Positions 1 to 64,000 of a stretch of DNA of 64,000 nucleotides are shown here, piece by piece; positions within the stretch are counted from its first letter, which is position 1, and each line of letters begins with the position of its first letter. A program made the translations under genes and the position numbers. The DNA comes from Thermoanaerobaculia bacterium (GTDB taxonomy: Bacteria > Acidobacteriota > Thermoanaerobaculia > Gp7-AA8). The notes beneath the pieces are model-generated. The model searched no databases. It was given only the letters and a program-made list of their open reading frames with translations, and had not been told where the DNA came from. The DNA lies in contig DATKCA010000283.1 of assembly GCA_035544675.1 (NCBI GenBank), positions 2,097 through 66,096 of the forward strand. Direction: 5' to 3'.

Positions 1-207
1 GACCGCATCTTGGCCAGCCGCTTCGGGAAAGCGGCCGCCGACCTCGCTGCGCGCGGCGAATTCGGAAGGATGGTGGCGCTGCGCGGGGAAGACATCGTCT
101 CGGTGTCGATCCGCGACGCGATCTCCAACCCCAAGCTCGTCGACCGTGAAGGGCAGATGGTGAAGGCCGCGCTCAGTCTGGGGATCTCCTTCGGCGATGG
201 ACGGTAG
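1..207 (+). CDS. 6-phosphofructokinase, C-terminal fragment (gene starts upstream of window)
   Basis: Translation of frame from nt 1 gives ...RILASRFGKAAADLAARGEFGRMVALRGEDIVSVSIRDAI..., matching the conserved C-terminal region of PFK-A family (RILASR / RxVxxxxxxxV..DI.DAI). Stop at 205-207. Confidence 0.55.
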   Translation, partial: DRILASRFGKAAADLAARGEFGRMVALRGEDIVSVSIRDAISNPKLVDREGQMVKAALSLGISFGDGR

Positions 208-290
208 CCTTCTTAGTCCTTAGTCCTCCTTAGTCCTTAGTCCTTAGTCCTTGGAGACCTAAGGACTAACGCCTAACGACTAACGCCTAA
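208..290. repeat. 7-bp-periodic tandem/inverted repeat element (TCCTTAG x5 then CTAAGGA/CTAACGC units), REP-like
   Basis: Directly visible: tccttag repeated with 7-nt period, followed by imperfect reverse-complement units (cctaaggactaacgcctaacgactaacgcctaagc). Intergenic between pfk stop and next start. Confidence 0.8.
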
Positions 291-308
291 GCTTACAATG
301 CGCGGCCA

Positions 309-1106
309 ATGGCCGACCTGGTCCAGTACCGCGTTGAAGACGGCGTGGCGATCTTCGAGCTGAACGACCCGCCCGCGAACACCTACACGTACGAGATGAA
401 CAAGGCGCTCGACGCCTGCATCCTCCACGCGCGCATGGACGATGCCGTCCACGTCATCGTGATCCGCGGCGCGGGCGACAAATTCTTCTCCGCGGGCGCG
501 AACATCAGGATGCTCTCGGAGGTCACGCCGGCCTTCAAGTACTACTTCTGCCTCCACGCCAACGAGACGCTGCTGCGTCTGGAGTCGACGGCCAAGCTGG
601 TCATCGCCGCGCTGAACGGCCACACCGTGGGCGGCGGATTCGAGATCGCGATGGCGGCCGACATCCGCATCGCTCTCCAGGGCTCCGGGAAAGTCGGTCT
701 GCCCGAAGTCACGCTCGGAGTGCTCCCCGGGACGGGTGGGACGCAGCGGCTGGCCCGGATGCTCGGCAAGTCGAAGGCCATCGAGGTCATGGCCGAGGGG
801 AGCCTGTTCGACTACGAGAAGGCGCTGGAGCTCGGGCTCATCAATTACCTGTGGCCGGCCGGCGAGGGCGGGAAGAGGTGGTGGGACCGCGTGATCGAGT
901 ACGCCAGGAGCTTCTGCCCGCCGAACAAGGCGGCCATGGCGGTGGGCCGCATCAAGCGCGCCGTGCAGACCGGCTGGGAGATCCCGATCGAGGCCGGCCT
1001 GGCCGTCGAGCGCGAGCTGCAGCAGCAACTTTTTCAGAGCGATGACGCCGCGGAAGGCATCACGTCCTACAATCAGAAACGCAAGCCCGAGTTCACAGGA
1101 AAATGA
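309..1106 (+). CDS. enoyl-CoA hydratase/isomerase (crotonase) family protein
   Basis: 265-aa ORF. Crotonase-fold motifs (IRGAGDKFFSAGANI, ALNGHTVGGGFEIAMAADIRIA). Stop overlaps next start (ATGA). Confidence 0.85.
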   Translation: MADLVQYRVEDGVAIFELNDPPANTYTYEMNKALDACILHARMDDAVHVIVIRGAGDKFFSAGANIRMLSEVTPAFKYYFCLHANETLLRLESTAKLVIAALNGHTVGGGFEIAMAADIRIALQGSGKVGLPEVTLGVLPGTGGTQRLARMLGKSKAIEVMAEGSLFDYEKALELGLINYLWPAGEGGKRWWDRVIEYARSFCPPNKAAMAVGRIKRAVQTGWEIPIEAGLAVERELQQQLFQSDDAAEGITSYNQKRKPEFTGK

Positions 1107-2221
1107 TGCGCTATCGAAACCTTCACGGAACAGACCTTCAGCTCAGCGAGCTTGGCTTCGGCACGTGGACGGTGACCACCGGCTGGTGGGGCACCTACAG
1201 CGATGCCGAAGCTCAGCGGATGATCAGCGCCGCGATCGACCGCGGGATCAACTACATCGACACCGCAGACGCGTACGGCAACGGCCGGGGCGAGACGGTG
1301 CTGGCGGCGCTGCTCCGGGAGAAGAAGGACCTCATCGTCGGGACGAAATTCGGCTACGACTTCTACAACAACCCCGAGCGCCCTCGCGGCCAGCGCGAGC
1401 TGCCGCAGGACATGTCGCCGAAGTTCATCCGCTTCGCGCTCGAGCAGTCTCTTCAGCGCCTCGGCACCGACCACGTGGCCATCTACCAGCCGCACAACCC
1501 GCGCGTCGATGTGCTCATGCAGGACGAACACTGGGAGACCCTGGAGAGCCTTCGCCGCGAAGGGAAGATCCTCTCGTACGGCCCCTCGCTCGGACCGGCC
1601 ATCGGATGGCGGGACGAGGGCATCTACAGCAACGGCGCGCGGCGCGCGCCGTTGACGCAGATGATCTACAACATGCTCGAGCAGGATCCGGGGCGCGAGT
1701 TCATCCTGGCCGCCGATCGCGGCCCCTCCTATGCCGGTGTGGCCGAGGCCTCGGAGGGGGCGACGAACAAGAAGATGTGCGCGCCTTCAGGCGCGTTCGA
1801 CCCCTCGTTCCGGGCCTGGAAGGCGAAGCCGGCCCCGCAGTTCCTCATCCGCGTCACGCATTCCTCCGGCATGCTCGAAGGCAAGTACACGATCGACACG
1901 AAGTTCGACGAGAACGATCACCGCTCCCACCGGCCCCGGGCCTGGCTGGTGGAAGGACTGCAGAAGGTGGAGCGGCTCGAGCCGCTCTGCCGGAGACGCG
2001 GGGTGACCATCGGACAGCTGGCGCTGCTGTGGCTCTACGCCCATCAGAGCATCGTCTCGGCGCTGCCGAACATCTATAACGAGGAACAGATCGAGGAGTT
2101 CGCGTCCGCTTCCGATCACGCGCCGCTCGCCGACGCGGAGATGGAAGAGGTGCACGAGCTCTACACGCGCAACTTCGACATCACCCCATACGTCGAGGAA
2201 CCTGCGGCCGCGCGTGCGTAG
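1103..2221 (+). CDS. aldo/keto reductase
   Basis: 372-aa ORF. N-terminus LGFGTW...IDTADAYGNG is typical of AKR family. Confidence 0.85.
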   Translation: MMRYRNLHGTDLQLSELGFGTWTVTTGWWGTYSDAEAQRMISAAIDRGINYIDTADAYGNGRGETVLAALLREKKDLIVGTKFGYDFYNNPERPRGQRELPQDMSPKFIRFALEQSLQRLGTDHVAIYQPHNPRVDVLMQDEHWETLESLRREGKILSYGPSLGPAIGWRDEGIYSNGARRAPLTQMIYNMLEQDPGREFILAADRGPSYAGVAEASEGATNKKMCAPSGAFDPSFRAWKAKPAPQFLIRVTHSSGMLEGKYTIDTKFDENDHRSHRPRAWLVEGLQKVERLEPLCRRRGVTIGQLALLWLYAHQSIVSALPNIYNEEQIEEFASASDHAPLADAEMEEVHELYTRNFDITPYVEEPAAARA

Positions 2222-3850
2222 CGGCTTCTACATCGCGGCTCTTTCACTCCTCAGCATCACCGTCGCCGCGTTGTCGATCGGGAGCGTCCGGCTCGACAGC
2301 GCGACATCGGACGAGCCGGCCTACATCGCCGCCGGCATGATCAAGCTCACGGCCGGCCGGCTCGACTTCTTCCGCGACCAGCCGCCGCTCATGAACTCCA
2401 TCAGCGCGGCACCGCTCGTCGCCGCCGGCTACGAGATGCCGCCATCTGGCAGATCGGCGGAAACCACTGGGGTATCGGCCAGCGATTTCTCTTCCGCTCC
2501 GGATACGACGGCCACCGAATCCTGATGCTGGCCAGATTGCCGACGGTCGCCCTGTTCCTCGCGCTCTGCTTCGCCGTCTGTTTCTTCGTCGCCCATCACA
2601 CCGGCAGCAGGGCGTGGGGCCTCGGCGCGTTCGCGCTGACCGGCTTCTGCCCGAACCTGATGGCGCACGGCAGGCTGGCCACGGTCGACGTGGCGCTCTC
2701 GCTCTTCTGCTTCCTGGCCGTCGCGCTCTTCGTGGCCATGCTGGAGCGGCCTGCGTACATCCGTGGCGCCGGCGTCGGCGCCGCTTCCGCCGCCGCGGCG
2801 CTCTCGAAGACCTCCGGCAACATCCTCGGGCTCGTCTTTCTACTCCTGCTCGCCGTGGTCCGGCCGAAAGAGAGGAAGTTCTACCTCTGTCTCCTCATGG
2901 CGGTCATCGCCGCCGTGGCGGTGCTGGAGGTCGTCATCCTGGCCGAGGGGGGCGAGGCTTATGTTGCGGCGAACTTTCCGGATCTGCCTCGCGTGGCCGT
3001 TCCGTTCGCCGAGTATCTCGCCAACCTCGCCGCGATCCGCGACTGGTACCGGTGGGGACATGACAAGCCACAGTTCCTTCTGGGGGAGTTCTCCACGCGC
3101 GGCTGGTGGCACTACTATCCGGTCGCCATCGCCCTGAAGACGACCATCCCGGCGCTGCTGCTCGTGGCCGGCTCCTGGCTCGTAGCCTTTGTTTCGTGGA
3201 GACGCAGATCCGGCCCTGCCGAGAGCCAGGAGCCAGGAGGCGGGAGCCGCAATGCCGTCCTGGCCTGCCTGCTCTTCGCGGCGCTGTTCCTCCTGATCGC
3301 GGCGCGCGGCCAGCTGGCTCTGGGGATCCGGTACGTGCTGCCCATTTACCCGTTTCTGTATGCGGCGGCGATGATCCTGTGGAGCGCCGCGCGTGTGGCG
3401 CGGCGTCACGTCGTGTGGATGGTGACCGTGCTGCTGGTCTGGCACGCCGGCGAGAACCTGGCGGCCTACCCGTCCTACATCGGCTACTTCAACGAATTCA
3501 TCGGCTCGCACAGGAATGCGGACCGCTTTCTCATCGACTCGAATCTCGACTGGGGGCAGGACCTGCGAAGGCTCGATGTCTGGTGCCTGGAGAACGGAGT
3601 GACGGAGATTGCGCTGCACTACTTCGGCGGCGCTGACCCGGAATTCGACCTCACCGCGCGCGTGATCGGCGGATATGGCCCGGGCGCCGCGCTGCTGCCG
3701 AAGGGCTTCTTCGCGCTGAGCCGGCACTTCTATCGCGTCAGCTTCAGTCCGCAGGTCTCGCGCGTGACCTACGACGACTACCTCGCCGCATCGAAGGCGC
3801 GCTACGTGACGACGGTGGGCGACTCGATCATGGTGTACCGCATCGAATGA
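2214..3850 (+). pseudogene. glycosyltransferase family 39 (ArnT/PMT-like) paralog, disrupted by a frameshift near nt 2440-2455
   Basis: ORFs 2214..2525 and 2525..3850 together are colinear with the intact downstream paralog 3847..5385. N-terminal parts align in frame 1; from ~2452 the alignment continues in the +1 frame (..IWQIGGNHWGIGQRFLFRSGYD.. vs paralog ..GWRAAPEHWTAGHALLYRSGYD..). Could also be a sequencing error. Confidence 0.55.
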
Positions 3851-5385
3851 GCCCGCGCATCGTGCTCGCCGTCCTGGCCATCGTCGTCGCCGCGCTCGCG
3901 GTTGGGAGTGTCCGGCTGGACAGCGCGACGGCGGACGAAGGCGCGCACATCGTGGCGGGCCTCGTCAAGCTGAAGACCGGGACCATGGACTTCTTCCCGG
4001 AGCAGCCTCCGCTCATGAACTCGTTGAGCGCGCTGCCGCTCGCCCTCGGCGGATACGAGCCTCCGACCGGCTGGCGCGCGGCGCCGGAGCACTGGACCGC
4101 GGGTCATGCTCTGCTCTACCGGAGCGGATACGACGCACGGCGGATGCTGTTTCTCGCGCGACTACCCACGATCGCGCTCTTTCTGGCGCTCTGTTTCCTG
4201 GTGTACTGGTTCGTTGCGCGCGAGAGCGGGAGCCGGTGGTGGGGCGTCTTCGCATTTGCGCTGACAGGCTTCTGCCCGAACCTCCTCGCGCATGGACGGC
4301 TGGCCACGGTCGACATCGGAGCGACGTTCTTCATGTTCGCGGCCACCGTCATGTTCCTCGACGCACTGCGCCGCCAGGATTGGCGGCGCTCCGCTCTGGC
4401 CGGAGTGTTGACCGCCTGCGCCGTCCTCTCGAAGACCTCCGCCCTGCTCCTCGGCCCGTACTTTCTGGTGATCGCGATCGTCTTCGCGATCAGGAGGCGT
4501 CCCGTCATCAGGACGATCGTGATCAGCTCGATCGCGGCGCTGGTGGTCTTCGAGGCCGTCTACCTCATCGAGGCCAGGAGCATCGACCCGCTTCTGCCGT
4601 TCCGCGGGTACTGGAAGAACGTCGAGGCCATCCGTGCCTGGGTCACGACCGGCCACGAACGGCCGCAGTTCCTGCTCGGCGAGTTCTCGACGCGAGGCTG
4701 GCCGCATTACTTCCTCGTGGCCTGGCTGCTCAAGGTTCCCCTCGGCGCACAACTGCTCGTGATCGCCGGCGCGGTGCTGGCGGTACGGCGCCGCAATCCC
4801 ATCGTGATCGCCATGCTGGGTTTCGTCCTGTTCTTCCTGGCCGTCTCCATGACCAGCCACATCAACCTCGGTCTCCGCTACGTGCTGCCCGTGTTCCCGT
4901 TCGCGTTCGCCGGTGCGGTGATCTCCCTCAGCGCGGCGAACAAACGTGCCGTGGCCGCGGTGAGCGGCGTTCTGCTGGCGTGGCACATCGGATCGAGCCT
5001 CCTCACCTATCCGGGCTACATCAGTTACTTCAACGAGCTGATCGGAAGCCATCGCAACGCCGACAGGTTCCTCATCGACTCGAACCTCGACTGGGGGCAG
5101 GACCTGCAGCGCCTGCGTCTGTGGGCCGATGCGAACGGCGTGGACTCCATCCGCATCGACTACTTCGGGGGCGGTGACATCCGCTACGAGCTCGGCGATC
5201 GCGCCCAGTCGTGGCCGGCGCCGCGGCCCGAGCCACTGCCGCGGGGATGGTTCGCGCTGAGCCGCCACATGTACCGCTCCCGGACGACGGAAGCGCCGAT
5301 CGACTACGACAGCTATCTGGCAGGCTCGCGTGCGGAGTACGTCACCACTGTCGGGGGCTCGATCCTCGTCTATCGCGTCGAGTAG
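3847..5385 (+). CDS. glycosyltransferase family 39 protein (ArnT / dolichyl-phosphate-mannose-protein mannosyltransferase-like), polytopic membrane
   Basis: 512 aa, many TM helices. N-terminal DE..H...G......G..DFFPEQPPLMN motif typical of PMT_2/ArnT-like transferases. Tandem duplicate of upstream pseudogene. Confidence 0.75.
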   Translation: MSPRIVLAVLAIVVAALAVGSVRLDSATADEGAHIVAGLVKLKTGTMDFFPEQPPLMNSLSALPLALGGYEPPTGWRAAPEHWTAGHALLYRSGYDARRMLFLARLPTIALFLALCFLVYWFVARESGSRWWGVFAFALTGFCPNLLAHGRLATVDIGATFFMFAATVMFLDALRRQDWRRSALAGVLTACAVLSKTSALLLGPYFLVIAIVFAIRRRPVIRTIVISSIAALVVFEAVYLIEARSIDPLLPFRGYWKNVEAIRAWVTTGHERPQFLLGEFSTRGWPHYFLVAWLLKVPLGAQLLVIAGAVLAVRRRNPIVIAMLGFVLFFLAVSMTSHINLGLRYVLPVFPFAFAGAVISLSAANKRAVAAVSGVLLAWHIGSSLLTYPGYISYFNELIGSHRNADRFLIDSNLDWGQDLQRLRLWADANGVDSIRIDYFGGGDIRYELGDRAQSWPAPRPEPLPRGWFALSRHMYRSRTTEAPIDYDSYLAGSRAEYVTTVGGSILVYRVE

Positions 5386-5396
5386 GATTGCGCGCC

Positions 5397-6845
5397 ATGA
5401 CCATCCAGAACCGTCTGTTCATCAATGGAGACTTCGTCGACGCGAAGAGCGGTGCCACGTTTGCGACGACCAATCCGGCCACCGAGGAGAAGATCGCCGA
5501 CGTGGCCTCGGCCGGGACCGAAGACGTCGACGCGGCCGTGCGCGCCGCGCGCGCGCAGATGGAGCCGGGCTCGGAGTGGCAGAAGATGAAGCCGCGGGAC
5601 CGGGCCAAGGTCATGTGGCGCATTGCCGACATGCTCACGGCGAAGGCCGAGGAGATCGGCCGGATCGAGACGATCGACAACGGCAAGCCGATCTTCGAGT
5701 CGCAGTTCGTCGACACGCCCGCCGCGGCCGAGTGCCTCTACTATTTCGCCGGCTGGTCGGGCAAAGTCACCGGCGAGACGATCCCCGTGCAGGACGGGGC
5801 GTTCACGTACACGCTGCGCGAGCCGGTCGGTGTCGTCGGCACGATCACCCCCTGGAACTTCCCGCTGATGCTGGCGGTGTGGAAGATCGCGCCGGCGCTC
5901 GCGTGCGGCAACGCCGTCGTCTGCAAGCCGGCGTCGAACACGGCTCTGTCGCTCCTGAAGTTCGCCGAGTATGCCAAAGAGTGCGGACTTCCGGCGGGCG
6001 TGCTCAACGTCGTGCCGGGTCGCGGCAGCGTGGTTGGAAATGCCATCGTCGACCACTCCGGAATCGACGCCATCGCGTTCACCGGGTCGGCCGAGGTGGG
6101 GCGCGAGCTGATGGCGCGGGCGTCGAAGACGCTCAAGAAGGTGTCGCTCGAGCTGGGCGGGAAGTCGCCGAACATCGTCCTGGCCGATGCCGACCTGGAG
6201 GCGGCCTCGCGCGGGGCGCTCAACGCCATCTTCTACGGCAAGGGCGAAGTCTGCGCGGCCGGCTCGCGTCTTCTCGTCGAGGAGTCCGTGCACGACGAGC
6301 TCATGGCGAAGATCAGCGATCGCGCCGGCAAGATGGTCGCGGGCGATCCGCTGCATCCCAAGACGCGTCTGGGGGCCATCGTCTCCAAAGAGCAGATGGA
6401 GAGTGTCCTGCGCTACATCGAAGCCGGGAAGAGCGAGGGCGCGAAGCTCGTCACCGGGGGTGAGCGCGCCGACATCGGGACCGGCAAGGGCTACTTCCTG
6501 AAGCCGACGATCTTCGACGACGTCCAGCCGGACATGCGCATCGCGCGCGAGGAGATCTTCGGTCCGGTGCTGGCCACGATCCGGTTCAAGGACGCCGAGG
6601 ACGCGATCGCGAAGGGCAACGCCACGGTGTACGGACTGGCGGCGGCGGTGTGGACGCGCGACATCTCCAAGGCGCATCGCGTGGCGCGCGCGCTCAAGGC
6701 CGGCACGGTCTGGGTGAACACGTACAACCTCTACGACCCGGCTCTGCCGTTCGGCGGCTTCAAGGAGTCGGGCTTCGGCCGCGATCAGGGCCGGGACGCG
6801 CTGGAGAAGTACACGCAGACCAAGAGCGTCTGGGTGAACCTCTGA
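5397..6845 (+). CDS. NAD(P)-dependent aldehyde dehydrogenase
   Basis: Start chosen at internal ATG 5397 (MTIQNRLFINGDFVDAKSG...) 11 nt after upstream stop; the 5211 ORF start would overlap upstream gene. ALDH motifs (ELGGKSP, EEIFGPV, catalytic Cys region GEVCAAGSR). Confidence 0.9.
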   Translation: MTIQNRLFINGDFVDAKSGATFATTNPATEEKIADVASAGTEDVDAAVRAARAQMEPGSEWQKMKPRDRAKVMWRIADMLTAKAEEIGRIETIDNGKPIFESQFVDTPAAAECLYYFAGWSGKVTGETIPVQDGAFTYTLREPVGVVGTITPWNFPLMLAVWKIAPALACGNAVVCKPASNTALSLLKFAEYAKECGLPAGVLNVVPGRGSVVGNAIVDHSGIDAIAFTGSAEVGRELMARASKTLKKVSLELGGKSPNIVLADADLEAASRGALNAIFYGKGEVCAAGSRLLVEESVHDELMAKISDRAGKMVAGDPLHPKTRLGAIVSKEQMESVLRYIEAGKSEGAKLVTGGERADIGTGKGYFLKPTIFDDVQPDMRIAREEIFGPVLATIRFKDAEDAIAKGNATVYGLAAAVWTRDISKAHRVARALKAGTVWVNTYNLYDPALPFGGFKESGFGRDQGRDALEKYTQTKSVWVNL

Positions 6846-6865
6846 CTCCGTGCTTCCTCTGTGTT

Positions 6866-6909
6866 CTCTGTGACTCTGTGGTGATCTCTTGAACCACAGA
6901 GTCACAGAG
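6866..6909. repeat. hairpin palindrome CTCTGTGACTCTGTGGT-N10-ACCACAGAGTCACAGAG between convergent genes (bidirectional terminator / REP)
   Basis: Perfect 17-bp arms read directly. Same arms recur at 18107..18149. Confidence 0.8.
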
Positions 6910-9061
6910 ACCGTACCGGCAACTCCCGGATCGGTTTCCCTACCAGCCGCGTCAACGCGTTGGCCACGGCCGGCGCGAACGGGCACACTACGGGCTCGCC
7001 GAGGCCGTGCGGCCTCTCGTCGGGACTGTCGACGATGTGGGTCTCGATCACCGGCGGGGTCTCGTCGATCATCACGACCGGGAAATCGGAGTAGAGCGAC
7101 TGCTCGATCGAGCCGTTCTTCACCGTCACCTCGCCCTTCATGTTGGACAGCGACCAGATCACGCCGCTCTCCACCTGCTGCGCCACGCCCAGCGGGTTGA
7201 TGGCCACGCCGCAGTCGAGGGCGCAGACCACGCGGTCGACGGTGAACGGCAGCCGGTCCGAACCGGCGTCCTTCTTCAGCCTCACATCCACGACATACGC
7301 GATGTAAGTCTCGGTGTGGAAGACATTGCAGGCGATGCCGCGTGCCGTTCCGGCCGGAAGAGGCCGGCCCCATCCGCTCTTCTGCGCCACCAGCTCGAGG
7401 ACCTTGCGCATCCGCGTCCGGTTGATGACCTCGCCGCCGATCGTGTACGTTTCGTCGCCGCCGAGGAGGTCGTAACGCACCTGGATCGGATCGCGATTCG
7501 TCTGCCGGGCGATCTCGTCGACGAAGCACTCGCGCGCGAACACCGACGGCGGCGAGAAGACCGATCGCCACGGTCCGATGGGCACCGGCGCGTCGACGAT
7601 CGCGTACGACATCTCCGAGTCCTTGGCGAAGTACGGCGAGTCGTACACTCCCCAGGCCCACCCGCGCACGGTCTCGGGATTGACCCGGTCGTCCTGCGTC
7701 GGAACGCGCCGGGCGTTGTGCGGCGTGCTGGCCTTGCGATGCTCCCAGGCCACGACCTTCCCACTCTCGTCGAGGCCGGCGCGCAGGCGGTGGGCCGACG
7801 CGGCCTGGAAGTATCCATGCTTCATGTCGTCCGCGCGCGTCCACACCAGCTGCACCGGCGTAGGCTTCGTGCGCCGCGCAATCTCCACGGCTTCGCGATC
7901 GAAGTCGACACCGAGGCGCCGGCCGAAGCCGCCGCCGAGCAGCATCACGTTGACGGTCACCGCCGCCGGCGGGATTCCCAGGAGCGTTGCAGCGGTGCCC
8001 TGTACCGCGTTGGGCGTCTGGGTGGGTGACCAGATCGTGCAGCCCTGGTCGGTCACCATGGCCGTGCAGTTCACCGGCTCGAGCGCGGCGTGCGCCCCGA
8101 ACGGGTAGAAGTAGCTCGCCTCGATGATTTTCGCGACGTTGTCGAATCCGGCCAGGCCCGCGGCATCTTTCCGGATGGTGAGAGCGGGCTTATCGACCGC
8201 CTTCTCCAGCGCGGCGCGATGATCGGTGCTGTTGAACGCCGCGTGCGGGCTCTCGCTCCACCGGATCGTGAGTGCCTCGCGCCCCTCCATGGCGGCCCAC
8301 GTGTTGTCGGCCACCACGGCGATGCCGGTCGGAATCTCGAACACGTCCCGCACGCCTGCGACCTTCTTCGCTTTCGCCGCGTCGAAGCTCGTCACCTTCC
8401 CGCCCAGTTGCGGCGACCGCGCCACGACGGCGAAGCGCATCCCCGGAACACGCACGTCCATCCCGAATTGCGCCCGTCCTGTGACGATCTCCGCTCCGTC
8501 AGGCCGCCTGTGCGACTTCCCGACGATGCGGTACGCGTCGCGGCTCTTCAGAACCGGCTGTGCGGGCACGGGCTGCTTCGCCGCGTCCGCTGCCAGCTCT
8601 CCGTACGATGCCCGCCTCCCGCTGGCGCGGTGGAGCACGGCGCCTTTCTCGGTCTGCAGGGCCGTCGGATCGACGCCCCACTTCGCCGCTGCGGCGCCGA
8701 CGAGCATGGTGCGGGCTGCCGCGCCGGCCTGGCGCAGCGGATTCCAGAGTCCCATGATGCTGCCGCTGCCGCCCGTGCCGAGGCGTGTGAAGTCCGGACC
8801 GGGACTGGCCTGCGTGACGCGCACGCTCGCGAAGTCGGCGTCCAGCTCTTCGGCCACGATCATCGGCAGTGATGTGCGAACGCCCTGTCCCATCTCGCTC
8901 TTGCCGACCTTGATGTGGACCGATCCGTCTTTCTCGATGGTCAGCCAGGCGTTCGGACTGAACGGCCTGTCGCTCTCCTGCGCGCCGGCGATGCGGATGC
9001 CGAGGACCAGCGCTCCGCTCGCGCTGCCGACGACTTTGAGGAAGTCGCGACGGGTGGTCAT
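6902..9061 (-). CDS. xanthine dehydrogenase-family molybdopterin-binding large subunit (IorB/CoxL-like) with twin-arginine signal
   Basis: Start set at ATG 9061 (MTTRRDFLKVVGSASGALVLG = Tat motif RRxFLK), overlapping upstream stop by ATGA. Mo-hydroxylase large-subunit homology throughout. The longer 850-aa ORF N-terminus is Arg-rich junk. Confidence 0.85.
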   Translation of the reverse strand: MTTRRDFLKVVGSASGALVLGIRIAGAQESDRPFSPNAWLTIEKDGSVHIKVGKSEMGQGVRTSLPMIVAEELDADFASVRVTQASPGPDFTRLGTGGSGSIMGLWNPLRQAGAAARTMLVGAAAAKWGVDPTALQTEKGAVLHRASGRRASYGELAADAAKQPVPAQPVLKSRDAYRIVGKSHRRPDGAEIVTGRAQFGMDVRVPGMRFAVVARSPQLGGKVTSFDAAKAKKVAGVRDVFEIPTGIAVVADNTWAAMEGREALTIRWSESPHAAFNSTDHRAALEKAVDKPALTIRKDAAGLAGFDNVAKIIEASYFYPFGAHAALEPVNCTAMVTDQGCTIWSPTQTPNAVQGTAATLLGIPPAAVTVNVMLLGGGFGRRLGVDFDREAVEIARRTKPTPVQLVWTRADDMKHGYFQAASAHRLRAGLDESGKVVAWEHRKASTPHNARRVPTQDDRVNPETVRGWAWGVYDSPYFAKDSEMSYAIVDAPVPIGPWRSVFSPPSVFARECFVDEIARQTNRDPIQVRYDLLGGDETYTIGGEVINRTRMRKVLELVAQKSGWGRPLPAGTARGIACNVFHTETYIAYVVDVRLKKDAGSDRLPFTVDRVVCALDCGVAINPLGVAQQVESGVIWSLSNMKGEVTVKNGSIEQSLYSDFPVVMIDETPPVIETHIVDSPDERPHGLGEPVVCPFAPAVANALTRLVGKPIRELPVRSL

Positions 9062-9525
9062 CGGCCACCGCCGTTCTTCACGGCCAGCAGCGCCGCTTTC
9101 CGGATCCGTGGATACGAGCCGCACCGGCATACGTGATCGGCGAGTGCGCCGTCGATGTCGGCGGCATTCGCGCCCGGCTTTTTCGTGAGCAGCGCCCGCA
9201 GCTCGAGGATCATCCCCGGCTGGCAGTAACCGCACTGCGCGACGTCCTCGCTCAGCCAGGCCTGCTGGATGGGATGCGTGCCTCCGGCCGAAAGACCTTC
9301 GATCGTCGTGTACTTCCTGCTGGCGGTCTGGCCGAACGTAGTCAGGCAGGACCGCACCGCCACGCCGTTCTCGAGGACGGTGCACGACCCGCAGATTCCT
9401 TCGCCGCATCCGTACTTCGTCCCGGTCAGTCCCAGGAGGTCGCGAAGCACCCACAGCAGCGGCATCGCGTCGTCGGCTTCCACCGTCGTCTTCCGTCCGT
9501 TCACTTCGATCTGTCTTCGCGCCAT
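9058..9525 (-). CDS. (2Fe-2S)-binding small subunit of molybdenum hydroxylase
   Basis: Start at ATG 9525 (MARRQIEVNG...). Two cluster motifs CGEGICGSCTV and CGYCQPG. Translationally coupled to large subunit. Confidence 0.85.
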   Translation of the reverse strand: MARRQIEVNGRKTTVEADDAMPLLWVLRDLLGLTGTKYGCGEGICGSCTVLENGVAVRSCLTTFGQTASRKYTTIEGLSAGGTHPIQQAWLSEDVAQCGYCQPGMILELRALLTKKPGANAADIDGALADHVCRCGSYPRIRKAALLAVKNGGGR

Positions 9526-9595
9526 GTGGCGAAACCTACCGCATTCTTGTGTCACAGGTTGCAAAAAACCGGCAGTCTTGAGCACGATAGGAAGC

Positions 9596-10240
9596 GTGAA
9601 CATCCGTTTCGGCGATCTGATCTTCGACGGCGAGCTGCGGCGCCTCACGCGCGGGGGCCAGGACGTCCATCTCTCCCCGAAGGCGTTTCAGCTGCTGGCA
9701 ACGCTCATCGAGGCGCGGCCGCGGCCGGTCGCGAAGGCAGCTCTCATCGACCTGCTCTGGCCCGATGTCGTCGTGGAAGAGGCGAACGTCCGCAACCTCA
9801 TCGCCGAGATTCGCGAAGCGATCGGTGATCAGGGGAAGGAGGGGAGCGGTCGCGGTTCCGTCATGATCCGCACGATTCCGCGATTCGGCTACGCCTTCGA
9901 GGCGGAGGCCGGCGACTCGGAGGCGGAGGAGGTTCCGCGGCTGATCGGCCTGCATCGCGACTATCCTCTGAGGGGCGAAGAGAATGTGATCGGCCGCGAC
10001 GGCGACTGCGCGGTGACGCTCCCCGACCCGCTCGTCTCCCGCCGCCATGCCCTCGTCCGCCTCACCGCCGGCCAAGCCACCATCGAAGACCTCGGCAGCC
10101 GCAACGGGACGCTCGTCAACGGCGTCAGGATCGCCGCGCGGACCGAGCTCAGCGACGGCGACACGATCGAGGTCGGTCCGGTGCGAATGACGTTCCGGAT
10201 CCTCGACCGGAACCGGGAGACCGAGCCGATGGTCCGTTGA
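9596..10240 (+). CDS. winged-helix (OmpR/CadC-type trans_reg_C) + FHA domain transcriptional regulator
   Basis: GTG start 9596 preceded by GGAAG. N-terminus IRFGDLIFDGELRRLTRGGQDVHLSPKAFQLLATLIE is an OmpR/PhoB-type DNA-binding domain. C-terminus has FHA hallmarks (VIGRDGDC...VSRRHALV...GSRNGTLVNG). Confidence 0.7.
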   Translation: MNIRFGDLIFDGELRRLTRGGQDVHLSPKAFQLLATLIEARPRPVAKAALIDLLWPDVVVEEANVRNLIAEIREAIGDQGKEGSGRGSVMIRTIPRFGYAFEAEAGDSEAEEVPRLIGLHRDYPLRGEENVIGRDGDCAVTLPDPLVSRRHALVRLTAGQATIEDLGSRNGTLVNGVRIAARTELSDGDTIEVGPVRMTFRILDRNRETEPMVR

Positions 10241-10342
10241 TGGCTCGTGGTCAACGTGGAATGGAGCGGCACCCGCGCTCCATGATGTGCACTCGTGCCT
10301 GTTGGCCGGCCATTCTCCGGGGTGCTATAGAATCCGCCGCCT

Positions 10343-11563
10343 ATGCGGAAACCAGCCTTCATCCTGCTCGCTGCTCTCTCCCTCATACTCATGGGCTGCC
10401 CGCCGAAGGGCGAAGTCGGTCAGGCTGCGGGCGGAGGGGACGGCGAGATCCTCGTAGGCGAGTACGGCTCCCTGACCGGCTCGGAGGCTACGTTCGGCCA
10501 GTCCACGCACAACGGGATCATGATGGCGATCGACGAGGTCAACGTCGCCGGCGGCGTCAACGGACGCACGATCAGAGTTCGGACCGAGGATGACCAGTCC
10601 AGGGCGGAGGAGGCGGCCAATGCGGTCTCGAAGCTGATCTCCCAGGACGGCGTCGTGGCCGTGCTTGGTGAGGTGGCGTCGTCGAACTCGCTCGCGGCCG
10701 CTCCGATCTGCCAGTCGAACAAGATCCCGATGATCACGCCGTCCTCGACCAACCCGACTGTGACGGAGAAGGGCGACTACATTTTCCGGATGTGCTTCCT
10801 GGACTCCTATCAGGGCGAGTCGATGGCCGGCTATCTCACCAGGCAGCTGGGGATGAAGACGGCGGCGATTCTCATCGATGTCAAGAGCGATTACTCGACA
10901 GGCCTGGCGAACTTCTTCGAGCGCGCCTTCATCGCCAACGGCGGCCGCATCGTCGGCAAGCAGAGCTACGCGAAGGGCGATAACGACTTCCGCTCGCAGC
11001 TCACCGCGCTGCGGGCCACGAATCCCCAGGTGCTCTTCATCCCCGGCTACTACAACGACATCGGCCAGATCGCCATCCAGGCCCGCGACCTCGGCATGAG
11101 GATGCCGCTGGCCGGCGGCGACGGATGGGAGTCGCCCAAGCTGATCGAGATCGGCGGCAAGGCGCTGGAAGGCTCCTTCTACTCGAACCATTACTTCGCG
11201 GGTGATACCGCGCCGGTCGTACGCGACTTCGTCGAGAAGTACAGGGAGCGTTTCGGACAGACGCCTGACGCGCTGGCAGCGCTCGGGTACGACGCGGCCA
11301 AGGTACTGGCCGACTCGTTGAAACGCGCGGGAAGCACCGATGGCCCGGCCATTCGCGACGCCATCGCATCGACCAAGGGGTTCGAAGGGGTCACCGGGTC
11401 CATCACGCTCGGTCCGGACCGCAATCCGCTCGGGAAGAAGCTGGTCATCGTGGAGATCCGGAACGGCCAGCTGACGCTCAAGGACACGGTCGAGCCGGCT
11501 GGCGCCGCGGCGCCCGCCGCGGCGACGACGACCACTGCGGCTGCAGCGACGAGCGGCTCGTAG
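10343..11563 (+). CDS. livK: branched-chain amino acid ABC transporter substrate-binding lipoprotein (LivK/LivJ family)
   Basis: Lipoprotein signal LILMGC. Type I periplasmic-binding fold homology (Leu/Ile/Val-binding family). Confidence 0.8.
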   Translation: MRKPAFILLAALSLILMGCPPKGEVGQAAGGGDGEILVGEYGSLTGSEATFGQSTHNGIMMAIDEVNVAGGVNGRTIRVRTEDDQSRAEEAANAVSKLISQDGVVAVLGEVASSNSLAAAPICQSNKIPMITPSSTNPTVTEKGDYIFRMCFLDSYQGESMAGYLTRQLGMKTAAILIDVKSDYSTGLANFFERAFIANGGRIVGKQSYAKGDNDFRSQLTALRATNPQVLFIPGYYNDIGQIAIQARDLGMRMPLAGGDGWESPKLIEIGGKALEGSFYSNHYFAGDTAPVVRDFVEKYRERFGQTPDALAALGYDAAKVLADSLKRAGSTDGPAIRDAIASTKGFEGVTGSITLGPDRNPLGKKLVIVEIRNGQLTLKDTVEPAGAAAPAAATTTTAAAATSGS

Positions 11564-11579
11564 GGGGCCGCTCGAATCG

Positions 11580-12491
11580 ATGCAGACGCTCTTACAGAAC
11601 CTGCTCAACGGGATCGCCGCCGGCTCCATCTACGCCCTGATCGCGCTCGGCTACACGATGGTGTACGGCATCCTGAAGCTGATCAATTTCGCCCACGGCG
11701 ACATCTTCATGCTGGGCTCGTTCGCCGGCTACTACGGCGGACGCTATCTGGCCGGCAAAGTGGTGGGCGACTCGGTGGCCAGCGTCGGCAGCGCCGCGCT
11801 GGTCCTGATCCTGTCGATGCTCATCTGCGGTCTGTTCGGCTATCTCAACGAGAGGATCGCGTACAGGCCGTTGCGGAACGCTCCGCGGATCGCGTCGCTG
11901 ATCACGGCCATCGGCGTGTCGTTCTTTCTCGAGTATGGCGGTCAGATGGTGTTCGGCCCCGACCCGAAGTTCTTCCCCACGCTGATCGAGAAACGGATCA
12001 TCAACATCGGGGGCATCACCACCACGAACTACCAGCTCATCGTCCTGATCGTGGCCCTGGCGTTCATGGCCCTGCTGCAGTACGTGGTGTACGGCACCAA
12101 GTTCGGGCGGGCCATGCGGGCCGTGTCGTACAACTACGAGACGGCGTCGCTGATGGGAATCCCCACCGACCGGATCATCTCGATGACGTTCATCATCGGA
12201 TCGATGCTGGCCGGGGTGGCCGGCATCCTCTACGGGCTGTCGTATCCGAAGATCGATCCGCTCATGGGCATCATGCCCGGCCTCAAGGCATTCGTGGCCG
12301 CGGTGCTGGGCGGGATCGGCAACGTGCCTGGCGCGATGGTGGGCGGACTCATCATCGGCGTCGTGGAGGCGTTCGTGGGAGGGAGCCCGTTCTCGAGTTA
12401 TCGCGACGCCATCGCCTTCGTGATCCTGATCGTGATCCTGCTCTTCCGGCCGAGCGGGCTGTTCGGGAAGTATCAGGCCGAGAAAGTCTGA
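11580..12491 (+). CDS. livH: branched-chain amino acid ABC transporter permease
   Basis: 303 aa, polytopic; LivH family. Confidence 0.85.
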   Translation: MQTLLQNLLNGIAAGSIYALIALGYTMVYGILKLINFAHGDIFMLGSFAGYYGGRYLAGKVVGDSVASVGSAALVLILSMLICGLFGYLNERIAYRPLRNAPRIASLITAIGVSFFLEYGGQMVFGPDPKFFPTLIEKRIINIGGITTTNYQLIVLIVALAFMALLQYVVYGTKFGRAMRAVSYNYETASLMGIPTDRIISMTFIIGSMLAGVAGILYGLSYPKIDPLMGIMPGLKAFVAAVLGGIGNVPGAMVGGLIIGVVEAFVGGSPFSSYRDAIAFVILIVILLFRPSGLFGKYQAEKV

Positions 12492-12494
12492 ACA

Positions 12495-13601
12495 TTGATG
12501 AAACGCCTTCCCTGGTGGCTCCGCGACCTGATCTTCCTCTGCGGCCTGATCGTGGTCCTGCTCGGCGCCACCTACGCGCTCAGCTACGCGGAGTCGTATT
12601 ACCCGGCCATGCGGTACTACCACCGCATCCTGGTGATGATGGGGATCAACATCGGGCTGGCCGTGTCGCTGAACATCATCAACGGTCACGCCGGGCAGTT
12701 CTCGCTCGGGCACGCCGGCTTCATGGCCATCGGGGCGTATTTCGCCTCGTTCCTGACGGTGTTCTATTTCGGGCCGTACGTGGACAAGTTCTCCGAAGGG
12801 ACGATGACGCACTGGATCCTGCAGAATGCGCTGCTCGTCGTGGCGGTGATCGCGGCGGGAGGGCTCGCCGCCATCGCGGGGTACATCGTCGGTCTGCCGT
12901 CGCTGCGGCTGCGCGGCGACTACCTGGCCATCGTGACGCTCGGCTTCGGGGAGATCATCCGCGTGCTCATCCTCAACATCGACAAGGTCGGCGCTGCGCG
13001 CGGCCTCTCCGGCATCCCGGAGTGGAGCAACCTGTTCTGGGTGTTCTTCTTTTCCGCGATCACCATCCTCATCTCCGTGCGCCTGGTGAACTCGTCGGTG
13101 GGACGCGCCTTCCTGGCCATTCGCGAAGACGAGATCGCAGCCGAGGCCATGGGGGTGGACACCACGCGGTACAAGGTGAAGGCGTTCATCATCGGCTCGT
13201 GCCTGGCCGGAGTGGCGGGAGGGCTGTTCGCGCACTACACGCCGGCGTACCTGAACCCGACGATGTTCACGTTCATCCGCTCGTTCGAAGTCGTGGCCAT
13301 GGTCGTCCTGGGCGGACTGGGCTCGATCAGCGGGTCGGTCCTGGCGGCGATCATCCTCACGTTCCTGCCGGAAGGGCTGCGGAACGTCAAGGAGTTCATC
13401 CCCGGCGGGCGCGATCCGCGCATGGTGATCTACGCGCTCATGCTGATCATCCTGATGCTCACCCGGCCGCAGGGGCTGCTGGGGCGCCGCGAGCTGTGGG
13501 ACATCCTGGCCCGGCGCAAGGACACGGTCGCCAAAGACCCGCGCGACGATGACGCCGGCGGCGACAAGCTCGATCGCGACTCCGGGCCTCCGGTGACATG
13601 A
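12495..13601 (+). CDS. livM: branched-chain amino acid ABC transporter permease
   Basis: 368 aa, polytopic; LivM family. Stop overlaps livG start. Confidence 0.85.
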   Translation: MMKRLPWWLRDLIFLCGLIVVLLGATYALSYAESYYPAMRYYHRILVMMGINIGLAVSLNIINGHAGQFSLGHAGFMAIGAYFASFLTVFYFGPYVDKFSEGTMTHWILQNALLVVAVIAAGGLAAIAGYIVGLPSLRLRGDYLAIVTLGFGEIIRVLILNIDKVGAARGLSGIPEWSNLFWVFFFSAITILISVRLVNSSVGRAFLAIREDEIAAEAMGVDTTRYKVKAFIIGSCLAGVAGGLFAHYTPAYLNPTMFTFIRSFEVVAMVVLGGLGSISGSVLAAIILTFLPEGLRNVKEFIPGGRDPRMVIYALMLIILMLTRPQGLLGRRELWDILARRKDTVAKDPRDDDAGGDKLDRDSGPPVT

Positions 13602-14388
13602 TGGCTGGCGATCAACCGATTCTCGAGGCCAGCAGCGTCACGATCCGCTTCGGCGGACTGACCGCGGTGTCCGACTTCAACATGGACATCCGTCCGCACG
13701 AGCTGGTCGGCCTCATCGGCCCGAACGGCGCGGGCAAGACCACGATCTTCAACATGCTCACCGGCGTGTACAAGCCCACTGAAGGTGAGATCAAAATCGC
13801 AGGCCAGTCCACCCGCGGCTTCAAGCCCTATCAGATCACCAGCCTCGGCGTGGCCAGGACGTTCCAGAACATCCGGCTGTTCAAGGACCTCTCCGTCCTG
13901 GACAACGTGAGGATCGGCGGCCACATCCACTACAAGTACGCCGGGACCGTGGCCGTTCTGCACACCAACCGGTTTCACGAGGCGGAGAGCGTGGCGGAAG
14001 AAGAGGCCCTTCGCCTGCTCGAGATCTTCGGCCTGCGCAGCCGCGCGCACTACAACGCCAAGAACCTCCCGTACGGCGATCAGCGGCGCCTCGAGATCGC
14101 CCGGGCCCTGGCCGTGCGCCCGAAGCTGCTGCTCCTCGACGAGCCTGCCGCGGGCCTGAACACCGGCGAGACGCTGGAGCTGATGAACAAGATCCACGAG
14201 ATCCGCGACCGCTTCGGCCTGGCCATTCTCCTCATCGAGCACAACATGGAGCTGGTCATGGGGATCTGCGAGCGCATCGTCGTCCTCAGCTTCGGCAAGA
14301 CGATCGCGCAGGGGCCCCCGGATGCGATCCGCAGCGACCCCACCGTCATCGAGGCATACCTCGGCGAGCCGATGGAGGCGGCCGGGCT

Positions 14389-14392
<4 letters not shown>
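13598..14392 (+). CDS. livG: ABC transporter ATP-binding protein (LivG)
   Basis: Walker A GPNGAGKTT, ABC signature, LivG-type insertion. Confidence 0.9.
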
Positions 14393-15099
<707 letters not shown>

Positions 15100-15156
15100 G
15101 CCGGACCCGGAACCCTATTTGCACTGCCCGTTACAGATTCGGCAGAGGAGACTGAT

Positions 15157-17013
15157 ATGCGCTTCTTTCTAAATACTTTTGTGATCATGGGGTTACTCAT
15201 CACGGCATCGCCGGCTGATGCGCAGCAGGTCACGACTCGCGAGCAGTTGGCTCAGGCGCAGCTGAACCTGCTCCTGCAGGCTCAGCAGGTACTGTCGGCT
15301 GCCGAGACAGCCGGGGCGGCCTCGCTGGCGCGCGCGCTCTACGATGACGCTCAGTGGCGTGCGCGGTTCGCACAGGAGAACTGGAACGCGGACAAGCGTG
15401 AAGCCCGCGAGAACGCTCGCCTTCGAGCTTCCGAGGCGCTGTGGGCGGGACGGGCGGCGCTGGCCAGAACGCAGTGGCTCAGCACGAACGCGGCAATCCG
15501 CAATCTGCAGTCGGACATCACGCGGTTCGGCGGCCGTTCGGACCTGGTGGTGGAGGATGAGCCGGCCTCTCTGGAGTTCGTCCGCGGGACCTCGACGCGC
15601 CAGCGCATCGACACGGCGCAGGCGTGGATCGACCGGGCCAAGTCGGCCGGAGCCGAGAGCATGGCCGGGAACGACCTGGCCAGCGCCACGGAGAACCTGC
15701 AGACGGCCCGGACGATCACGCGCGGCAATCGCGAGAGCGAGACGGCCGATCACCTGGCGTATGTCGCCGAGATGATCGGGCGCCGCGGCTACTACCTGGC
15801 CCGGTCGTCAGAAGCGTCCCGCGCTCTTCCGCCAGTTCAGCTCGAGCGCACGCGTCTCGCGCAGGCGGCCAGTGAGGCGGCAGCCGCGACCGAGCGCGCG
15901 CAGCGCGAAGAAGCGCAGCGGCAGGCCACAGCGCTGCAGCAGCAGCTCGCGGCCGAACAGGCCAACCGGCAGGCGCAGTCGGGCGAGCTGGATCGCCTCC
16001 GCCAGCAGGTCGAGGAGAACCGGCTGATGATGGATACGCGCGTCCTGCAGGACCGCGTCGCGCGTGAGGAAGCCGAACGGCGGCTCGACGAGGCCATCAT
16101 GCGGTACCAGGCCGCGCTGACGAACGCGAGCACCGTCGAGGCGGAGAACCTCCGCCGGCAGGTCGAGGACCAGCAGATCGCCCTTCGCGCCATCCAGGAG
16201 CGCGAGCGCCTCAACGAGCAGAACCTGTCGGCCGAGATCGAGCGGCTGCGCATGGAGCTGCAGACCGTTCAGAACCGGGGCACCGCGAATGCTCAGGCGC
16301 TGGCCGAGCGACAGACCGAGCTGCAGCGGCGCGAAGAGGAGTTCCAGCGCCTCCGCCGCGAACGTGAAGCCGATCTCGCCGCGCGCATGCAGGTGGAGCA
16401 GCAGCAGCAGGCCGCCATCACCGAAGCGCAGCGCCGCCGCCAGGAGGCGGAGATGCAGGCGCAGCAGCTGCGCATGCAGGTCGAGGCCGTCCAGCAGCAG
16501 CAGCAGCAGACGCAAGCCGAGCTGGAGAGAGCGCGCCAGACGGCGCAGACCACACAGGCTGAGCTCGAGCGCGCCCGCACCGAACTGGCCGTGCGCGAGG
16601 CCGAGACGCGGCGCCTCCGCCTGCAGCAGGAGCTGGCCCGCCTGGCCACGACACGCACCGACCAGCGCGGCCTCATCGTCACGCTGCCGGGCATCTTCTT
16701 CGACTCCGGGAAGAGCCAGCTCACGCCCGGCGCGCGCAACACGCTGACCCGGATCGCTGACCAGCTGAAGCCCGACGCCTCGGTGCGCATCGCCGTGGAA
16801 GGCCACACCGACAGCGTCGGATCGGATGCCATGAATCAGGAGTTGTCGGAGAAACGGGCGGCCGCCGTCCGGGACTTTCTCCTCGCCGCCGGCATCCCGG
16901 CCGATCGTCTCAGCGCCAGCGGCCGCGGCGAAGCAGTCCCGGTCGCGTCCAACAACACCGCCTCCGGCCGCCAGCAGAACCGGCGGGTGGAGCTGATCAT
17001 TACGAACATGTAA
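15157..17013 (+). CDS. OmpA-family protein with N-terminal DUF4398-like region and ~400-aa Q/E/R-rich coiled coil
   Basis: Signal peptide. Long heptad-like QQ/EE/RR repeats. C-terminal OmpA_C (peptidoglycan-binding) domain ...GHTDSVGSDAMNQELSEKRAAAV...NRRVELII. RBS GAGGAG upstream. Confidence 0.75.
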   Translation: MRFFLNTFVIMGLLITASPADAQQVTTREQLAQAQLNLLLQAQQVLSAAETAGAASLARALYDDAQWRARFAQENWNADKREARENARLRASEALWAGRAALARTQWLSTNAAIRNLQSDITRFGGRSDLVVEDEPASLEFVRGTSTRQRIDTAQAWIDRAKSAGAESMAGNDLASATENLQTARTITRGNRESETADHLAYVAEMIGRRGYYLARSSEASRALPPVQLERTRLAQAASEAAAATERAQREEAQRQATALQQQLAAEQANRQAQSGELDRLRQQVEENRLMMDTRVLQDRVAREEAERRLDEAIMRYQAALTNASTVEAENLRRQVEDQQIALRAIQERERLNEQNLSAEIERLRMELQTVQNRGTANAQALAERQTELQRREEEFQRLRREREADLAARMQVEQQQQAAITEAQRRRQEAEMQAQQLRMQVEAVQQQQQQTQAELERARQTAQTTQAELERARTELAVREAETRRLRLQQELARLATTRTDQRGLIVTLPGIFFDSGKSQLTPGARNTLTRIADQLKPDASVRIAVEGHTDSVGSDAMNQELSEKRAAAVRDFLLAAGIPADRLSASGRGEAVPVASNNTASGRQQNRRVELIITNM

Positions 17014-17110
17014 CCCATCAGGGGGCCTCGGGCCTCAGGAAGCCGCCGCTCATCCAGCGATCGGTTCTCCCGAGGCCCGAGGCCCGAGGCCTAAGGCCCG
17101 AGGCCTAACC
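17014..17110. repeat. REP-like hairpin of GGCCTCG/CCCGAGG heptamer units
   Basis: ggggcctcgggcctcagg ... cccgaggcccgaggcccgaggcctaaggcccgaggcc directly after OmpA stop. Confidence 0.75.
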
Positions 17111-17150
17111 TTTCCCCCTCCCTTCCGTCTATTAGCGCAACGGAGGGTTC

Positions 17151-18026
17151 ATGCGACGACTTTTCATCCTTTCTCTACTGGCGCTGATCGTGGCGGCACC
17201 GGCCTACTCCTGGGGGCGGCACGGTGGCGGCGTGTCGATCTCGATCGACGACGGCGACGTGACCGATTGTGGCGATCTGCGCATCCGGTTCGGCGGCGAG
17301 CGCGCCCACGTCCTCACCGAAGAGGTTTCGGTTGCCGGCGTCCGCTCGCTGCGCGTCCGCAGCGCGCGACAGGGCGGGATCCGCGTGACGGGCTGGTCCG
17401 GCAGCAGCTACTCGGTCCAGGCCTGCAAGGCGGTTGCTGACGGCGTGAATCCGGCCGACATCCGCGTCACGTTCTCCGGCAGCGAGCTTTCGGCCACCGG
17501 ACCGGACGGCGGAGATTGGGTCGTCTATTTCCTGGTGCGCGCCCCGCGCGGGGCGACACTCGACCTCGACTCGACGAACGGGCCGGTCTCTCTCGACTCG
17601 GTCGACGGGACGGTCACCGCGCGCGTGACGAACGGTCCGCTGTCGCTCCGAAACACCTCGGGCCGCGTCGACGCCTCGTCCACGAACGGTCCGATCAGCA
17701 TCGCCGGTGGCGGTGGGGAAGTGAAGGCCCAGGCCACCAACGGTCCGCTGTCGGTGAAGCTGGAGGGCTCCGGGTGGAACGGCACGCTCGACGCGTCGAC
17801 GAAGAACGGTCCGGTGTCGCTCAAGCTCCCGCGCGGGTATCGCTCGGGCGTGGTCCTGGAGTCTCGCGGCCGCGGTCCCATCACCTGCCGCGCCGATGAC
17901 TGCCGCCTCAACTCGCTCTTCGACGGCGAAGACGATGAGCCGCGACGAATCCAGCTCGGTTCCGGTCCCCAGAACATTCACCTGTCGACCGTCAACGGTC
18001 CAGTCAGCGTGAAGAACGCCGAGTAG
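17151..18026 (+). CDS. secreted DUF4097 (putative adhesin beta-helix) protein
   Basis: Signal peptide. Repeated TNGP(V/L/I)S(L/V) units typical of DUF4097/DUF4098. RBS GGAGGG. Confidence 0.7.
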   Translation: MRRLFILSLLALIVAAPAYSWGRHGGGVSISIDDGDVTDCGDLRIRFGGERAHVLTEEVSVAGVRSLRVRSARQGGIRVTGWSGSSYSVQACKAVADGVNPADIRVTFSGSELSATGPDGGDWVVYFLVRAPRGATLDLDSTNGPVSLDSVDGTVTARVTNGPLSLRNTSGRVDASSTNGPISIAGGGGEVKAQATNGPLSVKLEGSGWNGTLDASTKNGPVSLKLPRGYRSGVVLESRGRGPITCRADDCRLNSLFDGEDDEPRRIQLGSGPQNIHLSTVNGPVSVKNAE

Positions 18027-18250
18027 ATCGGCCTTGGGGTTAGCCGTCAGGCCTTAGGGGAGCCGGTCTCCTAAGGCCTGAGGAACCTCTGCGTAAGCTC
18101 TGCGTCCTCTGTGACTCTGTGGTTTGACGTCAACCACAGAGTCACAGAGATCACAAAGTTGCGCAGAGGCTCCCTAAGGCCTAAGGACTAAGGACCAAGG
18201 CCTAAGGACTAAGGCCGTCTAACGCCGAGCGTCTAACGCCTGAAGTCACC
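18027..18250. repeat. composite REP cluster: CCTAAGG heptamer arrays flanking a nested perfect palindrome
   Basis: ggccttagg..cctaaggcctgagg | ctctgcgtaagctctgcgt | CTCTGTGACTCTGTGGTTTGACGTCAACCACAGAGTCACAGAG | gcgcagagg | cctaaggcctaaggactaaggaccaaggcctaaggactaagg | cgtctaacgccgagcgtctaacgcc. Confidence 0.85.
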
Positions 18251-18265
18251 CTTTACAATGACGCG

Positions 18266-19594
18266 GTGTCCGTTCCGGCCCAGCTCGGCACCCGGAGGCT
18301 CGTCACAGTTCTCGGCGTCACCTTCGGCGTAGCCGTCTCGGTCGGCAACACCGTCGGGGCTGGAATTCTGCGGGCGCCGGGCGAAATCGCGGCGTATCTT
18401 CCGGAGTTCTGGCCCTTTCTGGCCATCTGGCTGGCCGGCGGGATCTATGCGCTGCTCGGCGCGAACGCGCTCTCCGAGCTGGCCACGCTCGTCCCGCGGT
18501 CGGGGGGCCAATACGTCTTCGTGCGGCGCGGCCTCGGCGACTACGCCGGCTTCGTGGTCGGCTGGAGCGACTGGATCTCCACCTGCGGGACTACGGCCCT
18601 GGTCGGCCTGGTGCTCGGTGAGTACCTGGTCGGACTCGTTCCCGAGCTGCGCGCGTACGAGTTCGTGGCCCTGGTCATCGTGATCATGCTCACGACCGTG
18701 CAGTGGGCGGGGGTGCGGTGGGGTGGCGCGGCGCAGAACGTCACGACGGTTCTCAAAGGCGTCGCGCTTCTCTTCTTCGTGGGAGCCTGTTTCTACTTCG
18801 GAACACGCAATCCGGCCGCGGCCGCGCTTCAGGTGGACCGGGAGACCACGATGCTGCTGGCCGTCATCCTCTCGATGCAGGCGGTGATCTACACCTACGA
18901 CGGATGGACGGCGCCGATCTACTTTTCGGAAGAGATCAAGGACCCGGGCCGGAACATCCCGCGGGCGATGTTCAGCGGCCTGGCCGTCGTCATCGTCGTG
19001 TATCTGCTCGTCAACATCGGCTTCGCACGGGTGGTGCCGCTGCCGACTCTGGCCGGTGAGAAGCTCGCCGCCGCGGCGGTCGCGCAGCACATGTTCGGGA
19101 TCAACGGCGACACGGTTCTGCGGCTCGTGGCGGTGTTGATCCTGTTCAGCGCGGTGAATGCGAACGTGCTGATGGCGCCGCGCGTCGTCTACGCGATGAG
19201 CAACGACCGTCTGTTCTGGCACGGGGCGTCGGAGGTGAACCGGGGCGGTACACCGGACATCGCGCTGCTGCTCAGCAGCATTCTGGCCGGCGCGTTCATC
19301 GTGACGGGAACGTTCCAGACCGTCATCGGAAAGCTGGCCTTTTTCTTCGTCGCCAACTACACGCTCTCGTTCATCACGCTGTTCGTGCTGCGCCGCCGCG
19401 AGCCCGCCGTCCAGCGTCCGTACCGCGCCTGGGGACATCCGCTGACCACCGGGCTGGCCCTGGTCTCGTCGATCGCGTTTCTCATCGGATCCGCGCTCTC
19501 CGACACGGCCAACACGCTCTGGGCGGTGGTCATCCTCTTTCTGAGCTACCCCGTCTATCTGTTGATCTCCCGGCGCGGTAGAGTGCCATCGTGA
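18266..19594 (+). CDS. APC-family amino acid/polyamine permease
   Basis: GTG start. 12-TM APC-superfamily pattern (GAGIL...; conserved GWTAPIYFSEE region). Confidence 0.85.
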   Translation: MSVPAQLGTRRLVTVLGVTFGVAVSVGNTVGAGILRAPGEIAAYLPEFWPFLAIWLAGGIYALLGANALSELATLVPRSGGQYVFVRRGLGDYAGFVVGWSDWISTCGTTALVGLVLGEYLVGLVPELRAYEFVALVIVIMLTTVQWAGVRWGGAAQNVTTVLKGVALLFFVGACFYFGTRNPAAAALQVDRETTMLLAVILSMQAVIYTYDGWTAPIYFSEEIKDPGRNIPRAMFSGLAVVIVVYLLVNIGFARVVPLPTLAGEKLAAAAVAQHMFGINGDTVLRLVAVLILFSAVNANVLMAPRVVYAMSNDRLFWHGASEVNRGGTPDIALLLSSILAGAFIVTGTFQTVIGKLAFFFVANYTLSFITLFVLRRREPAVQRPYRAWGHPLTTGLALVSSIAFLIGSALSDTANTLWAVVILFLSYPVYLLISRRGRVPS

Positions 19595-20664
19595 CCTGGT
19601 CCTTCGATCCGCGGCTGGCGCGAGCCTCCACGATTCCCTCCGGCTACTACACCGATCCGGACGTGCTCCGCCTGGAGAAGCGGAACATCTTCGAGAAGAC
19701 GTGGCAGCTCGTCGGGAGCGCCGAGCAGGTATCCGAGCCCGGCCGCTACTTCACAGCAGTGATCGGCGATGAGCCCGTGCTGATCACGCGGAGCGGCGAC
19801 GGCGCGATTCAGGCGATGTCGAACGTCTGCCGTCACCGCGCCGGTCCCGTGGCCAGGGGGGAGGGAAAGCGCAGCTCGATCCAGTGCCGCTACCACGGCT
19901 GGACGTACTCCCTCGACGGCCATCTGCTCGGCACTCCGGAGATGGACGGCATCGAGTGTTTCGATCGCTCGGAGATCGCCCTGCCGCGATTCCGCGCCGA
20001 GGAGTGGAACGGGCTCCTCTTCGTGACCCTCGACCCCGGCGCCCCCTCACTCCTGGAGTGCTTCGGCGGTCTCGCGGACGACATGCCGAAGAACGACTTC
20101 AGCGGCTTCCGCCTCGCCGCGCGCAAGGAGTGGGAGCTCGCGTGCAACTGGAAGGTGTACGTCGACAACTACCTCGAGGGCTATCACATCCCGATCGTGC
20201 ATCCCGGTCTGTTTCGCGAGCTCGACTATCCGAATTACCGCACCGAGACGAAGGGAAGCCATTCCATTCAGTTCGCGCCGGCGAAGGAAGGGCGCATCAG
20301 GCTCGTGGAGGGGCGAGAGAGCGAGGTCCGCTACTTCTGGCTTTACCCCAACCTGATGTTGAACGTCTATCCGGACAACTTCTCCACGAACCTGATCGTG
20401 CCGCTGGATCACGCGCGGACCCGGACCGTGTTCGAGTGGTACTTCCGGGACCCCGAATCGAAGCGCGTGAAGGACGAGCTTGCCGAGACCGTGGCGTTCA
20501 GCGATGAGATTCAGCTGGAGGACATCGAGATCTGCCAGGACGTGCAGCGCGGCCTGCAGTCGTCGACCTACGAGAGCGGGCGCTATTCGCCGGTGCGTGA
20601 GAACGGCGTCCATCACTTTCACGGGCTGTACGCCGCTTCGATGGAGCTCCGGCGGGAGGAATGA
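19591..20664 (+). CDS. Rieske [2Fe-2S] non-haem iron oxygenase alpha subunit (choline monooxygenase / GbcA-like)
   Basis: Rieske motif CRHRAGPV...CRYHGW. Mononuclear-iron motif NYLEGYHIPIVHP. Start overlaps permease stop. Confidence 0.85.
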   Translation: MTWSFDPRLARASTIPSGYYTDPDVLRLEKRNIFEKTWQLVGSAEQVSEPGRYFTAVIGDEPVLITRSGDGAIQAMSNVCRHRAGPVARGEGKRSSIQCRYHGWTYSLDGHLLGTPEMDGIECFDRSEIALPRFRAEEWNGLLFVTLDPGAPSLLECFGGLADDMPKNDFSGFRLAARKEWELACNWKVYVDNYLEGYHIPIVHPGLFRELDYPNYRTETKGSHSIQFAPAKEGRIRLVEGRESEVRYFWLYPNLMLNVYPDNFSTNLIVPLDHARTRTVFEWYFRDPESKRVKDELAETVAFSDEIQLEDIEICQDVQRGLQSSTYESGRYSPVRENGVHHFHGLYAASMELRREE

Positions 20665-22466
20665 TCTCGTCCATGATCACCCTCGAGATCCTGGGATCGG
20701 TCGCGCTGCTGCTCGTCGCGGTGTACATCGTGGTGCGGCAGGTGGCATCGGTGCGCGCCGAGCGCGCCCTTCGCGAGACGAACCAGTTCGCCGCCGAGAT
20801 CATCGAGAACGCCGGCGAGGGGATCGTCGTCTACGACCGTGAGCTGCGCTACCTGCTCTGGAACCGCTTCATGGAAGACCTCACCGGCCTGCCCGCCGAC
20901 CAGGTGGTGGGAAAGAAGGCGCCGGAGATCTTTCCGCACATCCGCGAGCAGCACGTCGACGAGCTGCTGTATCGGGCCATGGAAGGGGAGACCGTTTCCT
21001 CGCCCGACATCCATTACTTCGTGCCCGGGACAGAGAGGCGGGGCTGGATATCGGCCGTCTACCGGCCGCACTACGACGCAAACGGCCACATCGCCGGGGC
21101 CATCGGTCTGATCCGCGACATCACCGAGCGAAAGACCGCCGAGCAGCAGATCGAGTTTCAGGCGTACCACGACTCGCTGACCGCACTGGCCAACCGCCGG
21201 CTCTTCCAGGAGCATCTGACGCTGGCGCTGGCGCTGGCGCAGCGGCGGAGCCGTCTGATCGCCGTGCTGTTTCTCGACCTCGATCACTTCAAGGTGGTGA
21301 ACGACTCGCTCGGCCACTCCGTCGGTGACGAGCTGCTCAAGATCGTGGGAGCGCGGCTCAAGTCCGCCGTGCGCGAAGGCGACACCGTGGCGCGAGTGGG
21401 CGGCGACGAGTTCACGATCGTGCTGCAGGACCTCCAGCACAAGGACGACGCGGTGATCGTCGCCGAGAAGGTCCTGCGCACCATCGCCGAGCCGGTCGAC
21501 GTGTCGGGGCACCGGCTCTACGTCACCACCAGCATCGGCATCACCACGTTTCCCGACGACGGCGACGACGCCGAGACGCTGATCAAGAACGCCGACAACG
21601 CCATGTATCGCGCCAAGGCCGAGGGGCGGAACACGTTTCATATGTCGACGCAGGAGCTCAACCGCTCCATGCAGGAGCGGATGACGATCGAGAGCGGCCT
21701 GCATCAGGCCATGGAGCGCAACGAGTTCGAGCTCTACTATCAGCCGCAGATCGACGTTCGCTCCATGAGAGTGGTGGGGATGGAGGCTTTGCTGCGCTGG
21801 CGTCATCCCCAGCGCGGGATCGTCGCGCCGGCGGACTTCATCGGCGTGGCCGAGGATCGCGGTTTCATCGTGCTGATCGGTGACTGGGTGCTGCGGACGG
21901 CCTGCAAGCACACCCGCTCCATCACGGCCGGCACGCCGGATCGCGACTTCCGCGTTGCTGTGAACATCTCCGCACGACAGTTCCGCGACCAGACGCTGGT
22001 GCAGCGGGTCGAGTCCGCCCTGCGTGAGTCGGGCCTCGAGCCGGGACGGCTGGAGCTGGAGATCACCGAGAGCGTGGCCATGGAAAATGTCGAGCTGACT
22101 CTCTCCGTGCTGACGCAGTTGCGGCGGCTGGGCATCCGCATCGGCCTCGACGACTTCGGCACCGGTCATTCCTCGCTCAGCTATCTCAAACGGTTTCCGC
22201 TCGACTCGCTGAAGATCGACCGCACCTTCGTCGACGACCTGCCCGACCGCTTCGAGGATGCCGCCATCGTGCGCGCCGTCATCCAGCTCGCCCAGGGGCT
22301 GAACCTGCGCGTCGTCGCGGAAGGCGTGGAGCGGCCCGAGCAGCTCGCCTTCCTCCGCGAGAACGACTGCCAGGAAGTGCAGGGCTACTACTTCGGCCAG
22401 CCGCTCCAGGCCGCGGAGTTCGAGAGACTCTTCGCGCTCGACGAAGCGGTGGCTGTGTCTCCCTGA
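20661..22466 (+). CDS. PAS-GGDEF-EAL signalling protein (c-di-GMP cyclase/phosphodiesterase)
   Basis: TM/PAS N-terminus. GGDEF motif (RVGGDEF). EAL motif (GMEALLRW...), DDFGTG. Confidence 0.9.
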   Translation: MISSMITLEILGSVALLLVAVYIVVRQVASVRAERALRETNQFAAEIIENAGEGIVVYDRELRYLLWNRFMEDLTGLPADQVVGKKAPEIFPHIREQHVDELLYRAMEGETVSSPDIHYFVPGTERRGWISAVYRPHYDANGHIAGAIGLIRDITERKTAEQQIEFQAYHDSLTALANRRLFQEHLTLALALAQRRSRLIAVLFLDLDHFKVVNDSLGHSVGDELLKIVGARLKSAVREGDTVARVGGDEFTIVLQDLQHKDDAVIVAEKVLRTIAEPVDVSGHRLYVTTSIGITTFPDDGDDAETLIKNADNAMYRAKAEGRNTFHMSTQELNRSMQERMTIESGLHQAMERNEFELYYQPQIDVRSMRVVGMEALLRWRHPQRGIVAPADFIGVAEDRGFIVLIGDWVLRTACKHTRSITAGTPDRDFRVAVNISARQFRDQTLVQRVESALRESGLEPGRLELEITESVAMENVELTLSVLTQLRRLGIRIGLDDFGTGHSSLSYLKRFPLDSLKIDRTFVDDLPDRFEDAAIVRAVIQLAQGLNLRVVAEGVERPEQLAFLRENDCQEVQGYYFGQPLQAAEFERLFALDEAVAVSP

Positions 22467-22651
22467 AGCCCCTTCAGCCTCGCAGAAGCTCGTGGTCGTC
22501 GGGACGGGGAGGAGGGATCACGTTTGCCGGCGCCGGAGAGGTGGCGCGAGAGCAGCAGGACCGGCTGCGCCGGCGCCGATGACGTCGTACTTCAACGGGA
22601 GAACGTCGTGCCGATCACGTGCCCCAAGCGGCGCCGCGATCTTCGGATGTC

Positions 22652-22879
22652 TTACTCGCCCACGATCTCGCGCCACGGAAGCTTGCGAACCAGAGTCACC
22701 TTCTCGTCGATCTCCACCTGCGTCGCTTTCTCGCCGAGGACACGTCGCAGGTACTCGACTTCGGTCGAGACGAGCTTGTTGTGTTTCGGGAGAAGGCGGA
22801 TGGCAGCGCTCTGGAGGTTGCGTTCCGAAACGGAAATGAGTTTGGGGGTTCTCTTGACCTTCTCACTCATGACGTTCAT
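22652..22879 (-). CDS. small hypothetical protein (75 aa) in low-GC islet
   Basis: ORF MNVMSEKVKRTPKLISVSERNL... Local GC clearly lower (~55%) than surroundings. No recognisable family; no obvious SD. Confidence 0.35.
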   Translation of the reverse strand: MNVMSEKVKRTPKLISVSERNLQSAAIRLLPKHNKLVSTEVEYLRRVLGEKATQVEIDEKVTLVRKLPWREIVGE

Positions 22880-22928
22880 GAAAAGGGCAACCGCCAGATT
22901 TGCCGAAACAATCCTGCGGATCAGGCCA

Positions 22929-23102
22929 TTACCGTTTTCGAGTGTTGGTGATCACACGGCTCTGTACGGCGGTGCGGAACGAGAACGCCTCCTGCACGAA
23001 CGACCGGCGCTCGGATGTGCATTCGCAGAGCGCGCAGCGGAGCCCTTCCACGTGCGCTGCGCGGGTGTGAGAACAGAGGTCGCACTTCGAGCCGGGCATG
23101 CT
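22929..23102 (-). CDS. putative 58-aa zinc-ribbon protein (CxxC...CxxC)
   Basis: Translated by hand from minus strand: MSMPGSKCDLCSHTRAAHVEGLRCALCECTSERRSFVQEAFSFRTAVQSRVITNTRKR. Below the ORF-track length cutoff. Immediately upstream of the 75-aa ORF on the same strand. Confidence 0.25.
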   Translation of the reverse strand, partial: SMPGSKCDLCSHTRAAHVEGLRCALCECTSERRSFVQEAFSFRTAVQSRVITNTRKR

Positions 23103-23217
23103 CATGGATGGTTATTTGATCAAGAGTGATGCCATAGCGGATGAGATTCTCGTCCGCGTAGAATCCGAGCCCGAAATGGAGCGTGGCGGAGCCGATTCGC
23201 TCCGCCCCGTAGAGACG

Positions 23218-23862
23218 ATGACTGAGCTCTTCGACGCCATCCGCAGCGGCGATGCCGCCGCCGTCCACTCTCTGCTCGACTCGGATCCGGGGCTTCTGGC
23301 GGGCAGGCAGAACAACGTCTCGGCGGTGATGTGGGCGATCTACAACGGCCGGAAGGAGATCGCGCGGCTGCTCGTCCAGCGCGGCGCGGACGTCTCCTTT
23401 CACGAGGCCTGCGCCCTCGGCGATGCCGAGAGAGTGGCGGCAATGCTCGAGGCCGACGCGAGCCTGCTGGACGCGAAGTCGCCGGACGGCTTTCCCGGGG
23501 TGGGCCTGGCGATCTTCTTCGGCCATCCTGGTATCGCCAGGCTCCTCATCGAGCGCGGTGCCGATGTCGCCATGCCTGCAGACAACGCCCAGCGCGTTGC
23601 GCCGGTCCACGCGGCTGCGGCTGCATGCGATCGGGAGACGATGCTTCTCCTTCTCGAGCGGGGCGCCGATCCGAATGCGCGGCAGCAGATGGACTACACG
23701 GCGCTGCACGGCGCGGCGAGCCGCGGCGACGTGGAGATGGCGAAGATGCTGATCGATCGCGGCGCGGACCGGGCGGCGCGCGGCAGCGACGGCAAGACGG
23801 TGGCCGAGGTCGCCGTCGAGCATGGACATCCGGAGTTCGCGGCGTGGCTCTCGGCCAACTAG
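23218..23862 (+). CDS. ankyrin-repeat protein
   Basis: Start at internal ATG 23218 (MTELFDAIRSGD...) to avoid overlap with opposite-strand small ORF. Five ANK repeats (..G.T.LH.AA..G....LL..GAD.N..). Confidence 0.7.
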   Translation: MTELFDAIRSGDAAAVHSLLDSDPGLLAGRQNNVSAVMWAIYNGRKEIARLLVQRGADVSFHEACALGDAERVAAMLEADASLLDAKSPDGFPGVGLAIFFGHPGIARLLIERGADVAMPADNAQRVAPVHAAAAACDRETMLLLLERGADPNARQQMDYTALHGAASRGDVEMAKMLIDRGADRAARGSDGKTVAEVAVEHGHPEFAAWLSAN

Positions 23863-23883
23863 TGAGTGAGAGGAGCGGGGGCG

Positions 23884-24990
23884 CTACGCGGTCACGCCCG
23901 TCGGGTCGAGCCGTGCGTCGGGAAACGAGCCGCGTCCGAAGAAGACGTGCTCGGCGATGGCGCGGAACGGCTGCAGGCGCAGCATCGAGCATCCCAGCTC
24001 GATGATTGCCGGGCTCCGGATCGTGGCGATGGCGCGCCGCATCCACCGGCGGGCGATGAATCGCGCGCCGAACCTGGCGCCGGTGTATTGCGCGAGCACG
24101 CGGGCGTCGCCGGAATCGAGGTAGGCGGCGATCACCTCCGCCGCGAAGGTCGAGAGGCGAATCGCTGCGTCCAGACCTCCGGCCGTGAGTGGTGAGACGG
24201 CGCCGGCTGCATCACCCGCGAGGAGTCCCCTCTGGTTTGCGATCCGGCCCAGGATTCCGTTGACCGGGATCAGCCCGCCGCGGCGCTCGATGGTCCGGGC
24301 GTTGGCAAAGGGGAGCGATTGCCGGAACGTGCGCAGCGCCTGGGCCGGGTCGAATCGCTCGCGATATCCGGCCAGTCCGACATGCGCCTCGCTGCCGTCA
24401 TCGACGACCCATGCGATGTATCCGGGTGCGAGCCGGGGGTGGAGATAGCAGTGAAGCGCCGGCTCGCCTCCGGCGGACTCGACCACGTCCTCCAGCCCGA
24501 CGAGAAACTCGCTGTTGCGGTCGAGCGAGAGGCAGCGGGCGACGGCCGAGCGCGCCCCGTCGGCGCCGGCGAGGTATCGCACGGCGCAGGTCTGTTCACG
24601 GCGGTTGCGCCGGAGGGTCAGTGCTGATCCGTCGAATGCCACGAACTCGGCGGATGGCATCCAGGTCACGCCGGCGCGGGAGCACTGCTCCAGAAGGTAG
24701 AGATAGAGCCAGCTCATGCGGCCGACGCGGAACTCGTCCTGCCCGGCCACGAGATGGAAGGGGCGGCGGGAGGGGGAGTAGAGGGTGACGTGGCGGATGG
24801 GCGCGCCGAGCTGCTCGCCGGGCAGCGGGAAGTCCTCCCACGTTTTGCGAACGAAGATGCCGGTGGTGTGCACGCCGTCGGCGACGGAGGCCTTGCGGTC
24901 GGCGAGGAGGACGCGGAGGCCGCGAGAGGCGAGGAGGCGGGAGAGGTGGAGGCCGGCCAGGCCGGCGCCGATGACGGCGACGTCGTACAT
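23884..24990 (-). CDS. FAD-dependent oxidoreductase (geranylgeranyl reductase / FixC-like family)
   Basis: Start ATG 24990: MYDVAVIGAGLAGLHLSRLLASRG (dinucleotide-binding GxGxxG), GADGARS motif. The 722-aa ORF extension upstream is antisense to fabF and rejected. Confidence 0.8.
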   Translation of the reverse strand: MYDVAVIGAGLAGLHLSRLLASRGLRVLLADRKASVADGVHTTGIFVRKTWEDFPLPGEQLGAPIRHVTLYSPSRRPFHLVAGQDEFRVGRMSWLYLYLLEQCSRAGVTWMPSAEFVAFDGSALTLRRNRREQTCAVRYLAGADGARSAVARCLSLDRNSEFLVGLEDVVESAGGEPALHCYLHPRLAPGYIAWVVDDGSEAHVGLAGYRERFDPAQALRTFRQSLPFANARTIERRGGLIPVNGILGRIANQRGLLAGDAAGAVSPLTAGGLDAAIRLSTFAAEVIAAYLDSGDARVLAQYTGARFGARFIARRWMRRAIATIRSPAIIELGCSMLRLQPFRAIAEHVFFGRGSFPDARLDPTGVTA

Positions 24991-24994
24991 GCGA

Positions 24995-25017
24995 AGTACT
25001 TTATAGCATAAAGTACG
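24995..25017. promoter_or_regulatory. AT-rich perfect palindrome GTACTTTAT-AGC-ATAAAGTAC, 5-27 nt upstream of the oxidoreductase start codon
   Basis: Read directly. 9-bp arms, AT-rich in a 68% GC genome, contains TATAAA on the transcribed strand. Typical of a dimeric repressor operator overlapping a -10 box. Confidence 0.5.
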
Positions 25018-25091
25018 CCGGTGGGCATGGGCGGTGTCTACGGGTTCTGTTACGAGAGTCAAAAGCCGGGCTCGGGCTCGGGCACGGGGAC

Positions 25092-26327
25092 TTACGCCGG
25101 CTGCGAGAAGATCAGGGTTGCGTTGGTCCCGCCGAAGCCGAACGAATTCGACAAAACGTGCTCGACCTTCTGTTCGCGAGCCTGGTTCGGGATGTAGTCG
25201 AGATCGCACTCCGGGTCGGGGAACTCGTAGTTGATCGTCGGCGGCAGGATGCCCGTCTTCAGGGCCATCGCCGCGATCGCCGATTCGAGCCCGCCGGCCG
25301 CGCCCAGGAGGTGCCCGGTCATCGACTTGGTGGAGCTGACGGCGAGCTTGTAAGCATGCTCGCCGAACACGCTCTTGATGGCGTTTGACTCGGTCTTGTC
25401 GCCCAGGGGCGTGGAGGTGCCGTGCGCGTTGATGTAGCCGATCTGATCCTTGTTCAGCTTCGAGTCGTGCAGCGCGCGCAGCATGGCCCTGGCCATGCCG
25501 TTCTCGTCCGGCGAGGTGATGTGATGCGCGTCGCTGGACATACCGTAGCCGGTCAGCTCGCAGTAGACGCGCGCGCCGCGCTTCAAGGCATGCTCGCGCT
25601 CCTCGAGGATCAGGACCCCCGACCCCTCTCCCATCACGAACCCGTCGCGCTCCAGATCCCACGGCCGCGATGCGTGTTTCGGGTCGTCGTTGCGCGTCGA
25701 CATGGCGCGCATGGCCGAGAAGCCCCCGATGGCCAGCGGCGTGATCACCGCCTCGCTGCCGCCGGCGAACATGATCTCCGCCTCGTCGCGCTGGATGATC
25801 TTGAACGCGTCGCCGATGGCGTGCGCTCCTGTGGCGCAGGCCGTGGCCGGCGCGGACGTGGGGCCCTTGCAGCCGAAGCGGATGGAGATCTGTCCCGATG
25901 CCAGGTTCACGATGAGGCCGGGGATGAAGAACGGCGAGATCCGGCTCGGGCCGCGCTCGAGCATCTTCGTGTGCATCTCTTCGATCAGAGGCAGCCCGCC
26001 GATGCCCGACCCGATGATGACGCCCATCCGCTCGCCGTCGACCTTGGGGCAATCGAGTGCGGCGTCATCGACGGCCATCTGCGCGGCGGCGATGGCGTAG
26101 TGGATGAAGCTGTCCGACTTCTTGATGTCCTTCTTCTCGATCCACTTCTCGGGCTGGAACCCGCGGACCTCGCCGGCGATCTGGCAGGCGAAGTCCTTCG
26201 GGTCGAACTTCGTGATGCGGTCGATGCTGCTCCGGCCCTCCACCAGCCCCTGCCACGTGGCATCGTTGCCGATGCCGAGGGGGGAGATCATGCCGATGCC
26301 TGTAACGACGACGCGACGCTTGCTCAA
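25092..26327 (-). CDS. fabF: beta-ketoacyl-ACP synthase II
   Basis: 411 aa. Motifs throughout (active-site Cys region ATACATGAHAIGDA; His-His: NAHGTSTPLGD, SMTGHLLGAAG). Confidence 0.95.
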   Translation of the reverse strand: MSKRRVVVTGIGMISPLGIGNDATWQGLVEGRSSIDRITKFDPKDFACQIAGEVRGFQPEKWIEKKDIKKSDSFIHYAIAAAQMAVDDAALDCPKVDGERMGVIIGSGIGGLPLIEEMHTKMLERGPSRISPFFIPGLIVNLASGQISIRFGCKGPTSAPATACATGAHAIGDAFKIIQRDEAEIMFAGGSEAVITPLAIGGFSAMRAMSTRNDDPKHASRPWDLERDGFVMGEGSGVLILEEREHALKRGARVYCELTGYGMSSDAHHITSPDENGMARAMLRALHDSKLNKDQIGYINAHGTSTPLGDKTESNAIKSVFGEHAYKLAVSSTKSMTGHLLGAAGGLESAIAAMALKTGILPPTINYEFPDPECDLDYIPNQAREQKVEHVLSNSFGFGGTNATLIFSQPA

Positions 26328-26448
26328 GTCGCTATCTCCAGAAAAAACGAATGGCCAGCTCAGTGGCCAACCTGACTACACGGGCCTTTGCTTCTTTCAT
26401 TCCCGTGCTGGTGACGACTGACTGACCTGGGGGAGGGAGGGTGTGTTC

Positions 26449-26688
26449 TTACTGTGCCTTGGCCCGCTTGTCGATGTATTCGACGGCGTCTTTCACTTTG
26501 CGGATCTTCTCGGCCTCGTCATCGGAGATCTCGACGCCGAACTCTTCCTCGAACGCCATGATCAACTCGACGGTATCGAGCGAGTCAGCACCCAGGTCTT
26601 CGACGAACGAAGCGTCGGGCGTGACTTCCTCCGCGTCGACGCCGAGCTGCTCGACGATGATGGACTTGACCCTTTCCTCTACCGACAT
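26449..26688 (-). CDS. acpP: acyl carrier protein
   Basis: 79 aa. Phosphopantetheine site [11 protein letters not shown]. Confidence 0.95.
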
Positions 26689-26797
26689 CGGAATGTCCTC
26701 CTCTTCATGGGGCGCGAAACGCAGAAGCCTTTTAGCACAAACGAGGCCGATTCCAGAAAGCGTGGCGGCCCGGCAAATCGATATATTCTCGGCCCCG

Positions 26798-27100
26798 GTG
26801 CCGAAGAAGATTTTCTCCTACGAAGAAGCGGCCGCTCTCCTGCCGGCGGTCCTGACCATGACCGCCGAAGCGGTCGCCGTCGTCGACGATCTGACCGAAG
26901 ACACTCCTCCCGAGCAGTACGAGAAGGTCGTCCAGAAGTGGGCCACCGATGTCATGACTCTCGGCATCGAGGTCAAGGGGCTGTGGCTCGTCGACTTCGA
27001 CAACGGCAGCGGCTACTACTGCTGGAAGCATCCCGAGCCCTCGCTTCAGTACTTCCACGGATACGACGAGGGATTCCAGGGACGGGTGAAGCTGCAGTGA
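26798..27100 (+). CDS. DUF2203-family small protein
   Basis: C-terminal [20 protein letters not shown] resembles DUF2203 signature. Start uncertain: GTG 26798 chosen. The 26441 ORF start would run through the acpP promoter/coding region on the other strand. Confidence 0.5.
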
Positions 27101-27879
27101 CGCCGGTCAGGGCGATCGGCTTCGATCTCTGGGAAACGCTGATCACCGACACCCCCGACATGTCGAAGGCGCAGCAGCGCCTGCGGCTGGTGAGGATGGA
27201 GGAGATCCTCGTCCGGCACGGCCACGGCGCTCTGGCCGGCCGGCTCGAGCACGCCCATCGCGAGGTCTGGCATCGCTGCCACGATCTGTACTGGTCGCGG
27301 GACGAGGACATCCCCTGCCGCCGCCAGATCGAGCACCTGCTCGAAGAGCTCGGGCTCGATCCGCGATCGCTGAGTGAGAGCGCGCTGTCGGCGCTCGAAG
27401 ACGCCTACGCCACGGCGGCGGTCGAGATCCCCCCCGCCGTCGTGGACGGGGCCGCCGGCGCCCTGGCCGCGCTGAAGGATCGCGGGCTGGGGATCGGCCT
27501 GGTCAGCAATACCGGCCGCACGCCCGGCTCCGCGCTGCGGGAGATTCTCGCGCAGGCCGGCCTCGCGCAATTCATCGACGTGATGGTCTTCTCCAACGAG
27601 CACGGCGTCTGCAAGCCGCAGACTTCCATCTTCGACGAGCTTCGCCGCGGCCTCGGCACCTCCTTCAGCGAGATGCTCTTCGTGGGCGACAACACCTACG
27701 TCGACGTCTACGGAGCGCAGCGCGCCGGCATGAGAGCGATCCACTTCGACCCTCCCGTGCGGGGCACCGCAGTCGCTCCGCACGTGGAGGCGGGGGAGGA
27801 GGTCGTACCGTTTGCGCGGGTCACGAGATTGAGGGACGTCGTTGCGCTCGTCGATGAGAGGATGAAGGATGAAGGATGA
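27097..27879 (+). CDS. HAD-superfamily hydrolase
   Basis: GTG start overlapping upstream stop (GTGA). Motif I IGFDLWETL (DxD-type variant FDLW), motif III/IV K...VGDN..D. The last codons are encoded by the 27861..27900 repeat. Confidence 0.7.
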   Translation: MTPVRAIGFDLWETLITDTPDMSKAQQRLRLVRMEEILVRHGHGALAGRLEHAHREVWHRCHDLYWSRDEDIPCRRQIEHLLEELGLDPRSLSESALSALEDAYATAAVEIPPAVVDGAAGALAALKDRGLGIGLVSNTGRTPGSALREILAQAGLAQFIDVMVFSNEHGVCKPQTSIFDELRRGLGTSFSEMLFVGDNTYVDVYGAQRAGMRAIHFDPPVRGTAVAPHVEAGEEVVPFARVTRLRDVVALVDERMKDEG

Positions 27880-27900
27880 GGGATCCTTCATCCTTCATCC
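27861..27900. repeat. hairpin GATGAAGGATGAAGGATGAGG / CCTTCATCCTTCATCC (heptamer GATGAAG units)
   Basis: Perfect inverted arrangement read directly. Overlaps HAD gene 3' end and stops 4 nt before the next start. Confidence 0.8.
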
Positions 27901-27903
27901 TGT

Positions 27904-28755
27904 ATGGACAAGGAGTTCTTCTCTCTCGCCACCCGGCACTTCACGATCGAGGGCCGGTCTCGCGCCGGTCATGAGACCTGGTTCCGCATCCGCGAGCTCG
28001 GCGCGGCGCTCGACATCGGCCGCTGTCCCGATGCGATCATCAGCATGCCTCGCGTCTTCATCACCCACGCCCATCTCGACCACGCTCTGGGCATCCCTTT
28101 CTACGCCGGGCAGCGGCACCTGCAGCGCATCGCCGGCGGCTCGGTCTATGTACCCTCCGAGACCGCGGACGATTTCCGCGAGCTGATGCGCCTTCACGAG
28201 AAGCTCGAAGGGACCGGCTACGGGATCGAGATCGTCGGCGCCGAGCCTGGTCAGACCTTCCGCCTGGGCCGCACGCACGTGGTCCGGGCCCATCGCGCAA
28301 CGCATCGCGTGCCGGCGCGCGCATACGAGTTTCTGGAGGTCCGCCGCCATCTGAAGAGCGAGTTTGCCGATCTGGACGGCCCCCGCCTGGCCGCGCTGCG
28401 CCGGGCCGGAACGGAGGTGGCCGGGGAGGCGCTCCACCCGCTCCTGTTTTATACCGGGGACTCGGATCGCGGCATCCTCGAGGAGAACGAGAGGCTGTTC
28501 CTCGCGGAGGTGCTCATGATCGAGTGCTCGTTCGTCGAGGACGGCCACCAGGAACGGGCCGCCCGTTACCGGCACATCCACTTCGACGACATCGCCGCCT
28601 TCGCCGAAGCATTCGAGAACCAGCTCATCGTGCTGACGCACTTCAGCCGCCGATATTCCCGCCAGACGATTCGCGATACCATCCGGCGCCGCTGCCCGCA
28701 GCGGCTGCGCGACCGCATCCGACTGGCGCTGCCGCAACCCTTCACGCTTCTGTAG
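27904..28755 (+). CDS. MBL-fold metallo-hydrolase (RNase Z / ElaC-like short form)
   Basis: HxHxDH motif (ITHAHLDHALG) and downstream His/Asp ligands. Confidence 0.8.
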   Translation: MDKEFFSLATRHFTIEGRSRAGHETWFRIRELGAALDIGRCPDAIISMPRVFITHAHLDHALGIPFYAGQRHLQRIAGGSVYVPSETADDFRELMRLHEKLEGTGYGIEIVGAEPGQTFRLGRTHVVRAHRATHRVPARAYEFLEVRRHLKSEFADLDGPRLAALRRAGTEVAGEALHPLLFYTGDSDRGILEENERLFLAEVLMIECSFVEDGHQERAARYRHIHFDDIAAFAEAFENQLIVLTHFSRRYSRQTIRDTIRRRCPQRLRDRIRLALPQPFTLL

Positions 28756-28798
28756 CACCGGAATTGCACGTTGGTCGCGTGAGAAAGGGCAATCTCTA

Positions 28799-30328
28799 TT
28801 GATGCAGGTGTCCCCGGCCAGACGATTCGTAGTTCTCCTCCTACTCCTCCTCTTCCTCCCTGTGGCGGCCGATGCGCAGGCGAAAAAGAAGAAGAAGACG
28901 CCCGCGAAGAAGCCCGCGCGCAAGTCCGCCCCTGCGCCCAAGCCGGAGACCGCGACCGGGAACACGCTCCAGGAGCGGCTTGCCTCTCTGGTGAACGGCC
29001 GGACCGCGTCCAGCTCCGAGGCGAGCATCCAGATCGTGGAGGTGGACTCGGGCCGGGTGGTCGCCCAGCGCAATCCCAACATGGCCGTCACGCCGGCGTC
29101 GAACATGAAGCTCTTCACGACCGGCGCCGCGGCGGATCTGCTCCGGCCGGACTTCGAGGTGAAGACGACCGTGTTCGTGCGCGGCGAGGTCGACGCGTCC
29201 GGGACTCTCGGCGGCGACGTGAAGATCGTGGGCCGCGGCGATCCGACCATCAGCGGCCGCTTTCACGACGGCCAGTCCACGGCCGTCATCCAGGAATGGG
29301 CCACCGATCTGAAGCGCGCCGGCATCAAGACCATCGCCGGAAACCTCGTGTTCGAATACGGCTACTTCGATACCGAATACGTGCATCCCACCTGGCCGGC
29401 CGATCAGCTCGTGAACTGGTACGAGGCGCCGGTGGCGGCGTTCTCGATGCAGGAGGGCTGTGTTCAGGTCCGCGTGCTCCCCGGCAAGGCCGGACAGCCG
29501 TGCGTGGTGCAGTTCGAGCCGCCCACGGCGTACGTGACCGCCGCGAACACGTGCGTCACCGGAAGGGGCCTGCCGTTCATCACGCGCCACATGAACTCGA
29601 ACACGATCATCGTGCGAGGGGGCGTGCCGGTGCGCTCCGGCGCGACCGAGGTGTTCGTGACGGTGGAGAATCCGAATCACTACTTTGCGGCGGTGACCAA
29701 CGAGACGTTTGCGCGGGCCGGCCTGGAGATCAAAGGCCATATCGTGATCACGCCGCGTGACGACCGGCCCGGCTGGAAAGCCGTCTCCGAACATCGCACG
29801 CCGCTGAACATCCTCATCTACGTCGTCAACAAGAGGAGCCAGAACCACTACGCCGAGCAGGTTCTCAAGATCCTCGGCGCCGAGATCGGGAAGGACGGCA
29901 GCTGGCAGGGCGGCGGTCTGGTCGTGACGGAGTGGCTGACCTCGAAGGTCGGCGTGCCCGCATCGGAGTTTTCGATGGCCGACGGCTCCGGGATGTCGCG
30001 CGACAATCGCGCGTCCGCGAGCTCCTTCATCATGCTCCTGCGCTACATGTGGAAGAGCAAGTGGCGCGAGGACTTCGTCAGCTCCATGCCTTACACGGGC
30101 GATCCCGACTCGAAGTTCGGAAACCGGCTCAAGACGCCCCCTTACGCCCGGCAGGTCTACGCCAAGACCGGCTACATCGCCGGAGTGGTCGGTCTGTCGG
30201 GATACGTCCACTCGAGCAGCGGCAAGGTGTACGCGTTCTCCTTCCTGTTCAACCGCTACCGCGTCGGCGTGTACGCCGTCTACCGGCTGCAGGACGAGAT
30301 GCTGAAAGAGATCATCGACAAAGGGTGA
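28799..30328 (+). CDS. dacB: D-alanyl-D-alanine carboxypeptidase/endopeptidase, peptidase S13 (PBP4/DacB family)
   Basis: Signal peptide + Lys/Pro-rich linker. SxxK active site (ASNMKL). S13 domain homology along length. Confidence 0.8.
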   Translation: MMQVSPARRFVVLLLLLLFLPVAADAQAKKKKKTPAKKPARKSAPAPKPETATGNTLQERLASLVNGRTASSSEASIQIVEVDSGRVVAQRNPNMAVTPASNMKLFTTGAAADLLRPDFEVKTTVFVRGEVDASGTLGGDVKIVGRGDPTISGRFHDGQSTAVIQEWATDLKRAGIKTIAGNLVFEYGYFDTEYVHPTWPADQLVNWYEAPVAAFSMQEGCVQVRVLPGKAGQPCVVQFEPPTAYVTAANTCVTGRGLPFITRHMNSNTIIVRGGVPVRSGATEVFVTVENPNHYFAAVTNETFARAGLEIKGHIVITPRDDRPGWKAVSEHRTPLNILIYVVNKRSQNHYAEQVLKILGAEIGKDGSWQGGGLVVTEWLTSKVGVPASEFSMADGSGMSRDNRASASSFIMLLRYMWKSKWREDFVSSMPYTGDPDSKFGNRLKTPPYARQVYAKTGYIAGVVGLSGYVHSSSGKVYAFSFLFNRYRVGVYAVYRLQDEMLKEIIDKG

Positions 30329-30335
30329 GGTGGCA

Positions 30336-30369
30336 TGGGGGCCTCGGGCCTCAGGCCTCGGGCCTCGGG
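30336..30369. repeat. tandem GGCCTCG heptamer repeat (x4.5)
   Basis: gggggcctcgggcctcaggcctcgggcctcggg immediately after dacB stop. Confidence 0.8.
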
Positions 30370-30439
30370 AGGACGCGATGCAACTCCCTCGCGGCACCTC
30401 TCCCTCCGGATTGCTCGGCTGCACCGTGAACGAGGGGGC

Positions 30440-30700
30440 TCAGCGCCCGACGAGCTTGCCACTCGACGGCGAGACCTGCAGCGTGTACACACCGCTCGTG
30501 CTCCGCACGGTCGCCACCGCCTGATAGCCGGGGAACTTCAGGATTGCGCCGATCACTTCCGCGCCCTCTTTCTTCACGAAGAGCCGGACCACGTCGTCCA
30601 CGCTCTCGGCGTCGAAGGCGTGATAGGCGACCAGATTCGGGTCGCGTACGGGCTTGCCGTCGTCGTCGGTGAGATGCCTCTGCTCGATGGTGAACCGCAT
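30440..30700 (-). CDS. small hypothetical protein (86 aa)
   Basis: [59 protein letters not shown]... Start at ATG 30700 (the longer ORF extension is antisense to guaB). No family recognised. Confidence 0.45.
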
Positions 30701-30767
30701 CGCCTGGCGGTGGGCGTGCAATTCCGATGCATGAACCTCTGTTTTATACTGATCTGCGAGGCCGCGT

Positions 30768-32333
30768 ATGAGCGATGAACGAACCCTTCGAGACGAGATT
30801 CCGGTGATCGGCCGCATCGACCTGCGCGAGATCGAGCGGGCCGAGCCTCTCCCCTCGGAACGCTTCGCCGAGGCCATCGCCCTCGGCCTGACGTTCGACG
30901 ACGTGCTGCTCAAGCCGGCCCGGTCCGAGATGCATCCCAACTTCGTCGACATCTCCACCCGCCTCACCCGCGACATCCGCCTCAACATCCCCATCCTCTC
31001 CGCCGCCATGGACACGGTGACCGAGGCGCGGCTGGCCATCGCCATGGCCCAGCATGGCGGACTGGGCGTCATCCACAAGAACATGCCTATCGACCGGCAG
31101 GCCGAGGAGGTCGACAAGGTCAAGCGCTCGGAAGCGGGCATGATCGTCGACCCGGTCACCATGCGTCCCTGGCAGAGCATCTCCGAGGCGATGCATGTGA
31201 TGGAGAAGTACAAGATCTCCGGCGTGCCGGTGACCGACGCCAACGGGAAGCTCGTCGGCATCCTCACCAACCGCGATCTCCGCTTCGAGACCCGGTTCGA
31301 CCTTCCGATCTCCGAGCGCATGACCAAAGAGGACCTGGTGACCGTGCCGGTGGGCACGACGCTCGAGCAGGCGCGCGAAGTGCTGCATCAGCACCGCATC
31401 GAGAAGCTGCTCGTCGTCGACGGCAACGGCGACCTCAAGGGCCTCATCACCGTCAAGGACATCCAGAAAGCGCGCCGCTATCCGCTGGCCGCGAAAGACC
31501 CTCTCGGCCGTCTCCGCTGCGGCGCGGCGATCGGGGTGGGGAAAGAGGGCCTCGACCGCGCCCGCGCCCTCATCGACGCGAAGGTGGACGTGGTGGTCAT
31601 CGACTCCGCGCACGCGCATTCCACGGGCGTCATGGAAGTCATCCGCCAGTTCAAAAAGCTCTTCCCCGACACGCCGCTCATCGCCGGCAACGTCGCCACG
31701 TACGAAGGTGCCCAGGAGCTGATCGAGCTCGGCGTCGACGCGATCAAGGTCGGCATCGGTCCCGGCTCCATCTGCACCACACGCGTGATCGCCGGCGCCG
31801 GCGTTCCGCAGATCACCGCGGTCCTGGAGTGTGCGCGAGCGGCAGAGAAGTACGACATCCCGGTCATCAGCGACGGCGGCATCAAGTACTCGGGCGACGT
31901 CACCAAGGCGCTCGCTGCAGGTGCGCATTCGGTCATGATCGGCTCGCTGTTCGCGGGGACCGATGAGGCGCCGGGCGAGACGATCCTGTACCAGGGGCGG
32001 ACGTTCAAGGCGTACCGCGGTATGGGATCCATCGCGGCAATGCAGTCGGGATCGAAGGACCGCTACTTCCAGGAGGACGCCGACGCGTCGAAGCTCGTGC
32101 CCGAGGGGATCGAGGGGAAGGTCCCGTACAAGGGTTCGCTTTCGGCGATGATCCCCCAGCTGATCGGAGGGCTCCGTTCCGGCATGGGGCTGACCGGCTC
32201 GACGACGATCGACGATCTGCGGACCAAGTCGCAGTTCGTGCGGATCACGGCTGCAGGGCTCCGGGAGTCGCATGCGCACGACGTGGTGGTCACGAAGGAA
32301 GCGCCGAACTACCGGATCGAGTCGACCGACTGA
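30768..32333 (+). CDS. guaB: IMP dehydrogenase
   Basis: 521 aa. LTFDDVLL, catalytic loop [11 protein letters not shown], tandem CBS pair. ~30-aa N-terminal extension, so the true start may be downstream. Confidence 0.93.
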
Positions 32334-32483
32334 GTTTCCACGAATTCACACGGCCGCGCTTGACATATATGCTATGGCGCCATACTGTGCCATCGCATGC
32401 GCTCAGGACTTATTTGCGTCCCGTCCCTCATCATCGCTGAGCGCCCCAGAACTCAACCGATCGCTTTCCTCAGGAGGATCCAC

Positions 32484-33788
32484 TTGCGTTTGCTCGTTTC
32501 CCTTCTCACGCTTCTCGTCTCTTCGTCACTCTTCGCCCAGGCCAGAGTCTCCTTCACGCCGGCGGCTCCCACCGACGCGCAGCCGATCTCCATTCGCGTC
32601 AGCGACGTCAACCCGACCACGGCTGTGCCCGGCTGTCCCCAGGTGACGGTCATCGGATCGCGGATCCATGTGATCACCACGTGCGGGGGCGGCGTAGGGG
32701 GGGCAGTGCCGACGCCGTTCTCGTTCGAGGTGTCGGCCGGTCCGCTTCCGGCTGGGCGGTACGAGGTGTTCTATCCGAGCCAGCTGAACGCCCCCCCCGT
32801 CGCGCTGACCTCCATCACGGTCCGGGAGGCCGCTCCGGCGTTCCGGGTCATCCCCGATGTTGCGTCCGGGGACGGCGTGGAGGAGGTCCGCATCGTCGGA
32901 GTGAACGTCGGAACCGGCGCGCCGGTGGTCCGATTCGGGGACTCGATGGGCACGGTGACGAGCATCGTCTCGGCAAACGAGATCGTCGCGCGCCTGCCGC
33001 CGCGGGGGCCGGGAATCGTCGATGTGACGGTGAACAGCGGCGCCGCGACATCCACGTCACGGGCGGCGTTCCAGTTCTTCGATCGGAGCGGCGAGCGCGA
33101 TCCCGCGTTCTTCGAGCCAGTCATGTTCCCCGTCATTTTCAACGGTGCCGGACCGTTCGGCGCCCAGTGGGACACGGAGGTGACGCTCCACAACGCGAAC
33201 GACTACTTCGTCACGGCGCCGGGAAACATCTTCACGACGTTCTGCTTCCCCGGCTGCGACCCGCGGCCGGCTCCGCGGAGCAGCATCATCGTGCTCGGTC
33301 AGCATCGTCCGGACGGCCGGATCGAGTATTTCCCGCGGCAGGCCATGCCGCGGCTGAACTTCAACATCAACGTCCGTGATCTCTCCCGCGGCGACCTGAA
33401 CCTGGGGAGCGAGGTCCCGGTGCTCCGGGAAGACGACCTCTACGATCGCGCCTTCGCCATCTCCAACATTCCGGTGGACCGCCGCTACCGCATCTCCCTG
33501 CGTGTGTACGACACCGCCGGACCGAGCTCGGTCCGGCTGCGCATCCACAAGGTGAATACCGAGACGCCTTTCGTCGACGAGGTGGTGCAGCTCTCGCCGA
33601 ACCTCGATAGCGGCGCGGCCACGTTCATGATCGGCGATCTCGTCGGCGTCCATCCGCAGCTGGCCGGCCGCGGGCCGCTCCGCATCGACATCGCCCCGCT
33701 CGCGGAGCCGACCTCGCGCTCGCTGTGGGGCATGGTCTCGATCACGAACAACGAGACCAATCAGGTGACGATCGTTTCACCGCATTGA
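32484..33788 (+). CDS. secreted IPT/TIG-domain protein
   Basis: TTG start 6 nt after AGGAGG. Signal peptide LRLLVSLLTLLVSSSLFAQA. IPT/TIG-like segment EVRIVGVNVGTGAPVVRFGDSMGTVTSIVSANEIVARLPP. Confidence 0.6.
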   Translation: MRLLVSLLTLLVSSSLFAQARVSFTPAAPTDAQPISIRVSDVNPTTAVPGCPQVTVIGSRIHVITTCGGGVGGAVPTPFSFEVSAGPLPAGRYEVFYPSQLNAPPVALTSITVREAAPAFRVIPDVASGDGVEEVRIVGVNVGTGAPVVRFGDSMGTVTSIVSANEIVARLPPRGPGIVDVTVNSGAATSTSRAAFQFFDRSGERDPAFFEPVMFPVIFNGAGPFGAQWDTEVTLHNANDYFVTAPGNIFTTFCFPGCDPRPAPRSSIIVLGQHRPDGRIEYFPRQAMPRLNFNINVRDLSRGDLNLGSEVPVLREDDLYDRAFAISNIPVDRRYRISLRVYDTAGPSSVRLRIHKVNTETPFVDEVVQLSPNLDSGAATFMIGDLVGVHPQLAGRGPLRIDIAPLAEPTSRSLWGMVSITNNETNQVTIVSPH

Positions 33789-33792
33789 CCTC

Positions 33793-33866
33793 GCGCGGGG
33801 CTCCGGGCTCGGGGCCAGCGGCTCGGGGGAACGACTGGTCGCCCTGAGCCCTGAGCCCGGAGCCCG
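33793..33866. repeat. REP-like hairpin (GGGCTCC/GGGCTCG vs GAGCCCT/GAGCCCG units)
   Basis: gcggggctccgggctcggggcc...gccctgagccctgagcccggagcccg: long imperfect inverted repeat. Confidence 0.75.
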
Positions 33867-33881
33867 ATTACACTGCGCCGC

Positions 33882-34292
33882 GTGAACTATCCCGAGATCG
33901 ATGACCTCCCCGACTTTCCGGTCGAGGCCGGCTTCGCGGTCGAGCTCCGCGAAGCCGTCGACGGCGGGCTTCACGTTCACTTCGTCCGCTCGGCCGGCGG
34001 GGAGGAGCTGGCGCGCTTCCCGGCGTGGGATCACGCGGACCGTGACCTGCGCCACTTCACGCCGTACGACGTGCCGATCGGGAGCATCGACGAGCCCTAC
34101 GGCGACTCCGACGAGGCGTGGCGCATCCAGATCTTCGAACATGGAGGCTTCGTCTATGTGCTGCAGGGCGACGAGCCTCATGCCGAGGAGTTCGAGATGT
34201 TCTTCAGGGTGCCGCGGGATCAGTACCTGCAGGCGTGGGCGTTCGTGATCGACGCGTACAACCCGATCACGCCGCTCGACGACGCGAGCTGA
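33882..34292 (+). CDS. hypothetical protein (136 aa), translationally coupled to downstream RNA methyltransferase
   Basis: GTG start. Stop overlaps next ATG (TGATG). No family recognised. Confidence 0.45.
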   Translation: MNYPEIDDLPDFPVEAGFAVELREAVDGGLHVHFVRSAGGEELARFPAWDHADRDLRHFTPYDVPIGSIDEPYGDSDEAWRIQIFEHGGFVYVLQGDEPHAEEFEMFFRVPRDQYLQAWAFVIDAYNPITPLDDAS

Positions 34293-35020
34293 TGGCCAGG
34301 CTGCGCGTGGTTCTCGTCGAGCCGCAGGAGGCCGGGAACGTCGGCGCTGCGGCGCGGGTGATGAAGAACTTCGGGTTCGAGGAGCTGTACGTGGCCGGGT
34401 CGCATCCGGAGCTCTTCCCCGTGGCCGGCTGGTGGGCGAGCGGCGCGGACGACCTTCTGCAGAGGATCGTGTTCACCCCCACTCTGCACGAGGCCATCGC
34501 CGACGCGCATCTCACGATTGCCACCACGTCCTCGCGCGGCCGGACCAGGCCCGCCGGTCTCACGCCGTCCGAGGTGGGGCGGGAGCTGGCCACCCTGGCC
34601 GGCGGGGAGACGCTGGCGCTCGTCTTCGGCCGCGAAGACAGCGGGCTGACCCGCGAAGAGCTGATGCTCTGTGGGCGCACCGCGTCCATTCCAACCAGCG
34701 AGTCGTTTCCCACGATGAACCTCGCGCAGTCGGTCGGCGTGTTCGCCTGGGAGCTGTCATCGGTGGAGCGCCGGGAAGCAGAGCGCGACCTCGCTCCGGC
34801 GGCGCACGTCGAACGGCTGCACGAGAGACTGGAGTCGCTGCTGCTGGAGGCGGGATTTCTCCACCCCGACAATCCCGACCGCATCTACGACGACGTCCGG
34901 GCCATGCTGGGCCGCGCCCGGCTGGATGCGCGCGAGGTCACGATCCTCCTCGGGATCATTCGGCAATTGGAGTGGTGGGGCGGGGGGAAGTCGAGTGGTT
35001 CTTCTGAAGGCAGTCGCTGA
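34292..35020 (+). CDS. SpoU/TrmH-family RNA 2'-O-methyltransferase (TrmJ-like)
   Basis: RVVLVEPQEAGNVGAAARVMKNFGF, ALVFGREDSGLT, SIPT...S.NLAQSVGV motifs of SPOUT class. Confidence 0.78.
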   Translation: MARLRVVLVEPQEAGNVGAAARVMKNFGFEELYVAGSHPELFPVAGWWASGADDLLQRIVFTPTLHEAIADAHLTIATTSSRGRTRPAGLTPSEVGRELATLAGGETLALVFGREDSGLTREELMLCGRTASIPTSESFPTMNLAQSVGVFAWELSSVERREAERDLAPAAHVERLHERLESLLLEAGFLHPDNPDRIYDDVRAMLGRARLDAREVTILLGIIRQLEWWGGGKSSGSSEGSR

Positions 35021-35390
35021 TGATCTCGATGAAGGTGTCCAGGTCGAACGGCTTGAGGATGGAGTTGCACACCGCGGCCTGCGGGATCTTCTCCACGCCC
35101 CGCTTGCCGGCGGCGGTGAACACGACCATGTGCGGGCGATCCGCGGGAAACGTCTCCGCGATCCTGTCGATGAACTCGTAGCCGTTGAGGCGCGGCATCA
35201 TGAGGTCGAGGAGGATCAGGTCGAAGGTGCCGTTCTGACGCACCCGTTCCAGACCGGCCGCGCCATCCTCGGCGAGCTCGACGTCGAACTTCATTCGCTT
35301 GAGCACGGCCTGCAGAAGCACGCGAATGGCCAGATCGTCGTCGATGACGAGGATGCGCCGCCCTTTGCCGTCAATCTTCGTTCCGGGCAT
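34956..35390 (-). CDS. single-domain response regulator (CheY-like receiver)
   Basis: Start ATG 35390 (MPGTKIDGKGRRILVIDDD). Phospho-acceptor LILLDLMMP, conserved T and K (FTAAGK). 3' end overlaps trmJ-like gene convergently by 65 nt. Confidence 0.72.
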   Translation of the reverse strand: MPGTKIDGKGRRILVIDDDLAIRVLLQAVLKRMKFDVELAEDGAAGLERVRQNGTFDLILLDLMMPRLNGYEFIDRIAETFPADRPHMVVFTAAGKRGVEKIPQAAVCNSILKPFDLDTFIEIISDCLQKNHSTSPRPTTPIAE

Positions 35391-35456
35391 ATTGAGACCG
35401 TGACCGACCTGCAGGAGGCGAAAATCGTGCCGGGCTGAAGCACTCGTCTCCTGCCG

Positions 35457-35990
35457 ATGCCAGATTACGAAATTGGAGTGCAACAGGCAATGGGCACTTT
35501 GCAGACTGAATTCGGCTTCCGGCCGTGGGTCCGGCGGGCCGGTCTGTCCATCGTGCTCGTTGCGGCGGCCGTAAGCATTCTGGTCGTGCTGTTGGTGGCC
35601 ATCCGTCCCTCCGCGGGCTTCGGGTGGGCGCGCGAGCCGTTCGTCTGGGCGTACATCGGCGTGCTGTGGATCGGCGGGCTGAAGGTGTTCGCCGGCTCAT
35701 TCGGCCCGATCGCGACGTTCGGGCAGTGGGGAATCGTTCTGCGGCCGATCCATCAGCTGCGGCGGACGACCATCCGCTGGACCGACGTTCTGGGGACCGA
35801 GCAGATGACCGGCGGCGACCGGTTGATCGTCTATCACGCCACCTCGCGGGGCATGCGGTTCGTCGCTCTCAATCTCAATCTGGTGAAGGGACGGCGCGAC
35901 TTCCTGCAACTGCTCGACGAGCGGCTTCGCGGAATGGGGTTCGTGGAACGCGTGGTCGAGCGATCGCGGTATCTTTCCAGGCCGGCATGA
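35457..35990 (+). CDS. hypothetical membrane protein, bacterial PH-like (YdbS/bPH_2-like) topology
   Basis: Two TM helices then a ~100-aa soluble domain. Weak. Confidence 0.45.
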   Translation: MPDYEIGVQQAMGTLQTEFGFRPWVRRAGLSIVLVAAAVSILVVLLVAIRPSAGFGWAREPFVWAYIGVLWIGGLKVFAGSFGPIATFGQWGIVLRPIHQLRRTTIRWTDVLGTEQMTGGDRLIVYHATSRGMRFVALNLNLVKGRRDFLQLLDERLRGMGFVERVVERSRYLSRPA

Positions 35991-37972
35991 GCGCGAAGAA
36001 GGAGATCGAGAGACTCCGCGCGGAGCTGGAACGGCACAATCGGCTCTACTACGAGGGCAGGCCGGAGATCAGCGACCACGAATTCGACCTGCGCCTGCGC
36101 CGCCTGCAGGAGCTGGAGGGTCGGCATCCCGAGCTTCATGATCCGAACTCGCCGACGGCGCGCGTCGGCGGAGTGCTGATCGACGAGTGGAGGACGGTGA
36201 TCCACGATCCACCGATGCTCTCGATCGAGAACGCGTATTCGCTCGACGAACTGCGCGAGTGGGACGCCCGCGTGCGCCGTGGCCTGGGCGTGGACGCAGT
36301 CGAATACGAGGCCGAGCTGAAAATCGACGGCGTTTCGATCGCCCTGCTCTACGAGGATGGCGTCCTCAAGCGCGGCGCCACTCGCGGCGACGGGGTGCGC
36401 GGCGACGACGTCACGCCGAACGTCCGCACGGTCCGCAATCTCCCTCTCAAGCTCTCCGGATCGAAGGTCAAACGGCTGGAGGTACGCGGCGAGCTCTTCA
36501 TCTCCAAGCGGGATTTCGCGAGGCTGAATGAGGAGATGGAGGAAGCGGGAGAAGAGGCGCTCGCCAATCCGCGCAACGCCGCCGCCGGATCGCTGCGGCA
36601 GAAAGACCCGCGGCTCGTCGCCCAGCGCAGGCTCAGCGGCTACGTCTATCACCTCGTCGCCGCGGACGATCGGCGCATCGCCTCGCAGACCGCGGCCTAC
36701 GAGCTGCTGGAGAAACTCGGCCTGCCGGCCAATCCGCAGCGAGCGCTCTGTCCGAGTCTGGCCGACGTCGAGGCGTTCATCGCGAAGTGGCACGAGGAAC
36801 GGCATTCGCTCGACTTCGAGATCGACGGCATCGTGGTCAAGGTGAATCGCCGCGAGGAGCAGCTCGAGCTCGGCGCGACGTCGAAGGCGCCGCGGTGGGT
36901 GATCGCCTTCAAGTATCCGCCCGAGGCGGCCAGGACGGTGGTGCGCGCGATCAACATGTATGTCGGACGAACCGGGACGGTCACACCGGTGGCCGAGTTC
37001 GACCCGGTGCGCCTGGGCGGGACCAGGGTCGTCAACGCCTCGCTCCACAACTTCGACGAGCTGGCGCGGAAGGACGTCCGCATCGGCGACGCGATCGTCG
37101 TCGAGAAGGGCGGCGACATCATCCCCAAGGTCGTCGAAGTTCTCACCGCCGCGCGGCCTCGCGGCGCGAGAGCGATCAAACCTCCCGTTTCCTGCCCGGT
37201 CTGCGGCCAGCCGCTGCACCGCTTCGAGGGTGAGGTGGCCGTGCGCTGCATCAACCAGGGGTGTCCGGCCATCGTGCGACAGTCGATTACCCACTTCGGC
37301 AGCCGGAAGGCCATGGACATCGAGGGTCTCGGCGACCAGACCGTCGCCGCGCTGCTGGAGGCTTCACTGCTGTCCGACTACGCGTCGGTCTACGAGCTGA
37401 CCGGGGAGCGGGTGGCGGCGCTCGATCGCAAAGGTGAGAAGTCGGCCCGCAAGCTCATCGAGCAGATCGAGAAGTCCAAGACCAACGAGCTGTGGCGGCT
37501 GATCTTCGCGCTGGGCATCCGCTTCGTCGGCGAGCGCGCCGCGAAGATTCTCGCCGAGCATTTCCGCTCCATCGACGGACTGATGAACGCCACGACCGAG
37601 GAGCTGGTCGGAATCCGCGAGATCGGGCCGAAGGTCGCCGAGTCGATCACGTTTTACTTCTCCGTACCGGCCAACCGCGAGCGCGTGGAGAAGATGAAGC
37701 GCCTCGGTCTCTCGCCGGCGCACGTCGCCACCGCCACCGGCGACCGGCTCGCAGGGAAGAGTGTCGTCGTCACGGGGACGCTCTCGCGTTTCTCTCGCGA
37801 CGAGATTCACCGGCTGATCGAGCGGGAGGGTGGGAAACCGTCGGGATCGGTCTCCTCGAAGACGGCCTACCTCGTCGCCGGCGAGGCGGCCGGGTCGAAG
37901 CTGGAAAAGGCCAGGTCCCTGGGCGTCCCTGTGTTGTCGGAAGACGAGCTCGTCGCCATGCTCGAGGCCTGA
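35987..37972 (+). CDS. ligA: NAD-dependent DNA ligase
   Basis: ATG 35987 overlapping upstream stop (ATGA). Adenylation KxDG (ELKIDGVS), Zn finger CPVCGQPL...C, HhH and C-terminal BRCT. Confidence 0.95.
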   Translation: MSAKKEIERLRAELERHNRLYYEGRPEISDHEFDLRLRRLQELEGRHPELHDPNSPTARVGGVLIDEWRTVIHDPPMLSIENAYSLDELREWDARVRRGLGVDAVEYEAELKIDGVSIALLYEDGVLKRGATRGDGVRGDDVTPNVRTVRNLPLKLSGSKVKRLEVRGELFISKRDFARLNEEMEEAGEEALANPRNAAAGSLRQKDPRLVAQRRLSGYVYHLVAADDRRIASQTAAYELLEKLGLPANPQRALCPSLADVEAFIAKWHEERHSLDFEIDGIVVKVNRREEQLELGATSKAPRWVIAFKYPPEAARTVVRAINMYVGRTGTVTPVAEFDPVRLGGTRVVNASLHNFDELARKDVRIGDAIVVEKGGDIIPKVVEVLTAARPRGARAIKPPVSCPVCGQPLHRFEGEVAVRCINQGCPAIVRQSITHFGSRKAMDIEGLGDQTVAALLEASLLSDYASVYELTGERVAALDRKGEKSARKLIEQIEKSKTNELWRLIFALGIRFVGERAAKILAEHFRSIDGLMNATTEELVGIREIGPKVAESITFYFSVPANRERVEKMKRLGLSPAHVATATGDRLAGKSVVVTGTLSRFSRDEIHRLIEREGGKPSGSVSSKTAYLVAGEAAGSKLEKARSLGVPVLSEDELVAMLEA

Positions 37973-37974
37973 GT

Positions 37975-38006
37975 GCGTCCCCCCGAGGCCCGAGGCCCGA
38001 GGCCCC
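37975..38006. repeat. CCGAGGC heptamer tandem repeat between convergent ligA and surA-like genes
   Basis: ccccgaggcccgaggcccgaggcccc read directly. Confidence 0.75.
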
Positions 38007-38007
38007 G

Positions 38008-38640
38008 TTACCGCCAGGCGTAGACGTCCACGTTCGCACGTTGCCGGAGCTGGTCCGTCCAGCGCGCAATGTCGTCCTGCAGCTTTGTCGAGCGCATCAG
38101 CGTCCGGATCTCCTCGCGGACCTGGCCGAGAGGCGGGACGGAGAGACCGCGCTGGCGACGCTGCCGTGTCCATGGGCCGGCGTAATACGCCTCGATCTCC
38201 TCGTTCGGGATGAAGATCAGCGGCGCAAACCGCTCCTGGATGTACGCCTCGACCTGGAGCTGCCGCTTGATCAGGGCGCGCAGCTCGTCCAGAGCGAGCT
38301 CGGCGCGGGTGAGTGCCGCGTCGAACTCCTCGGCCGAGGCGAAGCGACCCTGAATCTCGGTGAGGCGCGCCTCGATCGAGTCGCGGGGGATGTCCTGCGC
38401 GCCGAACCGCTCCACGTCGCGGAACCGCAGGAGCTGGGCGATGAGGAGGTCGAGGACGTCGCGTCGATGATCGTCCTCATCCGCGCTGCTCCGCGGGAAG
38501 AAGCGCAGCTCGACCATCTGCGACACCTCGGACACGGTCAATACCTGCCGGTCGATGATGGCCGCGATGCGATCGACCGTCACGCCAGAGCTCGCCTGGG
38601 CGAGCAGCAGCGAGAGCATTCCGAGGAACAGCTTTCTCAT
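38008..38640 (-). CDS. SurA N-terminal-domain periplasmic chaperone-like protein
   Basis: Start ATG 38640 (MRKLFLGMLSLLLAQASSG signal). SurA_N-like helical region, no parvulin domain. Confidence 0.6.
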   Translation of the reverse strand: MRKLFLGMLSLLLAQASSGVTVDRIAAIIDRQVLTVSEVSQMVELRFFPRSSADEDDHRRDVLDLLIAQLLRFRDVERFGAQDIPRDSIEARLTEIQGRFASAEEFDAALTRAELALDELRALIKRQLQVEAYIQERFAPLIFIPNEEIEAYYAGPWTRQRRQRGLSVPPLGQVREEIRTLMRSTKLQDDIARWTDQLRQRANVDVYAWR

Positions 38641-38654
38641 TGAAATCGTTAACC

Positions 38655-38683
38655 TTGACACTCTCGAGTGCAATTTCTACTCT
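38655..38683 (+). promoter_or_regulatory. sigma70-type promoter TTGACA-N17-TACTCT for hrcA operon, with embedded palindrome TTGACACTC-TC-GAGTGCAA
   Basis: Read directly. Exact 17-nt spacer, 42 nt upstream of hrcA ATG. Confidence 0.55.
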
Positions 38684-38687
38684 GGAC

Positions 38688-38714
38688 TTGGCGCTCCCGC
38701 CGCCAGACTGCTAA
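38688..38714 (+). promoter_or_regulatory. degenerate CIRCE-like element TTGGCGCTC-N9-GACTGCTAA in hrcA 5'UTR
   Basis: Consensus TTAGCACTC-N9-GAGTGCTAA. Halves match 7/9 and 8/9 with exact 9-nt spacer, positioned between -10 and start codon as in canonical HrcA-regulated operons. Confidence 0.45.
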
Positions 38715-38725
38715 CGACTGACCGA

Positions 38726-39799
38726 ATGGTTCGAAAACTGGAGCTTCACGACGATGGTCTCGACAATCGCGCTCGCGAGGTGCTGCGAGAGATCATCCTG
38801 CAGCATATCGCGAGCGGCGAGGCGATCAGCTCGCGCTCGCTGGCCAGGTGTGGCCGTTTTCACCTCTCGCCGGCCAGTCTGCGCAACGTCATGGCCGACC
38901 TCGAGGATCTCGGATACCTCCAGCAGCCGCACACCTCGGCAGGACGGGTGCCCACCGACCGCGGCTACCGCTTCTTCATCGACTATCTGATGAAGGAGCG
39001 CTTCCTCACGATGGAGGAGCGGAGCGCCATCGATGAGCAGGTCAGCCACGCCAGCCAGATCGAGGACGTGATGCAGCTGGCCTCGCGCCTGCTGTCGAAG
39101 ATGAGCGACCAGGTCGGCCTGGTCTTCATGCCCACGCTGCTCCAGTTCGCCATCCGCAGCATCGACTTCGTCCTGGTCACCGAGACGAAGATCATGTGCA
39201 TCATCGTCGGCTCGAACGGCGTGGTGGTGAACAAGCTCATCGACACGCGGATGCCGTTCACGCGGGACGAGCTCGAGAAGATCAGCCGCTTCATCACCTT
39301 GGAGTTCAGCGGGATGACGCTGGATGCGATCCGCCGGCGGCTGATCCGCCTGACGGAAGACGAGCGCGCCCAGCATGATGCGATGCTGCAGAAGACGATT
39401 TCCCTCGGCATCGAGGCCGTCAACGACGTCGTGCCCGTGGAGCACGAGCTGTACGTGGAGGGCGCGGAGTCGATCCTGACCAAGCCGGAGTTCGCCGACG
39501 CCAGCTCGCTCCGCAAGACGTTCCTTGCGCTGCAGGAGAAAGAGAAGCTGATTCACGTCCTCGAGCGGTTTCTCGAGGAGGACGGGCTGCAGATCCTCAT
39601 CGGCTCGGAGAGCGACTTCACGCAGGTGCACAACTTCAGCATCGTGGCCCGCCGTTATGGAACCGCCTCTGCACCACTGGGCATGGTCGGTATCATCGGG
39701 CCGATGCGCATGGAGTACGCGCGCATGGCACCGCTCGTCGATTATCTCGGCCGCGCGCTCAGTCGCAAGATCGAGGAGGAACAGGAGTACAAGAACTGA
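38726..39799 (+). CDS. hrcA: heat-inducible transcription repressor HrcA
   Basis: Start ATG 38726 (MVRKLELHDDGLDNRAREVLREIILQHIASGEAISSRSLA: HrcA N-terminal wHTH). The upstream 38555 start would overlap the divergent gene. Confidence 0.9.
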   Translation: MVRKLELHDDGLDNRAREVLREIILQHIASGEAISSRSLARCGRFHLSPASLRNVMADLEDLGYLQQPHTSAGRVPTDRGYRFFIDYLMKERFLTMEERSAIDEQVSHASQIEDVMQLASRLLSKMSDQVGLVFMPTLLQFAIRSIDFVLVTETKIMCIIVGSNGVVVNKLIDTRMPFTRDELEKISRFITLEFSGMTLDAIRRRLIRLTEDERAQHDAMLQKTISLGIEAVNDVVPVEHELYVEGAESILTKPEFADASSLRKTFLALQEKEKLIHVLERFLEEDGLQILIGSESDFTQVHNFSIVARRYGTASAPLGMVGIIGPMRMEYARMAPLVDYLGRALSRKIEEEQEYKN

Positions 39800-40419
39800 T
39801 GGCAGACCAAAAGAGCACGCCGAACCCGGACGACGACAGCTACGTGATCGAAGACACGGGCGACACCGTCGAGGAGATCGAGCACGAAATGGAGATGGCC
39901 GCGCAGGAGGCCGACGATACGCTGAGCCGGAGCCCCGTCGCGGAGGAGACTGCCGCGCCGCCGGGAACACCCCAGGAGCCGGACCAGTGGAAGAACCGCT
40001 ACGTCCGCACGCTGGCGGACTTCGAGAACTTCCGCAAGCGGACCGAGCGCGAGAAAACCGACTTCTTCCGTTACGCGCTGGCCGGGACGATGAAGGATCT
40101 CCTTCCCATTCTCGACAACTTCGACCGGGCCCTCGATCACGCCGAGGAGGGTGACGACTTCCACAAGGGCGTGCTGATGATCTACAAGCAGCTCTGGGAT
40201 GTCCTGCAGCGTTCCGGCCTCCGCCCGATCGAGGAGTCGGGGGTTCCCTTCGATCCGAACGTCCATGAGGCGGTCGTCCGGGAGGAGGATCCTTCGGTAC
40301 CGAGCCATACCGTCACCGCGGTGATGCAGAAGGGCTACTTCATCCACGACCGCGTGCTGCGGCCAGCCCTGGTGAAGGTGGCCGTGGGCGGTCCGGAACG
40401 GCGCGATGATGTACAGTAA
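39799..40419 (+). CDS. grpE: nucleotide exchange factor GrpE
   Basis: GrpE signature ...YVRTLADFENFRKRTEREK..., C-terminal GYF.HDRVLRPALVKVA. Confidence 0.9.
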   Translation: MADQKSTPNPDDDSYVIEDTGDTVEEIEHEMEMAAQEADDTLSRSPVAEETAAPPGTPQEPDQWKNRYVRTLADFENFRKRTEREKTDFFRYALAGTMKDLLPILDNFDRALDHAEEGDDFHKGVLMIYKQLWDVLQRSGLRPIEESGVPFDPNVHEAVVREEDPSVPSHTVTAVMQKGYFIHDRVLRPALVKVAVGGPERRDDVQ

Positions 40420-40456
40420 CGGAACAAACAGAACGCCCAGCTGTTAGCCAAGCCCA

Positions 40457-42292
40457 ATGCCGAAAATCCTCGGAATCGATCTCGGCACGACGAATTCGTG
40501 CGTGGCCGTCGTCGACGTGACGACGCCGCAGGTCATCCCCAACCGGGAGGGCAGCCGCACGACTCCGTCCGTGGTCGGCTTCACCGAAGACGGCGAGCGT
40601 CTGGTCGGCCAGATCGCCAAGCGCCAGGCCATCACGAACCCGTTCAATACCGTCTTCGCGATCAAGCGGCTCATCGGGCGGAAGTTCGATTCAGACGAGG
40701 TCGCCCACGCCAAGAAGATCCTGCCGTACCAGATCGTCCCGGCCACCAACGGCGACGTCAAGGTAAAGATCCGCGACCGCGATTATTCGCCGGAAGAGGT
40801 CTCCGCGTTCGTGCTGATGGAGATCAAGTCCTTTGCCGAGGAGTTCCTGGGCGAGGAGATCACCGAGGCGATCATCACGGTGCCGGCCTACTTCAGCGAC
40901 TCGCAGCGCCAGGCCACGCGTGACGCGGGCAAGATCGCAGGTCTGGAAGTGCTGCGCATCATCAACGAGCCGACCGCCGCCGCGCTGGCGTACGGGCTGG
41001 ACAACCGCCAGAACCAGATCATCGCCGTGTACGACCTGGGGGGCGGCACGTTCGACATCTCCATCCTCAAGCTGGAGGAGGGCCTCTTCGAAGTGCTCTC
41101 CACCTCCGGCGACACGTACCTGGGCGGCGAAGACTTCGACAAGCGGATCATGGATTGGCTGATCGAAGGGTTCAAGCGCGACACCGGCATCGACCTCACC
41201 GAAGACCGGATGGCGTTGCAGCGCCTCAAGGAGGCGTCGGAGCGGGCCAAGTGCGAGCTGTCCATCACCGCCGAGAGCCGCATCACGCTCCCGTTCATCT
41301 CCGCCGACGCCTCGGGACCGAAGCATCTGAACAACGTCCTGACCCGTCACGACTTCGAGCGGATGGTCGCTGACCTGATCCAGAAGACGATCGACCCGGT
41401 CAACGACGCTCTCAAGCAGGCCGGGCTGAAGCCCGGACAGGTCGACGAGGTGGTGCTGGTAGGCGGACAGACCCGCATGCCCAAGGTCATCGAGGCCGTG
41501 CAGGCCGTGTTCGGCAAGGAGCCGAACCGCAACATCAACCCGGACGAGGTGGTGGCGGTGGGCGCGGCGATCCAGGGCGGCATTCTGCGCGGCGACATCA
41601 AGGACATGGTCCTGCTCGACATCACGCCTCTGTCGCTCGGCATCGAGACGCACGGCGGCCTCTTCACCAAGCTGATCGAGCGCAACGCCACGATTCCCAC
41701 CAAGAACTCGCTGATCTTCACCACGGTCGCCGACAACCAGAGCAAGGTGCAGGTTCACGTGCTGCAGGGTGAACGCGAGTTCGCACGCGAGAACAACTCC
41801 CTCGGCAAGTTCGACATGGTCGGCATCCCCCCCGCCCCGCGCGGCGTGCCCCAGATCGAGGTCACCTTCGCGCTCGATTCCAACGGCATCGTCAACGTCA
41901 CTGCGCGCGATCAGGCCACCGGGCAGTCGCAGGGCGTGCAGATCAACCCGGCCGGCGGCCTCAGCAAAGACGAGATCGATCGCATCATCAACGAGGCCAC
42001 CGAGCATTCCCGCACGGACGCGGCACGCCGCGACATCCGGGTCGTGCAGAACAAGCTCGAGGGCATGATCTACACCAACGAGAAAGTCTTTCGCGAGTTC
42101 GGCAAGCTTCTCAGCGAGGCCGACCGCGACAGAGTCGGCAGCGCGATCGCGCGCGCCAAGGAGCTGGTCAACTCCGAGGAGAAGCAGGTGCTCAGCGACG
42201 CAATCTTCAATCTGCAGAACGCGTCCCGCATCCTGACCAGCGTCATGCTTTACAACCCCGTGAAGATGGGCGCGCCGACCGATCCCTCCTAG
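40457..42292 (+). CDS. dnaK: molecular chaperone DnaK (Hsp70)
   Basis: [32 protein letters not shown] Hsp70 signatures. Confidence 0.97.
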
Positions 42293-42314
42293 TGGCCTGT
42301 AACGGAGAAAGTCC

Positions 42315-43430
42315 ATGGCCACAGTCGAAAAGCGCGATTACTACGAAGTACTCGGTGTGGAACGGGGCTCGAGCCTCGACGACATCAAGAAGGCTTACCG
42401 CAAGCTCGCAGTCAGGTTCCACCCTGACAAGAACCCCAACGATCCCACCGCCGAGGAGAGATTCAAGGAGGCCGCCGAGGCGTACGGCGTCCTCTCCGAC
42501 GAGGAGAAGCGCTCACGATACGACCGGTTCGGCCACTCCGGCCTCGGCGGCATGGGCGGATTCGATCCCAACCAGTTCGCCGACTTCGGCGACATCCTCG
42601 GCGACCTGTTCGGCTTCGGAGACTTCTTTGGAGCGGGACGCCGCCGCTCCAATCGTCCGGCCCGTGGGAATGACCTGCGCTACGACCTCGAGCTCGCGTT
42701 CGAGGACGCCGCTTTCGGCAGGGAAGTGACGCTCGACGTCCCGCGCGTCATCACGTGCGTTGCGTGCGACGGCTCGGGCGCCAAACCGGGGACGCAGCCG
42801 GTGACGTGCGGCGGGTGCGCGGGGCGCGGCCAGATCCGCTTCTCACAAGGCTTCTTCGCGGTGGCGCGCACGTGCCCGCAGTGCGGCGGAGCGGGGAAGG
42901 TCATCAAGGATCCCTGCGCGGCCTGCTCCGGCGCCGGACGCGTCCGCGAGGAGAAGAAGATCTCCGTCAAGATCCCCGCCGGCGTCGACGACGGGTCGAG
43001 ACTGCGAGTCGCCGGCGAAGGGGAGTCGGGCTACAACGGCGGGCCGGCCGGCGACCTGTACGTGTTCATCACGGTCGGGGAGCATCCGAAGTTCACTCGT
43101 CGCGACTACGACATTCATTCCGAGCAGAGCCTGAGCGTCACCCAGGCCACGCTCGGAGCGGACGTGAAGACCTCCACGATCGACGGAGAAGAGACGCTGA
43201 AGATTCCCGCAGGCACCCAACCCAACCAGGTGTTCCGCCTGCGCGGGAAAGGGGTGCAGTTCCTCGACGGCAGCGGACGCGGCGATCACTACGTGCACGT
43301 GACCGTGCGAGTGCCGCCCTCGTTGTCGGACCAGCAGCGCAGCCTCTACGAGGAGCTGGCCAGGCTCGACGGCGAGAATCCGCCGGAGCGTGGAGTGCTG
43401 GACAAGGTCAAGGACTTCTTCACCACCTAG
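42315..43430 (+). CDS. dnaJ: molecular chaperone DnaJ
   Basis: J-domain with HPD (RFHPDKNP), G/F region, four CxxCxGxG zinc-finger repeats. Confidence 0.95.
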
Positions 43431-43437
43431 CGTGTGG

Positions 43438-43473
43438 CAGGCCTCGGGCCTCGGGCCCCAGGCCCGAGGCCCC
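43438..43473. terminator. GC-rich hairpin (GGCCTCGGGCCTCGGGCC-CCA-GGCCCGAGGCCCC) between convergent dnaJ and TPR genes; REP-type bidirectional terminator candidate
   Basis: Perfect-ish 13-bp stem read directly. No U-tract. Confidence 0.55.
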
Positions 43474-43479
43474 ATTCGA

Positions 43480-44307
43480 TTACTTCTTGCTCGTGGTCGT
43501 GGCCGAGAGTTGCCGCTCTGCCTCGCGCTGAAGGGAGAGGTACTCGCTCATTTCCGGCGCGTTGCGCGGCAGCTCGTTCACGCGCTGCGAGATCTCGAGT
43601 GCATTCTTGGCGCATTCCCAGTTCTGCAGCCGCATGTGCGACCGGGCAATGTGGAAGTACGGGTAGTAGTCGATCAGCCACATCCCGTACATGCGGGCCT
43701 GCTTCTGCGGGTTGGGGCGGGTGGCCACGGCGTCGATGAAATGCGTCAGTGCCCGCGGATAGTCGCCCTTGCGCTCCAGCTGCAGGCCGAGCTCGTAGTT
43801 CGCGTACCACGGCGCATTCCGAAGATTCGTATCGGCCGGCAGGTCGCACCGCGACAGCACGTCGTTCCGAAGCAGGTTGAACTCCGCCTCGGTCAGCACG
43901 GGCGGCTTGTCCGAATACGTGGCGAAGGCCGGACGGCCGTAGCGCGCATTCGCGTCCCCCCGCAGCAGGAGCTGGTAGGCGACCAGCAGCGGCCGGCCGA
44001 CCTCGCTCCTGGCCGCGACTCCGGACGTCTCCGCGAGAGCGAGCTGCTGGCGCGCCTTTTCGATGTTCCCGCTCATCTGATGGGCGATCGCCAGGTAGAG
44101 ATGCGGGAGGTAATCGGTGTACTGCTGAGGACGCGCCGGGACCTGCACCCCCTCGCGCGGCCGTTCCGCCAACGCGCTCTGGAGATGTGGAATCGCCGCC
44201 GCGGCCTGCCCTTCCTGAATCAGGCGGACCCCGCGCTCGTAGTGGTCATACCAGGCTCCCTGAGTCGATGCTGCCGACAGCACTACGGCCAGAAAGATTG
44301 CGTGCAT
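43480..44307 (-). CDS. secreted tetratricopeptide-repeat protein
   Basis: Signal peptide, several TPR-like helical repeats. Confidence 0.65.
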   Translation of the reverse strand: MHAIFLAVVLSAASTQGAWYDHYERGVRLIQEGQAAAAIPHLQSALAERPREGVQVPARPQQYTDYLPHLYLAIAHQMSGNIEKARQQLALAETSGVAARSEVGRPLLVAYQLLLRGDANARYGRPAFATYSDKPPVLTEAEFNLLRNDVLSRCDLPADTNLRNAPWYANYELGLQLERKGDYPRALTHFIDAVATRPNPQKQARMYGMWLIDYYPYFHIARSHMRLQNWECAKNALEISQRVNELPRNAPEMSEYLSLQREAERQLSATTTSKK

Positions 44308-44439
44308 GTGCTCTCCTTAGTTCGTGAACGATGGATTCTACCGCTGGCAAAGTTGGTCGCCGCTCAGGGATCCGCTGTGATCCCCATCAATTCGGGAGAG
44401 CATCGGTAGGATCGAGGTTCCCTAGGGGCCCCTGACATC

Positions 44440-45288
44440 ATGATCGACTACCTCCTCGAGATCTCCTTCGACGCCGGGGACGCCGCGCTGGAAGAAGAGA
44501 TTCTGACGCGCCTTTTTCTCACCGGCAGCAGCGGCAGCGCGGCCGTCGAGGCCGCCGGCAGGGCCACGATCAGCGCCTGGTTCGGCTCGGTCGCGGAGCG
44601 GGACGCTGCCGCGGAAGATCTCCGCGATCTCGACGTGGCGGTCACCGCGAGAGAGGGGCAGCGCGCCGACTGGCTCGATCTGTATCAGCAGTCGCTGCAG
44701 CCGATCCTGATCGGCGAGCGGTTCATCGTCGCTCCCGACGGGGCGCTCATCGCCGGCGACCGGACGCGCCTGCCCATCGTCGTGCCGCAGGAACAGGCCT
44801 TCGGCACGGGGTCGCACGAGACGACGGCGCTCTGCATCGAGATGCTGGAGAAGGTCGATCCCGCCGGCGCGCGAGGGCTGGACGTCGGAGCAGGGAGTGG
44901 CATCCTGGCCATGGCCATGATCCGCCTCGGCGCGACGAAGGTCGTGGCGTTCGACAACGACGCCGATGCCTACGGCGCGCTCCGCGACAATCGTTTTCGG
45001 AACGGCATCGGGGAAGAGGCCCTGGCGCTGTTCATCGGGGGAGTGGAGTCGCTGCGCGGCGGAGCGTTCGACGTCATCACGATGAACATCATCCCCGAGG
45101 TGATCTTGCCGCTTCTGCGCAGCGTGGCAGCTCGCCTGGGCGAGAAGGGAACACTCGTTCTCAGCGGAATTCTGACGTCACGCCGCGACGAGGTCGTGGA
45201 AGCCGCCTCGAGGCACGATCTAGAATTATTTCGCGACGATGAGAAGGGCCAGTGGTGGTGCGGCGCGTTCGTGCCGCGGAGAAAATGA
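44440..45288 (+). CDS. prmA: ribosomal protein L11 methyltransferase
   Basis: FGTGSHETT, LDVGAGSGILAMA, VAFDND motifs of PrmA. Confidence 0.8.
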   Translation: MIDYLLEISFDAGDAALEEEILTRLFLTGSSGSAAVEAAGRATISAWFGSVAERDAAAEDLRDLDVAVTAREGQRADWLDLYQQSLQPILIGERFIVAPDGALIAGDRTRLPIVVPQEQAFGTGSHETTALCIEMLEKVDPAGARGLDVGAGSGILAMAMIRLGATKVVAFDNDADAYGALRDNRFRNGIGEEALALFIGGVESLRGGAFDVITMNIIPEVILPLLRSVAARLGEKGTLVLSGILTSRRDEVVEAASRHDLELFRDDEKGQWWCGAFVPRRK

Positions 45289-45330
45289 CTTGCAAAACCA
45301 TCATAAATGTACTGAACTATCGCGCACAGC

Positions 45331-46488
45331 ATGCAGGTCGTCCTCCAAGGGAACCTCACGAAATTCCCGCTCTCGCAGTTGCTCACGCTGTTGAGTGAGC
45401 ATTCGCACAGCGGCACGCTCGACATCGAGTCTGGTGCGAGCCGTGCGCGCGTTTTCATCGACGGCGGAAAGGTGATCTTCGCCGAGTCGAGCGATGGCAC
45501 GGCGGGCAATGCCGGTGAGGCTGTCGTCCGCACGTTCGAGTGGCCGGACGCGCAGTTCACGTTCCTTGACGGCATGTCGCTCCCGGACAAGGCCACGCGC
45601 GTGACGCTCGACGTGGAGTCGATCGTCGCGGAGGCGGCCAAGCGCGCCGAGGGAGGGTATGCCGACTACGCGATGTTCCGGGTGATCGACAATCCCGCCG
45701 CGCAGGAGAAGATCACGATCGCGCCGGAGGAATTCACGCTGCTCTTCAAGATCGGCATGGGAAAGACGTTCGGCGACCTGGTGAGCGAGCCGGGCGCGAC
45801 CCGCCGCGCCACCGGCGCGAAGCTGAAGATTCTCGAGAAAGCCGGTCTCGTGCTGCGCGTCGACCAGGCTGCACCGAGCATGATACCCGGCGCGTCGCAG
45901 AACACCGCCGAGACCCCGCGGCCGAAGGGCCGTGAAGAGCGGCGTCCACGCGCCCAAGCGCCCGCCGAGGGAGTCGAGAAAACGGTCTTCGCCCCGAAAG
46001 TGGATATGGCGGACGCGACGCAGTTCACACCGCCTCCCCCTCCCCCTCGCCAGCCCACTGACGAGATCCCGGCTCCCCTGGCCACCGAGAAGACGCAGGC
46101 CGGCGAGGTTCCCGTGCCGCCCGTGGCATCCGCGCCTCCCCCTCCGATCCTCGGCGACCCGAAGAACCTGTTCGGATCGCTCACGCCCGACAGCGGCGAT
46201 ACCTGGCCGCTGGTCGACAACGAGTACACGATCGGCCGCGACGACACGAACAGCATCCCCGTGCCCGACGGCAGCATCTCGTCGAAACACGCCCGTCTCC
46301 TCAGGAATGAACAGGGCTTCTGGGTCGAAGACCTCGGAAGCCGCAACGGGACCTTCGTCAACGGCGAGAAGGTGACGGACAAGCGACTTCTGTCGAACGG
46401 CGACCTGGTCCGCTTCGGCAAAGTGATCATGACCTTCCATATGGCGCAGGACAGCAGCTCGGACCAGACCGTCGTCGAGTCGAAATAG
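45331..46488 (+). CDS. DUF4388 (PATAN) domain + C-terminal FHA domain protein
   Basis: N-terminus GNLTKFPLSQLLTLLSEHSHSGTL is the DUF4388 hallmark. Pro-rich linker. FHA motifs (TIGRDD..SSKHARL..GSRNGTFVNG). Confidence 0.75.
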   Translation: MQVVLQGNLTKFPLSQLLTLLSEHSHSGTLDIESGASRARVFIDGGKVIFAESSDGTAGNAGEAVVRTFEWPDAQFTFLDGMSLPDKATRVTLDVESIVAEAAKRAEGGYADYAMFRVIDNPAAQEKITIAPEEFTLLFKIGMGKTFGDLVSEPGATRRATGAKLKILEKAGLVLRVDQAAPSMIPGASQNTAETPRPKGREERRPRAQAPAEGVEKTVFAPKVDMADATQFTPPPPPPRQPTDEIPAPLATEKTQAGEVPVPPVASAPPPPILGDPKNLFGSLTPDSGDTWPLVDNEYTIGRDDTNSIPVPDGSISSKHARLLRNEQGFWVEDLGSRNGTFVNGEKVTDKRLLSNGDLVRFGKVIMTFHMAQDSSSDQTVVESK

Positions 46489-46511
46489 CGGCCAAACGTT
46501 CAAAAAAGACA

Positions 46512-48890
46512 ATGAAATTTGATCTAGTGATTGTCGGGTCCGGCCCGGCCGGTCTCGCCGCCGCGTCTCACGCTCACACCAACGGGATGAAGTACGTGCT
46601 GCTCGAGCGCGTCGATCACCTGTCGGACACGATCTATCAATATCAGGCTCGCAAGTACGTCATGGCCGAGCCGATGATGATCCCGGCGCGCGGCGACGTC
46701 CCGTTCGAGGCGGGATCGCGCGAGTCCATCCTCGAAGCCTGGGACAGGCACGCCGCGGACCGCCAGGTGAACATCGAGCTGAAGGCCGAGGTGAACTCGG
46801 TCGAGAAGACCGCGGACGGATTCGTCGTCGCCACGAAGGCCGGCAACAAGTACGAGACCGCGGCCGTGGTACTGGGGATGGGTACGCAGGGGAACCCGAG
46901 AAAACTCGGCGTGACCGGCGAGGATTTGCCTAACATCCGCTACCGCCTGAACGACGCGAAGGAACACCAGGAGCAGGACATCCTCGTGGTCGGCGCGGGC
47001 GACTCCGCGCTGGAGATCGCGGCCGCCCTCTCGGATGAGAACCGAGTCGGCCTGGTCGTGCGCGGCGCGGAGATCACGCGCGCGAACGAGGTGCTGACGC
47101 GCGACGCGCTGTCGCGGCAGGCCAGCGGCCGCATGACCATCTACTTCAACACGACGGTGAAGGAAGTCGGCGAGGGCTACGTCGATCTCAACGTGCGCGG
47201 GGACACCACGCGCATCCCCAATGAGCTGATCTTCCTCAAGCTGGGCGCCGACGCGCCGCGCAAGTTCCTCGAGAAAATCGGGATCAAGTACAGCGGACCG
47301 GGTGCCGACGCCCGGGCCATGCTGAGCCCGGTGCACGAGACGACCGTGCCGAAGCTGTTCCTCATCGGCGCGGCGAGCGGCCGCGACCTCATCAAGCTCG
47401 GCATGAACCAGGGCTATGAAGTCGTCGAGCACCTGATGGGCCGCGAGGTCGAGCCGGCCGACGAAGCAGTGCTCAGGGAGCGGCTGCCGTTCTGGGAAGG
47501 CACGGTCCGCGAGCGCATCGCCGCGATTCGGTCCCGCGCGCCGCTGCTCGCCGCCGCGGACGAACAGCAGCTCCGCGACACGTTCCTGTCCGCTCGCGTT
47601 CGCGAGTACAAGAACGGCGAGATCATCATCCGTCAGAACGACTACACCAACGACTTCCTCATCGTGGCCTCGGGGCGCGTCGAGCTCTATCGCCGGCCCG
47701 AAAAAACAAACGCCGACGTGAAAGTCGCCGAGATCACCGCCGGCAACTTCTTCGGCGAGATGAGCCTCATCTCCGGACGCCGCCGTACGGCCACGGCCAA
47801 GGCCATGGGGAACACGCGCGTGATCGAGATCCCGCGCAAGGCCATGCTGCGTCTTCTGGCGTCCTCGCCGAAGGCGAAAGCGCTCATGGACCAGGCCTTC
47901 CTGCTCCGCGCGTTCGGCGGCTACCTCTTCCCCGGCATCGCCGAGGGGGCGCTCGGCGAGCTGGTCGAGAAGGCCGTCGTCGAGAACATCGGCAAAGACG
48001 CGGTGGTGTTCAAGGAAGGCGATGCAGCGGAAGCGTTCTACCTGATCCGCAGCGGCATGATGAAGATCGCCAAGCAGTCGGGCGACAAGGAAGTCGTGCT
48101 CTCGTACCTGGTGGCCGGCAACTTCTTCGGCGAGGCCGCGCTCTTCTCCGATGCCGAGCGCACCGCTACCGTCAGCGCGATCTTCCCGGCCGAGCTGGTG
48201 AAGCTCTCCAAGAAAGACTTCGACAACTTCCTGGGCATCCGTCCCGAGCTGCGCGAGCTCCCGCTGCGCAAGCTCGAGGAGCGCCGCATCGCCGGCCTCA
48301 TCGCCGAGGCCACGCCGGGATCCGGCAACATCCTCTCCGACCTCATCCGCGAGGAAGTGGTCATGGGAACGCAGACCCTGGTCATCGACGAGCACCGCTG
48401 CGTGCGATGCGGGAACTGCGTCCGCTCCTGCGAGGGCGTGCACGACGACGGTCAGGCCCGCATCTCCCTCACCGGCATCAAGTTCTACAACCTCCTGGCG
48501 CCGAACTCGTGCTGGCAGTGCGAGAACCCGATGTGCATGCTGGACTGCCCGCCCGACGCCATCTCCCGCGATCCGCGCGGCGAGGTCTACATCAAGAGCA
48601 ACTGCATCGGCTGCGGCAACTGCGAGCGCAACTGCCCCTACGGCAACATCTTCATGGTCCACAAAGAGCCGAAGAAGTCGATCACCGGCTGGATCAAATC
48701 GATCTTCGGAAAAGGCAAGCACGAGGACGCGATCGAGCAGACCTTCGCCGTCAAGTGCGATCTCTGCCGTGGTATCTCCGGCGGCCCCGCATGTGTCCGC
48801 GGCTGTCCGACCGGAGCGGCAATCCGACTGACACCGGAGCAGTATCGGGAGACCCTGGAAGAGCTGGTCATTTCGCGAGGGGAGAGGTAG
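46512..48890 (+). CDS. fusion protein: thioredoxin-reductase-type FNR-like flavoprotein + 2x cyclic-nucleotide-binding domains + 4x [4Fe-4S] ferredoxin motifs
   Basis: Two Rossmann GxGxxG (VIVGSGPAGLAAA; LVVGAGDSALEIAAAL) without the TrxR CxxC. Two CAP_ED signatures (FFGEMSL..RRTATAKA; FFGEAAL..ERTATVSA). Four CxxCxxCxxxCP-like motifs (CVRCGNCVRSCE, CWQCENPMCMLDCP, CIGCGNCERNCP, CDLC...CVRGCP). Confidence 0.8.
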   Translation: MKFDLVIVGSGPAGLAAASHAHTNGMKYVLLERVDHLSDTIYQYQARKYVMAEPMMIPARGDVPFEAGSRESILEAWDRHAADRQVNIELKAEVNSVEKTADGFVVATKAGNKYETAAVVLGMGTQGNPRKLGVTGEDLPNIRYRLNDAKEHQEQDILVVGAGDSALEIAAALSDENRVGLVVRGAEITRANEVLTRDALSRQASGRMTIYFNTTVKEVGEGYVDLNVRGDTTRIPNELIFLKLGADAPRKFLEKIGIKYSGPGADARAMLSPVHETTVPKLFLIGAASGRDLIKLGMNQGYEVVEHLMGREVEPADEAVLRERLPFWEGTVRERIAAIRSRAPLLAAADEQQLRDTFLSARVREYKNGEIIIRQNDYTNDFLIVASGRVELYRRPEKTNADVKVAEITAGNFFGEMSLISGRRRTATAKAMGNTRVIEIPRKAMLRLLASSPKAKALMDQAFLLRAFGGYLFPGIAEGALGELVEKAVVENIGKDAVVFKEGDAAEAFYLIRSGMMKIAKQSGDKEVVLSYLVAGNFFGEAALFSDAERTATVSAIFPAELVKLSKKDFDNFLGIRPELRELPLRKLEERRIAGLIAEATPGSGNILSDLIREEVVMGTQTLVIDEHRCVRCGNCVRSCEGVHDDGQARISLTGIKFYNLLAPNSCWQCENPMCMLDCPPDAISRDPRGEVYIKSNCIGCGNCERNCPYGNIFMVHKEPKKSITGWIKSIFGKGKHEDAIEQTFAVKCDLCRGISGGPACVRGCPTGAAIRLTPEQYRETLEELVISRGER

Positions 48891-48918
48891 GAGAAGGGCG
48901 CCCCGAGCCCAAAGAACG

Positions 48919-49749
48919 ATGGCAGTCCCACGATCCGGACCCACTTGGCGTCGCATTTTCGCCGTGCTGCTTTTTGCCGTGGCGGTCTCGTACGCGTACT
49001 ACGCGCGCGATGAGTTTCCGCACGGCGGGACGAAGATCGGTCTGACCCTCGGCATCATCGGGCTGCTGCTCATTCTCCTGCTCGCGTACTTCGGGATCCG
49101 GAAGCGCTCCTACCGCTCCACCTTCGGCACGCTCGAACAGTGGATGCAGTCCCACATCTACCTCGGCATCCTCGTGTTCGTGATCCTGCTGCTGCACACC
49201 GGCGGAAGGTTCAACGACCAGATCGCCGTGACGACGTTCATCCTCGTCGGAGCGGTGGTCCTCTCCGGGATTCTGGGAGCGATCCTCTATGTGACGGTCC
49301 CCCGGATGCTGACCGAGGTGGAGAGCAACCTCACCATCGAGGAGATCTCGGACAACGCCAACCAGCTGGCGCGGCAGATGGCGCGCACCGCCTCCGGCAA
49401 GTCGGCTCCGTTCCAGCGCATCTACGATGAGCTGATCTACGAGACGCGCCCGGGGTGGCTGGCCGGCTGGCGCCTGGTCATCTACAGCGCTCGAAAGAAG
49501 GGGCAGACCTCGTCGGACTGGGCGAATCTGCTGCGGCTCGTGCCGAAAGAGGAGCAGGACGAGCTCCGGTCCCTTCTGGTGACCTCGCGTCAGCGGAAGG
49601 AGCTGCTGCTTCGCCTGATGTATCAGCAGCGCTACAAGAACATCCTCGAGGCGTGGCTCTACATCCATGTTCCGTTCACGATCGCGTTGCTCGTCTTCTC
49701 GGCTCTGCACGTCGCGGCCGTTTTCTATTACGGGAGCGTGAGGTGGTGA
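48919..49749 (+). CDS. integral membrane protein, putative dihaem cytochrome b (ferric-reductase-like, two H-x13-H pairs)
   Basis: 5 predicted TM helices. TM3 SHIYLGILVFVILLLH and TM5 IHVPFTIALLVFSALH each carry two His spaced exactly 13 residues apart, as in bis-His haem b ligation of FRD/NOX/MsrQ-type proteins. Confidence 0.5.
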   Translation: MAVPRSGPTWRRIFAVLLFAVAVSYAYYARDEFPHGGTKIGLTLGIIGLLLILLLAYFGIRKRSYRSTFGTLEQWMQSHIYLGILVFVILLLHTGGRFNDQIAVTTFILVGAVVLSGILGAILYVTVPRMLTEVESNLTIEEISDNANQLARQMARTASGKSAPFQRIYDELIYETRPGWLAGWRLVIYSARKKGQTSSDWANLLRLVPKEEQDELRSLLVTSRQRKELLLRLMYQQRYKNILEAWLYIHVPFTIALLVFSALHVAAVFYYGSVRW

Positions 49750-49753
49750 GCGC

Positions 49754-52087
49754 ATGAGTTACGTCATCCAGCTCGTCCAGGGCCGGGCCCTCAAGCTCAC
49801 GCAGGTTCGTGCTGACGTGCTCCGCATCGGACGCGGAACCAATGCCGACGTCCGCTCGGACAATCCTGCCGTCGCGTTCGAGCACGCCATCATCGAGAAG
49901 GATTCCGGCGGGTACTACACGATCATCGACAAGGGCAGCATCACCGGCACCTACGTCAACCGCAAGCCCGTGGAGCAGCAGCGCCTCGGCAAGGGCGACG
50001 TCATCGAGGTCGGTGACCTGCGCATCGAAGTTCAGGTTGCGGACACCACCAAGCCGCTCTTTCTCCGCCAGCTCTCTTCGCGCCGGCAGGCCGCGGCGCC
50101 CGGATATGCAGACGTTGGCGAGGACACCGGTTCCGGGTATCAGGCTGAAGCAGGAACCGGCACGATCGCAGCCGAGAAGGTCGACTACGTCGATGCCTAC
50201 GCGCTGCGGCGTCCCTGGCTGCACAAGTCGACCGTCGCATCGATCCTCCTGATCATCGCCCTGGGCGTGGTCGGCGAGGTCACGCAGGAGGACAAGCAGA
50301 GCGTGTTCATGCCCGGCGGCGTCTCGTCGGCGCACTCGCGCGCCCGCGACGCCCAGGGCAATAGCATCGCCGAGCGATGCGCCGCCTGTCACACTCCGTG
50401 GAAGAGCATCACCGACGACAAGTGCGCACAGTGCCACGCCATGGCGCCGCATGCCACGCACGAGCTGAAGGCGCCGGCATGCTTCACCTGCCACTCCGAG
50501 CATCGCGGGCTGGCCAGGCTGGCGGCCATTCCCGACGTGCGCTGCAACGAGTGCCACAAGGACCTCAGCAAGCACGTCAAGACGAGCCCGGACGAGCTGG
50601 CCAAGCTGCGTTTCGCGGATGGCCGTTACAGCTTCGCGGAGATCCAGAAGATCAACGCATTCGGCGACGTGCATCCCGAGTTCGTCTTCCCGGCCGATAC
50701 GAACACGCTCAAGTTCAACCACAAGCTGCACCTCGCCCCGAACGGCGTCTTCAACGCCACGGGGCGGCGCGAAGTCCTGGCCTGTAACGACTGCCATAAC
50801 CTGGTGGACGTCCGCGGCAAGGTCGATCCGGTCCAGCTCCAGTTCGATACTCACTGCCAGCGTTGCCACAAACTGACGTTCGACCCGCGCTTCCCGCGGG
50901 CCGAGGCGCCGCACGGTGGCGATCCGGGGCTGGTGTACGGATTCGTTCTGGCCACGTACGCGGGGAACACCGAGCTGGCGGGCAAGTCCGCCGTCGAGGT
51001 GCGGCGCCTCTTGTCCCAGCGGCAGGTGGTGGCACCCGATCAGCGCGCGCTGCTCAATGCCGAGCAGGTCATCAAGACCAAATGCGACAAGTGCCATGAC
51101 CTGGAACGGCGCGGCCCCAACAATCAGCTTGCCGCCGTGCCGCCGAAGATCCCCACCACGTGGTTCGCCGCCTCCGACTTCGAGCACGGCGCCCACAAGC
51201 AGATCAGCTGCGAGCAGTGCCACGACAAGGTCCGCCAGAGCGTCCCCACCAGCGACGTGCACATGCCGACGCGCGAGGACTGCACGGAATGCCACGGGAC
51301 GAAGGCCGCGCCCGGTGTCAAGCAGACATCGAGTGCATGCGTGGCCTGTCACGACTATCATTTGCGGACTGATCAGACCAAACCGATAGTATTGGCAGCG
51401 GGACTCGCGGGCACGGCAGGGCCGGCGGGCGCACTGCTCGATCCCGCCAGCGGAGGGCGAATGCTTCAGACCATTCTCATCGCAGCAATCATTGTCCTGC
51501 TCTTCGTGGTCTTCATCCCGCTCGGCGCCGCGCTTTATCAGCGTCTGAAACCGTCGCGCACGGCCACTCCGCGAGGAGCCGCTCCGGCCAAGGGACCCAC
51601 GGTGAAGGTACCGCCGATGTCCGCTCCGCCCATGCAGGCCCCTTCGGCTCCGGCCGAGCCGCCGCAGCGCGCATCCGCTCCCCGTCCGCCGGCCGAGGCC
51701 GCGCCCACACAGATGCTCAATCTCGACGCCATCAAGCCTCCGGCCTCGGGCCCCGTAGCGGGCGGTGCGACGGAGATGCTGCAGTGGTACGGAATGCTCC
51801 GATGCACTTCCGGCCCGCTGGACGGGCAGAATTTCATCATCGAGGAGGACGGCTTCTACATCGGCCGCGATTCGACGATGTCGAAAGTCGTGATCAACGA
51901 CGGGCGCGTGTCGAAGAGGCACGTGAAGATCCAGCCGCGAAACGGGAAGGTGTTCGCCATCGATGAAGGATCGACGAACGGCACGTTCCTCACCGCGGGC
52001 GGGCAGCGCATCACCGAACACCAGCTCAAGCGCGGGGACACTCTGATTCTGGCCGACAACGCTGCCACATTCGTGTATCAGATCTGA
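49754..52087 (+). CDS. inner-membrane protein: N-terminal FHA - TM - periplasmic decahaem cytochrome c domain (10x CxxCH) - TM - Pro-rich linker - C-terminal FHA
   Basis: FHA1 in aa 1-95 (IGRGTNADV..FEHAII..ITGTYVN). TM helices at aa 161-176 and 570-596 with positive-inside flanks. CxxCH at aa 209, 224, 243, 264, 344, 368, 444, 486, 510 and 529. FHA2 in aa 676-777 (YIGRD..SKRHVKI..GSTNGTFL). Confidence 0.8.
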   Translation: MSYVIQLVQGRALKLTQVRADVLRIGRGTNADVRSDNPAVAFEHAIIEKDSGGYYTIIDKGSITGTYVNRKPVEQQRLGKGDVIEVGDLRIEVQVADTTKPLFLRQLSSRRQAAAPGYADVGEDTGSGYQAEAGTGTIAAEKVDYVDAYALRRPWLHKSTVASILLIIALGVVGEVTQEDKQSVFMPGGVSSAHSRARDAQGNSIAERCAACHTPWKSITDDKCAQCHAMAPHATHELKAPACFTCHSEHRGLARLAAIPDVRCNECHKDLSKHVKTSPDELAKLRFADGRYSFAEIQKINAFGDVHPEFVFPADTNTLKFNHKLHLAPNGVFNATGRREVLACNDCHNLVDVRGKVDPVQLQFDTHCQRCHKLTFDPRFPRAEAPHGGDPGLVYGFVLATYAGNTELAGKSAVEVRRLLSQRQVVAPDQRALLNAEQVIKTKCDKCHDLERRGPNNQLAAVPPKIPTTWFAASDFEHGAHKQISCEQCHDKVRQSVPTSDVHMPTREDCTECHGTKAAPGVKQTSSACVACHDYHLRTDQTKPIVLAAGLAGTAGPAGALLDPASGGRMLQTILIAAIIVLLFVVFIPLGAALYQRLKPSRTATPRGAAPAKGPTVKVPPMSAPPMQAPSAPAEPPQRASAPRPPAEAAPTQMLNLDAIKPPASGPVAGGATEMLQWYGMLRCTSGPLDGQNFIIEEDGFYIGRDSTMSKVVINDGRVSKRHVKIQPRNGKVFAIDEGSTNGTFLTAGGQRITEHQLKRGDTLILADNAATFVYQI

Positions 52088-52096
52088 GGGATATCG

Positions 52097-53806
52097 ATGC
52101 GTGCATTCTTGACTACTTCTGCGGCGATCCTTCTTGCCTCCCTGGCCGGCGCTCAGGTGCCGAACCCCGAACCGGAATCGTGCAGCGCGCCCCTGAGCGC
52201 GGTGGCCCGCTGTTCGGAGGCCGAGGGTGGAGGAGAGGAGTTCGACTCGCTCAACCCGGCCGAGATCGACGCCATCGTGAAGGCCGCGGCGAGCGCAACC
52301 AACCGCACCGACCTCACCATCGCCGTGGTCGACCGGGCCGGCCGTCCGCTGGCTCTCTTCCGCCAGCCCAACGCCGATCCCGAGAACGACGACAAGGCCG
52401 TGGGCGTGGCCAGGACCACGGCGTTCTTCAGCCACAACCAGGCCCCGCTGTCCTCGCGCACCGTCCGGTTCATCAGCGCGATCCATTTTCCCACCGGGGT
52501 CACCAACACCAACAGCGCGGCGCTGTATGGCATCGACAACACCAACCGCGGCTGCGACTTCAACGTCGTGTTCAACGAAGGCAAGTGCACGCCCCGCGCG
52601 CGCAGCCTCAACGGACGCCCCTGCAATGCCTTCGACACGAGCGGGTGCGGACAGGGAATCGTCACCGGCAAGATCTTCCCGGGTGACGAGATCCAGCAGT
52701 CGGTGAACGCGGGCGGCATCCCGCTGTTCCGCATCCTGAATCTGACCGAGGCCGACCAGGGTCGCGTCTCCGAAGGAAAGATGATCGGCGGCATCGGCGT
52801 CGTCGGCATCTCCGAGGATCCCAGAGAGGAAGATCCGCAGATCACCGAATACGCCGCGGCGACGGGGGCGTTCGGCGCTCTCAACGCCGGCGTCGGGGCC
52901 ATCGTCCCCGTGCCCCAGTTTCCCCTGCCGAAGCCGGGTAACGTCTTCATCGACGGCATCCGCCTCCCCTTCCTCGGCCGCGACATCACGCTGCGGTTCA
53001 ACGAGGACGGTCTGCCGACTGGCGTGCTGCTGGCGGGGATCCAGGCTGGCACCGATGCCGGCGAATACGCGATCGCGCCGCGCAACGGCGGATGCGCCGC
53101 GAACGGCTACCTGGTCGGGCCTCTGGCCGGCTCGAGACTGACGGCCGCTGAAGTCGACGCGATCGTTCGCCGCGCCGACTCCGCCGCCAAGAGAACCCGC
53201 GCGGCGATCCGCCTCCCGCTCAATCGCTACGCGCGGATGGCCATCGCGGTGGCCGACCTGGACGGGACGCTCCTGGCCGTCTACCGGATGCCGGATGCGA
53301 CGATCTTCTCCACCGACGTATCTGTGGCCAAGGCGCGCAACGTCGTCCACTTCAGCACTTCGACCGATCTGGCGGGCGTGCCGGCGGGAACCGCGGTCAC
53401 CAACCGATCCATCGCGTTCGGCAGCCACCCCTTCTTCCCGCCGGGCATCGACGGGCGCAACTTCAAGCCCCGCCCCGGTCCCTTCTTCGAGTCGATCTTC
53501 GTGCGCGATCTCAACAATCCCTGCTCCCAGGGACTGCAGCCGGCCAACGCCAATCAGAGCGGCATCGTCTTCTTCGCCGGCTCGACGCCGCTGTTCCGCG
53601 GCAACGAGATGATCGGCGGCCTGGGAGTATCCGGCGACGGCATCGAGCAGGACGACTACGTGACGTTCCTCGGCGCGGGAGAGTTCCTGCCGCCCCGGGA
53701 GCGGTGGGCGGACCGCATCATCATTGATAAGGTCCGGCTGCCGCAGTACAAGTTCCCAAGACAACCGGAAGGCGTCACAGAATGTGGAGGTGGACCGTGC
53801 GACTGA
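52097..53806 (+). CDS. secreted protein with two GlcG/HbpS-like (DUF336, haem-/cofactor-binding) domains
   Basis: Signal peptide. Two segments resembling the DUF336 core (IDAIVKAAASAT..DLTIAVVDRAGRPLALFR..AVGVARTTAFF and VDAIVRRADSAAKRT..RMAIAVADLDGTLLAVYRM..SVAKARNVVHF). Confidence 0.6.
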   Translation: MRAFLTTSAAILLASLAGAQVPNPEPESCSAPLSAVARCSEAEGGGEEFDSLNPAEIDAIVKAAASATNRTDLTIAVVDRAGRPLALFRQPNADPENDDKAVGVARTTAFFSHNQAPLSSRTVRFISAIHFPTGVTNTNSAALYGIDNTNRGCDFNVVFNEGKCTPRARSLNGRPCNAFDTSGCGQGIVTGKIFPGDEIQQSVNAGGIPLFRILNLTEADQGRVSEGKMIGGIGVVGISEDPREEDPQITEYAAATGAFGALNAGVGAIVPVPQFPLPKPGNVFIDGIRLPFLGRDITLRFNEDGLPTGVLLAGIQAGTDAGEYAIAPRNGGCAANGYLVGPLAGSRLTAAEVDAIVRRADSAAKRTRAAIRLPLNRYARMAIAVADLDGTLLAVYRMPDATIFSTDVSVAKARNVVHFSTSTDLAGVPAGTAVTNRSIAFGSHPFFPPGIDGRNFKPRPGPFFESIFVRDLNNPCSQGLQPANANQSGIVFFAGSTPLFRGNEMIGGLGVSGDGIEQDDYVTFLGAGEFLPPRERWADRIIIDKVRLPQYKFPRQPEGVTECGGGPCD

Positions 53807-55797
53807 GAGTCTCCCTCGTCGCCCTCCTCCTCCTTCTCACAGCCCTCACCATCAGCGCCCAGGTCACGATCAATCGTGACCGCGCCGTCTTCACCGGCGA
53901 AGTCCCCTTCACGCTCTGGGGCACCGCTCCGCCGAACTCGGTCGTGACGATCACGGTCGACTCTCCGGGCCTGCAGCCGGTGACGACGGCGGCGGGTCCG
54001 GACGGCTCGTGGAGCGTGCTCTGGACGCAGCCGCTGCGGACCGGCGTGTACGGGATTACCGTGACGGCGGGCGGCGCGACGTCGACGCAGGACCTGCGCG
54101 TGCAACTGGAAGGCAACGTGGCCCGGCAGCCCCAGATCGTCGAAGAGCCGCGTTTCGCCATCCCGCGCGTTTACGACATGGATGAGAACACGGAGCTGAC
54201 GGACCGGTGGCGGATCGTGCCGCCTCCGTACGAGCTCGACGAGCCGCCGCGGGGGCGGAAGATCGGCGACCGTGGCGCGACGCTCGATCCGTACAACAAG
54301 AACCTGCTCAAAGGCGATTACCCCATCCGCGGCAAGGACACGTTCCTCGTGCTGACGGGAATCTCCGACACCACCATCGAGTCGCGGTCTCTGCCGACGC
54401 CTTCCGGTCCCAGCGCCGCCCGGGTGGACAGCTTCACGTTCTTCGGCGACAACGATCAGGGCATGGTGATCCAGAACCTGATCCTCACGGCCGATCTCTA
54501 TCAGGGGCTGACCACGTTCCAGCCGGTACGGCAGCGCTTCAGAGTCACGGCAATCGGGAACTATACCCACCTGAACGTCGCCGAGAACTCGGTGGTGAAG
54601 CCGGACGTGCGGCGTGGCACCGAGCGAAACGACGGCCGCCTTTCGGTGCAGGAGTTCTTCTACGAGCGCAAGCTCGCCGACCTCAGCCCTTACTTCGACT
54701 TCGTGTCGGTCCGGGCCGGCTCGCAGCAGTTCTCCAGCGACTTCCGCGGCTTCGTCTTCTCGGACACGAACCTGGGCGTGCGCCTCTTCGGCAACTACGG
54801 CTCGAACCGCTATCAGTACAACCTGGCCGCCTTCGAGCGGCTGGAGAAGGACACGAACAGCGGCCTGAATCGAAACTTCGTTTTCCGCGAACAGCAGGTG
54901 GGCGTGGCCAACGTCTACATCCAGGACTTCATCCGGAAGGGGTACACGCAGAGCTTCTCGATCACTCATCAGCGGGACCGGCCGGGCGAAAAGCTGCACT
55001 TCGATCGCAACGGGATCCTGGTACGTCCCGCTCCGATCGGCTCGTTCACCCCGCACGACATCGACGCGACGTACGTCGGCCAGGCCGGGTTCGGACACTT
55101 CGGCCGGCTGAATGTGGATCACGCGCTGTACTACGTGTTTGGCAAAGACAGCCACAATCCGATCGCCGGGCCCGATCCGGAGCTGCGGCGAGGCGACGAG
55201 ATCGACATCAGCGCGGGGATGGCGGCGGTCGAGCTGTCGTACGACCGCGACTGGCTCCGGCCGCGCTTCGCGTTGTTCTACGCGTCCGGCGACAGCAAGC
55301 CGCGCGACCGTACGGGCACCGGCTTCGACTCGATCTTCGACGGTCCCGCCTTTGCCGGCGGCGGCTTCAGCTTCTTCAACCGCCTGGGCATCCGTCTGTC
55401 GCAGACCGGCGTCGCGCTCGTGGATCGCGGCAGCCTCATCACCTCGCTGCGCAGCAGCAAGGACGAGGGGCAGTCGAACTTCGTCAACCCGGGCGTGCAG
55501 CTCGTCAGCCTGGGGCTGGACATCGAGGTCACGCTGCGGCTCAAGGCCATCCTGACCGCGAACTACATCAGGATGGACAGCACGGCTGCGGTCGAGGAGC
55601 TTCTGTTCCAGGGGGACATCGACAACGAGCTGGGCGCTGATCTGAGCGTCGGCCTGCGGTACCGGCCGTTCTTCACTCAGCAGTGGATCGTGGTGGGCGG
55701 CATCGCCGGATTCATTCCGGGACGGGGCTTCAAAGACATTTACGAGAGCGACAACCCGCTCTATCACGTGTTCTCCAACATCATTTTGCAGTTCTGA
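53782..55797 (+). CDS. putative outer-membrane beta-barrel protein (~670 aa) with N-terminal Ig-like domain
   Basis: Signal peptide (LVALLLLLTALTISA-QV). Alternating beta-strand pattern over ~500 aa. C-terminal ...NIILQF (terminal Phe, OMP sorting signature). Size comparable to MtrB/PioB-class porins. Confidence 0.5.
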   Translation: MWRWTVRLRVSLVALLLLLTALTISAQVTINRDRAVFTGEVPFTLWGTAPPNSVVTITVDSPGLQPVTTAAGPDGSWSVLWTQPLRTGVYGITVTAGGATSTQDLRVQLEGNVARQPQIVEEPRFAIPRVYDMDENTELTDRWRIVPPPYELDEPPRGRKIGDRGATLDPYNKNLLKGDYPIRGKDTFLVLTGISDTTIESRSLPTPSGPSAARVDSFTFFGDNDQGMVIQNLILTADLYQGLTTFQPVRQRFRVTAIGNYTHLNVAENSVVKPDVRRGTERNDGRLSVQEFFYERKLADLSPYFDFVSVRAGSQQFSSDFRGFVFSDTNLGVRLFGNYGSNRYQYNLAAFERLEKDTNSGLNRNFVFREQQVGVANVYIQDFIRKGYTQSFSITHQRDRPGEKLHFDRNGILVRPAPIGSFTPHDIDATYVGQAGFGHFGRLNVDHALYYVFGKDSHNPIAGPDPELRRGDEIDISAGMAAVELSYDRDWLRPRFALFYASGDSKPRDRTGTGFDSIFDGPAFAGGGFSFFNRLGIRLSQTGVALVDRGSLITSLRSSKDEGQSNFVNPGVQLVSLGLDIEVTLRLKAILTANYIRMDSTAAVEELLFQGDIDNELGADLSVGLRYRPFFTQQWIVVGGIAGFIPGRGFKDIYESDNPLYHVFSNIILQF

Positions 55798-55811
55798 GGG
55801 ACGAGGCTTAG

Positions 55812-58800
55812 ATGAAGAAGACGTTCTTCGTAGTGCTCATTGCGGCGGCGGTTGCGGCGACGTTGTTTGCCGCCACTCAGCAGGGTGAGCCCGTCCGCGC
55901 GCCTCAGACCTCGCCGCTCATGGGCCAAACCCAGGCCCAGGCGGACGAGAAGAGCAGCGGCTGTCTTTCGTGTCATGAAGGCATCGAGCCGATGCACGCA
56001 TCCGCGGCGGTGAAGCTCGGATGCACGGACTGCCACGGCGGGAACGCGGGGGTCATGGCCAGTCGCATCGACGACGAGGACGCCAAGAACCGCGCCCACA
56101 TCCTGCCCCGGAACAAGGAGATCTGGAAGACGTCCAGGAATCCCGTGGGAACGTACACGGCCCTGCTGAAGGAGTCTGCCGAGTTCGTGAAGTTCATGAA
56201 CCCGGGCGATCTGCGCGTGTCGAAGGAAACGTGCGGCGATTGCCATCCGCAGCAGGTGGCGGCCGTGCCGCGAAGCACGATGTCCACCGCCGCCGTCTTC
56301 TGGGCGGCCGTCTCCTATGCGAACGGCCTGATCAGCAAGAAGCCCGGCCTGCTCGGCGAGAGTTACAACCGGGAAGGGAATCCACAGATCCTCCGCCCGG
56401 CCGTGCCGCCCACGCCCGAACAGATTGCCAAAGGCGCGCTGCCGCTCGTCGTCCCTCTGCCTCGTTGGGAGATCTTCCAGCCAGGGGAGTACTTCCGCGC
56501 GTTCGAGCGAGGCGGTCTCCTGAACAACACCATTCCGCCGGAAGTCGGCAATCCGAATCCGCTGCTGGGCGACGAAGCAGGGAAGCCGGACATCCGCGTC
56601 AGCAACCGCGGCCGCGGCACGGGAAGCCGTGTCTCGCCGGGCCTGATCAACCTGCAGAAGACCCGTCTCAACGATCCGCACCTCTCATTCCTCGGGACCA
56701 ATGAGCATCCCGGCGACTATCGCTCCAGCGGCTGCACGGCATGCCACGTGGTGTACGCGAACGACCGTGATCCGCTTCACTCCGGACAGTGGGCGAAGTA
56801 CGGGCACGTCGGCCTGTCGCAGACCGGCGACAAGACGATCCCGAAAGACGAGAAGGGTCATCCCATCAAGCATCAGTTCACGCGCGCCGTGCCGACGTCT
56901 CAGTGCATGAGCTGTCACATGCACCAGCCGAACTCGTTCGTGAACACGTACCTCGGCTACCTGATGTGGGACTACGAGAGCGACGGCGAGCTGATGTGGC
57001 CGAAGGAGCAGAAGTACCCGACTCCCGACGAGCGCCGGAAGAGCCTCGATCACAACCCGGAGGGCGCCGCGGTCCGCGGACTCTGGACGGACATCGACTT
57101 CCTGGAGCGCGTCAGCAGCCTGAACCCGCAGGCCAAGAACACGCAGTTCGCCGACTACCACGGCCACGGCTGGAACTTCATGGCCGTGTTCAAGCGCGAC
57201 AAGAAGGGCAACTTCCTCGACGCCAACGACACGATCGTGTCGAAGGACGACCCCGAGAAGTTCAAGAAGGCCGTGCACCTGCGTGACATCCATCTCGAGC
57301 GCGGCATGCACTGCTCCGACTGCCACTTCTCGCGGGACGAGCACGGCGACGGCCAGTTGTACAGCGAGTACGGAACGAACATCGAGATCGAGTGCCAGGA
57401 CTGCCACGGGCGGCTCGATCGCAACACCAACCTGCGGACCTCCGGGCCGCTCGCGCCGCCGGGAGGAACGGACCTCCGTCTGGGGACCACGCCGTTCGGC
57501 CAGCGTCGCTTCATCTGGTCCAACGGGATCCTCTATCAGCGCTCGATGGTGAACCCGGGCATGGAGTGGGTGGTGCGCCAGGTCAGGGACACCGTCACGC
57601 GGGGTCACCAGCACTACAACGACAAGTCGCATTACGCGAAGACGGTGCAGCGCGGCGGCGCCGGGTGGGGCAACACCAGCAACGTCGCTCACAGCGAAGA
57701 CAAGATCACGTGTTACGCCTGCCACTCCTCGTGGATGACGTCGTGCTTCGGCTGCCATCTCCCGCAGGAGCAGAATGCCAGGTCGAACGCCCTGCACTAC
57801 GAAGGGACGGAGACGCGCAACTACGCCTCTTACAACCCCCAGGTTCTCCGCACGGATGTGTTCATGCTCGGCGTGAACAGCCCGCTCAAGGGAGCCAAGA
57901 TCGCTCCGGTGCGCTCATCGAGCGCCCTGACGCTCAGCTCGATCAACCCGAACCGGCAGCGCATCTACATCCAGCAGGCTCCGATCTCCGCGCCGGGCTA
58001 CAGCAGCCAGGCCTTCAACCCGCACGTTCCCCATACGGTGCGCAGCAAGGAGACGCAGGCCTGCAGCTCGTGCCACATCAGCGAGGCGAACGACAACAAT
58101 GCCTGGCTGGCCCAGACATATCTGCAGGGAACGAACTTCGTCAACTTCGTCGGCCGGTTCGCCTGGGTGGCCACGGGTGACGACGGGTTCGAAGCGATTG
58201 CGGTGACGGAGTGGGAGGAGCCGCAGGCGGTCATCGGGTCGTATCTGCACAAGCTGGCCTATCCCGACTGGTACGCGAACCATCAGAAGCGCAAGAAGGA
58301 GCTGGCCGAGGGATATCACCATCATGGCCACGCCAAGATGGTGCAGTTGCGGGGCGAGTATCTGTATGCCGCGAACGGCGACAGAGGCTTCGAGGCCTAC
58401 GACGTCGCCAACGTCGACAACAAGGACTTCTCCGAGCGCATGATCTCGGCGCCGTCGTCGCCGATCGGGCAGCGCACGTTCATCAAGTCGAAGTACGCCG
58501 CGGCGTTCTCGCTGCCGACGAACATGCCCATCGACCCGACGCGCGAGACGACATCGATCCCCGAGAACCAGGAACAGCCGTGGCATCCGCTGTACCGCTA
58601 TGCGTACATCGCCGACAAGTATGAGGGTCTCATCCTCGTCGACGTCACGACGCTGACCGACGGCGATCCTCTGAACAACTTCTTCACGCGCGCGCTGACG
58701 TGGAATCCGGAAGACCGGCTGCACGGCGCGCAGTCGATTCACGTGGCCGGGCGGTGGGTGTACATCGGCACGGAGAAGGGGCTGGCCATCGTCGACGTCG

Positions 58801-59543
58801 ATCAGCCCCTGGCTCCGAAGCTCGTGGCCTACATGCCCGAGATCAAGAAGGCCACCGGCATCGCGGTGCAGTTCCGGTATGCCTTCGTGACCGACGGCCA
58901 GGCCATTCACACAATCAACGTCACCGATCCGACACGGCCGCGTCTGACCGCGTCCCTCCCTCTGGAGGAAGCGCGCAATGTCTACGTGGCCCGGACCTAC
59001 GCATATGTGGCGGGTGGGAAACAGGGTGTGATCATCGTGGACATCGAGCGCCCGGAGGCGCCGAAGATCGATCAGATCTACAACGCCGACGGCGAGCTGC
59101 ACGACGTGTACGACGTCAAGGTGGCCTCTACGAATGCCAGCACGTATGCATACGTCGCCGACGGTGAGCACGGCATCAAAGTCCTGCAGCTCTCCTCACC
59201 GGAGTGGGGCCCGAACTACGCCGGCTTCAGTCCGCGGCCGATGCCGCAGCTGATCGCCAAGCGGCATACGCACGGCAAGGCCGTGTCCATCTCCAAGGGA
59301 ATGGACCGCGACCGCGCCGTCGATGAGAGCGGCAACCAGGTCTCGATCTTCAACCGCATCGGGTCACGGCCGATGACGACCCCGGAACTGCAGCGGCTGT
59401 ACATGCGCGACGGCCGCATCTACACGGTCAGCGATAGACCTTCCACGCGACCACAGGGAAGCACGACGGTCACTGAGAACCCTGCGACCAAGCCGCAGGT
59501 ACCAGTGGTCCAGAAACCTGCCACGAAGCCGGTGACGAGGTGA
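55812..59543 (+). CDS. secreted decahaem c-type cytochrome fused to LVIVD-repeat beta-propeller region
   Basis: Signal peptide. Ten CxxCH (CLSCH, CTDCH, CGDCH, CTACH, CMSCH, CSDCH, CQDCH, CYACH, CFGCH, CSSCH) in first ~780 aa. C-terminal 450 aa with LVIVD-like repeats (GLILVDV, GLAIVDVDQP, YAFVTDGQAIHTINV, YAYVAGGKQGVIIVDI, YAYVADGEHGIKVLQL). Confidence 0.8.
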   Translation: MKKTFFVVLIAAAVAATLFAATQQGEPVRAPQTSPLMGQTQAQADEKSSGCLSCHEGIEPMHASAAVKLGCTDCHGGNAGVMASRIDDEDAKNRAHILPRNKEIWKTSRNPVGTYTALLKESAEFVKFMNPGDLRVSKETCGDCHPQQVAAVPRSTMSTAAVFWAAVSYANGLISKKPGLLGESYNREGNPQILRPAVPPTPEQIAKGALPLVVPLPRWEIFQPGEYFRAFERGGLLNNTIPPEVGNPNPLLGDEAGKPDIRVSNRGRGTGSRVSPGLINLQKTRLNDPHLSFLGTNEHPGDYRSSGCTACHVVYANDRDPLHSGQWAKYGHVGLSQTGDKTIPKDEKGHPIKHQFTRAVPTSQCMSCHMHQPNSFVNTYLGYLMWDYESDGELMWPKEQKYPTPDERRKSLDHNPEGAAVRGLWTDIDFLERVSSLNPQAKNTQFADYHGHGWNFMAVFKRDKKGNFLDANDTIVSKDDPEKFKKAVHLRDIHLERGMHCSDCHFSRDEHGDGQLYSEYGTNIEIECQDCHGRLDRNTNLRTSGPLAPPGGTDLRLGTTPFGQRRFIWSNGILYQRSMVNPGMEWVVRQVRDTVTRGHQHYNDKSHYAKTVQRGGAGWGNTSNVAHSEDKITCYACHSSWMTSCFGCHLPQEQNARSNALHYEGTETRNYASYNPQVLRTDVFMLGVNSPLKGAKIAPVRSSSALTLSSINPNRQRIYIQQAPISAPGYSSQAFNPHVPHTVRSKETQACSSCHISEANDNNAWLAQTYLQGTNFVNFVGRFAWVATGDDGFEAIAVTEWEEPQAVIGSYLHKLAYPDWYANHQKRKKELAEGYHHHGHAKMVQLRGEYLYAANGDRGFEAYDVANVDNKDFSERMISAPSSPIGQRTFIKSKYAAAFSLPTNMPIDPTRETTSIPENQEQPWHPLYRYAYIADKYEGLILVDVTTLTDGDPLNNFFTRALTWNPEDRLHGAQSIHVAGRWVYIGTEKGLAIVDVDQPLAPKLVAYMPEIKKATGIAVQFRYAFVTDGQAIHTINVTDPTRPRLTASLPLEEARNVYVARTYAYVAGGKQGVIIVDIERPEAPKIDQIYNADGELHDVYDVKVASTNASTYAYVADGEHGIKVLQLSSPEWGPNYAGFSPRPMPQLIAKRHTHGKAVSISKGMDRDRAVDESGNQVSIFNRIGSRPMTTPELQRLYMRDGRIYTVSDRPSTRPQGSTTVTENPATKPQVPVVQKPATKPVTR

Positions 59544-60871
59544 TAGCGATGAAGAGACTCATTCCGGGTGCGGTCGTAGCTCTCCTGTTGATAGCTTCCG
59601 TGGCCGCTCAGCAGCCAGCCACCACTCCTCCGCCCGCGCCCACCGCCACTCCACCGGCAGGAACGGTCGGCAAGTACGTCGGCGTGGCCTCGTGTGTGAA
59701 CTCCGGCTGCCACGGCAGCACCGAGCCGCTCAACCAGACTCGGGCGCTTCAGAACGAGTACTACACGTGGTTGAACAACGACCGTCACGCGCAGGCGTAC
59801 AACGTCCTGTTCAACAACGTTTCGGCGCGCATCGCCAAGAACATGCGTCTTCGCAGAAGGGCGTATGAAGAGAAGATGTGCCTGGACTGCCATACCACCA
59901 ACGTTGCTGCCAGCCAGGTCGTCGGCAACATCGACCCCGAGGACGGCGTGCAGTGCGAGGCCTGTCACGGGCCGGCCAGCGGCTGGCGCGACGAGCACAC
60001 CCAGCTCGGATGGACGCACGCAGACTCGGTCCGGCGCGGTCTGAACGATCTCCGCGACGTCTCCCGCCGCGGCGAGCAGTGCCTCACCTGCCACCTCGGT
60101 AATGCCAGCAAGGAAGTCGACCACGACCTCATCGCGGCCGGGCATCCCATCCTGGCCTTCGAGCTCGACAACTACACCGAGTCGATGCCGCCGCATTGGA
60201 CCGCGGGCCGCGAGTCCCACGGACTCCGGGCCTGGGCCGTCGGACAGGTCGTGAAGTTCCGTGACTCCCTCGACAACGTGGCTCGACACGCCCGCGGCGA
60301 CAAGTGGCCGGAGTTCGCGGACATGAGCTGTTACAACTGCCATCACGGGCTGAAGGCCAGCACGTGGAGGCAGGAGCGCGGCTGGCCGGATCGTCCCGGC
60401 CTCCCGGCCTGGAGCCCGCAGCACTGGGCGGCCCTGCGCATCCTGATCGCGAGGATCTCGCCGCAGGTGCGCAACGAGCTGGACCCGGTCGTCCGCGACC
60501 TCTCCATCGCCGTGGCGCGGATGAACAACCGTGATGCCATCGTGACCAGCGCTCAGCGGGCCCGCCGCCTCGTCGAGCCGCTCGTGGCCAGGGCCGAGGC
60601 CATCTCCTGGAATGACGCCGACGTGCGCACGATGATGCGCGCCATCGCCGACGACCGCGAGTTCATCCTGGCCTCCGACGTTCACGCCGCCGAGCAGGCC
60701 GCGCTGTCCCTGCAGAGCCTTTCCACGACGCTGACCCGCCGCGACCGCAGGCTGCTGCGCTCGACCATGACCCGCGCCATCGACGCGCTCTTCGAAGAGC
60801 TGGAAAGCCGCGACGACTACGACCCGGCCAGGTTCGCGCAGAAGCTGCAGGCCGTCAGAGCAACGCTGTAA
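59540..60871 (+). CDS. secreted pentahaem c-type cytochrome (4x CxxCH + 1x CX4CH)
   Basis: Signal peptide + Pro/Thr linker. CVNSGCH (CX4CH), CLDCH, CEACH, CLTCH, CYNCH. Start overlaps upstream stop. Confidence 0.72.
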   Translation: MIAMKRLIPGAVVALLLIASVAAQQPATTPPPAPTATPPAGTVGKYVGVASCVNSGCHGSTEPLNQTRALQNEYYTWLNNDRHAQAYNVLFNNVSARIAKNMRLRRRAYEEKMCLDCHTTNVAASQVVGNIDPEDGVQCEACHGPASGWRDEHTQLGWTHADSVRRGLNDLRDVSRRGEQCLTCHLGNASKEVDHDLIAAGHPILAFELDNYTESMPPHWTAGRESHGLRAWAVGQVVKFRDSLDNVARHARGDKWPEFADMSCYNCHHGLKASTWRQERGWPDRPGLPAWSPQHWAALRILIARISPQVRNELDPVVRDLSIAVARMNNRDAIVTSAQRARRLVEPLVARAEAISWNDADVRTMMRAIADDREFILASDVHAAEQAALSLQSLSTTLTRRDRRLLRSTMTRAIDALFEELESRDDYDPARFAQKLQAVRATL

Positions 60872-60911
60872 GCCTTCCTCTTTGGAGCGCCGCCGAGTCG
60901 GCGGCGCTCCA

Positions 60912-61766
60912 CTACCTGGCGCGGTACAGCTTCATGACCCAATCCGGCACATCGGGTTGCGCGGGCGGCTTCTTCCCATCGTCGAGGGCCCAGCGATGCA
61001 GCCACGACAGGCCGCGGCGCCCCACGTACGCGTCGTTGCGCCGGTAGGCCGGGTCCTCGAGAGCTTCGTCGATGCTGACGAACCTGTAGCCGCGACGCCG
61101 GGCCATCGCTGCCAGTGAATCGAGCGCGTCGGCGTTGAGCCGGTTGTCATGCAGCAGCAGGATCTGCGGCAGCTCGTACCCGAGGGTGTCGCGCGACAGC
61201 TGCTCGTAGAAGGCGAAGATCGACTCCATGTAGCGGAGGTAGTCGGCGCGGATCCGCACGGCCAGTGCCTCATCCGCGCCCGCGTAGACGGCGGCGTAGA
61301 TGTACTCGTCGTTGTCGATCGTCACGACGGCATTCGTGTAACCGCGCTCTGTCAGAAACCGCTCGAACGCGCGTTTCTTCGCCAGCTCGGTGCCACTGCG
61401 CAGGAACGGAAAGCGGAAGTAGCGCGGCTTCGCCGGCAGCGCCTTCTCCAGCGCGATGACGTCCTCTTGAAACTGTTCCAGAGGCACCACGTTGAAGTCT
61501 CGGTGCGAGGCAGTGTGGTTTCCGAGCTCGATGCCTGCATCGGTCCAGATACGGTAGAGAGCGGAGCAGCGTGTCCCCACCGCCAGGCCGAGGGCGGGAA
61601 TGCGGTTCCTTTTGATGGCGGCCACCAGGTCGCGGTTCGTGGCCGCGGAGCAGCCGTGCGGAACGTCGTCGAAGGTGAAGGCGACGGCGCGCTTTGATGG
61701 AGCGTTGTCCGCCGCCAGGAATGGCGGCGCTCCACTGAGCAGCGCGGCCAGGAGGATCGCGATCAC
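60912..61766 (-). CDS. polysaccharide deacetylase (NodB-homology, CE4) family protein
   Basis: GTG start 61766 overlapping gltA stop (GTGA). NodB motifs TFDD and GNHTASH. Signal peptide. Confidence 0.7.
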   Translation of the reverse strand: MIAILLAALLSGAPPFLAADNAPSKRAVAFTFDDVPHGCSAATNRDLVAAIKRNRIPALGLAVGTRCSALYRIWTDAGIELGNHTASHRDFNVVPLEQFQEDVIALEKALPAKPRYFRFPFLRSGTELAKKRAFERFLTERGYTNAVVTIDNDEYIYAAVYAGADEALAVRIRADYLRYMESIFAFYEQLSRDTLGYELPQILLLHDNRLNADALDSLAAMARRRGYRFVSIDEALEDPAYRRNDAYVGRRGLSWLHRWALDDGKKPPAQPDVPDWVMKLYRAR

Positions 61767-63055
61767 GAGCGCTTCTTGATGTCGGTGTACTGGCGCCGGA
61801 CGGCCCCGGTGTAGATCTGGCGCGGGCGCGCGATCTTCTGGTCGGCGTCCTCGAGCATCTCCTGCCACTGCGCCAGCCACCCCGAGACGCGCGGGATGGC
61901 GAAGAGCACGGTGAACATCTCCATCGGGATCCGCATGGCCTGGTAGATGAGACCGGAGTAGAAGTCGACGTTGGGATACAGCTTCCGTTTCGCGAAGTAG
62001 TCGTCTTCCAGAGCGATGCGCTCGAGCTCCAGGGCGATGTCCAGGAGGGGATTGCGGCCGGTGACGTCGAAGACCTCGTCAGCGACCTTCTTGATGATCG
62101 TGGCGCGCGGGTCGTAGTTCTTGTAGACCCGGTGACCGAAGCCCATGAGCCTCACGCCATCGCCGGCTTTCACCTTCTTGATGAAGTCGGGCACGTTCTT
62201 CACGGACCCGATCTCATCGAGCATGTGAATGACTGCTTCGTTGGCGCCGCCGTGCAGCGGGCCGTAAAGCGCGGCGGCGGCCGCGGCCACGGCCGAATAG
62301 GGATCGACGTGCGAGCTGCCCACGGCCCGCATCGCGTTCGTCGAGCAGTTCTGCTCGTGATCGGCGTGGAGGATGAACAGCACATCCAGCGCACGCTCCA
62401 GCGCCGGGCTCGGCTCGTACTTGTGCTCCGTCATCCGGAACATCATGTTCAGAAAGTTGCCCGGGTAGCTGAGGTCGTTGTCGGGATACGCGTACGGCAT
62501 CCCGATGCGATGGCGGTAGTTGAAGGCCGCGATGGTGATCACCTTGGCGATGAGCCGGATGACCTGCTTCTGGCGCCCTTCCACGTTGAAGATGTCGGAT
62601 GACTCCGGATAGAACGTTCCCAGCGCGCTGATCGTCGAGATCAGGCGTCCCATGGGATGGGCGTTGTAGCGGAAGGCGTCCAGGAGGCTCTTCAGCTTCT
62701 CGTTCAGGATCGTGTGGTGCGTGATCTCGTGCGTCCAGGAGTCGAGCTCGGTCCTGCCGGGAAGCTCGCCGTACATCAGCAGATAGGAGGTTTCGAGGTA
62801 CGTGCTCTTCTCGGCGAGCTGCTCGATGGGATAGCCGCGGTACTCCAGGATGCCCTTGTCGCCGTCGATGAATGTGATGGCGCTGCGGCAGGCGGCCGTG
62901 TTCATGAACGCCGGGTCGTACGTCATCAGGCCGAAGTCGTCCGCGTCGACCTTGATCTTCCGCAGATCGATGGCCTTGACGGTGCCCTCGCTGATCGGCA
63001 GCTCGTAGGTCTTCCCCGTTCGGTTGTCGGTGATGGTGAGCGTATCGCTGGCCAA
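61763..63055 (-). CDS. gltA: citrate synthase
   Basis: TTG start 63055 with GGAGG 7 nt upstream. The 549-aa ORF upstream extension is Arg/Gly-rich junk. Signature GFGHRVYKNYDPRA, catalytic His/Asp regions. Confidence 0.9.
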   Translation of the reverse strand: MASDTLTITDNRTGKTYELPISEGTVKAIDLRKIKVDADDFGLMTYDPAFMNTAACRSAITFIDGDKGILEYRGYPIEQLAEKSTYLETSYLLMYGELPGRTELDSWTHEITHHTILNEKLKSLLDAFRYNAHPMGRLISTISALGTFYPESSDIFNVEGRQKQVIRLIAKVITIAAFNYRHRIGMPYAYPDNDLSYPGNFLNMMFRMTEHKYEPSPALERALDVLFILHADHEQNCSTNAMRAVGSSHVDPYSAVAAAAAALYGPLHGGANEAVIHMLDEIGSVKNVPDFIKKVKAGDGVRLMGFGHRVYKNYDPRATIIKKVADEVFDVTGRNPLLDIALELERIALEDDYFAKRKLYPNVDFYSGLIYQAMRIPMEMFTVLFAIPRVSGWLAQWQEMLEDADQKIARPRQIYTGAVRRQYTDIKKRS

Positions 63056-63084
63056 GTGGCTACCTCCGCGGGCGCGTAAATCTA

Positions 63085-63789
63085 TCAGATGTCGCCATGG
63101 CGTGCAGCGATGATGGCCGTCGCTGCGATGGCCGCGGTCTCGGCGCGAAGGCGTCGCGGGCCGAGTCGCTGGAACACGCAGCCGCTGCGGCGCGCCAGCG
63201 CGATCTCCTCTTCGCTCCAGCCCCCTTCCGGACCGACCAGCAGCGTCACTTCCGTGAGCGCGGCCGGTGCCGGATCCGCTGCGGCATCGGCATCGAAGAC
63301 GATCCTGGTCATGCCGGCCTTGACCGCCTCCCCGAACGTCGTGGCCGGCTCCACAGGCGGAACGACCGCCCGGCCGCACTGCTTGGCCGCCTCGAACACG
63401 ATCTTCTCCCATCGCCCGGCTCTGCCGCGGTAACGCTCCGGACGGATCTCCACTCGATCGGTGATGAGAGGGATGATGGAGCGCACTCCCAGCTCGGTCG
63501 CCTTCTGCAGGACCAGCTCGAACTTCTCCAGCTGGATGATTGCCACGGCCAGGTGCACGGCGATGCGCGCCTCCCGCGACGGCAGCTCCTGCTCCACCAT
63601 GACCGTGACGTGGTCGCGTCCAACCAGGCGCACCTTGCCCGATGCCAGGGCGCCACGCCCGTCGAACAGCTCGACCTCTTCCCCTTCCCGCACCCGTGCC
63701 ACGCGAACGGCATGGTGGAACTCCTCGCCGCCCACGACGACCTCCGTCGCCGGCAGGATGGGACCCGTCACGAAGATGCGGTGCCGCAC
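63085..63789 (-). CDS. rsmE: 16S rRNA (uracil1498-N3)-methyltransferase
   Basis: RsmE family (PUA-like N-terminus, SPOUT C-terminus GPEGGWSEEE). Confidence 0.82.
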   Translation of the reverse strand: MRHRIFVTGPILPATEVVVGGEEFHHAVRVARVREGEEVELFDGRGALASGKVRLVGRDHVTVMVEQELPSREARIAVHLAVAIIQLEKFELVLQKATELGVRSIIPLITDRVEIRPERYRGRAGRWEKIVFEAAKQCGRAVVPPVEPATTFGEAVKAGMTRIVFDADAAADPAPAALTEVTLLVGPEGGWSEEEIALARRSGCVFQRLGPRRLRAETAAIAATAIIAARHGDI

Positions 63790-63793
63790 GCCT

Positions 63794-64000
63794 TATGCCT
63801 CCGCCACGATGTCGGCGCGGCGCGGCGCGAGCAGCTTCTCGCCGCGGATGGCCGGGACCAGGAGCAGGCCGGGAACGCCGAGCACCAGCGTCAGCCAGAA
63901 GTAGCCCGTGTAGCCCATGCCCTCGGCGAGGAGGCCGCTCACGGAGCCGATGCCGAAACGCGTGAACGCGAACGCGGCGCTGAGCAGCGCGTAATGCGTG
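63794..64000 (-). CDS. C-terminal end of an MFS-type transporter (AmpG-like), gene continues beyond window
   Basis: Hand translation of minus strand: ...YALLSAAFAFTRFGIGSVSGLLAEGMGYTGYFWLTLVLGVPGLLLVPAIRGEKLLAPRRADIVAEA*. Hydrophobic TM helices. Confidence 0.45.

Follow-up and report, generated by a model that had tools for sequence, protein, structure and literature searches.

Hairpin-forming heptanucleotide-repeat arrays at gene ends in Thermoanaerobaculia

Introduction

Heptanucleotide repeats are the commonest long simple-sequence repeats (SSRs) in many bacterial genomes. The short tandemly repeated repetitive (STRR) heptamers of heterocystous cyanobacteria are said to have been described by Mazel et al. 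in 1990, and we know of no explanation, since that first sighting in cyanobacteria, for either the preference for 7 nt or the function of heptamers.

The heptanucleotide long SSRs of prokaryotes were noted by Mrazek, Guo and Shah in 2007, whose work is considered here as it is presented in two later papers (PMC4679880, PMC4692102). According to these, tandem 7-nt units are strongly over-represented relative to other unit lengths, show a non-coding bias and a scattered phylogenetic distribution, and have been ascribed to a slippage-type origin; the Thermoanaerobaculia do not figure among the genomes that these accounts describe. The best-studied heptamers are the cyanobacterial repeats, GGGAATC of Xanthomonas and TAACTGA of the Beggiatoaceae, and the function of all of them is unknown (PMC4679880, PMC4692102). 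The Xanthomonas GGGAATC and Nostoc GGGGA(C/T)T repeats (Rehm et al. 2015, PMC4692102) form intergenic arrays near the ends of ORFs, are under-represented between divergent genes, adjoin genes of unrelated function, and vary in length and sequence between close relatives at the same site. Each genome has one dominant G-rich unit that forms G-quadruplexes (G4), and inverted pairs are a minority, some convergent ones being able to form stem-loops. The STRR and TAACTGA repeats (PMC4679880) are genome-specific heptamers at many intergenic sites, mostly arranged as one-stranded direct arrays that often lie just upstream of start codons.

Two other kinds of element bear on the present case. REP, BIME and REPIN sequences (PMC3116915, PMC3337134) are extragenic, palindromic and dispersed; they occur mostly as inverted doublets that form one long hairpin, are excised cleanly, and have been proposed to protect mRNA 3' ends. 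In E. coli, stable stem-loops that lack a U-tract form the ends of Rho-dependent transcripts and shield them from exonucleases (PMC6061677), and structured ends lacking U have been reported from high-GC Streptomyces (PMC8269248); these stem-loops are ordinary, unique hairpins.

The elements described here, found in a 64-kb window of DNA from an uncultured soil acidobacterium of the class Thermoanaerobaculia, are a hairpin-forming, multi-unit form of the known heptanucleotide-repeat class, newly seen in this lineage. They share with long SSRs and STRRs the head-to-tail 7-nt copies, the excess of period 7 in non-coding DNA and the polymorphism by whole units. Unlike the long SSRs of Mrazek et al., as far as these are set out in the papers cited, 78% of them stand in inverted pairs and several unit families share a genome. 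Many units, most of them not capable of G4 formation, replace the single dominant unit of Xanthomonas and Nostoc, and pairing is the rule. Whereas the STRR and TAACTGA arrays tend to precede start codons, the Thermoanaerobaculia elements are palindromic doublets that follow stop codons. They resemble the U-tract-less stem-loops in being GC-rich, stable by prediction and just downstream of genes, and differ from them in that their stems consist of repeated units.

Results and Discussion

Period-7 arrays in the window

The window, that is, the whole stretch of DNA analysed, is chromosomal, contains 66% G+C and carries ordinary genes. About 55 of these were checked against Pfam; they include a liv-type ABC transporter, fabF-acpP, dacB, guaB, ligA, hrcA-grpE-dnaK-dnaJ, citrate synthase and multihaem cytochromes, and none encodes a transposase or RAYT. 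No tRNA or tmRNA gene and no Rfam match at the gathering score was found in the window. The best matches of its IMP dehydrogenase (guaB), at 88-92% identity, come from Thermoanaerobaculia or Acidobacteriota MAGs. Only about 5% of the window (~3.3 kb) is non-coding, and array and hairpin DNA takes up ~660 nt, or roughly one fifth, of that space.

Counting as a run any stretch in which 12 or more of 14 positions match at lag 7, we found ten in the 64 kb, against 0.5 expected from Markov shuffles; only lag 6 is comparable, and lag 6 is coding. The degenerate four-unit pattern (CYRAGGN)x4 has seven matches in the window as against 0.00 in 100 shuffles. TRF assigns 3.4-6.3 copies to the window arrays, the main units of which are NCYRAGG (CCTAAGG, ACTAAGG, CCCGAGG, CCTGAGG), CTAACGN, GAGCCCN and GATGAAG; CCCGAGG-type units occur at five sites. 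The sites are listed below; they are unstranded unless a strand is given, and minimum free energies (MFE) are in kcal/mol.

208-255: left arm (CCTTAGT)n, about six units, 1 nt past the stop codon (205-207) of the upstream plus-strand gene.
257-290: right arm CCTAAGG ACTAACG CCTAACG ACTAACG CCTAAG, the left arm's imperfect reverse complement; 3 nt separate its end from a TACAAT box (294-299), and 18 nt separate it from the enoyl-CoA hydratase start (309). Site 208-290 folds with MFE -28.2, z -2.8.
6857-6909: hairpin of 8-nt units, CTCTGTGA...CACAGAGT, in a convergent-gene gap; MFE -35.4, z -5.7; a separate family, not heptameric.
17020-17108: hairpin, left arm GGGGGCCTCGGGCCTCAGG, right arm (CCCGAGG)3 CCTAAGG CCCGAGG; MFE -61.2, z -5.9; after an OmpA-family gene (stop at 17013), with a C-rich tract just downstream.
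18036-18090: hairpin CAGGCCTTAGGGGAG / CTCCTAAGGCCTGAGG of CCYRAGG-type units, after a DUF4097 gene (stop at 18026); MFE -38.7, z -3.7.
18095-18170: second copy of the 8-mer hairpin, CACAGAGN; core arms 18107-18121 and 18135-18149, outer units decayed; MFE -43.7, z -6.0.
18173-18216, plus strand: one-armed array (CCTAAGG/ACTAAGG)6; no excess folding.
18209-18245, plus strand: array of 14-nt period, CGTCTAACGCCGAG x2.5; ends 8 nt before a TACAAT box (18254-18259) that lies 6 nt upstream of a permease start (18266).
25067-25088, minus strand: hexamer run (CCCGAG)n directly downstream of a fabF-like gene (minus strand); the unit is CCCGAGG minus one G.
27857-27901: perfect 19-bp hairpin, (GGATGAA)3 then (TTCATCC)2.5; MFE -40.5, z -8.5. 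The left arm encodes the last codons and stop (27877-27879) of a HAD-hydrolase gene; 2 nt separate the right arm from the start (27904) of a metallo-beta-lactamase-fold gene.
30336-30369, plus strand: one-armed array (GGGCCTC)4.4, 8 nt past the stop of the D-Ala-D-Ala carboxypeptidase (S13) gene; a small minus-strand ORF, convergent, lies on the other flank.
33797-33866: hairpin, left arm (GGGCTCN)n, right arm (GCCCTGA/GCCCGGA)n; MFE -58.4, z -4.8; a TACACT box (33869-33874) follows 2 nt after its end, and 7 nt beyond the box comes the next start (33882).
37980-38006, plus strand: one-armed array (CCCGAGG)3; ligA (stop at 37972) and a convergent gene (end at 38008) leave a 35-nt gap, which the array fills.
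43438-43473: hairpin (GGCCTCG)2 / CCCGAGGCC; MFE -35.5, z -3.9; in a 49-nt gap between the hrcA-grpE-dnaK-dnaJ operon (dnaJ stop at 43430) and a convergent TPR gene.

A preliminary description of this DNA had listed nine heptamer sites. Eight of them are heptamer arrays; the ninth, 6866-6909, is made of 8-nt units (CTCTGTGA / CACAGAGT), and the 15-nt core of its arms is found again, unchanged, at 18107-18149, which places identical 8-mer arms at two sites 11 kb apart. The region 18027-18250, entered there as a single heptamer site, is a mosaic of heptamer parts (~18036-18090 and 18173-18216), an 8-mer hairpin (~18095-18170) and the array of 14-nt period (18209-18245). The layout of an array followed by its imperfect reverse complement, described as usual, is present at six sites (208-290, 17014-17110, 18036-18090, 27857-27901, 33793-33866 and 43438-43473), with MFE values from -28 to -61 kcal/mol and z from -2.8 to -8.5. 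The other three arrays (18173-18216, 30336-30369 and 37980-38006) are one-armed and fold no better than shuffles. Among the window copies we found no longer conserved core or terminus; they have only the 7-8-nt units in common.

The placement at gene ends, often between convergent genes, was described correctly: a stop codon lies within ~16 nt of the start of every window array. Convergent-gene gaps hold the heptamer sites 30336, 37980 and 43438 and the 8-mer site 6866, the remaining sites lie between co-directional genes, and none of the six divergent gaps of the window contains an array. Gene or operon ends closed in this way include those of dnaJ (dnaK operon), ligA, dacB and the OmpA-like gene; the adjoining genes are housekeeping genes of unrelated function. 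The sites also lack U-tracts, as had been said, and do not have the form of intrinsic terminators: no T-run follows any of them, and a terminator scan of positions 1-40000 picked no array site (43438-43473, outside that range, was judged by eye). Hairpin-plus-T-run terminators of the canonical type were not above shuffle expectation in positions 1-40000.

Related genomes carry many different, mostly paired units

The DUF4097 protein, which is flanked by two arrays, had no relatives in a metagenome scan, and guaB was used as the query instead. This yielded ~60 loci around guaB from related soil genomes (649 kb). Heptamer arrays are lineage-wide: the ~60 related loci show them, with many different units. 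The 649 kb contain 78 arrays of period 7, compared with 21-24 for each of periods 6, 8, 9 and 12 and at most eight for each of periods 4, 5, 10 and 11. Window and relatives taken together, 76 of 83 arrays lie outside called genes, even though coding sequence makes up 87% of the DNA. The relatives have at least 41 distinct units, which vary from genome to genome; they include AGGCATG, AAGGATG, ACTCAGC, AATCTCC, AACCGGC/AACCGAC/AACTGCC, AAGAGTG, AAGAGCT, AGATAGC, AACATTG and AATTCCG, among others. One unit is often found at several sites within a genome, as is GCATGAG at two sites in L121/L122.

An inverted partner lies within 150 nt of 62 of 80 period-7 arrays (78%) and of 10 of 19 period-8 arrays. 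The two arms can be very unequal (35 versus 98 nt in L140). Arrays occur also in truly divergent promoter gaps (L140, 2517-2612; L147, 5837-6027, the latter upstream of guaB). In one sub-clade (L139, L147-L151, L154, L155 and L169) each (GTTGTCG)n arm carries a GCGC-N3-4-GCGC head, a small GC hairpin with compensatory variants (GCAC..GTGC, GGGC..GCCC), and head-plus-array modules of 35-45 nt have been gained or lost; no head or terminus is conserved in the window's own families.

We considered whether the unit is a palindromic tetramer plus a 3-nt loop (GGCC-NNN-GGCC, 4+3=7) and rejected the idea: a palindromic tetramer is contained in 18 of 41 units against 17.8 expected, and seven of the 41 are fully quasi-palindromic against 5.0 expected.

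A cross-phylum scan for (CYRAGGN)x4, with one genome per species, gave at least 120 stretches. The matches listed come from Acidobacteriota, Myxococcota, Chloroflexota, Cyanobacteria, Actinomycetota, Gemmatimonadota, Planctomycetota and others, and further arrays at these listed matches comprised 120 of period 7 versus seven of period 5 and 27 of period 8. Paired arrays made up ~30% among the matches listed, as against 78% in the Thermoanaerobaculia loci.

Arrays change by whole units and can arise from a gene's own 3' end

Indels inside arrays amount to whole units (7, 14, 21, 35 and 35 nt). One arm differs in length by 35 nt between L140 and L142, whose flanks are 94% identical; for L121 and L122 the differences are 35 and 7 nt, and differences of 14 and 21 nt separate other close relatives. 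Whole hairpins are also present or absent, with precise junctions and without target-site duplication. A 67-nt (GTTGCCG)n pair directly past a TGA stop is present in L149 and L152 and absent from L153 and L156; a 91-nt 8-mer palindrome in L152 sits exactly at the overlapping stop/start TGATG of its relative L156, and a 100-nt CACAAAGN hairpin in L174 does so at the TGATG of L138. L147 has a 65-nt hairpin placed within the apical loop of the 8-mer hairpin found in the 97.5%-identical L151, with symmetric base changes beside it on both arms. These symmetric changes fit templated copying, and template switching has been documented both to generate hairpins and to homogenise them (PMC8794818).

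Judged from their sequences, two elements are visibly built from the 3' end of the adjacent gene. In five relatives the HAD gene ends in GAGAGGATGATGGATGCNTAG, a natural GGATGNN-GGATG proto-repeat. The window gene ends in GAGAGGATGAAGGATGAAGGATGA, followed by the reverse-complement arm, and at this position L125, the closest relative, carries GGATGAA in a far higher number of copies. The unit CAGCTCAAC of the L152 palindrome is likewise the end of its flanking gene and is present too at the empty site of L156. The local origin of these two elements points to slippage and template switching rather than to a classical REP/RAYT family.

The explanation that we favour, while granting it slightly less than an even chance, is that heptanucleotide SSR arrays grow in place in tiny gaps and are retained as 3'-end hairpins. 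SSR-type dynamics, local seeding in two cases, hairpin potential and a non-coding location are observed in the present material. The process would start with a short 7-nt proto-repeat near a gene end, amplified through replication slippage. Intrastrand template switching would then add an inverted copy, so that the array faces its reverse complement and forms a long hairpin; copy number would continue to shift by whole units, and whole hairpins would be cleanly lost or gained. The 7-nt step would be a property of the mutational process, as proposed for the heptanucleotide repeats of other bacteria, and not of a sequence-specific reader. The three window arrays that have no partner arm count against this explanation.

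Strong hairpins favour gaps with a gene 3' end

Strong hairpins, defined as at most -38.5 kcal/mol in 70 nt (the first percentile of coding windows), occur in 33 of 146 tandem, 11 of 42 convergent and 6 of 84 divergent gaps (Fisher p = 0.001), and period-7 arrays in 20 of 146, 10 of 42 and 8 of 84, respectively (p = 0.19), or, in gaps of 60-250 nt, in 26 of 122 with a gene 3' end versus 6 of 69 divergent ones (p = 0.03); all these p-values are optimistic, because the loci are orthologous regions of related genomes and Fisher tests overstate their independence. Expressed by gene ends, strong hairpins are found in 44 of 188 gaps with a gene 3' end versus 6 of 84 divergent gaps and are thus about fourfold commoner in the former. 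Downstream of the S13 peptidase gene, relatives that have a gap carry strong but unrelated hairpins (heptameric, 8-mer or non-periodic), and relatives whose next gene overlaps have none. The S13 flank and the preference for 3'-end gaps together fit selection for structure at gene ends.

The fourfold excess makes it plausible that the array hairpins serve as 3'-end hairpins without a U-tract. A hairpin directly past a stop codon would be transcribed and, acting as a barrier, would fix and protect the mRNA 3' end after Rho-dependent termination; alternatively, it may be a weak bidirectional terminator. Such a role would explain why hairpins are retained there. Several observations argue against a role purely at the RNA level: sense and antisense folding energies show no consistent difference and there is no G.U signature of RNA-level selection, the arms may be unequal, arrays occur in divergent gaps, and array density per kb of gap is nearly the same in tandem (0.89) and divergent (0.80) gaps.

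The symmetric folding and the like densities would also be expected if the arrays shared the mutational origin outlined above and had no function at all, being by-products tolerated wherever DNA is non-coding, with the 3'-end preference a consequence of stronger constraint on promoter regions. Unequal arms, one-armed arrays and the fast turnover of units and copy numbers sit well with that account, and Rehm et al. found no regulatory role for the Xanthomonas and Nostoc heptamers (PMC4692102). We nevertheless consider it unlikely, if the most serious of the alternatives. Arrays are ~2.5 times as dense in convergent gaps as in the other types of gap, strong hairpins, whatever their kind, favour 3'-end gaps about fourfold, and at the S13 3' flank unrelated hairpins replace one another wherever a gap exists. 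That arrays should take up ~20% of non-coding DNA as scarce as this (~5%) is hard to square with pure junk.

Array pairs are not a classical REP family

The elements had been likened to REP/BIME sequences. The likeness extends to their extragenic, palindromic and dispersed nature, the absence of a U-tract, the preference for 3'-end gaps (44/188 versus 6/84), the clean excision, and a doublet architecture in which inverted pairs predominate (62/80) and form one long hairpin. It does not extend to membership. The window copies have no conserved REP sequence, that is, no imperfect palindrome of 20-40 nt; no RAYT is encoded among the ~55 window genes; the arms consist of tandem arrays, in which slippage of whole units leaves SSR-like indels; at least two elements derive from a neighbouring gene's 3' end; and arrays occur in truly divergent promoter gaps too. 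The array pairs are therefore not a classical REP family. The remark that strict 7-nt periodicity is unusual for REPs was right, and the heptanucleotide long-SSR class fits better.

Growth in place leaves some features unexplained. Units recur: CCCGAGG-type units stand at five sites, 8-mer arms are identical at two, and GCATGAG is repeated in L121/L122. Local seeding likewise fails to account for the conserved GCGC-N3-4-GCGC head of the sub-clade. For these reasons transposase-driven spread of the REPIN kind stays a rival, in which each arm would be a REP-like module and the doublet a non-autonomous mobile element moved via single-stranded DNA by a RAYT/IS200/IS605-type enzyme encoded elsewhere. 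The share of inverted doublets (62/80) may be set beside 61% for Pseudomonas REPs (PMC3116915), and one unit occupies several sites per genome. Precise presence or absence without duplication (L149/L152 versus L153/L156, L174 versus L138, L152 versus L156) is an expected trace of IS200/IS605-like single-strand transposition as well. One hairpin nested in another's apical loop, and GTTGTCG-family arms whose GC hairpin heads show compensatory variants and whose 35-45-nt modules come and go, fit the same idea. Yet the window contains no transposase and its families have neither conserved head nor terminus; units differ by genome and even by site, which a sequence-specific transposase would not tolerate. 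Two elements consist of the flanking gene's own sequence, and the arrays are altered by unit slippage, not by whole-element change alone. On balance, mobility of this kind appears improbable to us, and we return to growth in place as the preferred explanation.

The 5' arm is G-rich

In heptamer pairs the 5' arm has more G than C at 36 sites and less at five; this holds on either strand because the element is palindromic. Counted by distinct units the ratio is 20 versus 2, and among the cross-phylum matches listed it is 36 versus 10. Since polarity based on RNAfold is biased in coding controls (139 versus 74), perfect inverted repeats (stem of at least 9) were counted instead; G-first repeats prevail in non-coding DNA (59 versus 28, p = 0.001), and coding DNA shows 51 versus 50. 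A C-poor 5' arm arising through stop codons was considered and rejected, the effect not being significant once composition is allowed for (12 of 25 units versus 9.0 +/- 2.0, p = 0.09). Streptomyces terminators show the reverse pattern, C then G (PMC8269248), and the G-rich 5' arm of the Thermoanaerobaculia pairs counts in this respect against growth in place with retention as 3'-end hairpins.

A more far-reaching idea, which we hold to be decidedly improbable, is that the 7-nt (sometimes 8-nt) register and the polarity are imposed by a lineage-specific molecular machine. Candidates would be the step size of a polymerase or repair enzyme, or a protein that reads duplex 7 bp at a time. On this view the array pairs would form a class of their own, modular and bidirectional insulators of gene ends that need no U-tract, arise de novo from the 3' end of the gene concerned and are adjusted through unit slippage.

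Protein binding, promoter spacing and G-quadruplexes

At three window arrays a -10-like box follows 2-8 nt after the array end, and the genes concerned appear to be leaderless. Inspection by eye of the array ends that precede these TACAAT-like boxes revealed no consistent -35 hexamer, and a promoter scan found no canonical sigma-70 site at the arrays. As the arrays abut the boxes, a change in copy number would alter the DNA upstream of the promoter. This raises the idea of contingency loci, in which unit number tunes the spacing of promoters or ribosome sites, or of arrays whose units bind a protein or an RNA-binding regulator. The end of one hairpin adjoins a start codon (27901 to 27904), GGA or SD-like motifs (AAGGATG, GAGG, GGAG) are present in several units, and MacGregor proposed the binding of a post-transcriptional regulator for the TAACTGA repeats (PMC4679880). 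The diversity of units (at least 41 in the relatives), the sequestration of most arrays in a duplex with their partner, and neighbouring housekeeping genes of unrelated function render such roles very unlikely here, a conclusion that Rehm et al. also reached for Xanthomonas (PMC4692102).

Elements acting as G-quadruplexes or i-motifs like the GGGAATC repeats of Xanthomonas and Nostoc would be the least credible reading, even though at least four G3 runs with short loops occur at 30336-30369, 33797-33830 and 37980-38006 (GGGCCTC, GGGCTCN and the CCCGAGG complement) and G4 formation by G3-containing heptamers has been demonstrated (Rehm et al., PMC4692102), because most units have no G3 run (CTAAGG, GATGAAG and CTAACGN here; GTTGTCG, AAGAGCT and CAGATAG in relatives) and a duplex hairpin competes wherever a partner arm exists.

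Implications

The class to which these elements belong is known; their paired architecture, their births at gene ends and the polarity of their arms provide handles on the old question of why bacterial repeats favour 7 nt. The Thermoanaerobaculia offer an unusually clean comparative system in this regard: arrays take up about one fifth of a very small intergenic space and are mostly paired into hairpins, and among related genomes one sees elements arise from a gene's 3' end, expand unit by unit, grow inside one another and disappear cleanly. Testable questions are thereby opened, namely whether template switching or a transposase makes the pairs, and what causes the 7-nt step and the G-first polarity. 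The arrays also have practical consequences, for the annotation of gene ends (one stop codon lies inside an array) and for the assembly and binning of soil metagenomes. For the biology of the organisms themselves, it can now be asked whether such hairpins are working gene-end signals of high-GC bacteria that are poor in U-tracts.

Polarity of the extragenic palindromes

The palindromes located outside genes are polar. Our survey covered all paired arrays, in which a tandem run of 7-nt units faces its own reverse complement, in the window and in L121-L199 (guaB surroundings of related soil genomes), as well as L001-L120, cross-phylum loci matching the degenerate heptamer pattern. G exceeded C in the 5' arm in 36 versus 5 heptamer pairs of the window and L121-L199. 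The same 5'-arm count for perfect inverted repeats was 59 versus 28 in non-coding and 51 versus 50 in coding DNA.

A period-7 run also occurs inside a gene, at 3218-3246 in the first of two paralogous PMT_2-type glycosyltransferase genes arranged in tandem (2222-3850 and 3847-5385; DNA identity ∼70-73%, offset 1,541-1,625 nt). Arrays are absent across the cluster at 45331-60871, where intergenic DNA is almost nil. This cluster encodes FHA-domain proteins, a cNMP-binding pyridine-nucleotide oxidoreductase and several multihaem cytochrome c proteins, including a 1,243-aa LVIVD-repeat protein.

Hairpin families in the window and in relatives

A hairpin family separate from the heptamers is built of 8-nt units, CACAGAGN and, in L174, CACAAAGN.

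Members of the 8-nt-unit hairpin family
window 6857-6909
window 18095-18170
L141 5631-5645
L147 5110-5231
L151 5184-5240
L174 7566-7665

The two window copies, 11 kb apart, have an identical 15-nt arm core, and the family is common to the window and to relatives with a protein identity of only ∼65-70%. Compared with L147 and L151, the order of the arms around the loop is inverted in the window. L147 differs from L151 by a 65-nt hairpin of AAGGATG-type units (5139-5203) lying exactly within the 8-mer hairpin's apical loop; the adjacent gene is 97.5% identical between the two loci. A>G and T>C changes are symmetric on the two sides of this nested hairpin.

In one sub-clade (L139, L147, L148, L150, L151, L154, L155 and L169), every (GTTGTCG)n arm is headed by a small GC hairpin, GCGC-N3-4-GCGC, as at L147 3459-3490 and 5845-5880. 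Compensatory variants of the head are GCAC..GTGC and GGGC..GCCC. Relatives differ in these REP-like modules, each a head joined to its array and 35-45 nt long: they may have a module, lack it or carry it as a tandem duplicate.

Arrays at gene boundaries

The sole convincing canonical terminator-like site is a stem plus TTTTTT in the acpP-fabF gap (26352-26372, minus strand); judging from this site, the organism can probably use U-tract terminators. Downstream of fabF itself lies a (CCCGAG)n run. Directly 3' of the 17020-17108 hairpin, the C-rich, G-poor tract CCTTTCCCCCTCCCTTCC (17109-17135) resembles a rut site, and Rho loading just 3' of a protective hairpin could be compatible with it.

Four -10-like boxes precede start codons by 6-9 nt, and in three of them a heptamer array ends 2-8 nt before the box.

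Promoter-like boxes in the window
294-299, TACAAT, start codon 309
10328-10333, TAGAAT, start codon 10343
18254-18259, TACAAT, start codon 18266
33869-33874, TACACT, start codon 33882

Such short distances suggest that the corresponding mRNAs are leaderless or near-leaderless. At another boundary, a heptamer array itself encodes the last codons (…ERMKDEG*) and the stop (27877-27879) of a HAD-hydrolase gene. Because relatives end in …ERMMDA*, this protein C-terminus has been rewritten through growth of the array.

Follow-up and report, generated by a model that had tools for sequence, protein, structure and literature searches.

We conclude that the gene at 48919..49749 (+ strand) of the window, the whole 64,000-nucleotide stretch of Thermoanaerobaculia DNA analysed here, encodes a 276-aa inner-membrane protein in which, judged by its sequence, two haems are very probably stacked across the bilayer. 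Taken as a whole, the evidence makes it likely that this protein is a dihaem b cytochrome linking an NAD(P)H-flavo-FeS protein on one side to a decahaem cytochrome c on the other, as part of an envelope-spanning route of electron export. The dihaem reading is not in itself new, as both the signature and the proposal of two b haems are already found in He et al. (2017); what may be new is that, in the window and in other phyla, this trio of genes is joined with a barrel of the outer membrane and with multihaem proteins that are secreted. The family to which the protein belongs is widespread and came to notice through sequence analysis in 2017; it has no domain-database entry.

The 276-aa protein carries two invariant histidine pairs on parallel helices

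The open reading frame translates to 276 aa, and both strings that an earlier note on this DNA had quoted from it, QSHIYLGILVFVILLLHT and YIHVPFTIALLVFSALHV, occur in it exactly. The gene and the elements within it are as follows.

48919..49749, + strand: putative dihaem b-type inner-membrane cytochrome ('HX13H IMP' class), 276 aa, 5 TM, N-in/C-out (from the ORF, hydropathy, an AlphaFold2 model and homologues)
49141..49197, + strand: TM3 motif W75-x3-H79-x13-H93 (WMQSH-x13-H); W75 kept in 107/113 homologues, H79 in 113/113 and H93 in 113/113
49264..49278, + strand: TM4 motif S116-G117-I-L-G120 (SGXXG); S/T116 in 111/113, G117 in 113/113 and G120 in 113/113
49309..49638, + strand: cytoplasmic helical insert between TM4 and TM5, residues 131-240; AlphaFold2 helices 140-158, 163-176, 182-188, 201-206 and 210 onwards
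49654..49710, + strand: TM5 motif W246-x3-H250-x13-H264 (WLYIH-x13-H); W246, H250 and H264 each in 113/113

Five histidines are present in the protein (H35, H79, H93, H250 and H264), and four of them form the two exact H-x13-H pairs that the note had reported, which hydropathy and the AlphaFold2 model (pLDDT 91.7, pTM 0.85; helices 8-29, 39-61, 72-94, 101-134 and 210-271, the membrane part of the last being 245-271) place on TM3 (H79/H93) and TM5 (H250/H264). A chance origin of the paired motifs is unlikely; in 200,000 composition-preserving shuffles, two or more H-x13-H occurred in 0.15%, and a single W-x3-H-x13-H, of which the real protein carries two, in 0.17%. The positive-inside distribution of charges, together with a homologue (P0268) in which the C-terminus of the cytochrome b is naturally fused to a periplasmic domain with 5 CXXCH, indicates an N-in/C-out topology. 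Because TM3 and TM5 run in the same N-in/C-out direction, H79 and H250 are expected near the cytoplasmic face and H93 and H264 near the periplasmic face, so that the paired histidines are placed consistently in the two leaflets.

Residue conservation was determined in an alignment of 113 homologues at 23-55% identity. All four paired histidines are kept in every aligned sequence, as the note's interpretation called for, and the other invariant positions are G45, G83, G117, G120 and W246. The family is large, with 2,896 representative homologues at E<=1e-3 and 911 at E<=1e-10. The long cytoplasmic loop between TM4 and TM5, which the note had described as atypical for Ferric_reduct proteins, appears in the model as a helical, K/R-rich insert of ~110 residues (131-240) with an occupancy of about 1.0 in the homologues and a poorly conserved sequence. 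We propose that this insert may serve as a docking surface for the FeS protein and/or an FHA domain.

The cytochrome b gene lies in a trio whose order is kept across phyla

The trio lies in one tight, same-strand cluster with genes for an outer-membrane barrel and secreted multihaem proteins, and consists of the cytochrome b gene and the second and third of the genes listed here.

45331..46488, + strand: cytoplasmic protein with DUF4388 and FHA domains (Pfam matches)
46512..48890, + strand: cytoplasmic partner, 792 aa; Pyr_redox_3 (7e-38), cNMP_binding (1e-42, two stretches) and Fer4_7/Fer4_11
49754..52087, + strand: periplasmic partner, 777 aa; Pfam FHA (two stretches), Cytochrome_C7 and Cytochrom_CIII; 10 CXXCH
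52097..53806, + strand: secreted protein with two HbpS-like/GlcG (PF03928) domains (Pfam 4e-26, two stretches) and a signal-peptide-like N-terminus
53782..55797, + strand: outer-membrane beta-barrel (porin-like), 671 aa, with an N-terminal Ig-like domain
55812..59543, + strand: secreted decahaem cytochrome c fused to an LVIVD-repeat beta-propeller, 1243 aa (Pfam LVIVD 1e-19); 10 CXXCH
59540..60871, + strand: secreted cytochrome c554-like protein, 443 aa (Pfam Cytochrome_C554 2.8e-12); 4 CXXCH and 1 CX4CH

The neighbours are as the note had described them: Pfam matches and motif counts identify an NAD(P)H-flavo-FeS protein upstream, whose gene ends 28 nt before the cytochrome b gene, and an FHA-10 CXXCH-FHA protein downstream, whose gene starts 4 nt after it. 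The FAD/NAD(P)H domain of the 792-aa protein has the thioredoxin-reductase fold and lacks a redox Cys, and it is joined to two cyclic-nucleotide-binding domains and a ferredoxin module; the best PDB matches of the protein are YpdA/Bdr (7a7b), the cyclic-nucleotide-binding domains of PKA/PKG, and HycB3/HycB4 of 7qv7. All 16 of its cysteines fall within four [4Fe-4S] cluster motifs at residues 630-765. The lack of Cys in the flavin domain rules out a disulfide-reductase role and, taken with the four ferredoxin cluster motifs, marks the 792-aa protein as an electron wire. In the 777-aa protein, a cytoplasmic FHA domain is followed by a TM helix, the decahaem c domain, a second TM helix and another cytoplasmic FHA domain, with the hydrophobic segments at 155-179 and 565-598.

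The order of the flavo-cNMP-FeS, cytochrome b and decahaem genes is the same in 33/33 Thermoanaerobaculia loci. As a locus scan with a single protein returned Thermoanaerobaculia only, distant loci were drawn from contigs encoding homologues; 11 were examined, and gene order was scored wherever flanking sequence was present. The flavin/cNMP/4x[4Fe-4S] gene lies directly upstream in all ten distant loci with upstream sequence, and a decahaem gene with 10 CXXCH lies downstream in those with downstream sequence, the exception being the fused homologue P0268. The same trio order is found in Methylococcales, Bdellovibrionota, Stellaceae, Nitrospinota, Hyphomicrobiaceae and Dokdonella, among others. 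The setting from which the note had argued for an electron carrier, between an FeS protein and multihaem cytochromes, is thus kept on both sides across at least five phylum-level lineages.

With regard to the remaining genes of the cluster, the 1243-aa decahaem/LVIVD-propeller protein is the best conserved, at 49-54% identity across phyla; no sequence relative of it was found in the PDB, and it probably has a terminal or catalytic role. The HbpS-like/GlcG protein is conserved in four extended clusters (L038, L041, L043 and L045) and the cytochrome c554-like gene is present in two (L039 and L045), and, apart from the 671-aa barrel, the other outer proteins of the cluster have signal peptides. 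A counterpart of the DUF4388-FHA gene accompanies most of the 33 close loci and is confined to Thermoanaerobaculia clusters; beside the trio in other phyla it is absent, the sole distant match being to the FHA within the decahaem gene of one locus (L044), and its product is probably an accessory, regulatory protein. A promoter/terminator scan of 44000-62000 gave fewer sites than in shuffles and was uninformative.

Family searches return weak matches to dihaem cytochrome b families

The 276-aa protein scores below the threshold of every Pfam and NCBIfam model, and its only matches, all weak, are to Ni_hydr_CYTB, Ferric_reduct and DUF4405. Across the 113 family members, Ni_hydr_CYTB (PF01292) matches 46 (best 3.8e-8), Ferric_reduct (PF01794) 11 at E<0.01 (best 3.4e-6) and DUF4405 12. 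When the loop was deleted from ten sequences, PF01292 matched 8/10, aligned end to end, and PF01794 2/10. The 276-aa protein scores 15.9 bits against PF01292 at full length and 24.3 bits with the loop deleted, both below the gathering score of 30.1, which one of ten loop-deleted homologues exceeds at 30.5 bits; against PF01794 it scores 17.8 bits, and 19.2 bits with the loop deleted, below the gathering score of 28. As the affinity to PF01292 is at least equal to that to PF01794, the likeness to NOX, ferric reductases and MsrQ that the note had drawn holds for the geometry of the ligands and does not extend to family membership. The only family signals are these weak matches to dihaem cytochrome b families, and no non-haem membrane family came up.

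Other comparisons gave little further guidance. Alignment by hhalign of the cytochrome b profile to E. coli MsrQ (probability 0.6%, E 0.09) or to E. coli YodB gave no signal. The combination that marks the cytochrome b of bc1/b6f complexes (a PF00033/PF13631 match, with H-x13-H on helices B and D of a four-helix bundle) was not found in the protein. PDB sequence searches (phmmer and profile) returned nothing relevant, with coiled-coil noise against the loop only, and Foldseek against the PDB gave no matches at E<=1e-3; no solved structure, CybB (5oc0) among them, was a decisive match.

Relation to earlier descriptions and to characterised membrane haem systems

He et al. (2017; Front Microbiol 8:1584, PMC5566968) described a class of inner-membrane proteins (IMPs) of PCC3/PCC4 and of MHC-IMP-redox-protein trios, which is recognised by a length of about 300 aa, 5 TM, SGXXG on TM4 and WX3HX13H on TM3 and TM5, and from these motifs they proposed that the IMP holds two b haems and is a 'quinone-active cytb'. 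The 276-aa protein falls within the ~190-310 aa of this HX13H IMP class and has the five TM, the two WX3HX13H and the SGXXG, and it adjoins a multihaem c gene and a further redox-protein gene, as do the genes at the 33 close and 11 distant loci wherever flanking sequence is present. We therefore assign it to the class, which has so far been described by bioinformatics only, on a comparison that covers motifs, gene sizes and gene order. The trios of their Supplementary Table 6, from Gallionella ES-2 and culture-KS Gallionellaceae, consist of a 9-haem MHC of 544-556 aa, an IMP of 308 aa and a redox protein of 796-805 aa (PMC5566968), against 777, 276 and 792 aa in the window. Those trios have no porin, and a part in extracellular electron transfer (EET) was for this reason judged less likely for them (PMC5566968), whereas the trio of the window is clustered with a barrel. 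In PCC4 subgroup II, an Fe-S (pfam13247) gene lies upstream of the IMP, and a porin and MHCs are also present (PMC5566968); the haem counts of PCC4 are 4, 5 and 10, compared with 10, 10 and 4(+1) in the window.

A cluster encoding an FHA-nonahaem cytochrome c, a 5-TM protein and a [4Fe-4S] protein has also been described in Ferrigenium straubiae (bioRxiv 10.64898/2026.01.22.701106, section 6.3.2), and it shares with the window the three-gene module, the topology and the cytosolic FHA on a membrane-anchored multihaem c. The Ferrigenium cytochrome has nine haems, in contrast to the ten CXXCH found here and in every lineage examined. Its 5-TM protein was reported to have no redox motif and no InterPro match and was regarded as a possible scaffold (bioRxiv 10.64898/2026.01.22.701106), whereas the family of the 276-aa protein carries an invariant bis-haem signature. 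Searches of the literature on LVIVD with multihaem proteins, on Thermoanaerobaculia EET and on a Desulfuromonadia cytochromome survey turned up nothing on the trio module.

Among characterised systems, the ferric reductase domain superfamily (NOX, FRE/FRO, MsrQ/YedZ and STEAP) resembles the 276-aa protein in its two His pairs, which lie on TM3 and TM5, in the (S/T)-G conserved on TM4, and in the predicted export of electrons over the membrane from a cytoplasmic NAD(P)H-flavin donor. It differs in having six helices, where five and a 110-residue cytoplasmic insert before TM5 are found here; further, the predicted donor here is a separate protein acting via four [4Fe-4S] clusters rather than FAD directly, and the predicted acceptor is a multihaem cytochrome c rather than O2, Fe(III) or MsrP. 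PF01292 proteins (CybB, FdnI and HyaC/HydC) have four helices, with the ligands over TM1, TM2 and TM4. A functional analogy to the trio, in transmembrane electron transfer, is offered by TmcABCD, HmcABCDEF and DsrMKJOP of sulfate reducers, in which a dihaem b in the membrane is accompanied by a multihaem c on the periplasmic side and an FeS protein on the cytoplasmic side. Those complexes have a NarI-type b and HdrD/CCG-type FeS subunits and are without flavin/NAD(P)H, cNMP and FHA modules, and no Pfam match in the cluster or family scans pointed to a sequence relation with them.

Proposed electron path and the readings that compete with it

We propose that TM2-TM5 would form a four-helix bundle in which H79 (TM3) and H250 (TM5) would ligate one haem near the cytoplasmic face, and H93 and H264 a second near the periplasmic face. 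The two haems would lie ~21 A apart, since 14 residues at a rise of 1.5 A separate the histidines of each pair, which fall on nearly the same face of the helix. The 792-aa protein would pass electrons from NAD(P)H onto FAD and along its four [4Fe-4S] clusters to the inner haem b, and the outer haem b would deliver them to the membrane-anchored decahaem cytochrome c, from which the chain would probably continue through the outer-membrane barrel to the secreted decahaem/LVIVD-propeller protein and so export reducing equivalents. Gating would probably be by cyclic nucleotide, through the two CNB domains, and by phospho-threonine signalling, through the FHA domains. We infer the haem binding, the transfer from FeS to haem without a quinone, the outward flow and the regulatory roles; the direct FeS-to-haem contact is read from gene order only. 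The module is also found in the genomes of aerobic/microaerophilic Fe(II) oxidisers and of a methanotroph order, where the benefit of an outward export driven by NAD(P)H is less evident, and this counts against the proposal. An inward role, from Fe(II) to NAD(P)+, was rejected by inference as being uphill in redox potential and against the membrane potential.

The main competitor is that the protein is a quinone-coupled cytochrome b, exchanging electrons between the quinone pool and the decahaem c as do CbcL, FdnI, HydC and the cytochrome b of bc1, in which case the FeS-flavoprotein would turn the module into a branch point, either NAD(P)H:quinone or quinol:cytochrome c. The characterised members of PF01292, the family of strongest HMM affinity, are quinone-reactive, and the Fe(II) oxidisers that have the module must feed electrons to quinone. 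Set against this are the two H-x13-H on two helices, as opposed to the TM1/TM2/TM4 pattern of His ligands in FdnI/HydC, and the invariant presence upstream of a soluble polyferredoxin-flavoprotein, for which a simple quinol oxidase has no need; further, no quinone-site motif was identified in the 276-aa protein. We regard quinone coupling, for which the term 'quinone-active cytb' of He et al. 2017 (PMC5566968) also speaks, as unlikely.

A protein with one haem and another cofactor seems highly improbable: the FRD relatives MsrQ and STEAP do bind a single haem plus a flavin or quinone, and the best, insignificant hhalign stretch to MsrQ aligns the W-x3-H motif, but YedZ/STEAP are defined by an Arg that replaces the first haem-ligating His, and here each of the 113 aligned sequences keeps all four His. 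We give equally little credence to a non-redox scaffold or signalling subunit that would anchor the FHA-cytochrome and the FeS protein and use its histidines for, e.g., metal binding. The binding-platform role suggested in the Ferrigenium preprint, where no InterPro match was found (bioRxiv 10.64898/2026.01.22.701106), and the FHA and cNMP domains, which point to signalling, favour such a subunit; nevertheless, the invariant double W-x3-H-x13-H on parallel helices, together with the glycines that the facing helices carry, is the pattern classically seen with two haems, the weak family matches are to haem b families only, and if the membrane held no redox centre, nothing would connect the cytoplasmic FeS wire electrically to the periplasmic haems.

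Implications

Overall, the dihaem b cytochrome remains the reading that we prefer. A broader generalisation is possible, and we offer it with some doubt: that the trio is a widespread, quinone-independent machine for NAD(P)H-to-periplasm export, akin to an iron-sulfur-wired prokaryotic NOX and switched by cyclic nucleotide and phospho-threonine, which in many lineages feeds an outer-membrane barrel and a highly conserved LVIVD-decahaem enzyme. It would then be an envelope-spanning redox system not characterised before, shared by Acidobacteriota, Bdellovibrionota, Nitrospinota and several classes of Proteobacteria.

As the family is missed by Pfam, NCBIfam and InterPro (the last according to the 2026 preprint), its members appear as 'hypothetical protein' in genome surveys, which thus overlook the one member of these multihaem clusters able to take electrons across the inner membrane. 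Recognising the protein as a putative dihaem b cytochrome joins the cytoplasmic NAD(P)H/FeS wire to the periplasmic and outer-membrane cytochromes, and would account for the 5-TM protein beside the FHA-cytochrome in Fe(II)-oxidising Gallionellaceae. It also yields a testable route by which uncultured Acidobacteriota of soil and sediment, and many Proteobacteria, could carry out extracellular electron transfer. If this route bypasses quinone, it would be non-energy-conserving and therefore a tightly regulated electron vent, which, if true, would suit the presence of the cNMP and FHA domains.

Two invariant histidine pairs in a putative cytochrome b

The ORF at positions 48919-49749 (+) encodes a 276-aa putative cytochrome b with five histidines, among which H79/H93 and H250/H264 are each spaced by 13 residues. 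The ORF is real and the strings quoted in the earlier note, which had placed two exact HX13H pairs on the third and fifth helices, are exact. AlphaFold2, with 113 homologues as input, gave a model (pLDDT 91.7, pTM 0.85) with helices at 8-29, 39-61, 72-94 and 101-134, followed by a helical insert and one long helix (210-271), the hydrophobic part of which is its end (~245-271). Hydropathy and the model concur on this layout, and the pairs are therefore on TM3 and TM5. At least two HX13H motifs occur in 0.15% of 200,000 composition-preserving shuffles of the protein and even one WX3HX13H in 0.17%; the real protein has two.

A phmmer search of 1.84 billion cluster representatives returned 2,896 relatives at E≤1e-3 (911 at E≤1e-10), and nearly all full-length ones have both pairs at equivalent positions. 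We aligned 113 full-length members that share 23-55% identity with the window protein. The four paired histidines, the conservation of which the earlier note had proposed to check, are invariant (113/113), as are G45, G83, G117, G120 and W246; H35 is not conserved. W75 is found in 107/113 members and Ser or Thr at 116 in 111/113, and conservation reaches 90% or more at R61-K62-R63 (after TM2), Y25, Y124, P128 and P252. The insert (131-240) is present in essentially all members, with poorly conserved sequence.

Topology and predicted haem geometry

Lys and Arg residues are concentrated at the N terminus and in two loops, RKRSYR between TM2 and TM3 and the long insert; the other loops have few. 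This sequence pattern implies an N-in/C-out topology with the insert inside, and the long loop before TM5 is thus cytoplasmic, as previously proposed. Further, we note a natural fusion in L035, the locus of a distant homologue:

L035 751-3027, P0268 (758 aa), an HX13H cytochrome b domain (residues 5-251) whose C terminus extends into a five-CXXCH domain

Because of haem c attachment, the latter domain must be periplasmic, and the fusion provides independent support for the N-in/C-out topology. With this topology TM3 and TM5 run in the same direction, and H79 and H250 are predicted to lie at cytoplasmic depth and H93 and H264 at periplasmic depth; the inconsistent leaflets that would have counted against the dihaem reading are not seen. 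A helix rises ~21 Å and turns by about -40 degrees over fourteen residues, and so both histidines of a pair face the same way. The predicted layout is the standard bis-haem geometry, as judged from helix arithmetic and established knowledge.

A divergent family with affinities to dihaem cytochromes b

No curated Pfam or NCBIfam model reached its threshold with the window protein (NCBIfam gave noise only). The scores, with gathering scores in parentheses, were 17.8 bits (28) for Ferric_reduct, 15.9 (30.1) for Ni_hydr_CYTB and 14.9 (26.7) for DUF4405. At E<0.01, 46 of the 113 members matched Ni_hydr_CYTB (best 3.8e-8), 12 DUF4405 and 11 Ferric_reduct (best 3.4e-6). When the insert was deleted in silico, Ni_hydr_CYTB aligned end to end in 8/10 constructs, one of them at 30.5 bits; the window construct covered 1-120/121 of Ferric_reduct, but at 19.2 bits only. 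PDB sequence searches and Foldseek found no relatives, and hhalign against Escherichia coli MsrQ and YodB gave no signal. The Ferric_reduct-type assignment of the earlier note thus holds for the ligand arrangement, which is shared with bc1 cytochrome b as well as the ferric-reductase domain, but not for membership, as the protein is not demonstrably a member of PF01794 or PF01292. Its suggestion that this may be a distinct family is borne out, and we conclude that this is a distinct, very divergent family whose sole detectable affinities are with dihaem cytochrome b families.

The gene cluster and its conservation

The cytochrome b gene lies in a tight same-strand block:

45331-60871 (+), whole block, gaps of -25 to +28 nt
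45331-46488 (+), DUF4388 and FHA protein, first gene
46512-48890 (+), 792-aa flavo-cNMP-FeS protein
48919-49749 (+), cytochrome b
49754-52087 (+), 777-aa decahaem cytochrome c: FHA, TM helix, 10 CXXCH, TM helix, FHA
52097-53806 (+), secreted protein with two HbpS-like/GlcG (PF03928) domains, overlapping the next gene by 25 nt
53782-55797 (+), 671-aa outer-membrane beta-barrel protein
55812-59543 (+), secreted 1243-aa decahaem and LVIVD beta-propeller protein

A cytochrome c554-like protein (4 CXXCH and 1 CX4CH) comes last in the cluster order. A database entry with 100% identity to the barrel protein places the window in a Thermoanaerobaculia (Acidobacteriota) metagenome-assembled genome. Cytochrome b does, as the earlier note stated, sit between an NAD(P)H-flavo-FeS protein and multihaem cytochromes. 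Upstream are an ordinary hrcA-grpE-dnaK-dnaJ heat-shock operon (38555-43430, +) and then prmA (44440-45288), which are not syntenic with the cluster in related genomes.

The 792-aa protein combines a thioredoxin-reductase-fold FAD/NAD(P)H domain, two cyclic-nucleotide-binding (CNB) domains and a four-cluster ferredoxin module; its nearest solved relatives are YpdA/Bdr, PKA/PKG CNB domains and HycB3/B4 polyferredoxins. All 16 Cys are within the four cluster motifs, and the absence of Cys from the flavin domain ruled out a disulfide reductase. With two TM helices and FHA at both ends, the 777-aa decahaem protein has cytoplasmic ends and a periplasmic haem loop; in other lineages it has just one TM helix and one FHA domain, at the N terminus. 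The DUF4388 protein, which heads the cluster in Thermoanaerobaculia only, adds a third FHA domain and hints at Ser/Thr-kinase control. The HbpS-like protein, kept in extended clusters of other phyla, could have a role in haem or redox sensing.

The flavo-FeS gene precedes cytochrome b in 33/33 Thermoanaerobaculia loci, and, as far as each contig extends, the rest of the cluster keeps its order. We also compared eleven distant loci, with cytochrome b homologues at 25-31% identity. In 10/10 with upstream sequence, the gene directly before cytochrome b encodes the flavo-cNMP-FeS protein (divided into two genes in L043), and a decahaem protein (10 CXXCH), usually with FHA, is downstream in all with downstream sequence except L035. 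Upstream of P0268, L035 has a C-terminal fragment with homology to the FeS module. The barrel and LVIVD-decahaem genes recur in L039 (Methylococcales), L041 (Stellaceae), and L043 and L045 (Hyphomicrobiaceae); the HbpS-like gene is in L041, L043 and L045 and not among the matches of L039, and L038 (Dokdonella) has HbpS-like and barrel matches before the contig ends. Features of these loci are:

L039 14444-18181, L041 16601-20332, L045 16381-20310 and L043 16730-20592, LVIVD-decahaem counterparts (in L043 a 7-haem gene and an LVIVD gene with 3 haems)
L044 5098-7947, Nitrospinota fusion of FHA, ten haems and WD40 propeller in one protein
L040 1631-7280 and 13965-19601, CHASE2-nucleotide cyclase and FecR/TPR genes on both sides of the trio (flavo-FeS, cytochrome b, decahaem) in a Bdellovibrionota MAG

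The cyclase flanks fit cyclic-nucleotide control through the two CNB domains. The LVIVD-decahaem protein is the best-conserved cluster product (49-54% identity across phyla over ~1160 aa, versus 25-31% for cytochrome b), has no sequence relative in the PDB and looks like a putative catalytic terminal enzyme. Gene order across at least five phylum-level lineages, together with the cytochrome b/multihaem c fusion, is strong comparative evidence and indicates that the trio works together, with cytochrome b as the membrane-crossing link.

Proposed electron path

Most likely, NAD(P)H would reduce the FAD of the 792-aa protein, and electrons would pass along four [4Fe-4S] clusters to the haem b at H79/H250 on the cytoplasmic side, then to that at H93/H264 on the periplasmic side, then to the decahaem c and, in this genome, onward to the barrel and secreted multihaem proteins. 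We infer outward flow from the reducing strength of NAD(P)H and from the membrane potential, which favours the export of electrons; flow from an extracellular donor to NAD(P)+ is disfavored, being uphill in redox terms and against that potential. The cNMP and FHA domains suggest that a potentially wasteful electron vent may be gated. The chief alternative, put forward by He et al. 2017 (PMC5566968), is a quinone-reactive cytochrome b; against this, the invariant flavo-cNMP-FeS partner speaks for a direct wire in the cytoplasm and not for a quinone link alone. The whole scheme, with its predicted haem binding, direct FeS-haem contact and quinone independence, is inferred from anatomy. Invariant histidines, parallel TM3 and TM5, gene order and the P0268 fusion support the reading of a dihaem transmembrane electron carrier with predicted haems.

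Relation to earlier descriptions

The dihaem interpretation, although supported, was anticipated in 2017. He et al. (PMC5566968) described in PCC3 and PCC4 clusters a "conserved inner membrane protein" of ~300 aa with five TM helices, SGXXG on TM4 and WX3HX13H on TM3 and TM5, drew parallels with cytochrome b and the ferric-reductase domain, and suggested that it holds two b haems. In its motifs the window protein agrees with this class throughout. Trios from Gallionella ES-2 and culture-KS Gallionellaceae are given in their Supplementary Table 6 (9-haem cytochrome of 544-556 aa, 308-aa inner membrane protein with two HX13H, 796-805-aa redox protein); lacking an adjacent porin gene, these were considered less likely to take part in extracellular electron transfer. 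A 2026 preprint (bioRxiv 10.64898/2026.01.22.701106) re-described the trio in Ferrigenium straubiae (the KS organism), noting the FHA domain and no InterPro redox motif in the 5-TM protein. Our literature search found no experimental study of any family member, and we rate the window protein as belonging to a kind already known but uncharacterised and unannotated. New here are the quantitative conservation of cytochrome b across ~2,900 representatives, the invariance of its flavo-cNMP-FeS partner, the fusion fixing its topology, how unusually well the LVIVD-decahaem protein is conserved between phyla, and the physical linkage, in Thermoanaerobaculia and in several lineages of Proteobacteria, of the trio with an outer-membrane barrel and secreted multihaem proteins.

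Follow-up and report, generated by a model that had tools for sequence, protein, structure and literature searches.

The protein encoded by g4, in which a decahaem cytochrome c domain lies between two membrane helices and two FHA domains, is genuine and conserved as a membrane protein among soil Acidobacteria that have not been cultured, and together with its operon it is a new variant of a kind that has barely been described. The reading that we favor, with somewhat better than even confidence, is that g4 serves as the periplasmic haem wire, anchored in the inner membrane, of a Ptd-like complex that transfers electrons through the membrane independently of quinone and is controlled through FHA and cNMP domains. 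"The window" below is the whole 64-kb stretch of Thermoanaerobaculia DNA that was analyzed; the features discussed are collected in Table 1.

The g4 reading frame begins with ATG and runs for 777 aa without an internal stop, its codon bias is continuous, and its GC3 (0.84) is similar to that of neighboring genes. The product is 100% identical to a deposited Thermoanaerobaculia MAG protein and has at least 120 full-length homologs of the same architecture (50–68% identity); we found 79 g4 loci in GTDB species representatives, and about 60 species-level Thermoanaerobaculia MAGs carry the gene. A frameshift or an assembly chimera fusing separate FHA and cytochrome genes might be suspected because the source is a metagenome-assembled contig, and we found nothing else in its favor, but we give this explanation almost no credence given the uninterrupted frame, the continuous codon bias, and the recurrence of the full-length architecture in more than 120 proteins and 79 loci, some of them from 5–6.6 Mb closed assemblies (long-read closed chromosomes). 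The single ORF described in the first-pass annotation is thus genuine.

That annotation also described a decahaem cytochrome, and the motif count and ligand conservation argue for it. Ten CxxCH motifs, as against the 0.02 expected in g4 from composition alone, lie between aa 209 and 533 and contain 20 of the 21 Cys residues of the protein. The motifs and a set of ten distal His residues (H194, 233, 250, 307, 323, 326, 387, 478, 481, and 536) are invariant not only in 23 close homologs but also in 25 sequences at ∼30% identity, and the protein scores 45 bits with Pfam Cytochrome_C7 (cutoff 24.8) and 29 bits with Cytochrom_CIII (cutoff 22.9). With 2491 cluster representatives, the decahaem domain family is, as judged by sequence, large and cross-phylum, the g3-g4 pair being its constant core. 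The one-FHA form is dominant (85 of 150 family representatives), most members having one FHA domain or none and a single TM helix, and some relatives show a Cx4CH variant of the haem motif.

Hydropathy, AF2 helices, and positive-inside counts agree on two TM helices with both FHA ends in the cytoplasm, as had been proposed. Averaged over 23 homologs, the flanks of TM1 contain 3.4 K+R residues before and 2.0 after the helix, and those of TM2 0.8 before and 4.6 after, a bias that predicts cytoplasmic termini and places the ten-CxxCH loop outside, in the periplasm and not the cytoplasm. The AF2 model of the whole protein is poor (pLDDT 57); both TM segments are helical in it.

Table 1. Positions in the window of the eight operon genes and of the segments of g4.
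Feature	Residues	Position	Strand	Basis
g1, PatA_N (DUF4388) + canonical FHA, cytoplasmic		45331..46488	+	Pfam
g2, cytoplasmic flavoprotein with two cNMP-binding domains and four [4Fe-4S]-type Cys clusters		46512..48890	+	Pfam, NCBIfam
g3, 5-TM protein	276 aa	48919..49749	+	H79x13H93 (TM3), H250x13H264 (TM5)
g4, FHA1-TM1-decahaem-TM2-linker-FHA2 protein	777 aa	49754..52087	+	ORF; Pfam FHA x2, Cytochrome_C7, Cytochrom_CIII
g4 FHA1, cytoplasmic, non-canonical	1–105	49754..50068	+	GarA alignment; Gly-Arg and His retained
g4 TM1, signal-anchor helix, N-in (predicted)	∼158–177	50225..50284	+	Hydropathy, AF2 helix 158–176, K+R flanks
g4 periplasmic decahaem c domain (predicted)	∼185–540	50306..51373	+	Ten CxxCH and ten invariant distal His
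g4 TM2, chain back to cytoplasm (predicted)	∼570–596	51461..51541	+	Hydropathy peak 3.1, AF2 helix 568–598
g4 Pro-rich disordered cytoplasmic linker	597–672	51542..51769	+	pLDDT <50; otherwise hypervariable
g4 FHA2, cytoplasmic, canonical	673–777	51770..52084	+	R705, S720-K-R-H723, S740-T-N-G-T744 essentially invariant
g5, secreted, two HbpS-like (GlcG/DUF336) domains		52097..53806	+	Pfam, signal peptide; 45/47 loci
g6, probable outer-membrane beta-barrel	671 aa	53782..55797	+	Signal peptide, no Cys; 47/47 loci
g7, secreted decahaem cytochrome, C-terminal LVIVD beta-propeller	1243 aa	55812..59543	+	Pfam LVIVD; 47/47 loci
g8, secreted c554-like pentahaem cytochrome	443 aa	59540..60871	+	4 CxxCH + 1 Cx4CH; 44/47 loci

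The Pfam FHA profile (PF00498) matches g4 over an N-terminal and a C-terminal stretch with 102 bits (cutoff 20.7), well above threshold, but the earlier description of both domains as canonical fits FHA2 and not FHA1. In FHA2, the pThr-binding residues R705, S720-K-R-H723, and S740-T-N-G743 are each kept in 119–120 of 120 homologs. In FHA1, which has GarA and Rv1747 as its best solved-structure matches and is modeled with a pLDDT of 73–88, alignment with GarA shows Ala/Phe in place of Ser/Arg of VSRRH and Thr in place of Asn of SLNG. Arg27 and His44 are retained, the changes being Ser to Ala41, Arg/Asn to Phe/Leu42, Thr to Ile63, and Asn to Thr64, and the altered ligand positions are themselves conserved (Ala41 in 116 and Thr64 in all 120 homologs). 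FHA1 thus probably does not read pThr. Among the one-FHA family members, the ligand Asn is present in 3 and the ligand Ser in 29 of 85. FHA2 is nearer to the FHA domain of g1 (33% identity, E 2e-10), which retains the whole pThr-binding set (119–120 of 120), than to FHA1 (27%). Between FHA1 and the TM helix, the linker varies from ∼50 to ∼480 aa; in the linker ahead of FHA2, the only residues conserved at 90% or more are P620 and T652 (118/120). The latter (codon 51707–51709) opens a short motif, T652-[R/K/Q]-[M/I/V/L], and is by its conservation a candidate phospho-acceptor.

The FHA domains could instead be purely structural scaffolds of a trans-envelope machine, comparable to SctD/YscD or GltG/GltJ, with no phospho-regulation. 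Pfam Yop-YscD_cpl matches g4 with 67 bits (cutoff 33), the NCBIfam matches include GltG, GltJ, TagH, and SctD, FHA1 lacks pThr ligands, and kinases are seldom encoded nearby. The full-length T3SS SctD/YscD model TIGR02500 gives 14 bits on g4 against a cutoff of 86, so that only the model of its FHA-like cytoplasmic domain matches. We regard a purely structural role as unlikely, however, because the near-invariance of the pThr set in both FHA2 and the g1 domain is hard to explain without phosphate binding, and because the Thr motif is conserved within an otherwise hypervariable linker.

The eight genes g1–g8 form a co-linear operon with intergenic gaps of −25 to +28 nt, the stop of g3 lying 4 nt ahead of the g4 start. 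Both g2 (median identity 77%) and g3 are present in 60 of 60 loci. The 792-aa g2 product is TrxR/YpdA-like, lacks a redox CxxC and a signal peptide, and carries the FAD and NAD(P)H motifs GSGPAG and GAGDSA, two intact cNMP cassettes (FGE..RTA), and four groups of four Cys each, 16 in all. In g3, the four His of the two Hx13H pairs are unchanged across phyla in all 28 sequences compared, the most divergent at 29% identity, and the homologs recurrently give sub-cutoff Pfam matches to Ni_hydr_CYTB (27 of 28), Ferric_reduct (21 of 28), and DUF4405 (21 of 28), the best E-values of such dihaem-b profile matches being 1e-6 and 1.7e-5. The g3 protein itself falls below threshold for the Ni_hydr_CYTB and Ferric_reduct profiles (17.8 bits vs 28 and 15.9 vs 30.1), and a fold search with its model (pLDDT 63) returned generic helix bundles only. 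From its His pairs and profile matches, g3 is a probable dihaem cytochrome b. This partner and the NAD(P)H/Fe-S/cNMP protein directly upstream, both of which were overlooked at first reading, would explain most of the function. The first gene, g1, is upstream in 48 of 60 loci and accompanies an FHA2-bearing g4 in 39 of 43 loci, compared with 3 of 14, in counts uncorrected for phylogeny.

Downstream of g4, the HbpS-like domain of g5 has a counterpart in a natural fusion of such a domain to the decahaem domain (P0495). No Pfam or PDB match was found for g6; its orthologs end in Phe in 59 of 61 cases, and beta-type alternation occurs in 35 windows compared with 12.9±6.5 in shuffled sequences. The g7 cytochrome has ten CxxCH motifs and a signal peptide but no lipobox, its similarity to ExtM is sub-threshold, and its propeller could equally be a periplasmic enzyme. 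Because neither g7 nor g8 carries a lipoprotein signal and the barrel nature of g6 comes from such features as these, an extracellular end-point is only putative.

Compared by described components and order, the operon module matches the uncharacterized ptdABCDEFG operon of a 2024 preprint, in which PtdE is a cNMP/4Fe-4S protein, PtdF a ferric-reductase-like TM protein, PtdG a periplasmic decahaem cytochrome, PtdC an FAD/NAD(P) oxidoreductase, PtdB a porin, PtdA a pentahaem cytochrome, and PtdD a periplasmic tetrahaem cytochrome (bioRxiv 10.1101/2023.11.21.568154). The local order of cNMP/Fe-S protein, small TM b-type protein, and decahaem cytochrome is the same in g2-g3-g4 (60 of 60 loci), and a flavin/NAD(P) part, a candidate porin-like protein (g6, on barrel-like features only), and a probable pentahaem cytochrome (g8, with 4 CxxCH + 1 Cx4CH) are nearby. 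The differences are that PtdC-like and PtdE-like parts are fused in g2, that g4 carries FHA domains at both ends and an additional TM helix whereas no FHA is mentioned for Ptd, that no counterpart of the tetrahaem PtdD is present between 45331 and 60871, that the PatA_N-FHA, HbpS-like, and LVIVD decahaem proteins are extra, and that the hosts are soil Acidobacteriota rather than marine bacteria. Related loci vary the same theme. A Planctomycetota locus has an FHA-less g4 homolog in a PtdE-F-G arrangement, Nevskia (Gammaproteobacteria) has the same module with a one-FHA cytochrome, and next to another FHA-less relative a NuoE/F-like NADH dehydrogenase and an Fe-S/cNMP protein replace the TrxR-like flavoprotein in the same position. 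This donor swap argues that the job of the cytoplasmic partner is NAD(P)H oxidation.

An architecture of this type was at first thought to be undescribed, which holds only for the two-FHA, two-TM "sandwich", of which we found no description. A 2026 preprint reports in Ferrigenium straubiae a nonahaem cytochrome, NHC, in which a TM helix connects a cytosolic FHA domain to a multihaem domain in the periplasm, its gene adjoining genes for a 5-TM protein and a [4Fe-4S] protein (bioRxiv 10.64898/2026.01.22.701106), and a Gallionellaceae pangenome table lists a "Forkhead-associated protein, 10 CXXCH" (PMC9900912); the FHA-TM-multihaem plan itself is therefore not new, and the surrounding module has its own precedent in ptd. 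NHC is of the one-FHA form dominant in the family, with one FHA domain and one TM helix where g4 has two of each and g1 in addition. Its nine rather than ten CxxCH motifs are probably explained by the Cx4CH variant noted above, and its 5-TM partner has no redox motif according to its authors, whereas g3 has the two invariant Hx13H pairs.

The Ferrigenium authors favor inward flow in Fe(II) oxidation and propose that NHC joins Fe(II) oxidases to the inner membrane (bioRxiv 10.64898/2026.01.22.701106). Applied to g4, the decahaem domain would take up electrons from oxidases of the periplasm or outer membrane, and g3 would hand them on either to quinone or to Fe-S/flavin acceptors in the cytoplasm; the presence of the family in Fe(II)-oxidizing Gallionellaceae (PMC9900912), the ptd genes of nitrite oxidizers (bioRxiv 10.1101/2023.11.21.568154), and a Binatia relative adjoining a caa3 oxidase operon are all in line with this. 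We nevertheless think inward uptake improbable. The cytoplasmic partners occur in two independent versions, each of an NAD(P)H-dehydrogenase type, g3 has no quinone-site family match, and profile searches detected no NapC/NirT-type module. Reduction of NAD(P)+ from haem c is energetically uphill, and electrons moving inward are opposed by the membrane potential; both would burden such a pathway here.

Other comparisons are more distant. The Hmc, Tmc, and DsrMKJOP complexes of sulfate reducers combine a periplasmic multihaem c cytochrome, a membrane cytochrome b, and cytoplasmic Fe-S proteins. The present module would share this layout, with its c haems on the outer side, its b haems within the membrane, and its Fe-S clusters inside, but the membrane subunit is of another type, those complexes have no counterpart of the flavin/NAD(P)H entry or of the cNMP and FHA domains, and the NCBIfam matches to HmcA (15 bits vs 400) and DsrO (42 vs 200) are faint and far below cutoff. 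In NOX/FRD enzymes, flavin takes electrons from NAD(P)H and passes them to a stack of two b haems, whose ligands are His pairs of TM3 and TM5 with a spacing of 13 residues. The proposed g2-g3 route resembles these in electron path, His spacing, N-in orientation, and electrogenic export, and in the weak Ferric_reduct matches already mentioned; it differs in its separate TrxR-like dehydrogenase, in the four Fe-S clusters interposed, in the five rather than six TM helices of g3, which scores below the Pfam cutoff (17.8 bits vs 28), and in its acceptor, a decahaem c instead of O2 or an Fe(III) chelate. Among FHA proteins, the M. tuberculosis ABC transporter Rv1747 has two FHA domains with a phosphorylatable linker between them. 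With Rv1747, GarA/OdhI, SctD/YscD, and GltG/GltJ, g4 has in common a cytoplasmic FHA domain on a membrane or trans-envelope machine and a linker with a conserved Thr, but none of these is a redox protein, and g4 is peculiar in carrying an FHA domain at each end of a polypeptide with two membrane crossings, one of these domains having lost its phosphate ligands. The probable barrel gene beside multihaem cytochromes, one of them faintly ExtM-like, recalls MtrCAB, PioAB, and the Pcc/Ext systems of Geobacter; the DmsE/MtrA decahaem model TIGR03508, however, gives only 23.7 bits on g4 (cutoff 192.2), g7 and g8 are without lipoprotein signals, and the inner-membrane entry point is unlike the quinol dehydrogenases CymA, ImcH, and CbcL.

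The first-pass annotation had further tied the cytochrome to cytoplasmic phosphosignalling. Such coupling is reasonable in view of the conserved FHA2 ligands (120/120), the co-occurrence of g1, and a Chromatiales locus whose neighbors are a Hanks kinase, two PP2C phosphatases, and an FHA-adenylate/guanylate cyclase; on the other side, there are no kinase or phosphatase genes within the 64-kb window, and they are near only 4 of 89 related loci. That FHA signalling is not the core function follows from the prevalence of family members with one FHA domain or none and a single TM helix. At its strongest, the coupling would make g4 a redox sensor rather than a conduit, in which the b/c pair follows the redox state of the periplasm or of the cell's surroundings and reduction of the haems alters the engagement of the cytoplasmic FHA domains with phosphoproteins. 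The Chromatiales g3-g4 pair, which has no g2-like donor and no outer-membrane partners amid its signalling genes, would suit a sensor, as would the TM helices bracketing the haem domain, a plausible relay of conformational change, and the recurrence of cNMP domains in the module. But twelve haems, four Fe-S clusters, and a flavin are far beyond what a sensor needs, two further multihaem cytochromes and the probable barrel are co-inherited (44–47 of 47 loci), and the NADH-dehydrogenase swap points to bulk electron input, and we therefore rate a sensor as quite improbable, if anything slightly more so than inward uptake.

We return to the outward, Ptd-like haem wire. From the architecture, predicted topology, cofactor-ligand conservation, synteny, and family distribution given above, we infer which cofactors are bound, how the subunits meet, which way electrons flow, what the FHA domains bind, and where the electrons end, as follows. 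Cytoplasmic g2 would oxidize NAD(P)H at its flavin and pass electrons through four [4Fe-4S] clusters to g3, whose two b haems, one held by H79/H250 at the inner face of the membrane and one by H93/H264 at the outer face, would relay them to the far side. The ten bis-His c haems of g4 would then conduct them into the periplasm, toward g5, g7, g8, and the probable g6 outer-membrane barrel. Net flow would most likely be outward, as both the NAD(P)H potential and the membrane potential favor electron export, and the complex would serve as an electron sink regenerating NAD(P)+. Because a path of this kind would run down both the membrane potential and the cell's reducing power, we propose that it is heavily gated, with control exerted at the two cNMP domains of g2 and at the cytoplasmic ends of g4. 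FHA1, having lost its phosphate ligands and being joined by a linker of very variable length, may act as a tethered domain that docks independently of phosphorylation, its candidate partners being g2 and the insert of g3 that faces the cytoplasm. FHA2 would be a pThr reader gained together with TM2 and g1 in Thermoanaerobaculia, making assembly, clustering, or activity dependent on a Ser/Thr kinase encoded elsewhere, possibly via the T652 motif of the protein's own linker. In its most specific form, which we offer tentatively and consider rather doubtful as a whole, the complex is a kinase- and cyclic-nucleotide-gated "electron valve" for quinone-independent export of NAD(P)H electrons over both membranes, in which phospho-T652, read by FHA2 and/or g1, switches assembly or clustering of the conduit.

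Multihaem cytochromes are usually regarded as wires that passively receive electrons from the quinone pool. The decahaem protein, its probable dihaem-b partner, and the NAD(P)H-dehydrogenase/Fe-S proteins suggest instead a transmembrane route that bypasses quinone and bears three kinds of signalling domain (cNMP-binding, degenerate FHA, and canonical FHA), which raises the questions of how electron export is switched and whether respiration-like pathways come under the control of Ser/Thr kinases in bacteria. The small TM partner g3 offers a checkable feature that the earlier preprints missed, its two invariant Hx13H pairs. If the electron valve proved true, it would be the first respiratory-type multihaem conduit under direct Ser/Thr phospho-signalling control, and abundant uncultured soil Acidobacteria would be able to dump reducing power on extracellular acceptors in a regulated manner. 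Since the module is carried by uncultured Thermoanaerobaculia that are widespread in soil and permafrost, an extracellular electron sink under regulation would bear on how the role of these bacteria in iron, humic, and carbon cycling is read.

The product of g4, which the first-pass annotation had described as a single 777-aa protein with two membrane helices, ten haem-binding motifs in a periplasmic loop and an FHA domain at either end, is encoded by one uninterrupted reading frame whose codon-position GC (GC3, 0.84) is in line with that of the adjacent genes. Ten CxxCH motifs, as against 0.02 expected from composition, lie within residues 209–533 and hold 20 of the 21 cysteines. Pfam recognizes FHA at both ends (two matches, 102 bits against a cutoff of 20.7), with class III/c7 cytochrome matches between them. 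Hydrophobic helices at ∼158–177 (TM1) and ∼570–596 (TM2) bracket the motifs, and the K+R counts of their flanks across 23 homologues (3.4 before versus 2.0 after TM1; 0.8 before versus 4.6 after TM2) agree with the annotated topology, in which both termini are predicted to be cytoplasmic and the haem loop periplasmic. To our knowledge, the periplasm is the sole compartment for c-haem attachment. A frameshift or assembly chimera is excluded by more than 120 full-length homologues of the same architecture (50–68% identity, some on 5–6.6 Mb chromosomes) and by 79 g4-type loci in a genome scan with one genome per species. All of these loci belong to uncultured Thermoanaerobaculia/Acidobacteriota except one in a Syntrophobacteraceae MAG, which is a more distant one-FHA relative, and a Thermoanaerobaculia MAG protein deposited as "FHA domain-containing protein" has the same sequence as g4. 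An antisense frame over g4 and g5 (49676–53764, − strand, 1362 aa) was rejected as a high-GC artefact that fails the GC3/GC2 filter passed by all real genes of the window. The AF2 model of g4 (23 sequences; pLDDT 57, pTM 0.26) is credible for the FHA domains and TM helices only, its haem domain being unusable.

All ten CxxCH motifs are invariant in close homologues and in 25 sequences at ∼30% identity, and over the same set exactly ten further histidines (H194, H233, H250, H307, H323, H326, H387, H478, H481 and H536) are invariant as well, a pattern that marks ten predicted bis-His electron-transfer haems and not a catalytic site. A sequence search of the PDB yielded no meaningful solved relative of this domain, of g3 or of g6; profile searches of g4 gave no match to a NapC/NirT-type model, and membership in MtrA/DmsE, HmcA or T3SS SctD was rejected, these models scoring far under their cutoffs. 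When the haem domain alone served as query, an exhaustive search returned 2491 cluster representatives, of which 189 fell below 1e-30. Among the best 150 of the 2491, 85 are FHA-TM-decahaem proteins, ∼50 (fragments among them) are TM-decahaem proteins devoid of FHA, and the two-FHA, two-TM form accounts for nine complete sequences and three fragments. Family members with names come from MAGs of Chromatiales, Nevskia, Ca. Binatia and Acidobacteriota and carry generic annotations throughout; FHA-less members occur in Bryobacteraceae and Phycisphaerales. In one ENA metagenome protein (P0495, 773 aa), the decahaem domain is naturally fused to a domain of the HbpS-like family PF03928, to which g5 also belongs, and this suggests that g4 and g5 interact.

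The claim that the FHA domains are canonical at each end holds for only one of them. Aligned to GarA, the C-terminal domain (FHA2) reads VSKRH...GSTNGT, and its R705, S720, K721, R722, H723, S740, T741, N742, G743 and T744 are invariant or nearly so in 120 homologues. The N-terminal domain (FHA1) reads VAFEH...GSITGT; across the same homologues the Gly-Arg and His are retained, whereas the phosphate-binding Ser is replaced by Ala in 116 and the Asn by Thr in all 120. Because it lacks three of the four ligands that usually bind phosphate, we infer that FHA1 does not read pThr in the standard manner. Degeneracy of this domain extends across the family (Asn in 3 and Ser in 29 of 85 one-FHA members), and the low-complexity linker joining it to the membrane varies from ∼50 to ∼480 residues, as expected of a tethered binding module. 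The YscD/GltG-like profile matches of g4 would fit FHA domains that are purely structural, a reading we consider improbable; in our proposal, FHA1 would dock its partner independently of phosphorylation. In Thermoanaerobaculia, FHA2, TM2 and g1 seem to have been gained as a single regulatory layer: FHA2 is nearer in sequence to the FHA of g1 than to FHA1, and g1 accompanies the FHA2 form in 39 of 43 loci versus 3 of 14 (Fisher p ∼2e-6, uncorrected for phylogeny). In the Pro-rich, hypervariable tail between TM2 and FHA2, the only conserved residues are P620 and T652. The latter, kept in 118/120 homologues within the motif T-[RKQ]-[MIVL], may be a phospho-site that FHA2 or g1 recognizes, in parallel with what is established for GarA and Rv1747. 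Some Thermoanaerobaculia also have one-FHA paralogues (L080:10001–13141, L074, L078 and L082) with 200–480 aa of Ala/Pro/Glu-rich, REAAA-type repeats between FHA1 and the TM helix and with one CxxCH replaced by Cx4CH (CTTSGCH).

The neighborhood of g4 explains most of its proposed function. Eight genes follow one another with successive gaps of 23, 28, 4, 9, −25, 14 and −4 nt, and a promoter/terminator scan inside the operon gave no signal over chance.

Genes of the operon containing the FHA-flanked cytochrome
Gene	Coordinates	Strand	Product
g1	45331–46488	+	PatA_N/DUF4388 + canonical FHA (Pfam)
g2	46512–48890	+	TrxR/YpdA-like flavoprotein without redox CxxC
g3	48919–49749	+	276 aa, five-TM protein
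g4	49754–52087	+	FHA-flanked decahaem cytochrome
g5	52097–53806	+	Secreted, two HbpS-like domains
g6	53782–55797 (start as listed)	+	671 aa, secreted, Cys-free
g7	55812–59543	+	1243 aa, secreted decahaem + LVIVD propeller
g8	59540–60871	+	c554-like pentahaem

Among the 60 loci with enough upstream sequence, g2 and g3 were present in all and g1 in 48; downstream, g6 and g7 were found in 47/47, g5 in 45/47 and g8 in 44/47. Gene order and strand are constant across loci, while the flanking genes vary between genomes. Here the flanks (38555–43430 and 20661–22466 of the window) are unremarkable and carry housekeeping genes: the heat-shock cluster hrcA-grpE-dnaK-dnaJ lies with prmA directly upstream, and farther off are genes for a PAS-GGDEF-EAL protein, a branched-chain amino-acid ABC transporter and a Rieske ring-hydroxylating oxygenase. 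The g2 protein has FAD and NAD(P)H motifs, no signal peptide, two cNMP-binding domains whose FGE...RTA cassettes are intact, and 16 cysteines in four groups resembling HydN/DmsB-type four-cluster ferredoxins. In one long-read MAG contig (L002:6557–8938, contig_10975, 5.08 Mb), the g2 homologue is called in three pieces (85, 234 and 275 aa) with an intervening antisense ORF, representing either a pseudogene or homopolymer frameshift errors. The last residue of g6 is Phe in 59/61 orthologues, and its beta-type alternation is ∼3 times that of shuffled sequence; g6 is thus probably an outer-membrane barrel. As listed, g5 and g6 share 25 nt (53782–53806), and the true g6 start may be a downstream codon. 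A sub-threshold match of g7 (E 2.6e-26, 92 bits versus a cutoff of 800) to ExtM, a Geobacter cytochrome from the selenite/tellurite-reduction operon, offers a lead for the terminal chemistry. The Tenderiales uet cluster, a literature lead combining LVIVD and multihaem proteins, proved unrelated.

The five-TM protein g3 carries two histidine pairs, H79x13H93 in TM3 and H250x13H264 in TM5, each of which would place, in an N-in topology, one His near the cytoplasmic and one near the periplasmic face. All four are invariant in 19 close homologues and in 28 sequences that reach down to 29% identity and come from Gammaproteobacteria, Binatia and Syntrophobacteraceae, among others; conservation does not extend to a fifth His, which lies in a loop. 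Pfam hits, each below threshold, recurred among the 28 sequences for prokaryotic cytochrome b561 (27/28), Ferric_reduct (21/28) and DUF4405 (21/28). We thus read g3 as probably a dihaem cytochrome b, and do so from sequence because its AF2 model was weak and a fold search with that model gave no informative match. The Hx13H pairs are a new and testable point because no redox motif was reported in the equivalent neighbor of the Ferrigenium NHC, a one-FHA multihaem cytochrome (bioRxiv 10.64898/2026.01.22.701106). Another residue of g3, T132 (in P128-x-x-x-T132), lies where TM4 meets the cytoplasm; it is fully or almost fully conserved across phyla and may have a structural role or be a phospho-site.

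Variant loci show that the g3–g4 pair is the constant core of the module. Nevskia has the entire module with a one-FHA cytochrome. Upstream of the pair in an FHA-less relative (L088:4269–10257, JGI metagenome contig Ga0334791_0000137), the g2-type TrxR-like flavoprotein is replaced, in the same position, by a NuoE/NuoF-like NADH dehydrogenase (2Fe-2S_thioredx, Complex1_51K and NADH_4Fe-4S) and a Fer2/Fer4/cNMP-binding protein; an NDH2-like protein with a cNMP domain is also close by. A Phycisphaerales locus runs from a cNMP/Fe-S gene through a g3-like gene to a decahaem gene, with LVIVD-haem and c554-like genes near, and in a Binatia locus g3-like, decahaem and HbpS-like genes adjoin a caa3 oxidase operon. 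A Chromatiales MAG (L085:4685–13334, JAGRGI010000061.1) has a one-FHA decahaem protein and a g3-like partner, no g2-like donor, and as neighbors two PP2C phosphatases, a Hanks Ser/Thr kinase and an FHA plus adenylate/guanylate cyclase protein. This last context is the main backing for g3–g4 as a sensor, to which we assign a low probability.

From ligand conservation, topology, synteny and the swap of NAD(P)H dehydrogenase type, we infer an electron path: NAD(P)H would reduce the flavin and then the four Fe-S clusters of g2, the two b haems of g3 would carry electrons across the membrane, and the ten c haems of g4 would pass them to periplasmic and outer-membrane partners. We favor net outward flow for two reasons, which are established bioenergetics and not data from this operon: typical bis-His c haems are much less reducing than NAD(P)H, and the membrane potential, negative inside, drives electrons outward. 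Inward electron uptake is the view of the Ferrigenium authors (bioRxiv 10.64898/2026.01.22.701106) and seems to us unlikely. Outward flow by this route would bypass quinone and dissipate both reducing power and membrane potential, which would provide a rationale for the dense regulatory decoration. An extracellular end-point is no more than possible, because g7 and g8 have no lipoprotein signals and the g7 propeller may be a periplasmic enzyme.

The link to kinase signaling that had been drawn from the FHA domains is indirect. No kinase or phosphatase gene was found in the 64-kb window, and a Hanks kinase lies nearby in only 4 of 89 related loci; we therefore no longer propose a dedicated kinase within the cluster. 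Nor is the architecture wholly undescribed: a Gallionellaceae table entry pairs FHA with a multihaem protein (PMC9900912), and the Ferrigenium authors noted the pairing for NHC, stating that FHA had not been reported earlier with multihaem cytochromes (bioRxiv 10.64898/2026.01.22.701106). We found no description in the literature, however, of the two-FHA, two-TM sandwich, of one degenerate FHA paired with a canonical one in a cytochrome, of a PatA_N-FHA gene associated with a cytochrome, of the Hx13H pairs of a g3-type TM partner or of alternative NADH-dehydrogenase donors of the module. The ptdABCDEFG operon of marine bacteria, whose function its authors call "completely unknown" (bioRxiv 10.1101/2023.11.21.568154), is alike in composition and local E-F-G order, as compared by description. 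It differs in having a tetrahaem protein absent from g1–g8; these in turn combine the flavoprotein and the Fe-S/cNMP portion in one fused protein, and their HbpS-like, LVIVD-decahaem and PatA_N-FHA genes are additional. We thus classify g4 with a known but barely characterized kind of protein. Because FHA had been associated with cytochromes before and the connection to a kinase is an indirect one, g4 is less exceptional than first thought; its family is large and unexplored, and concrete predictions about it are now open to testing.
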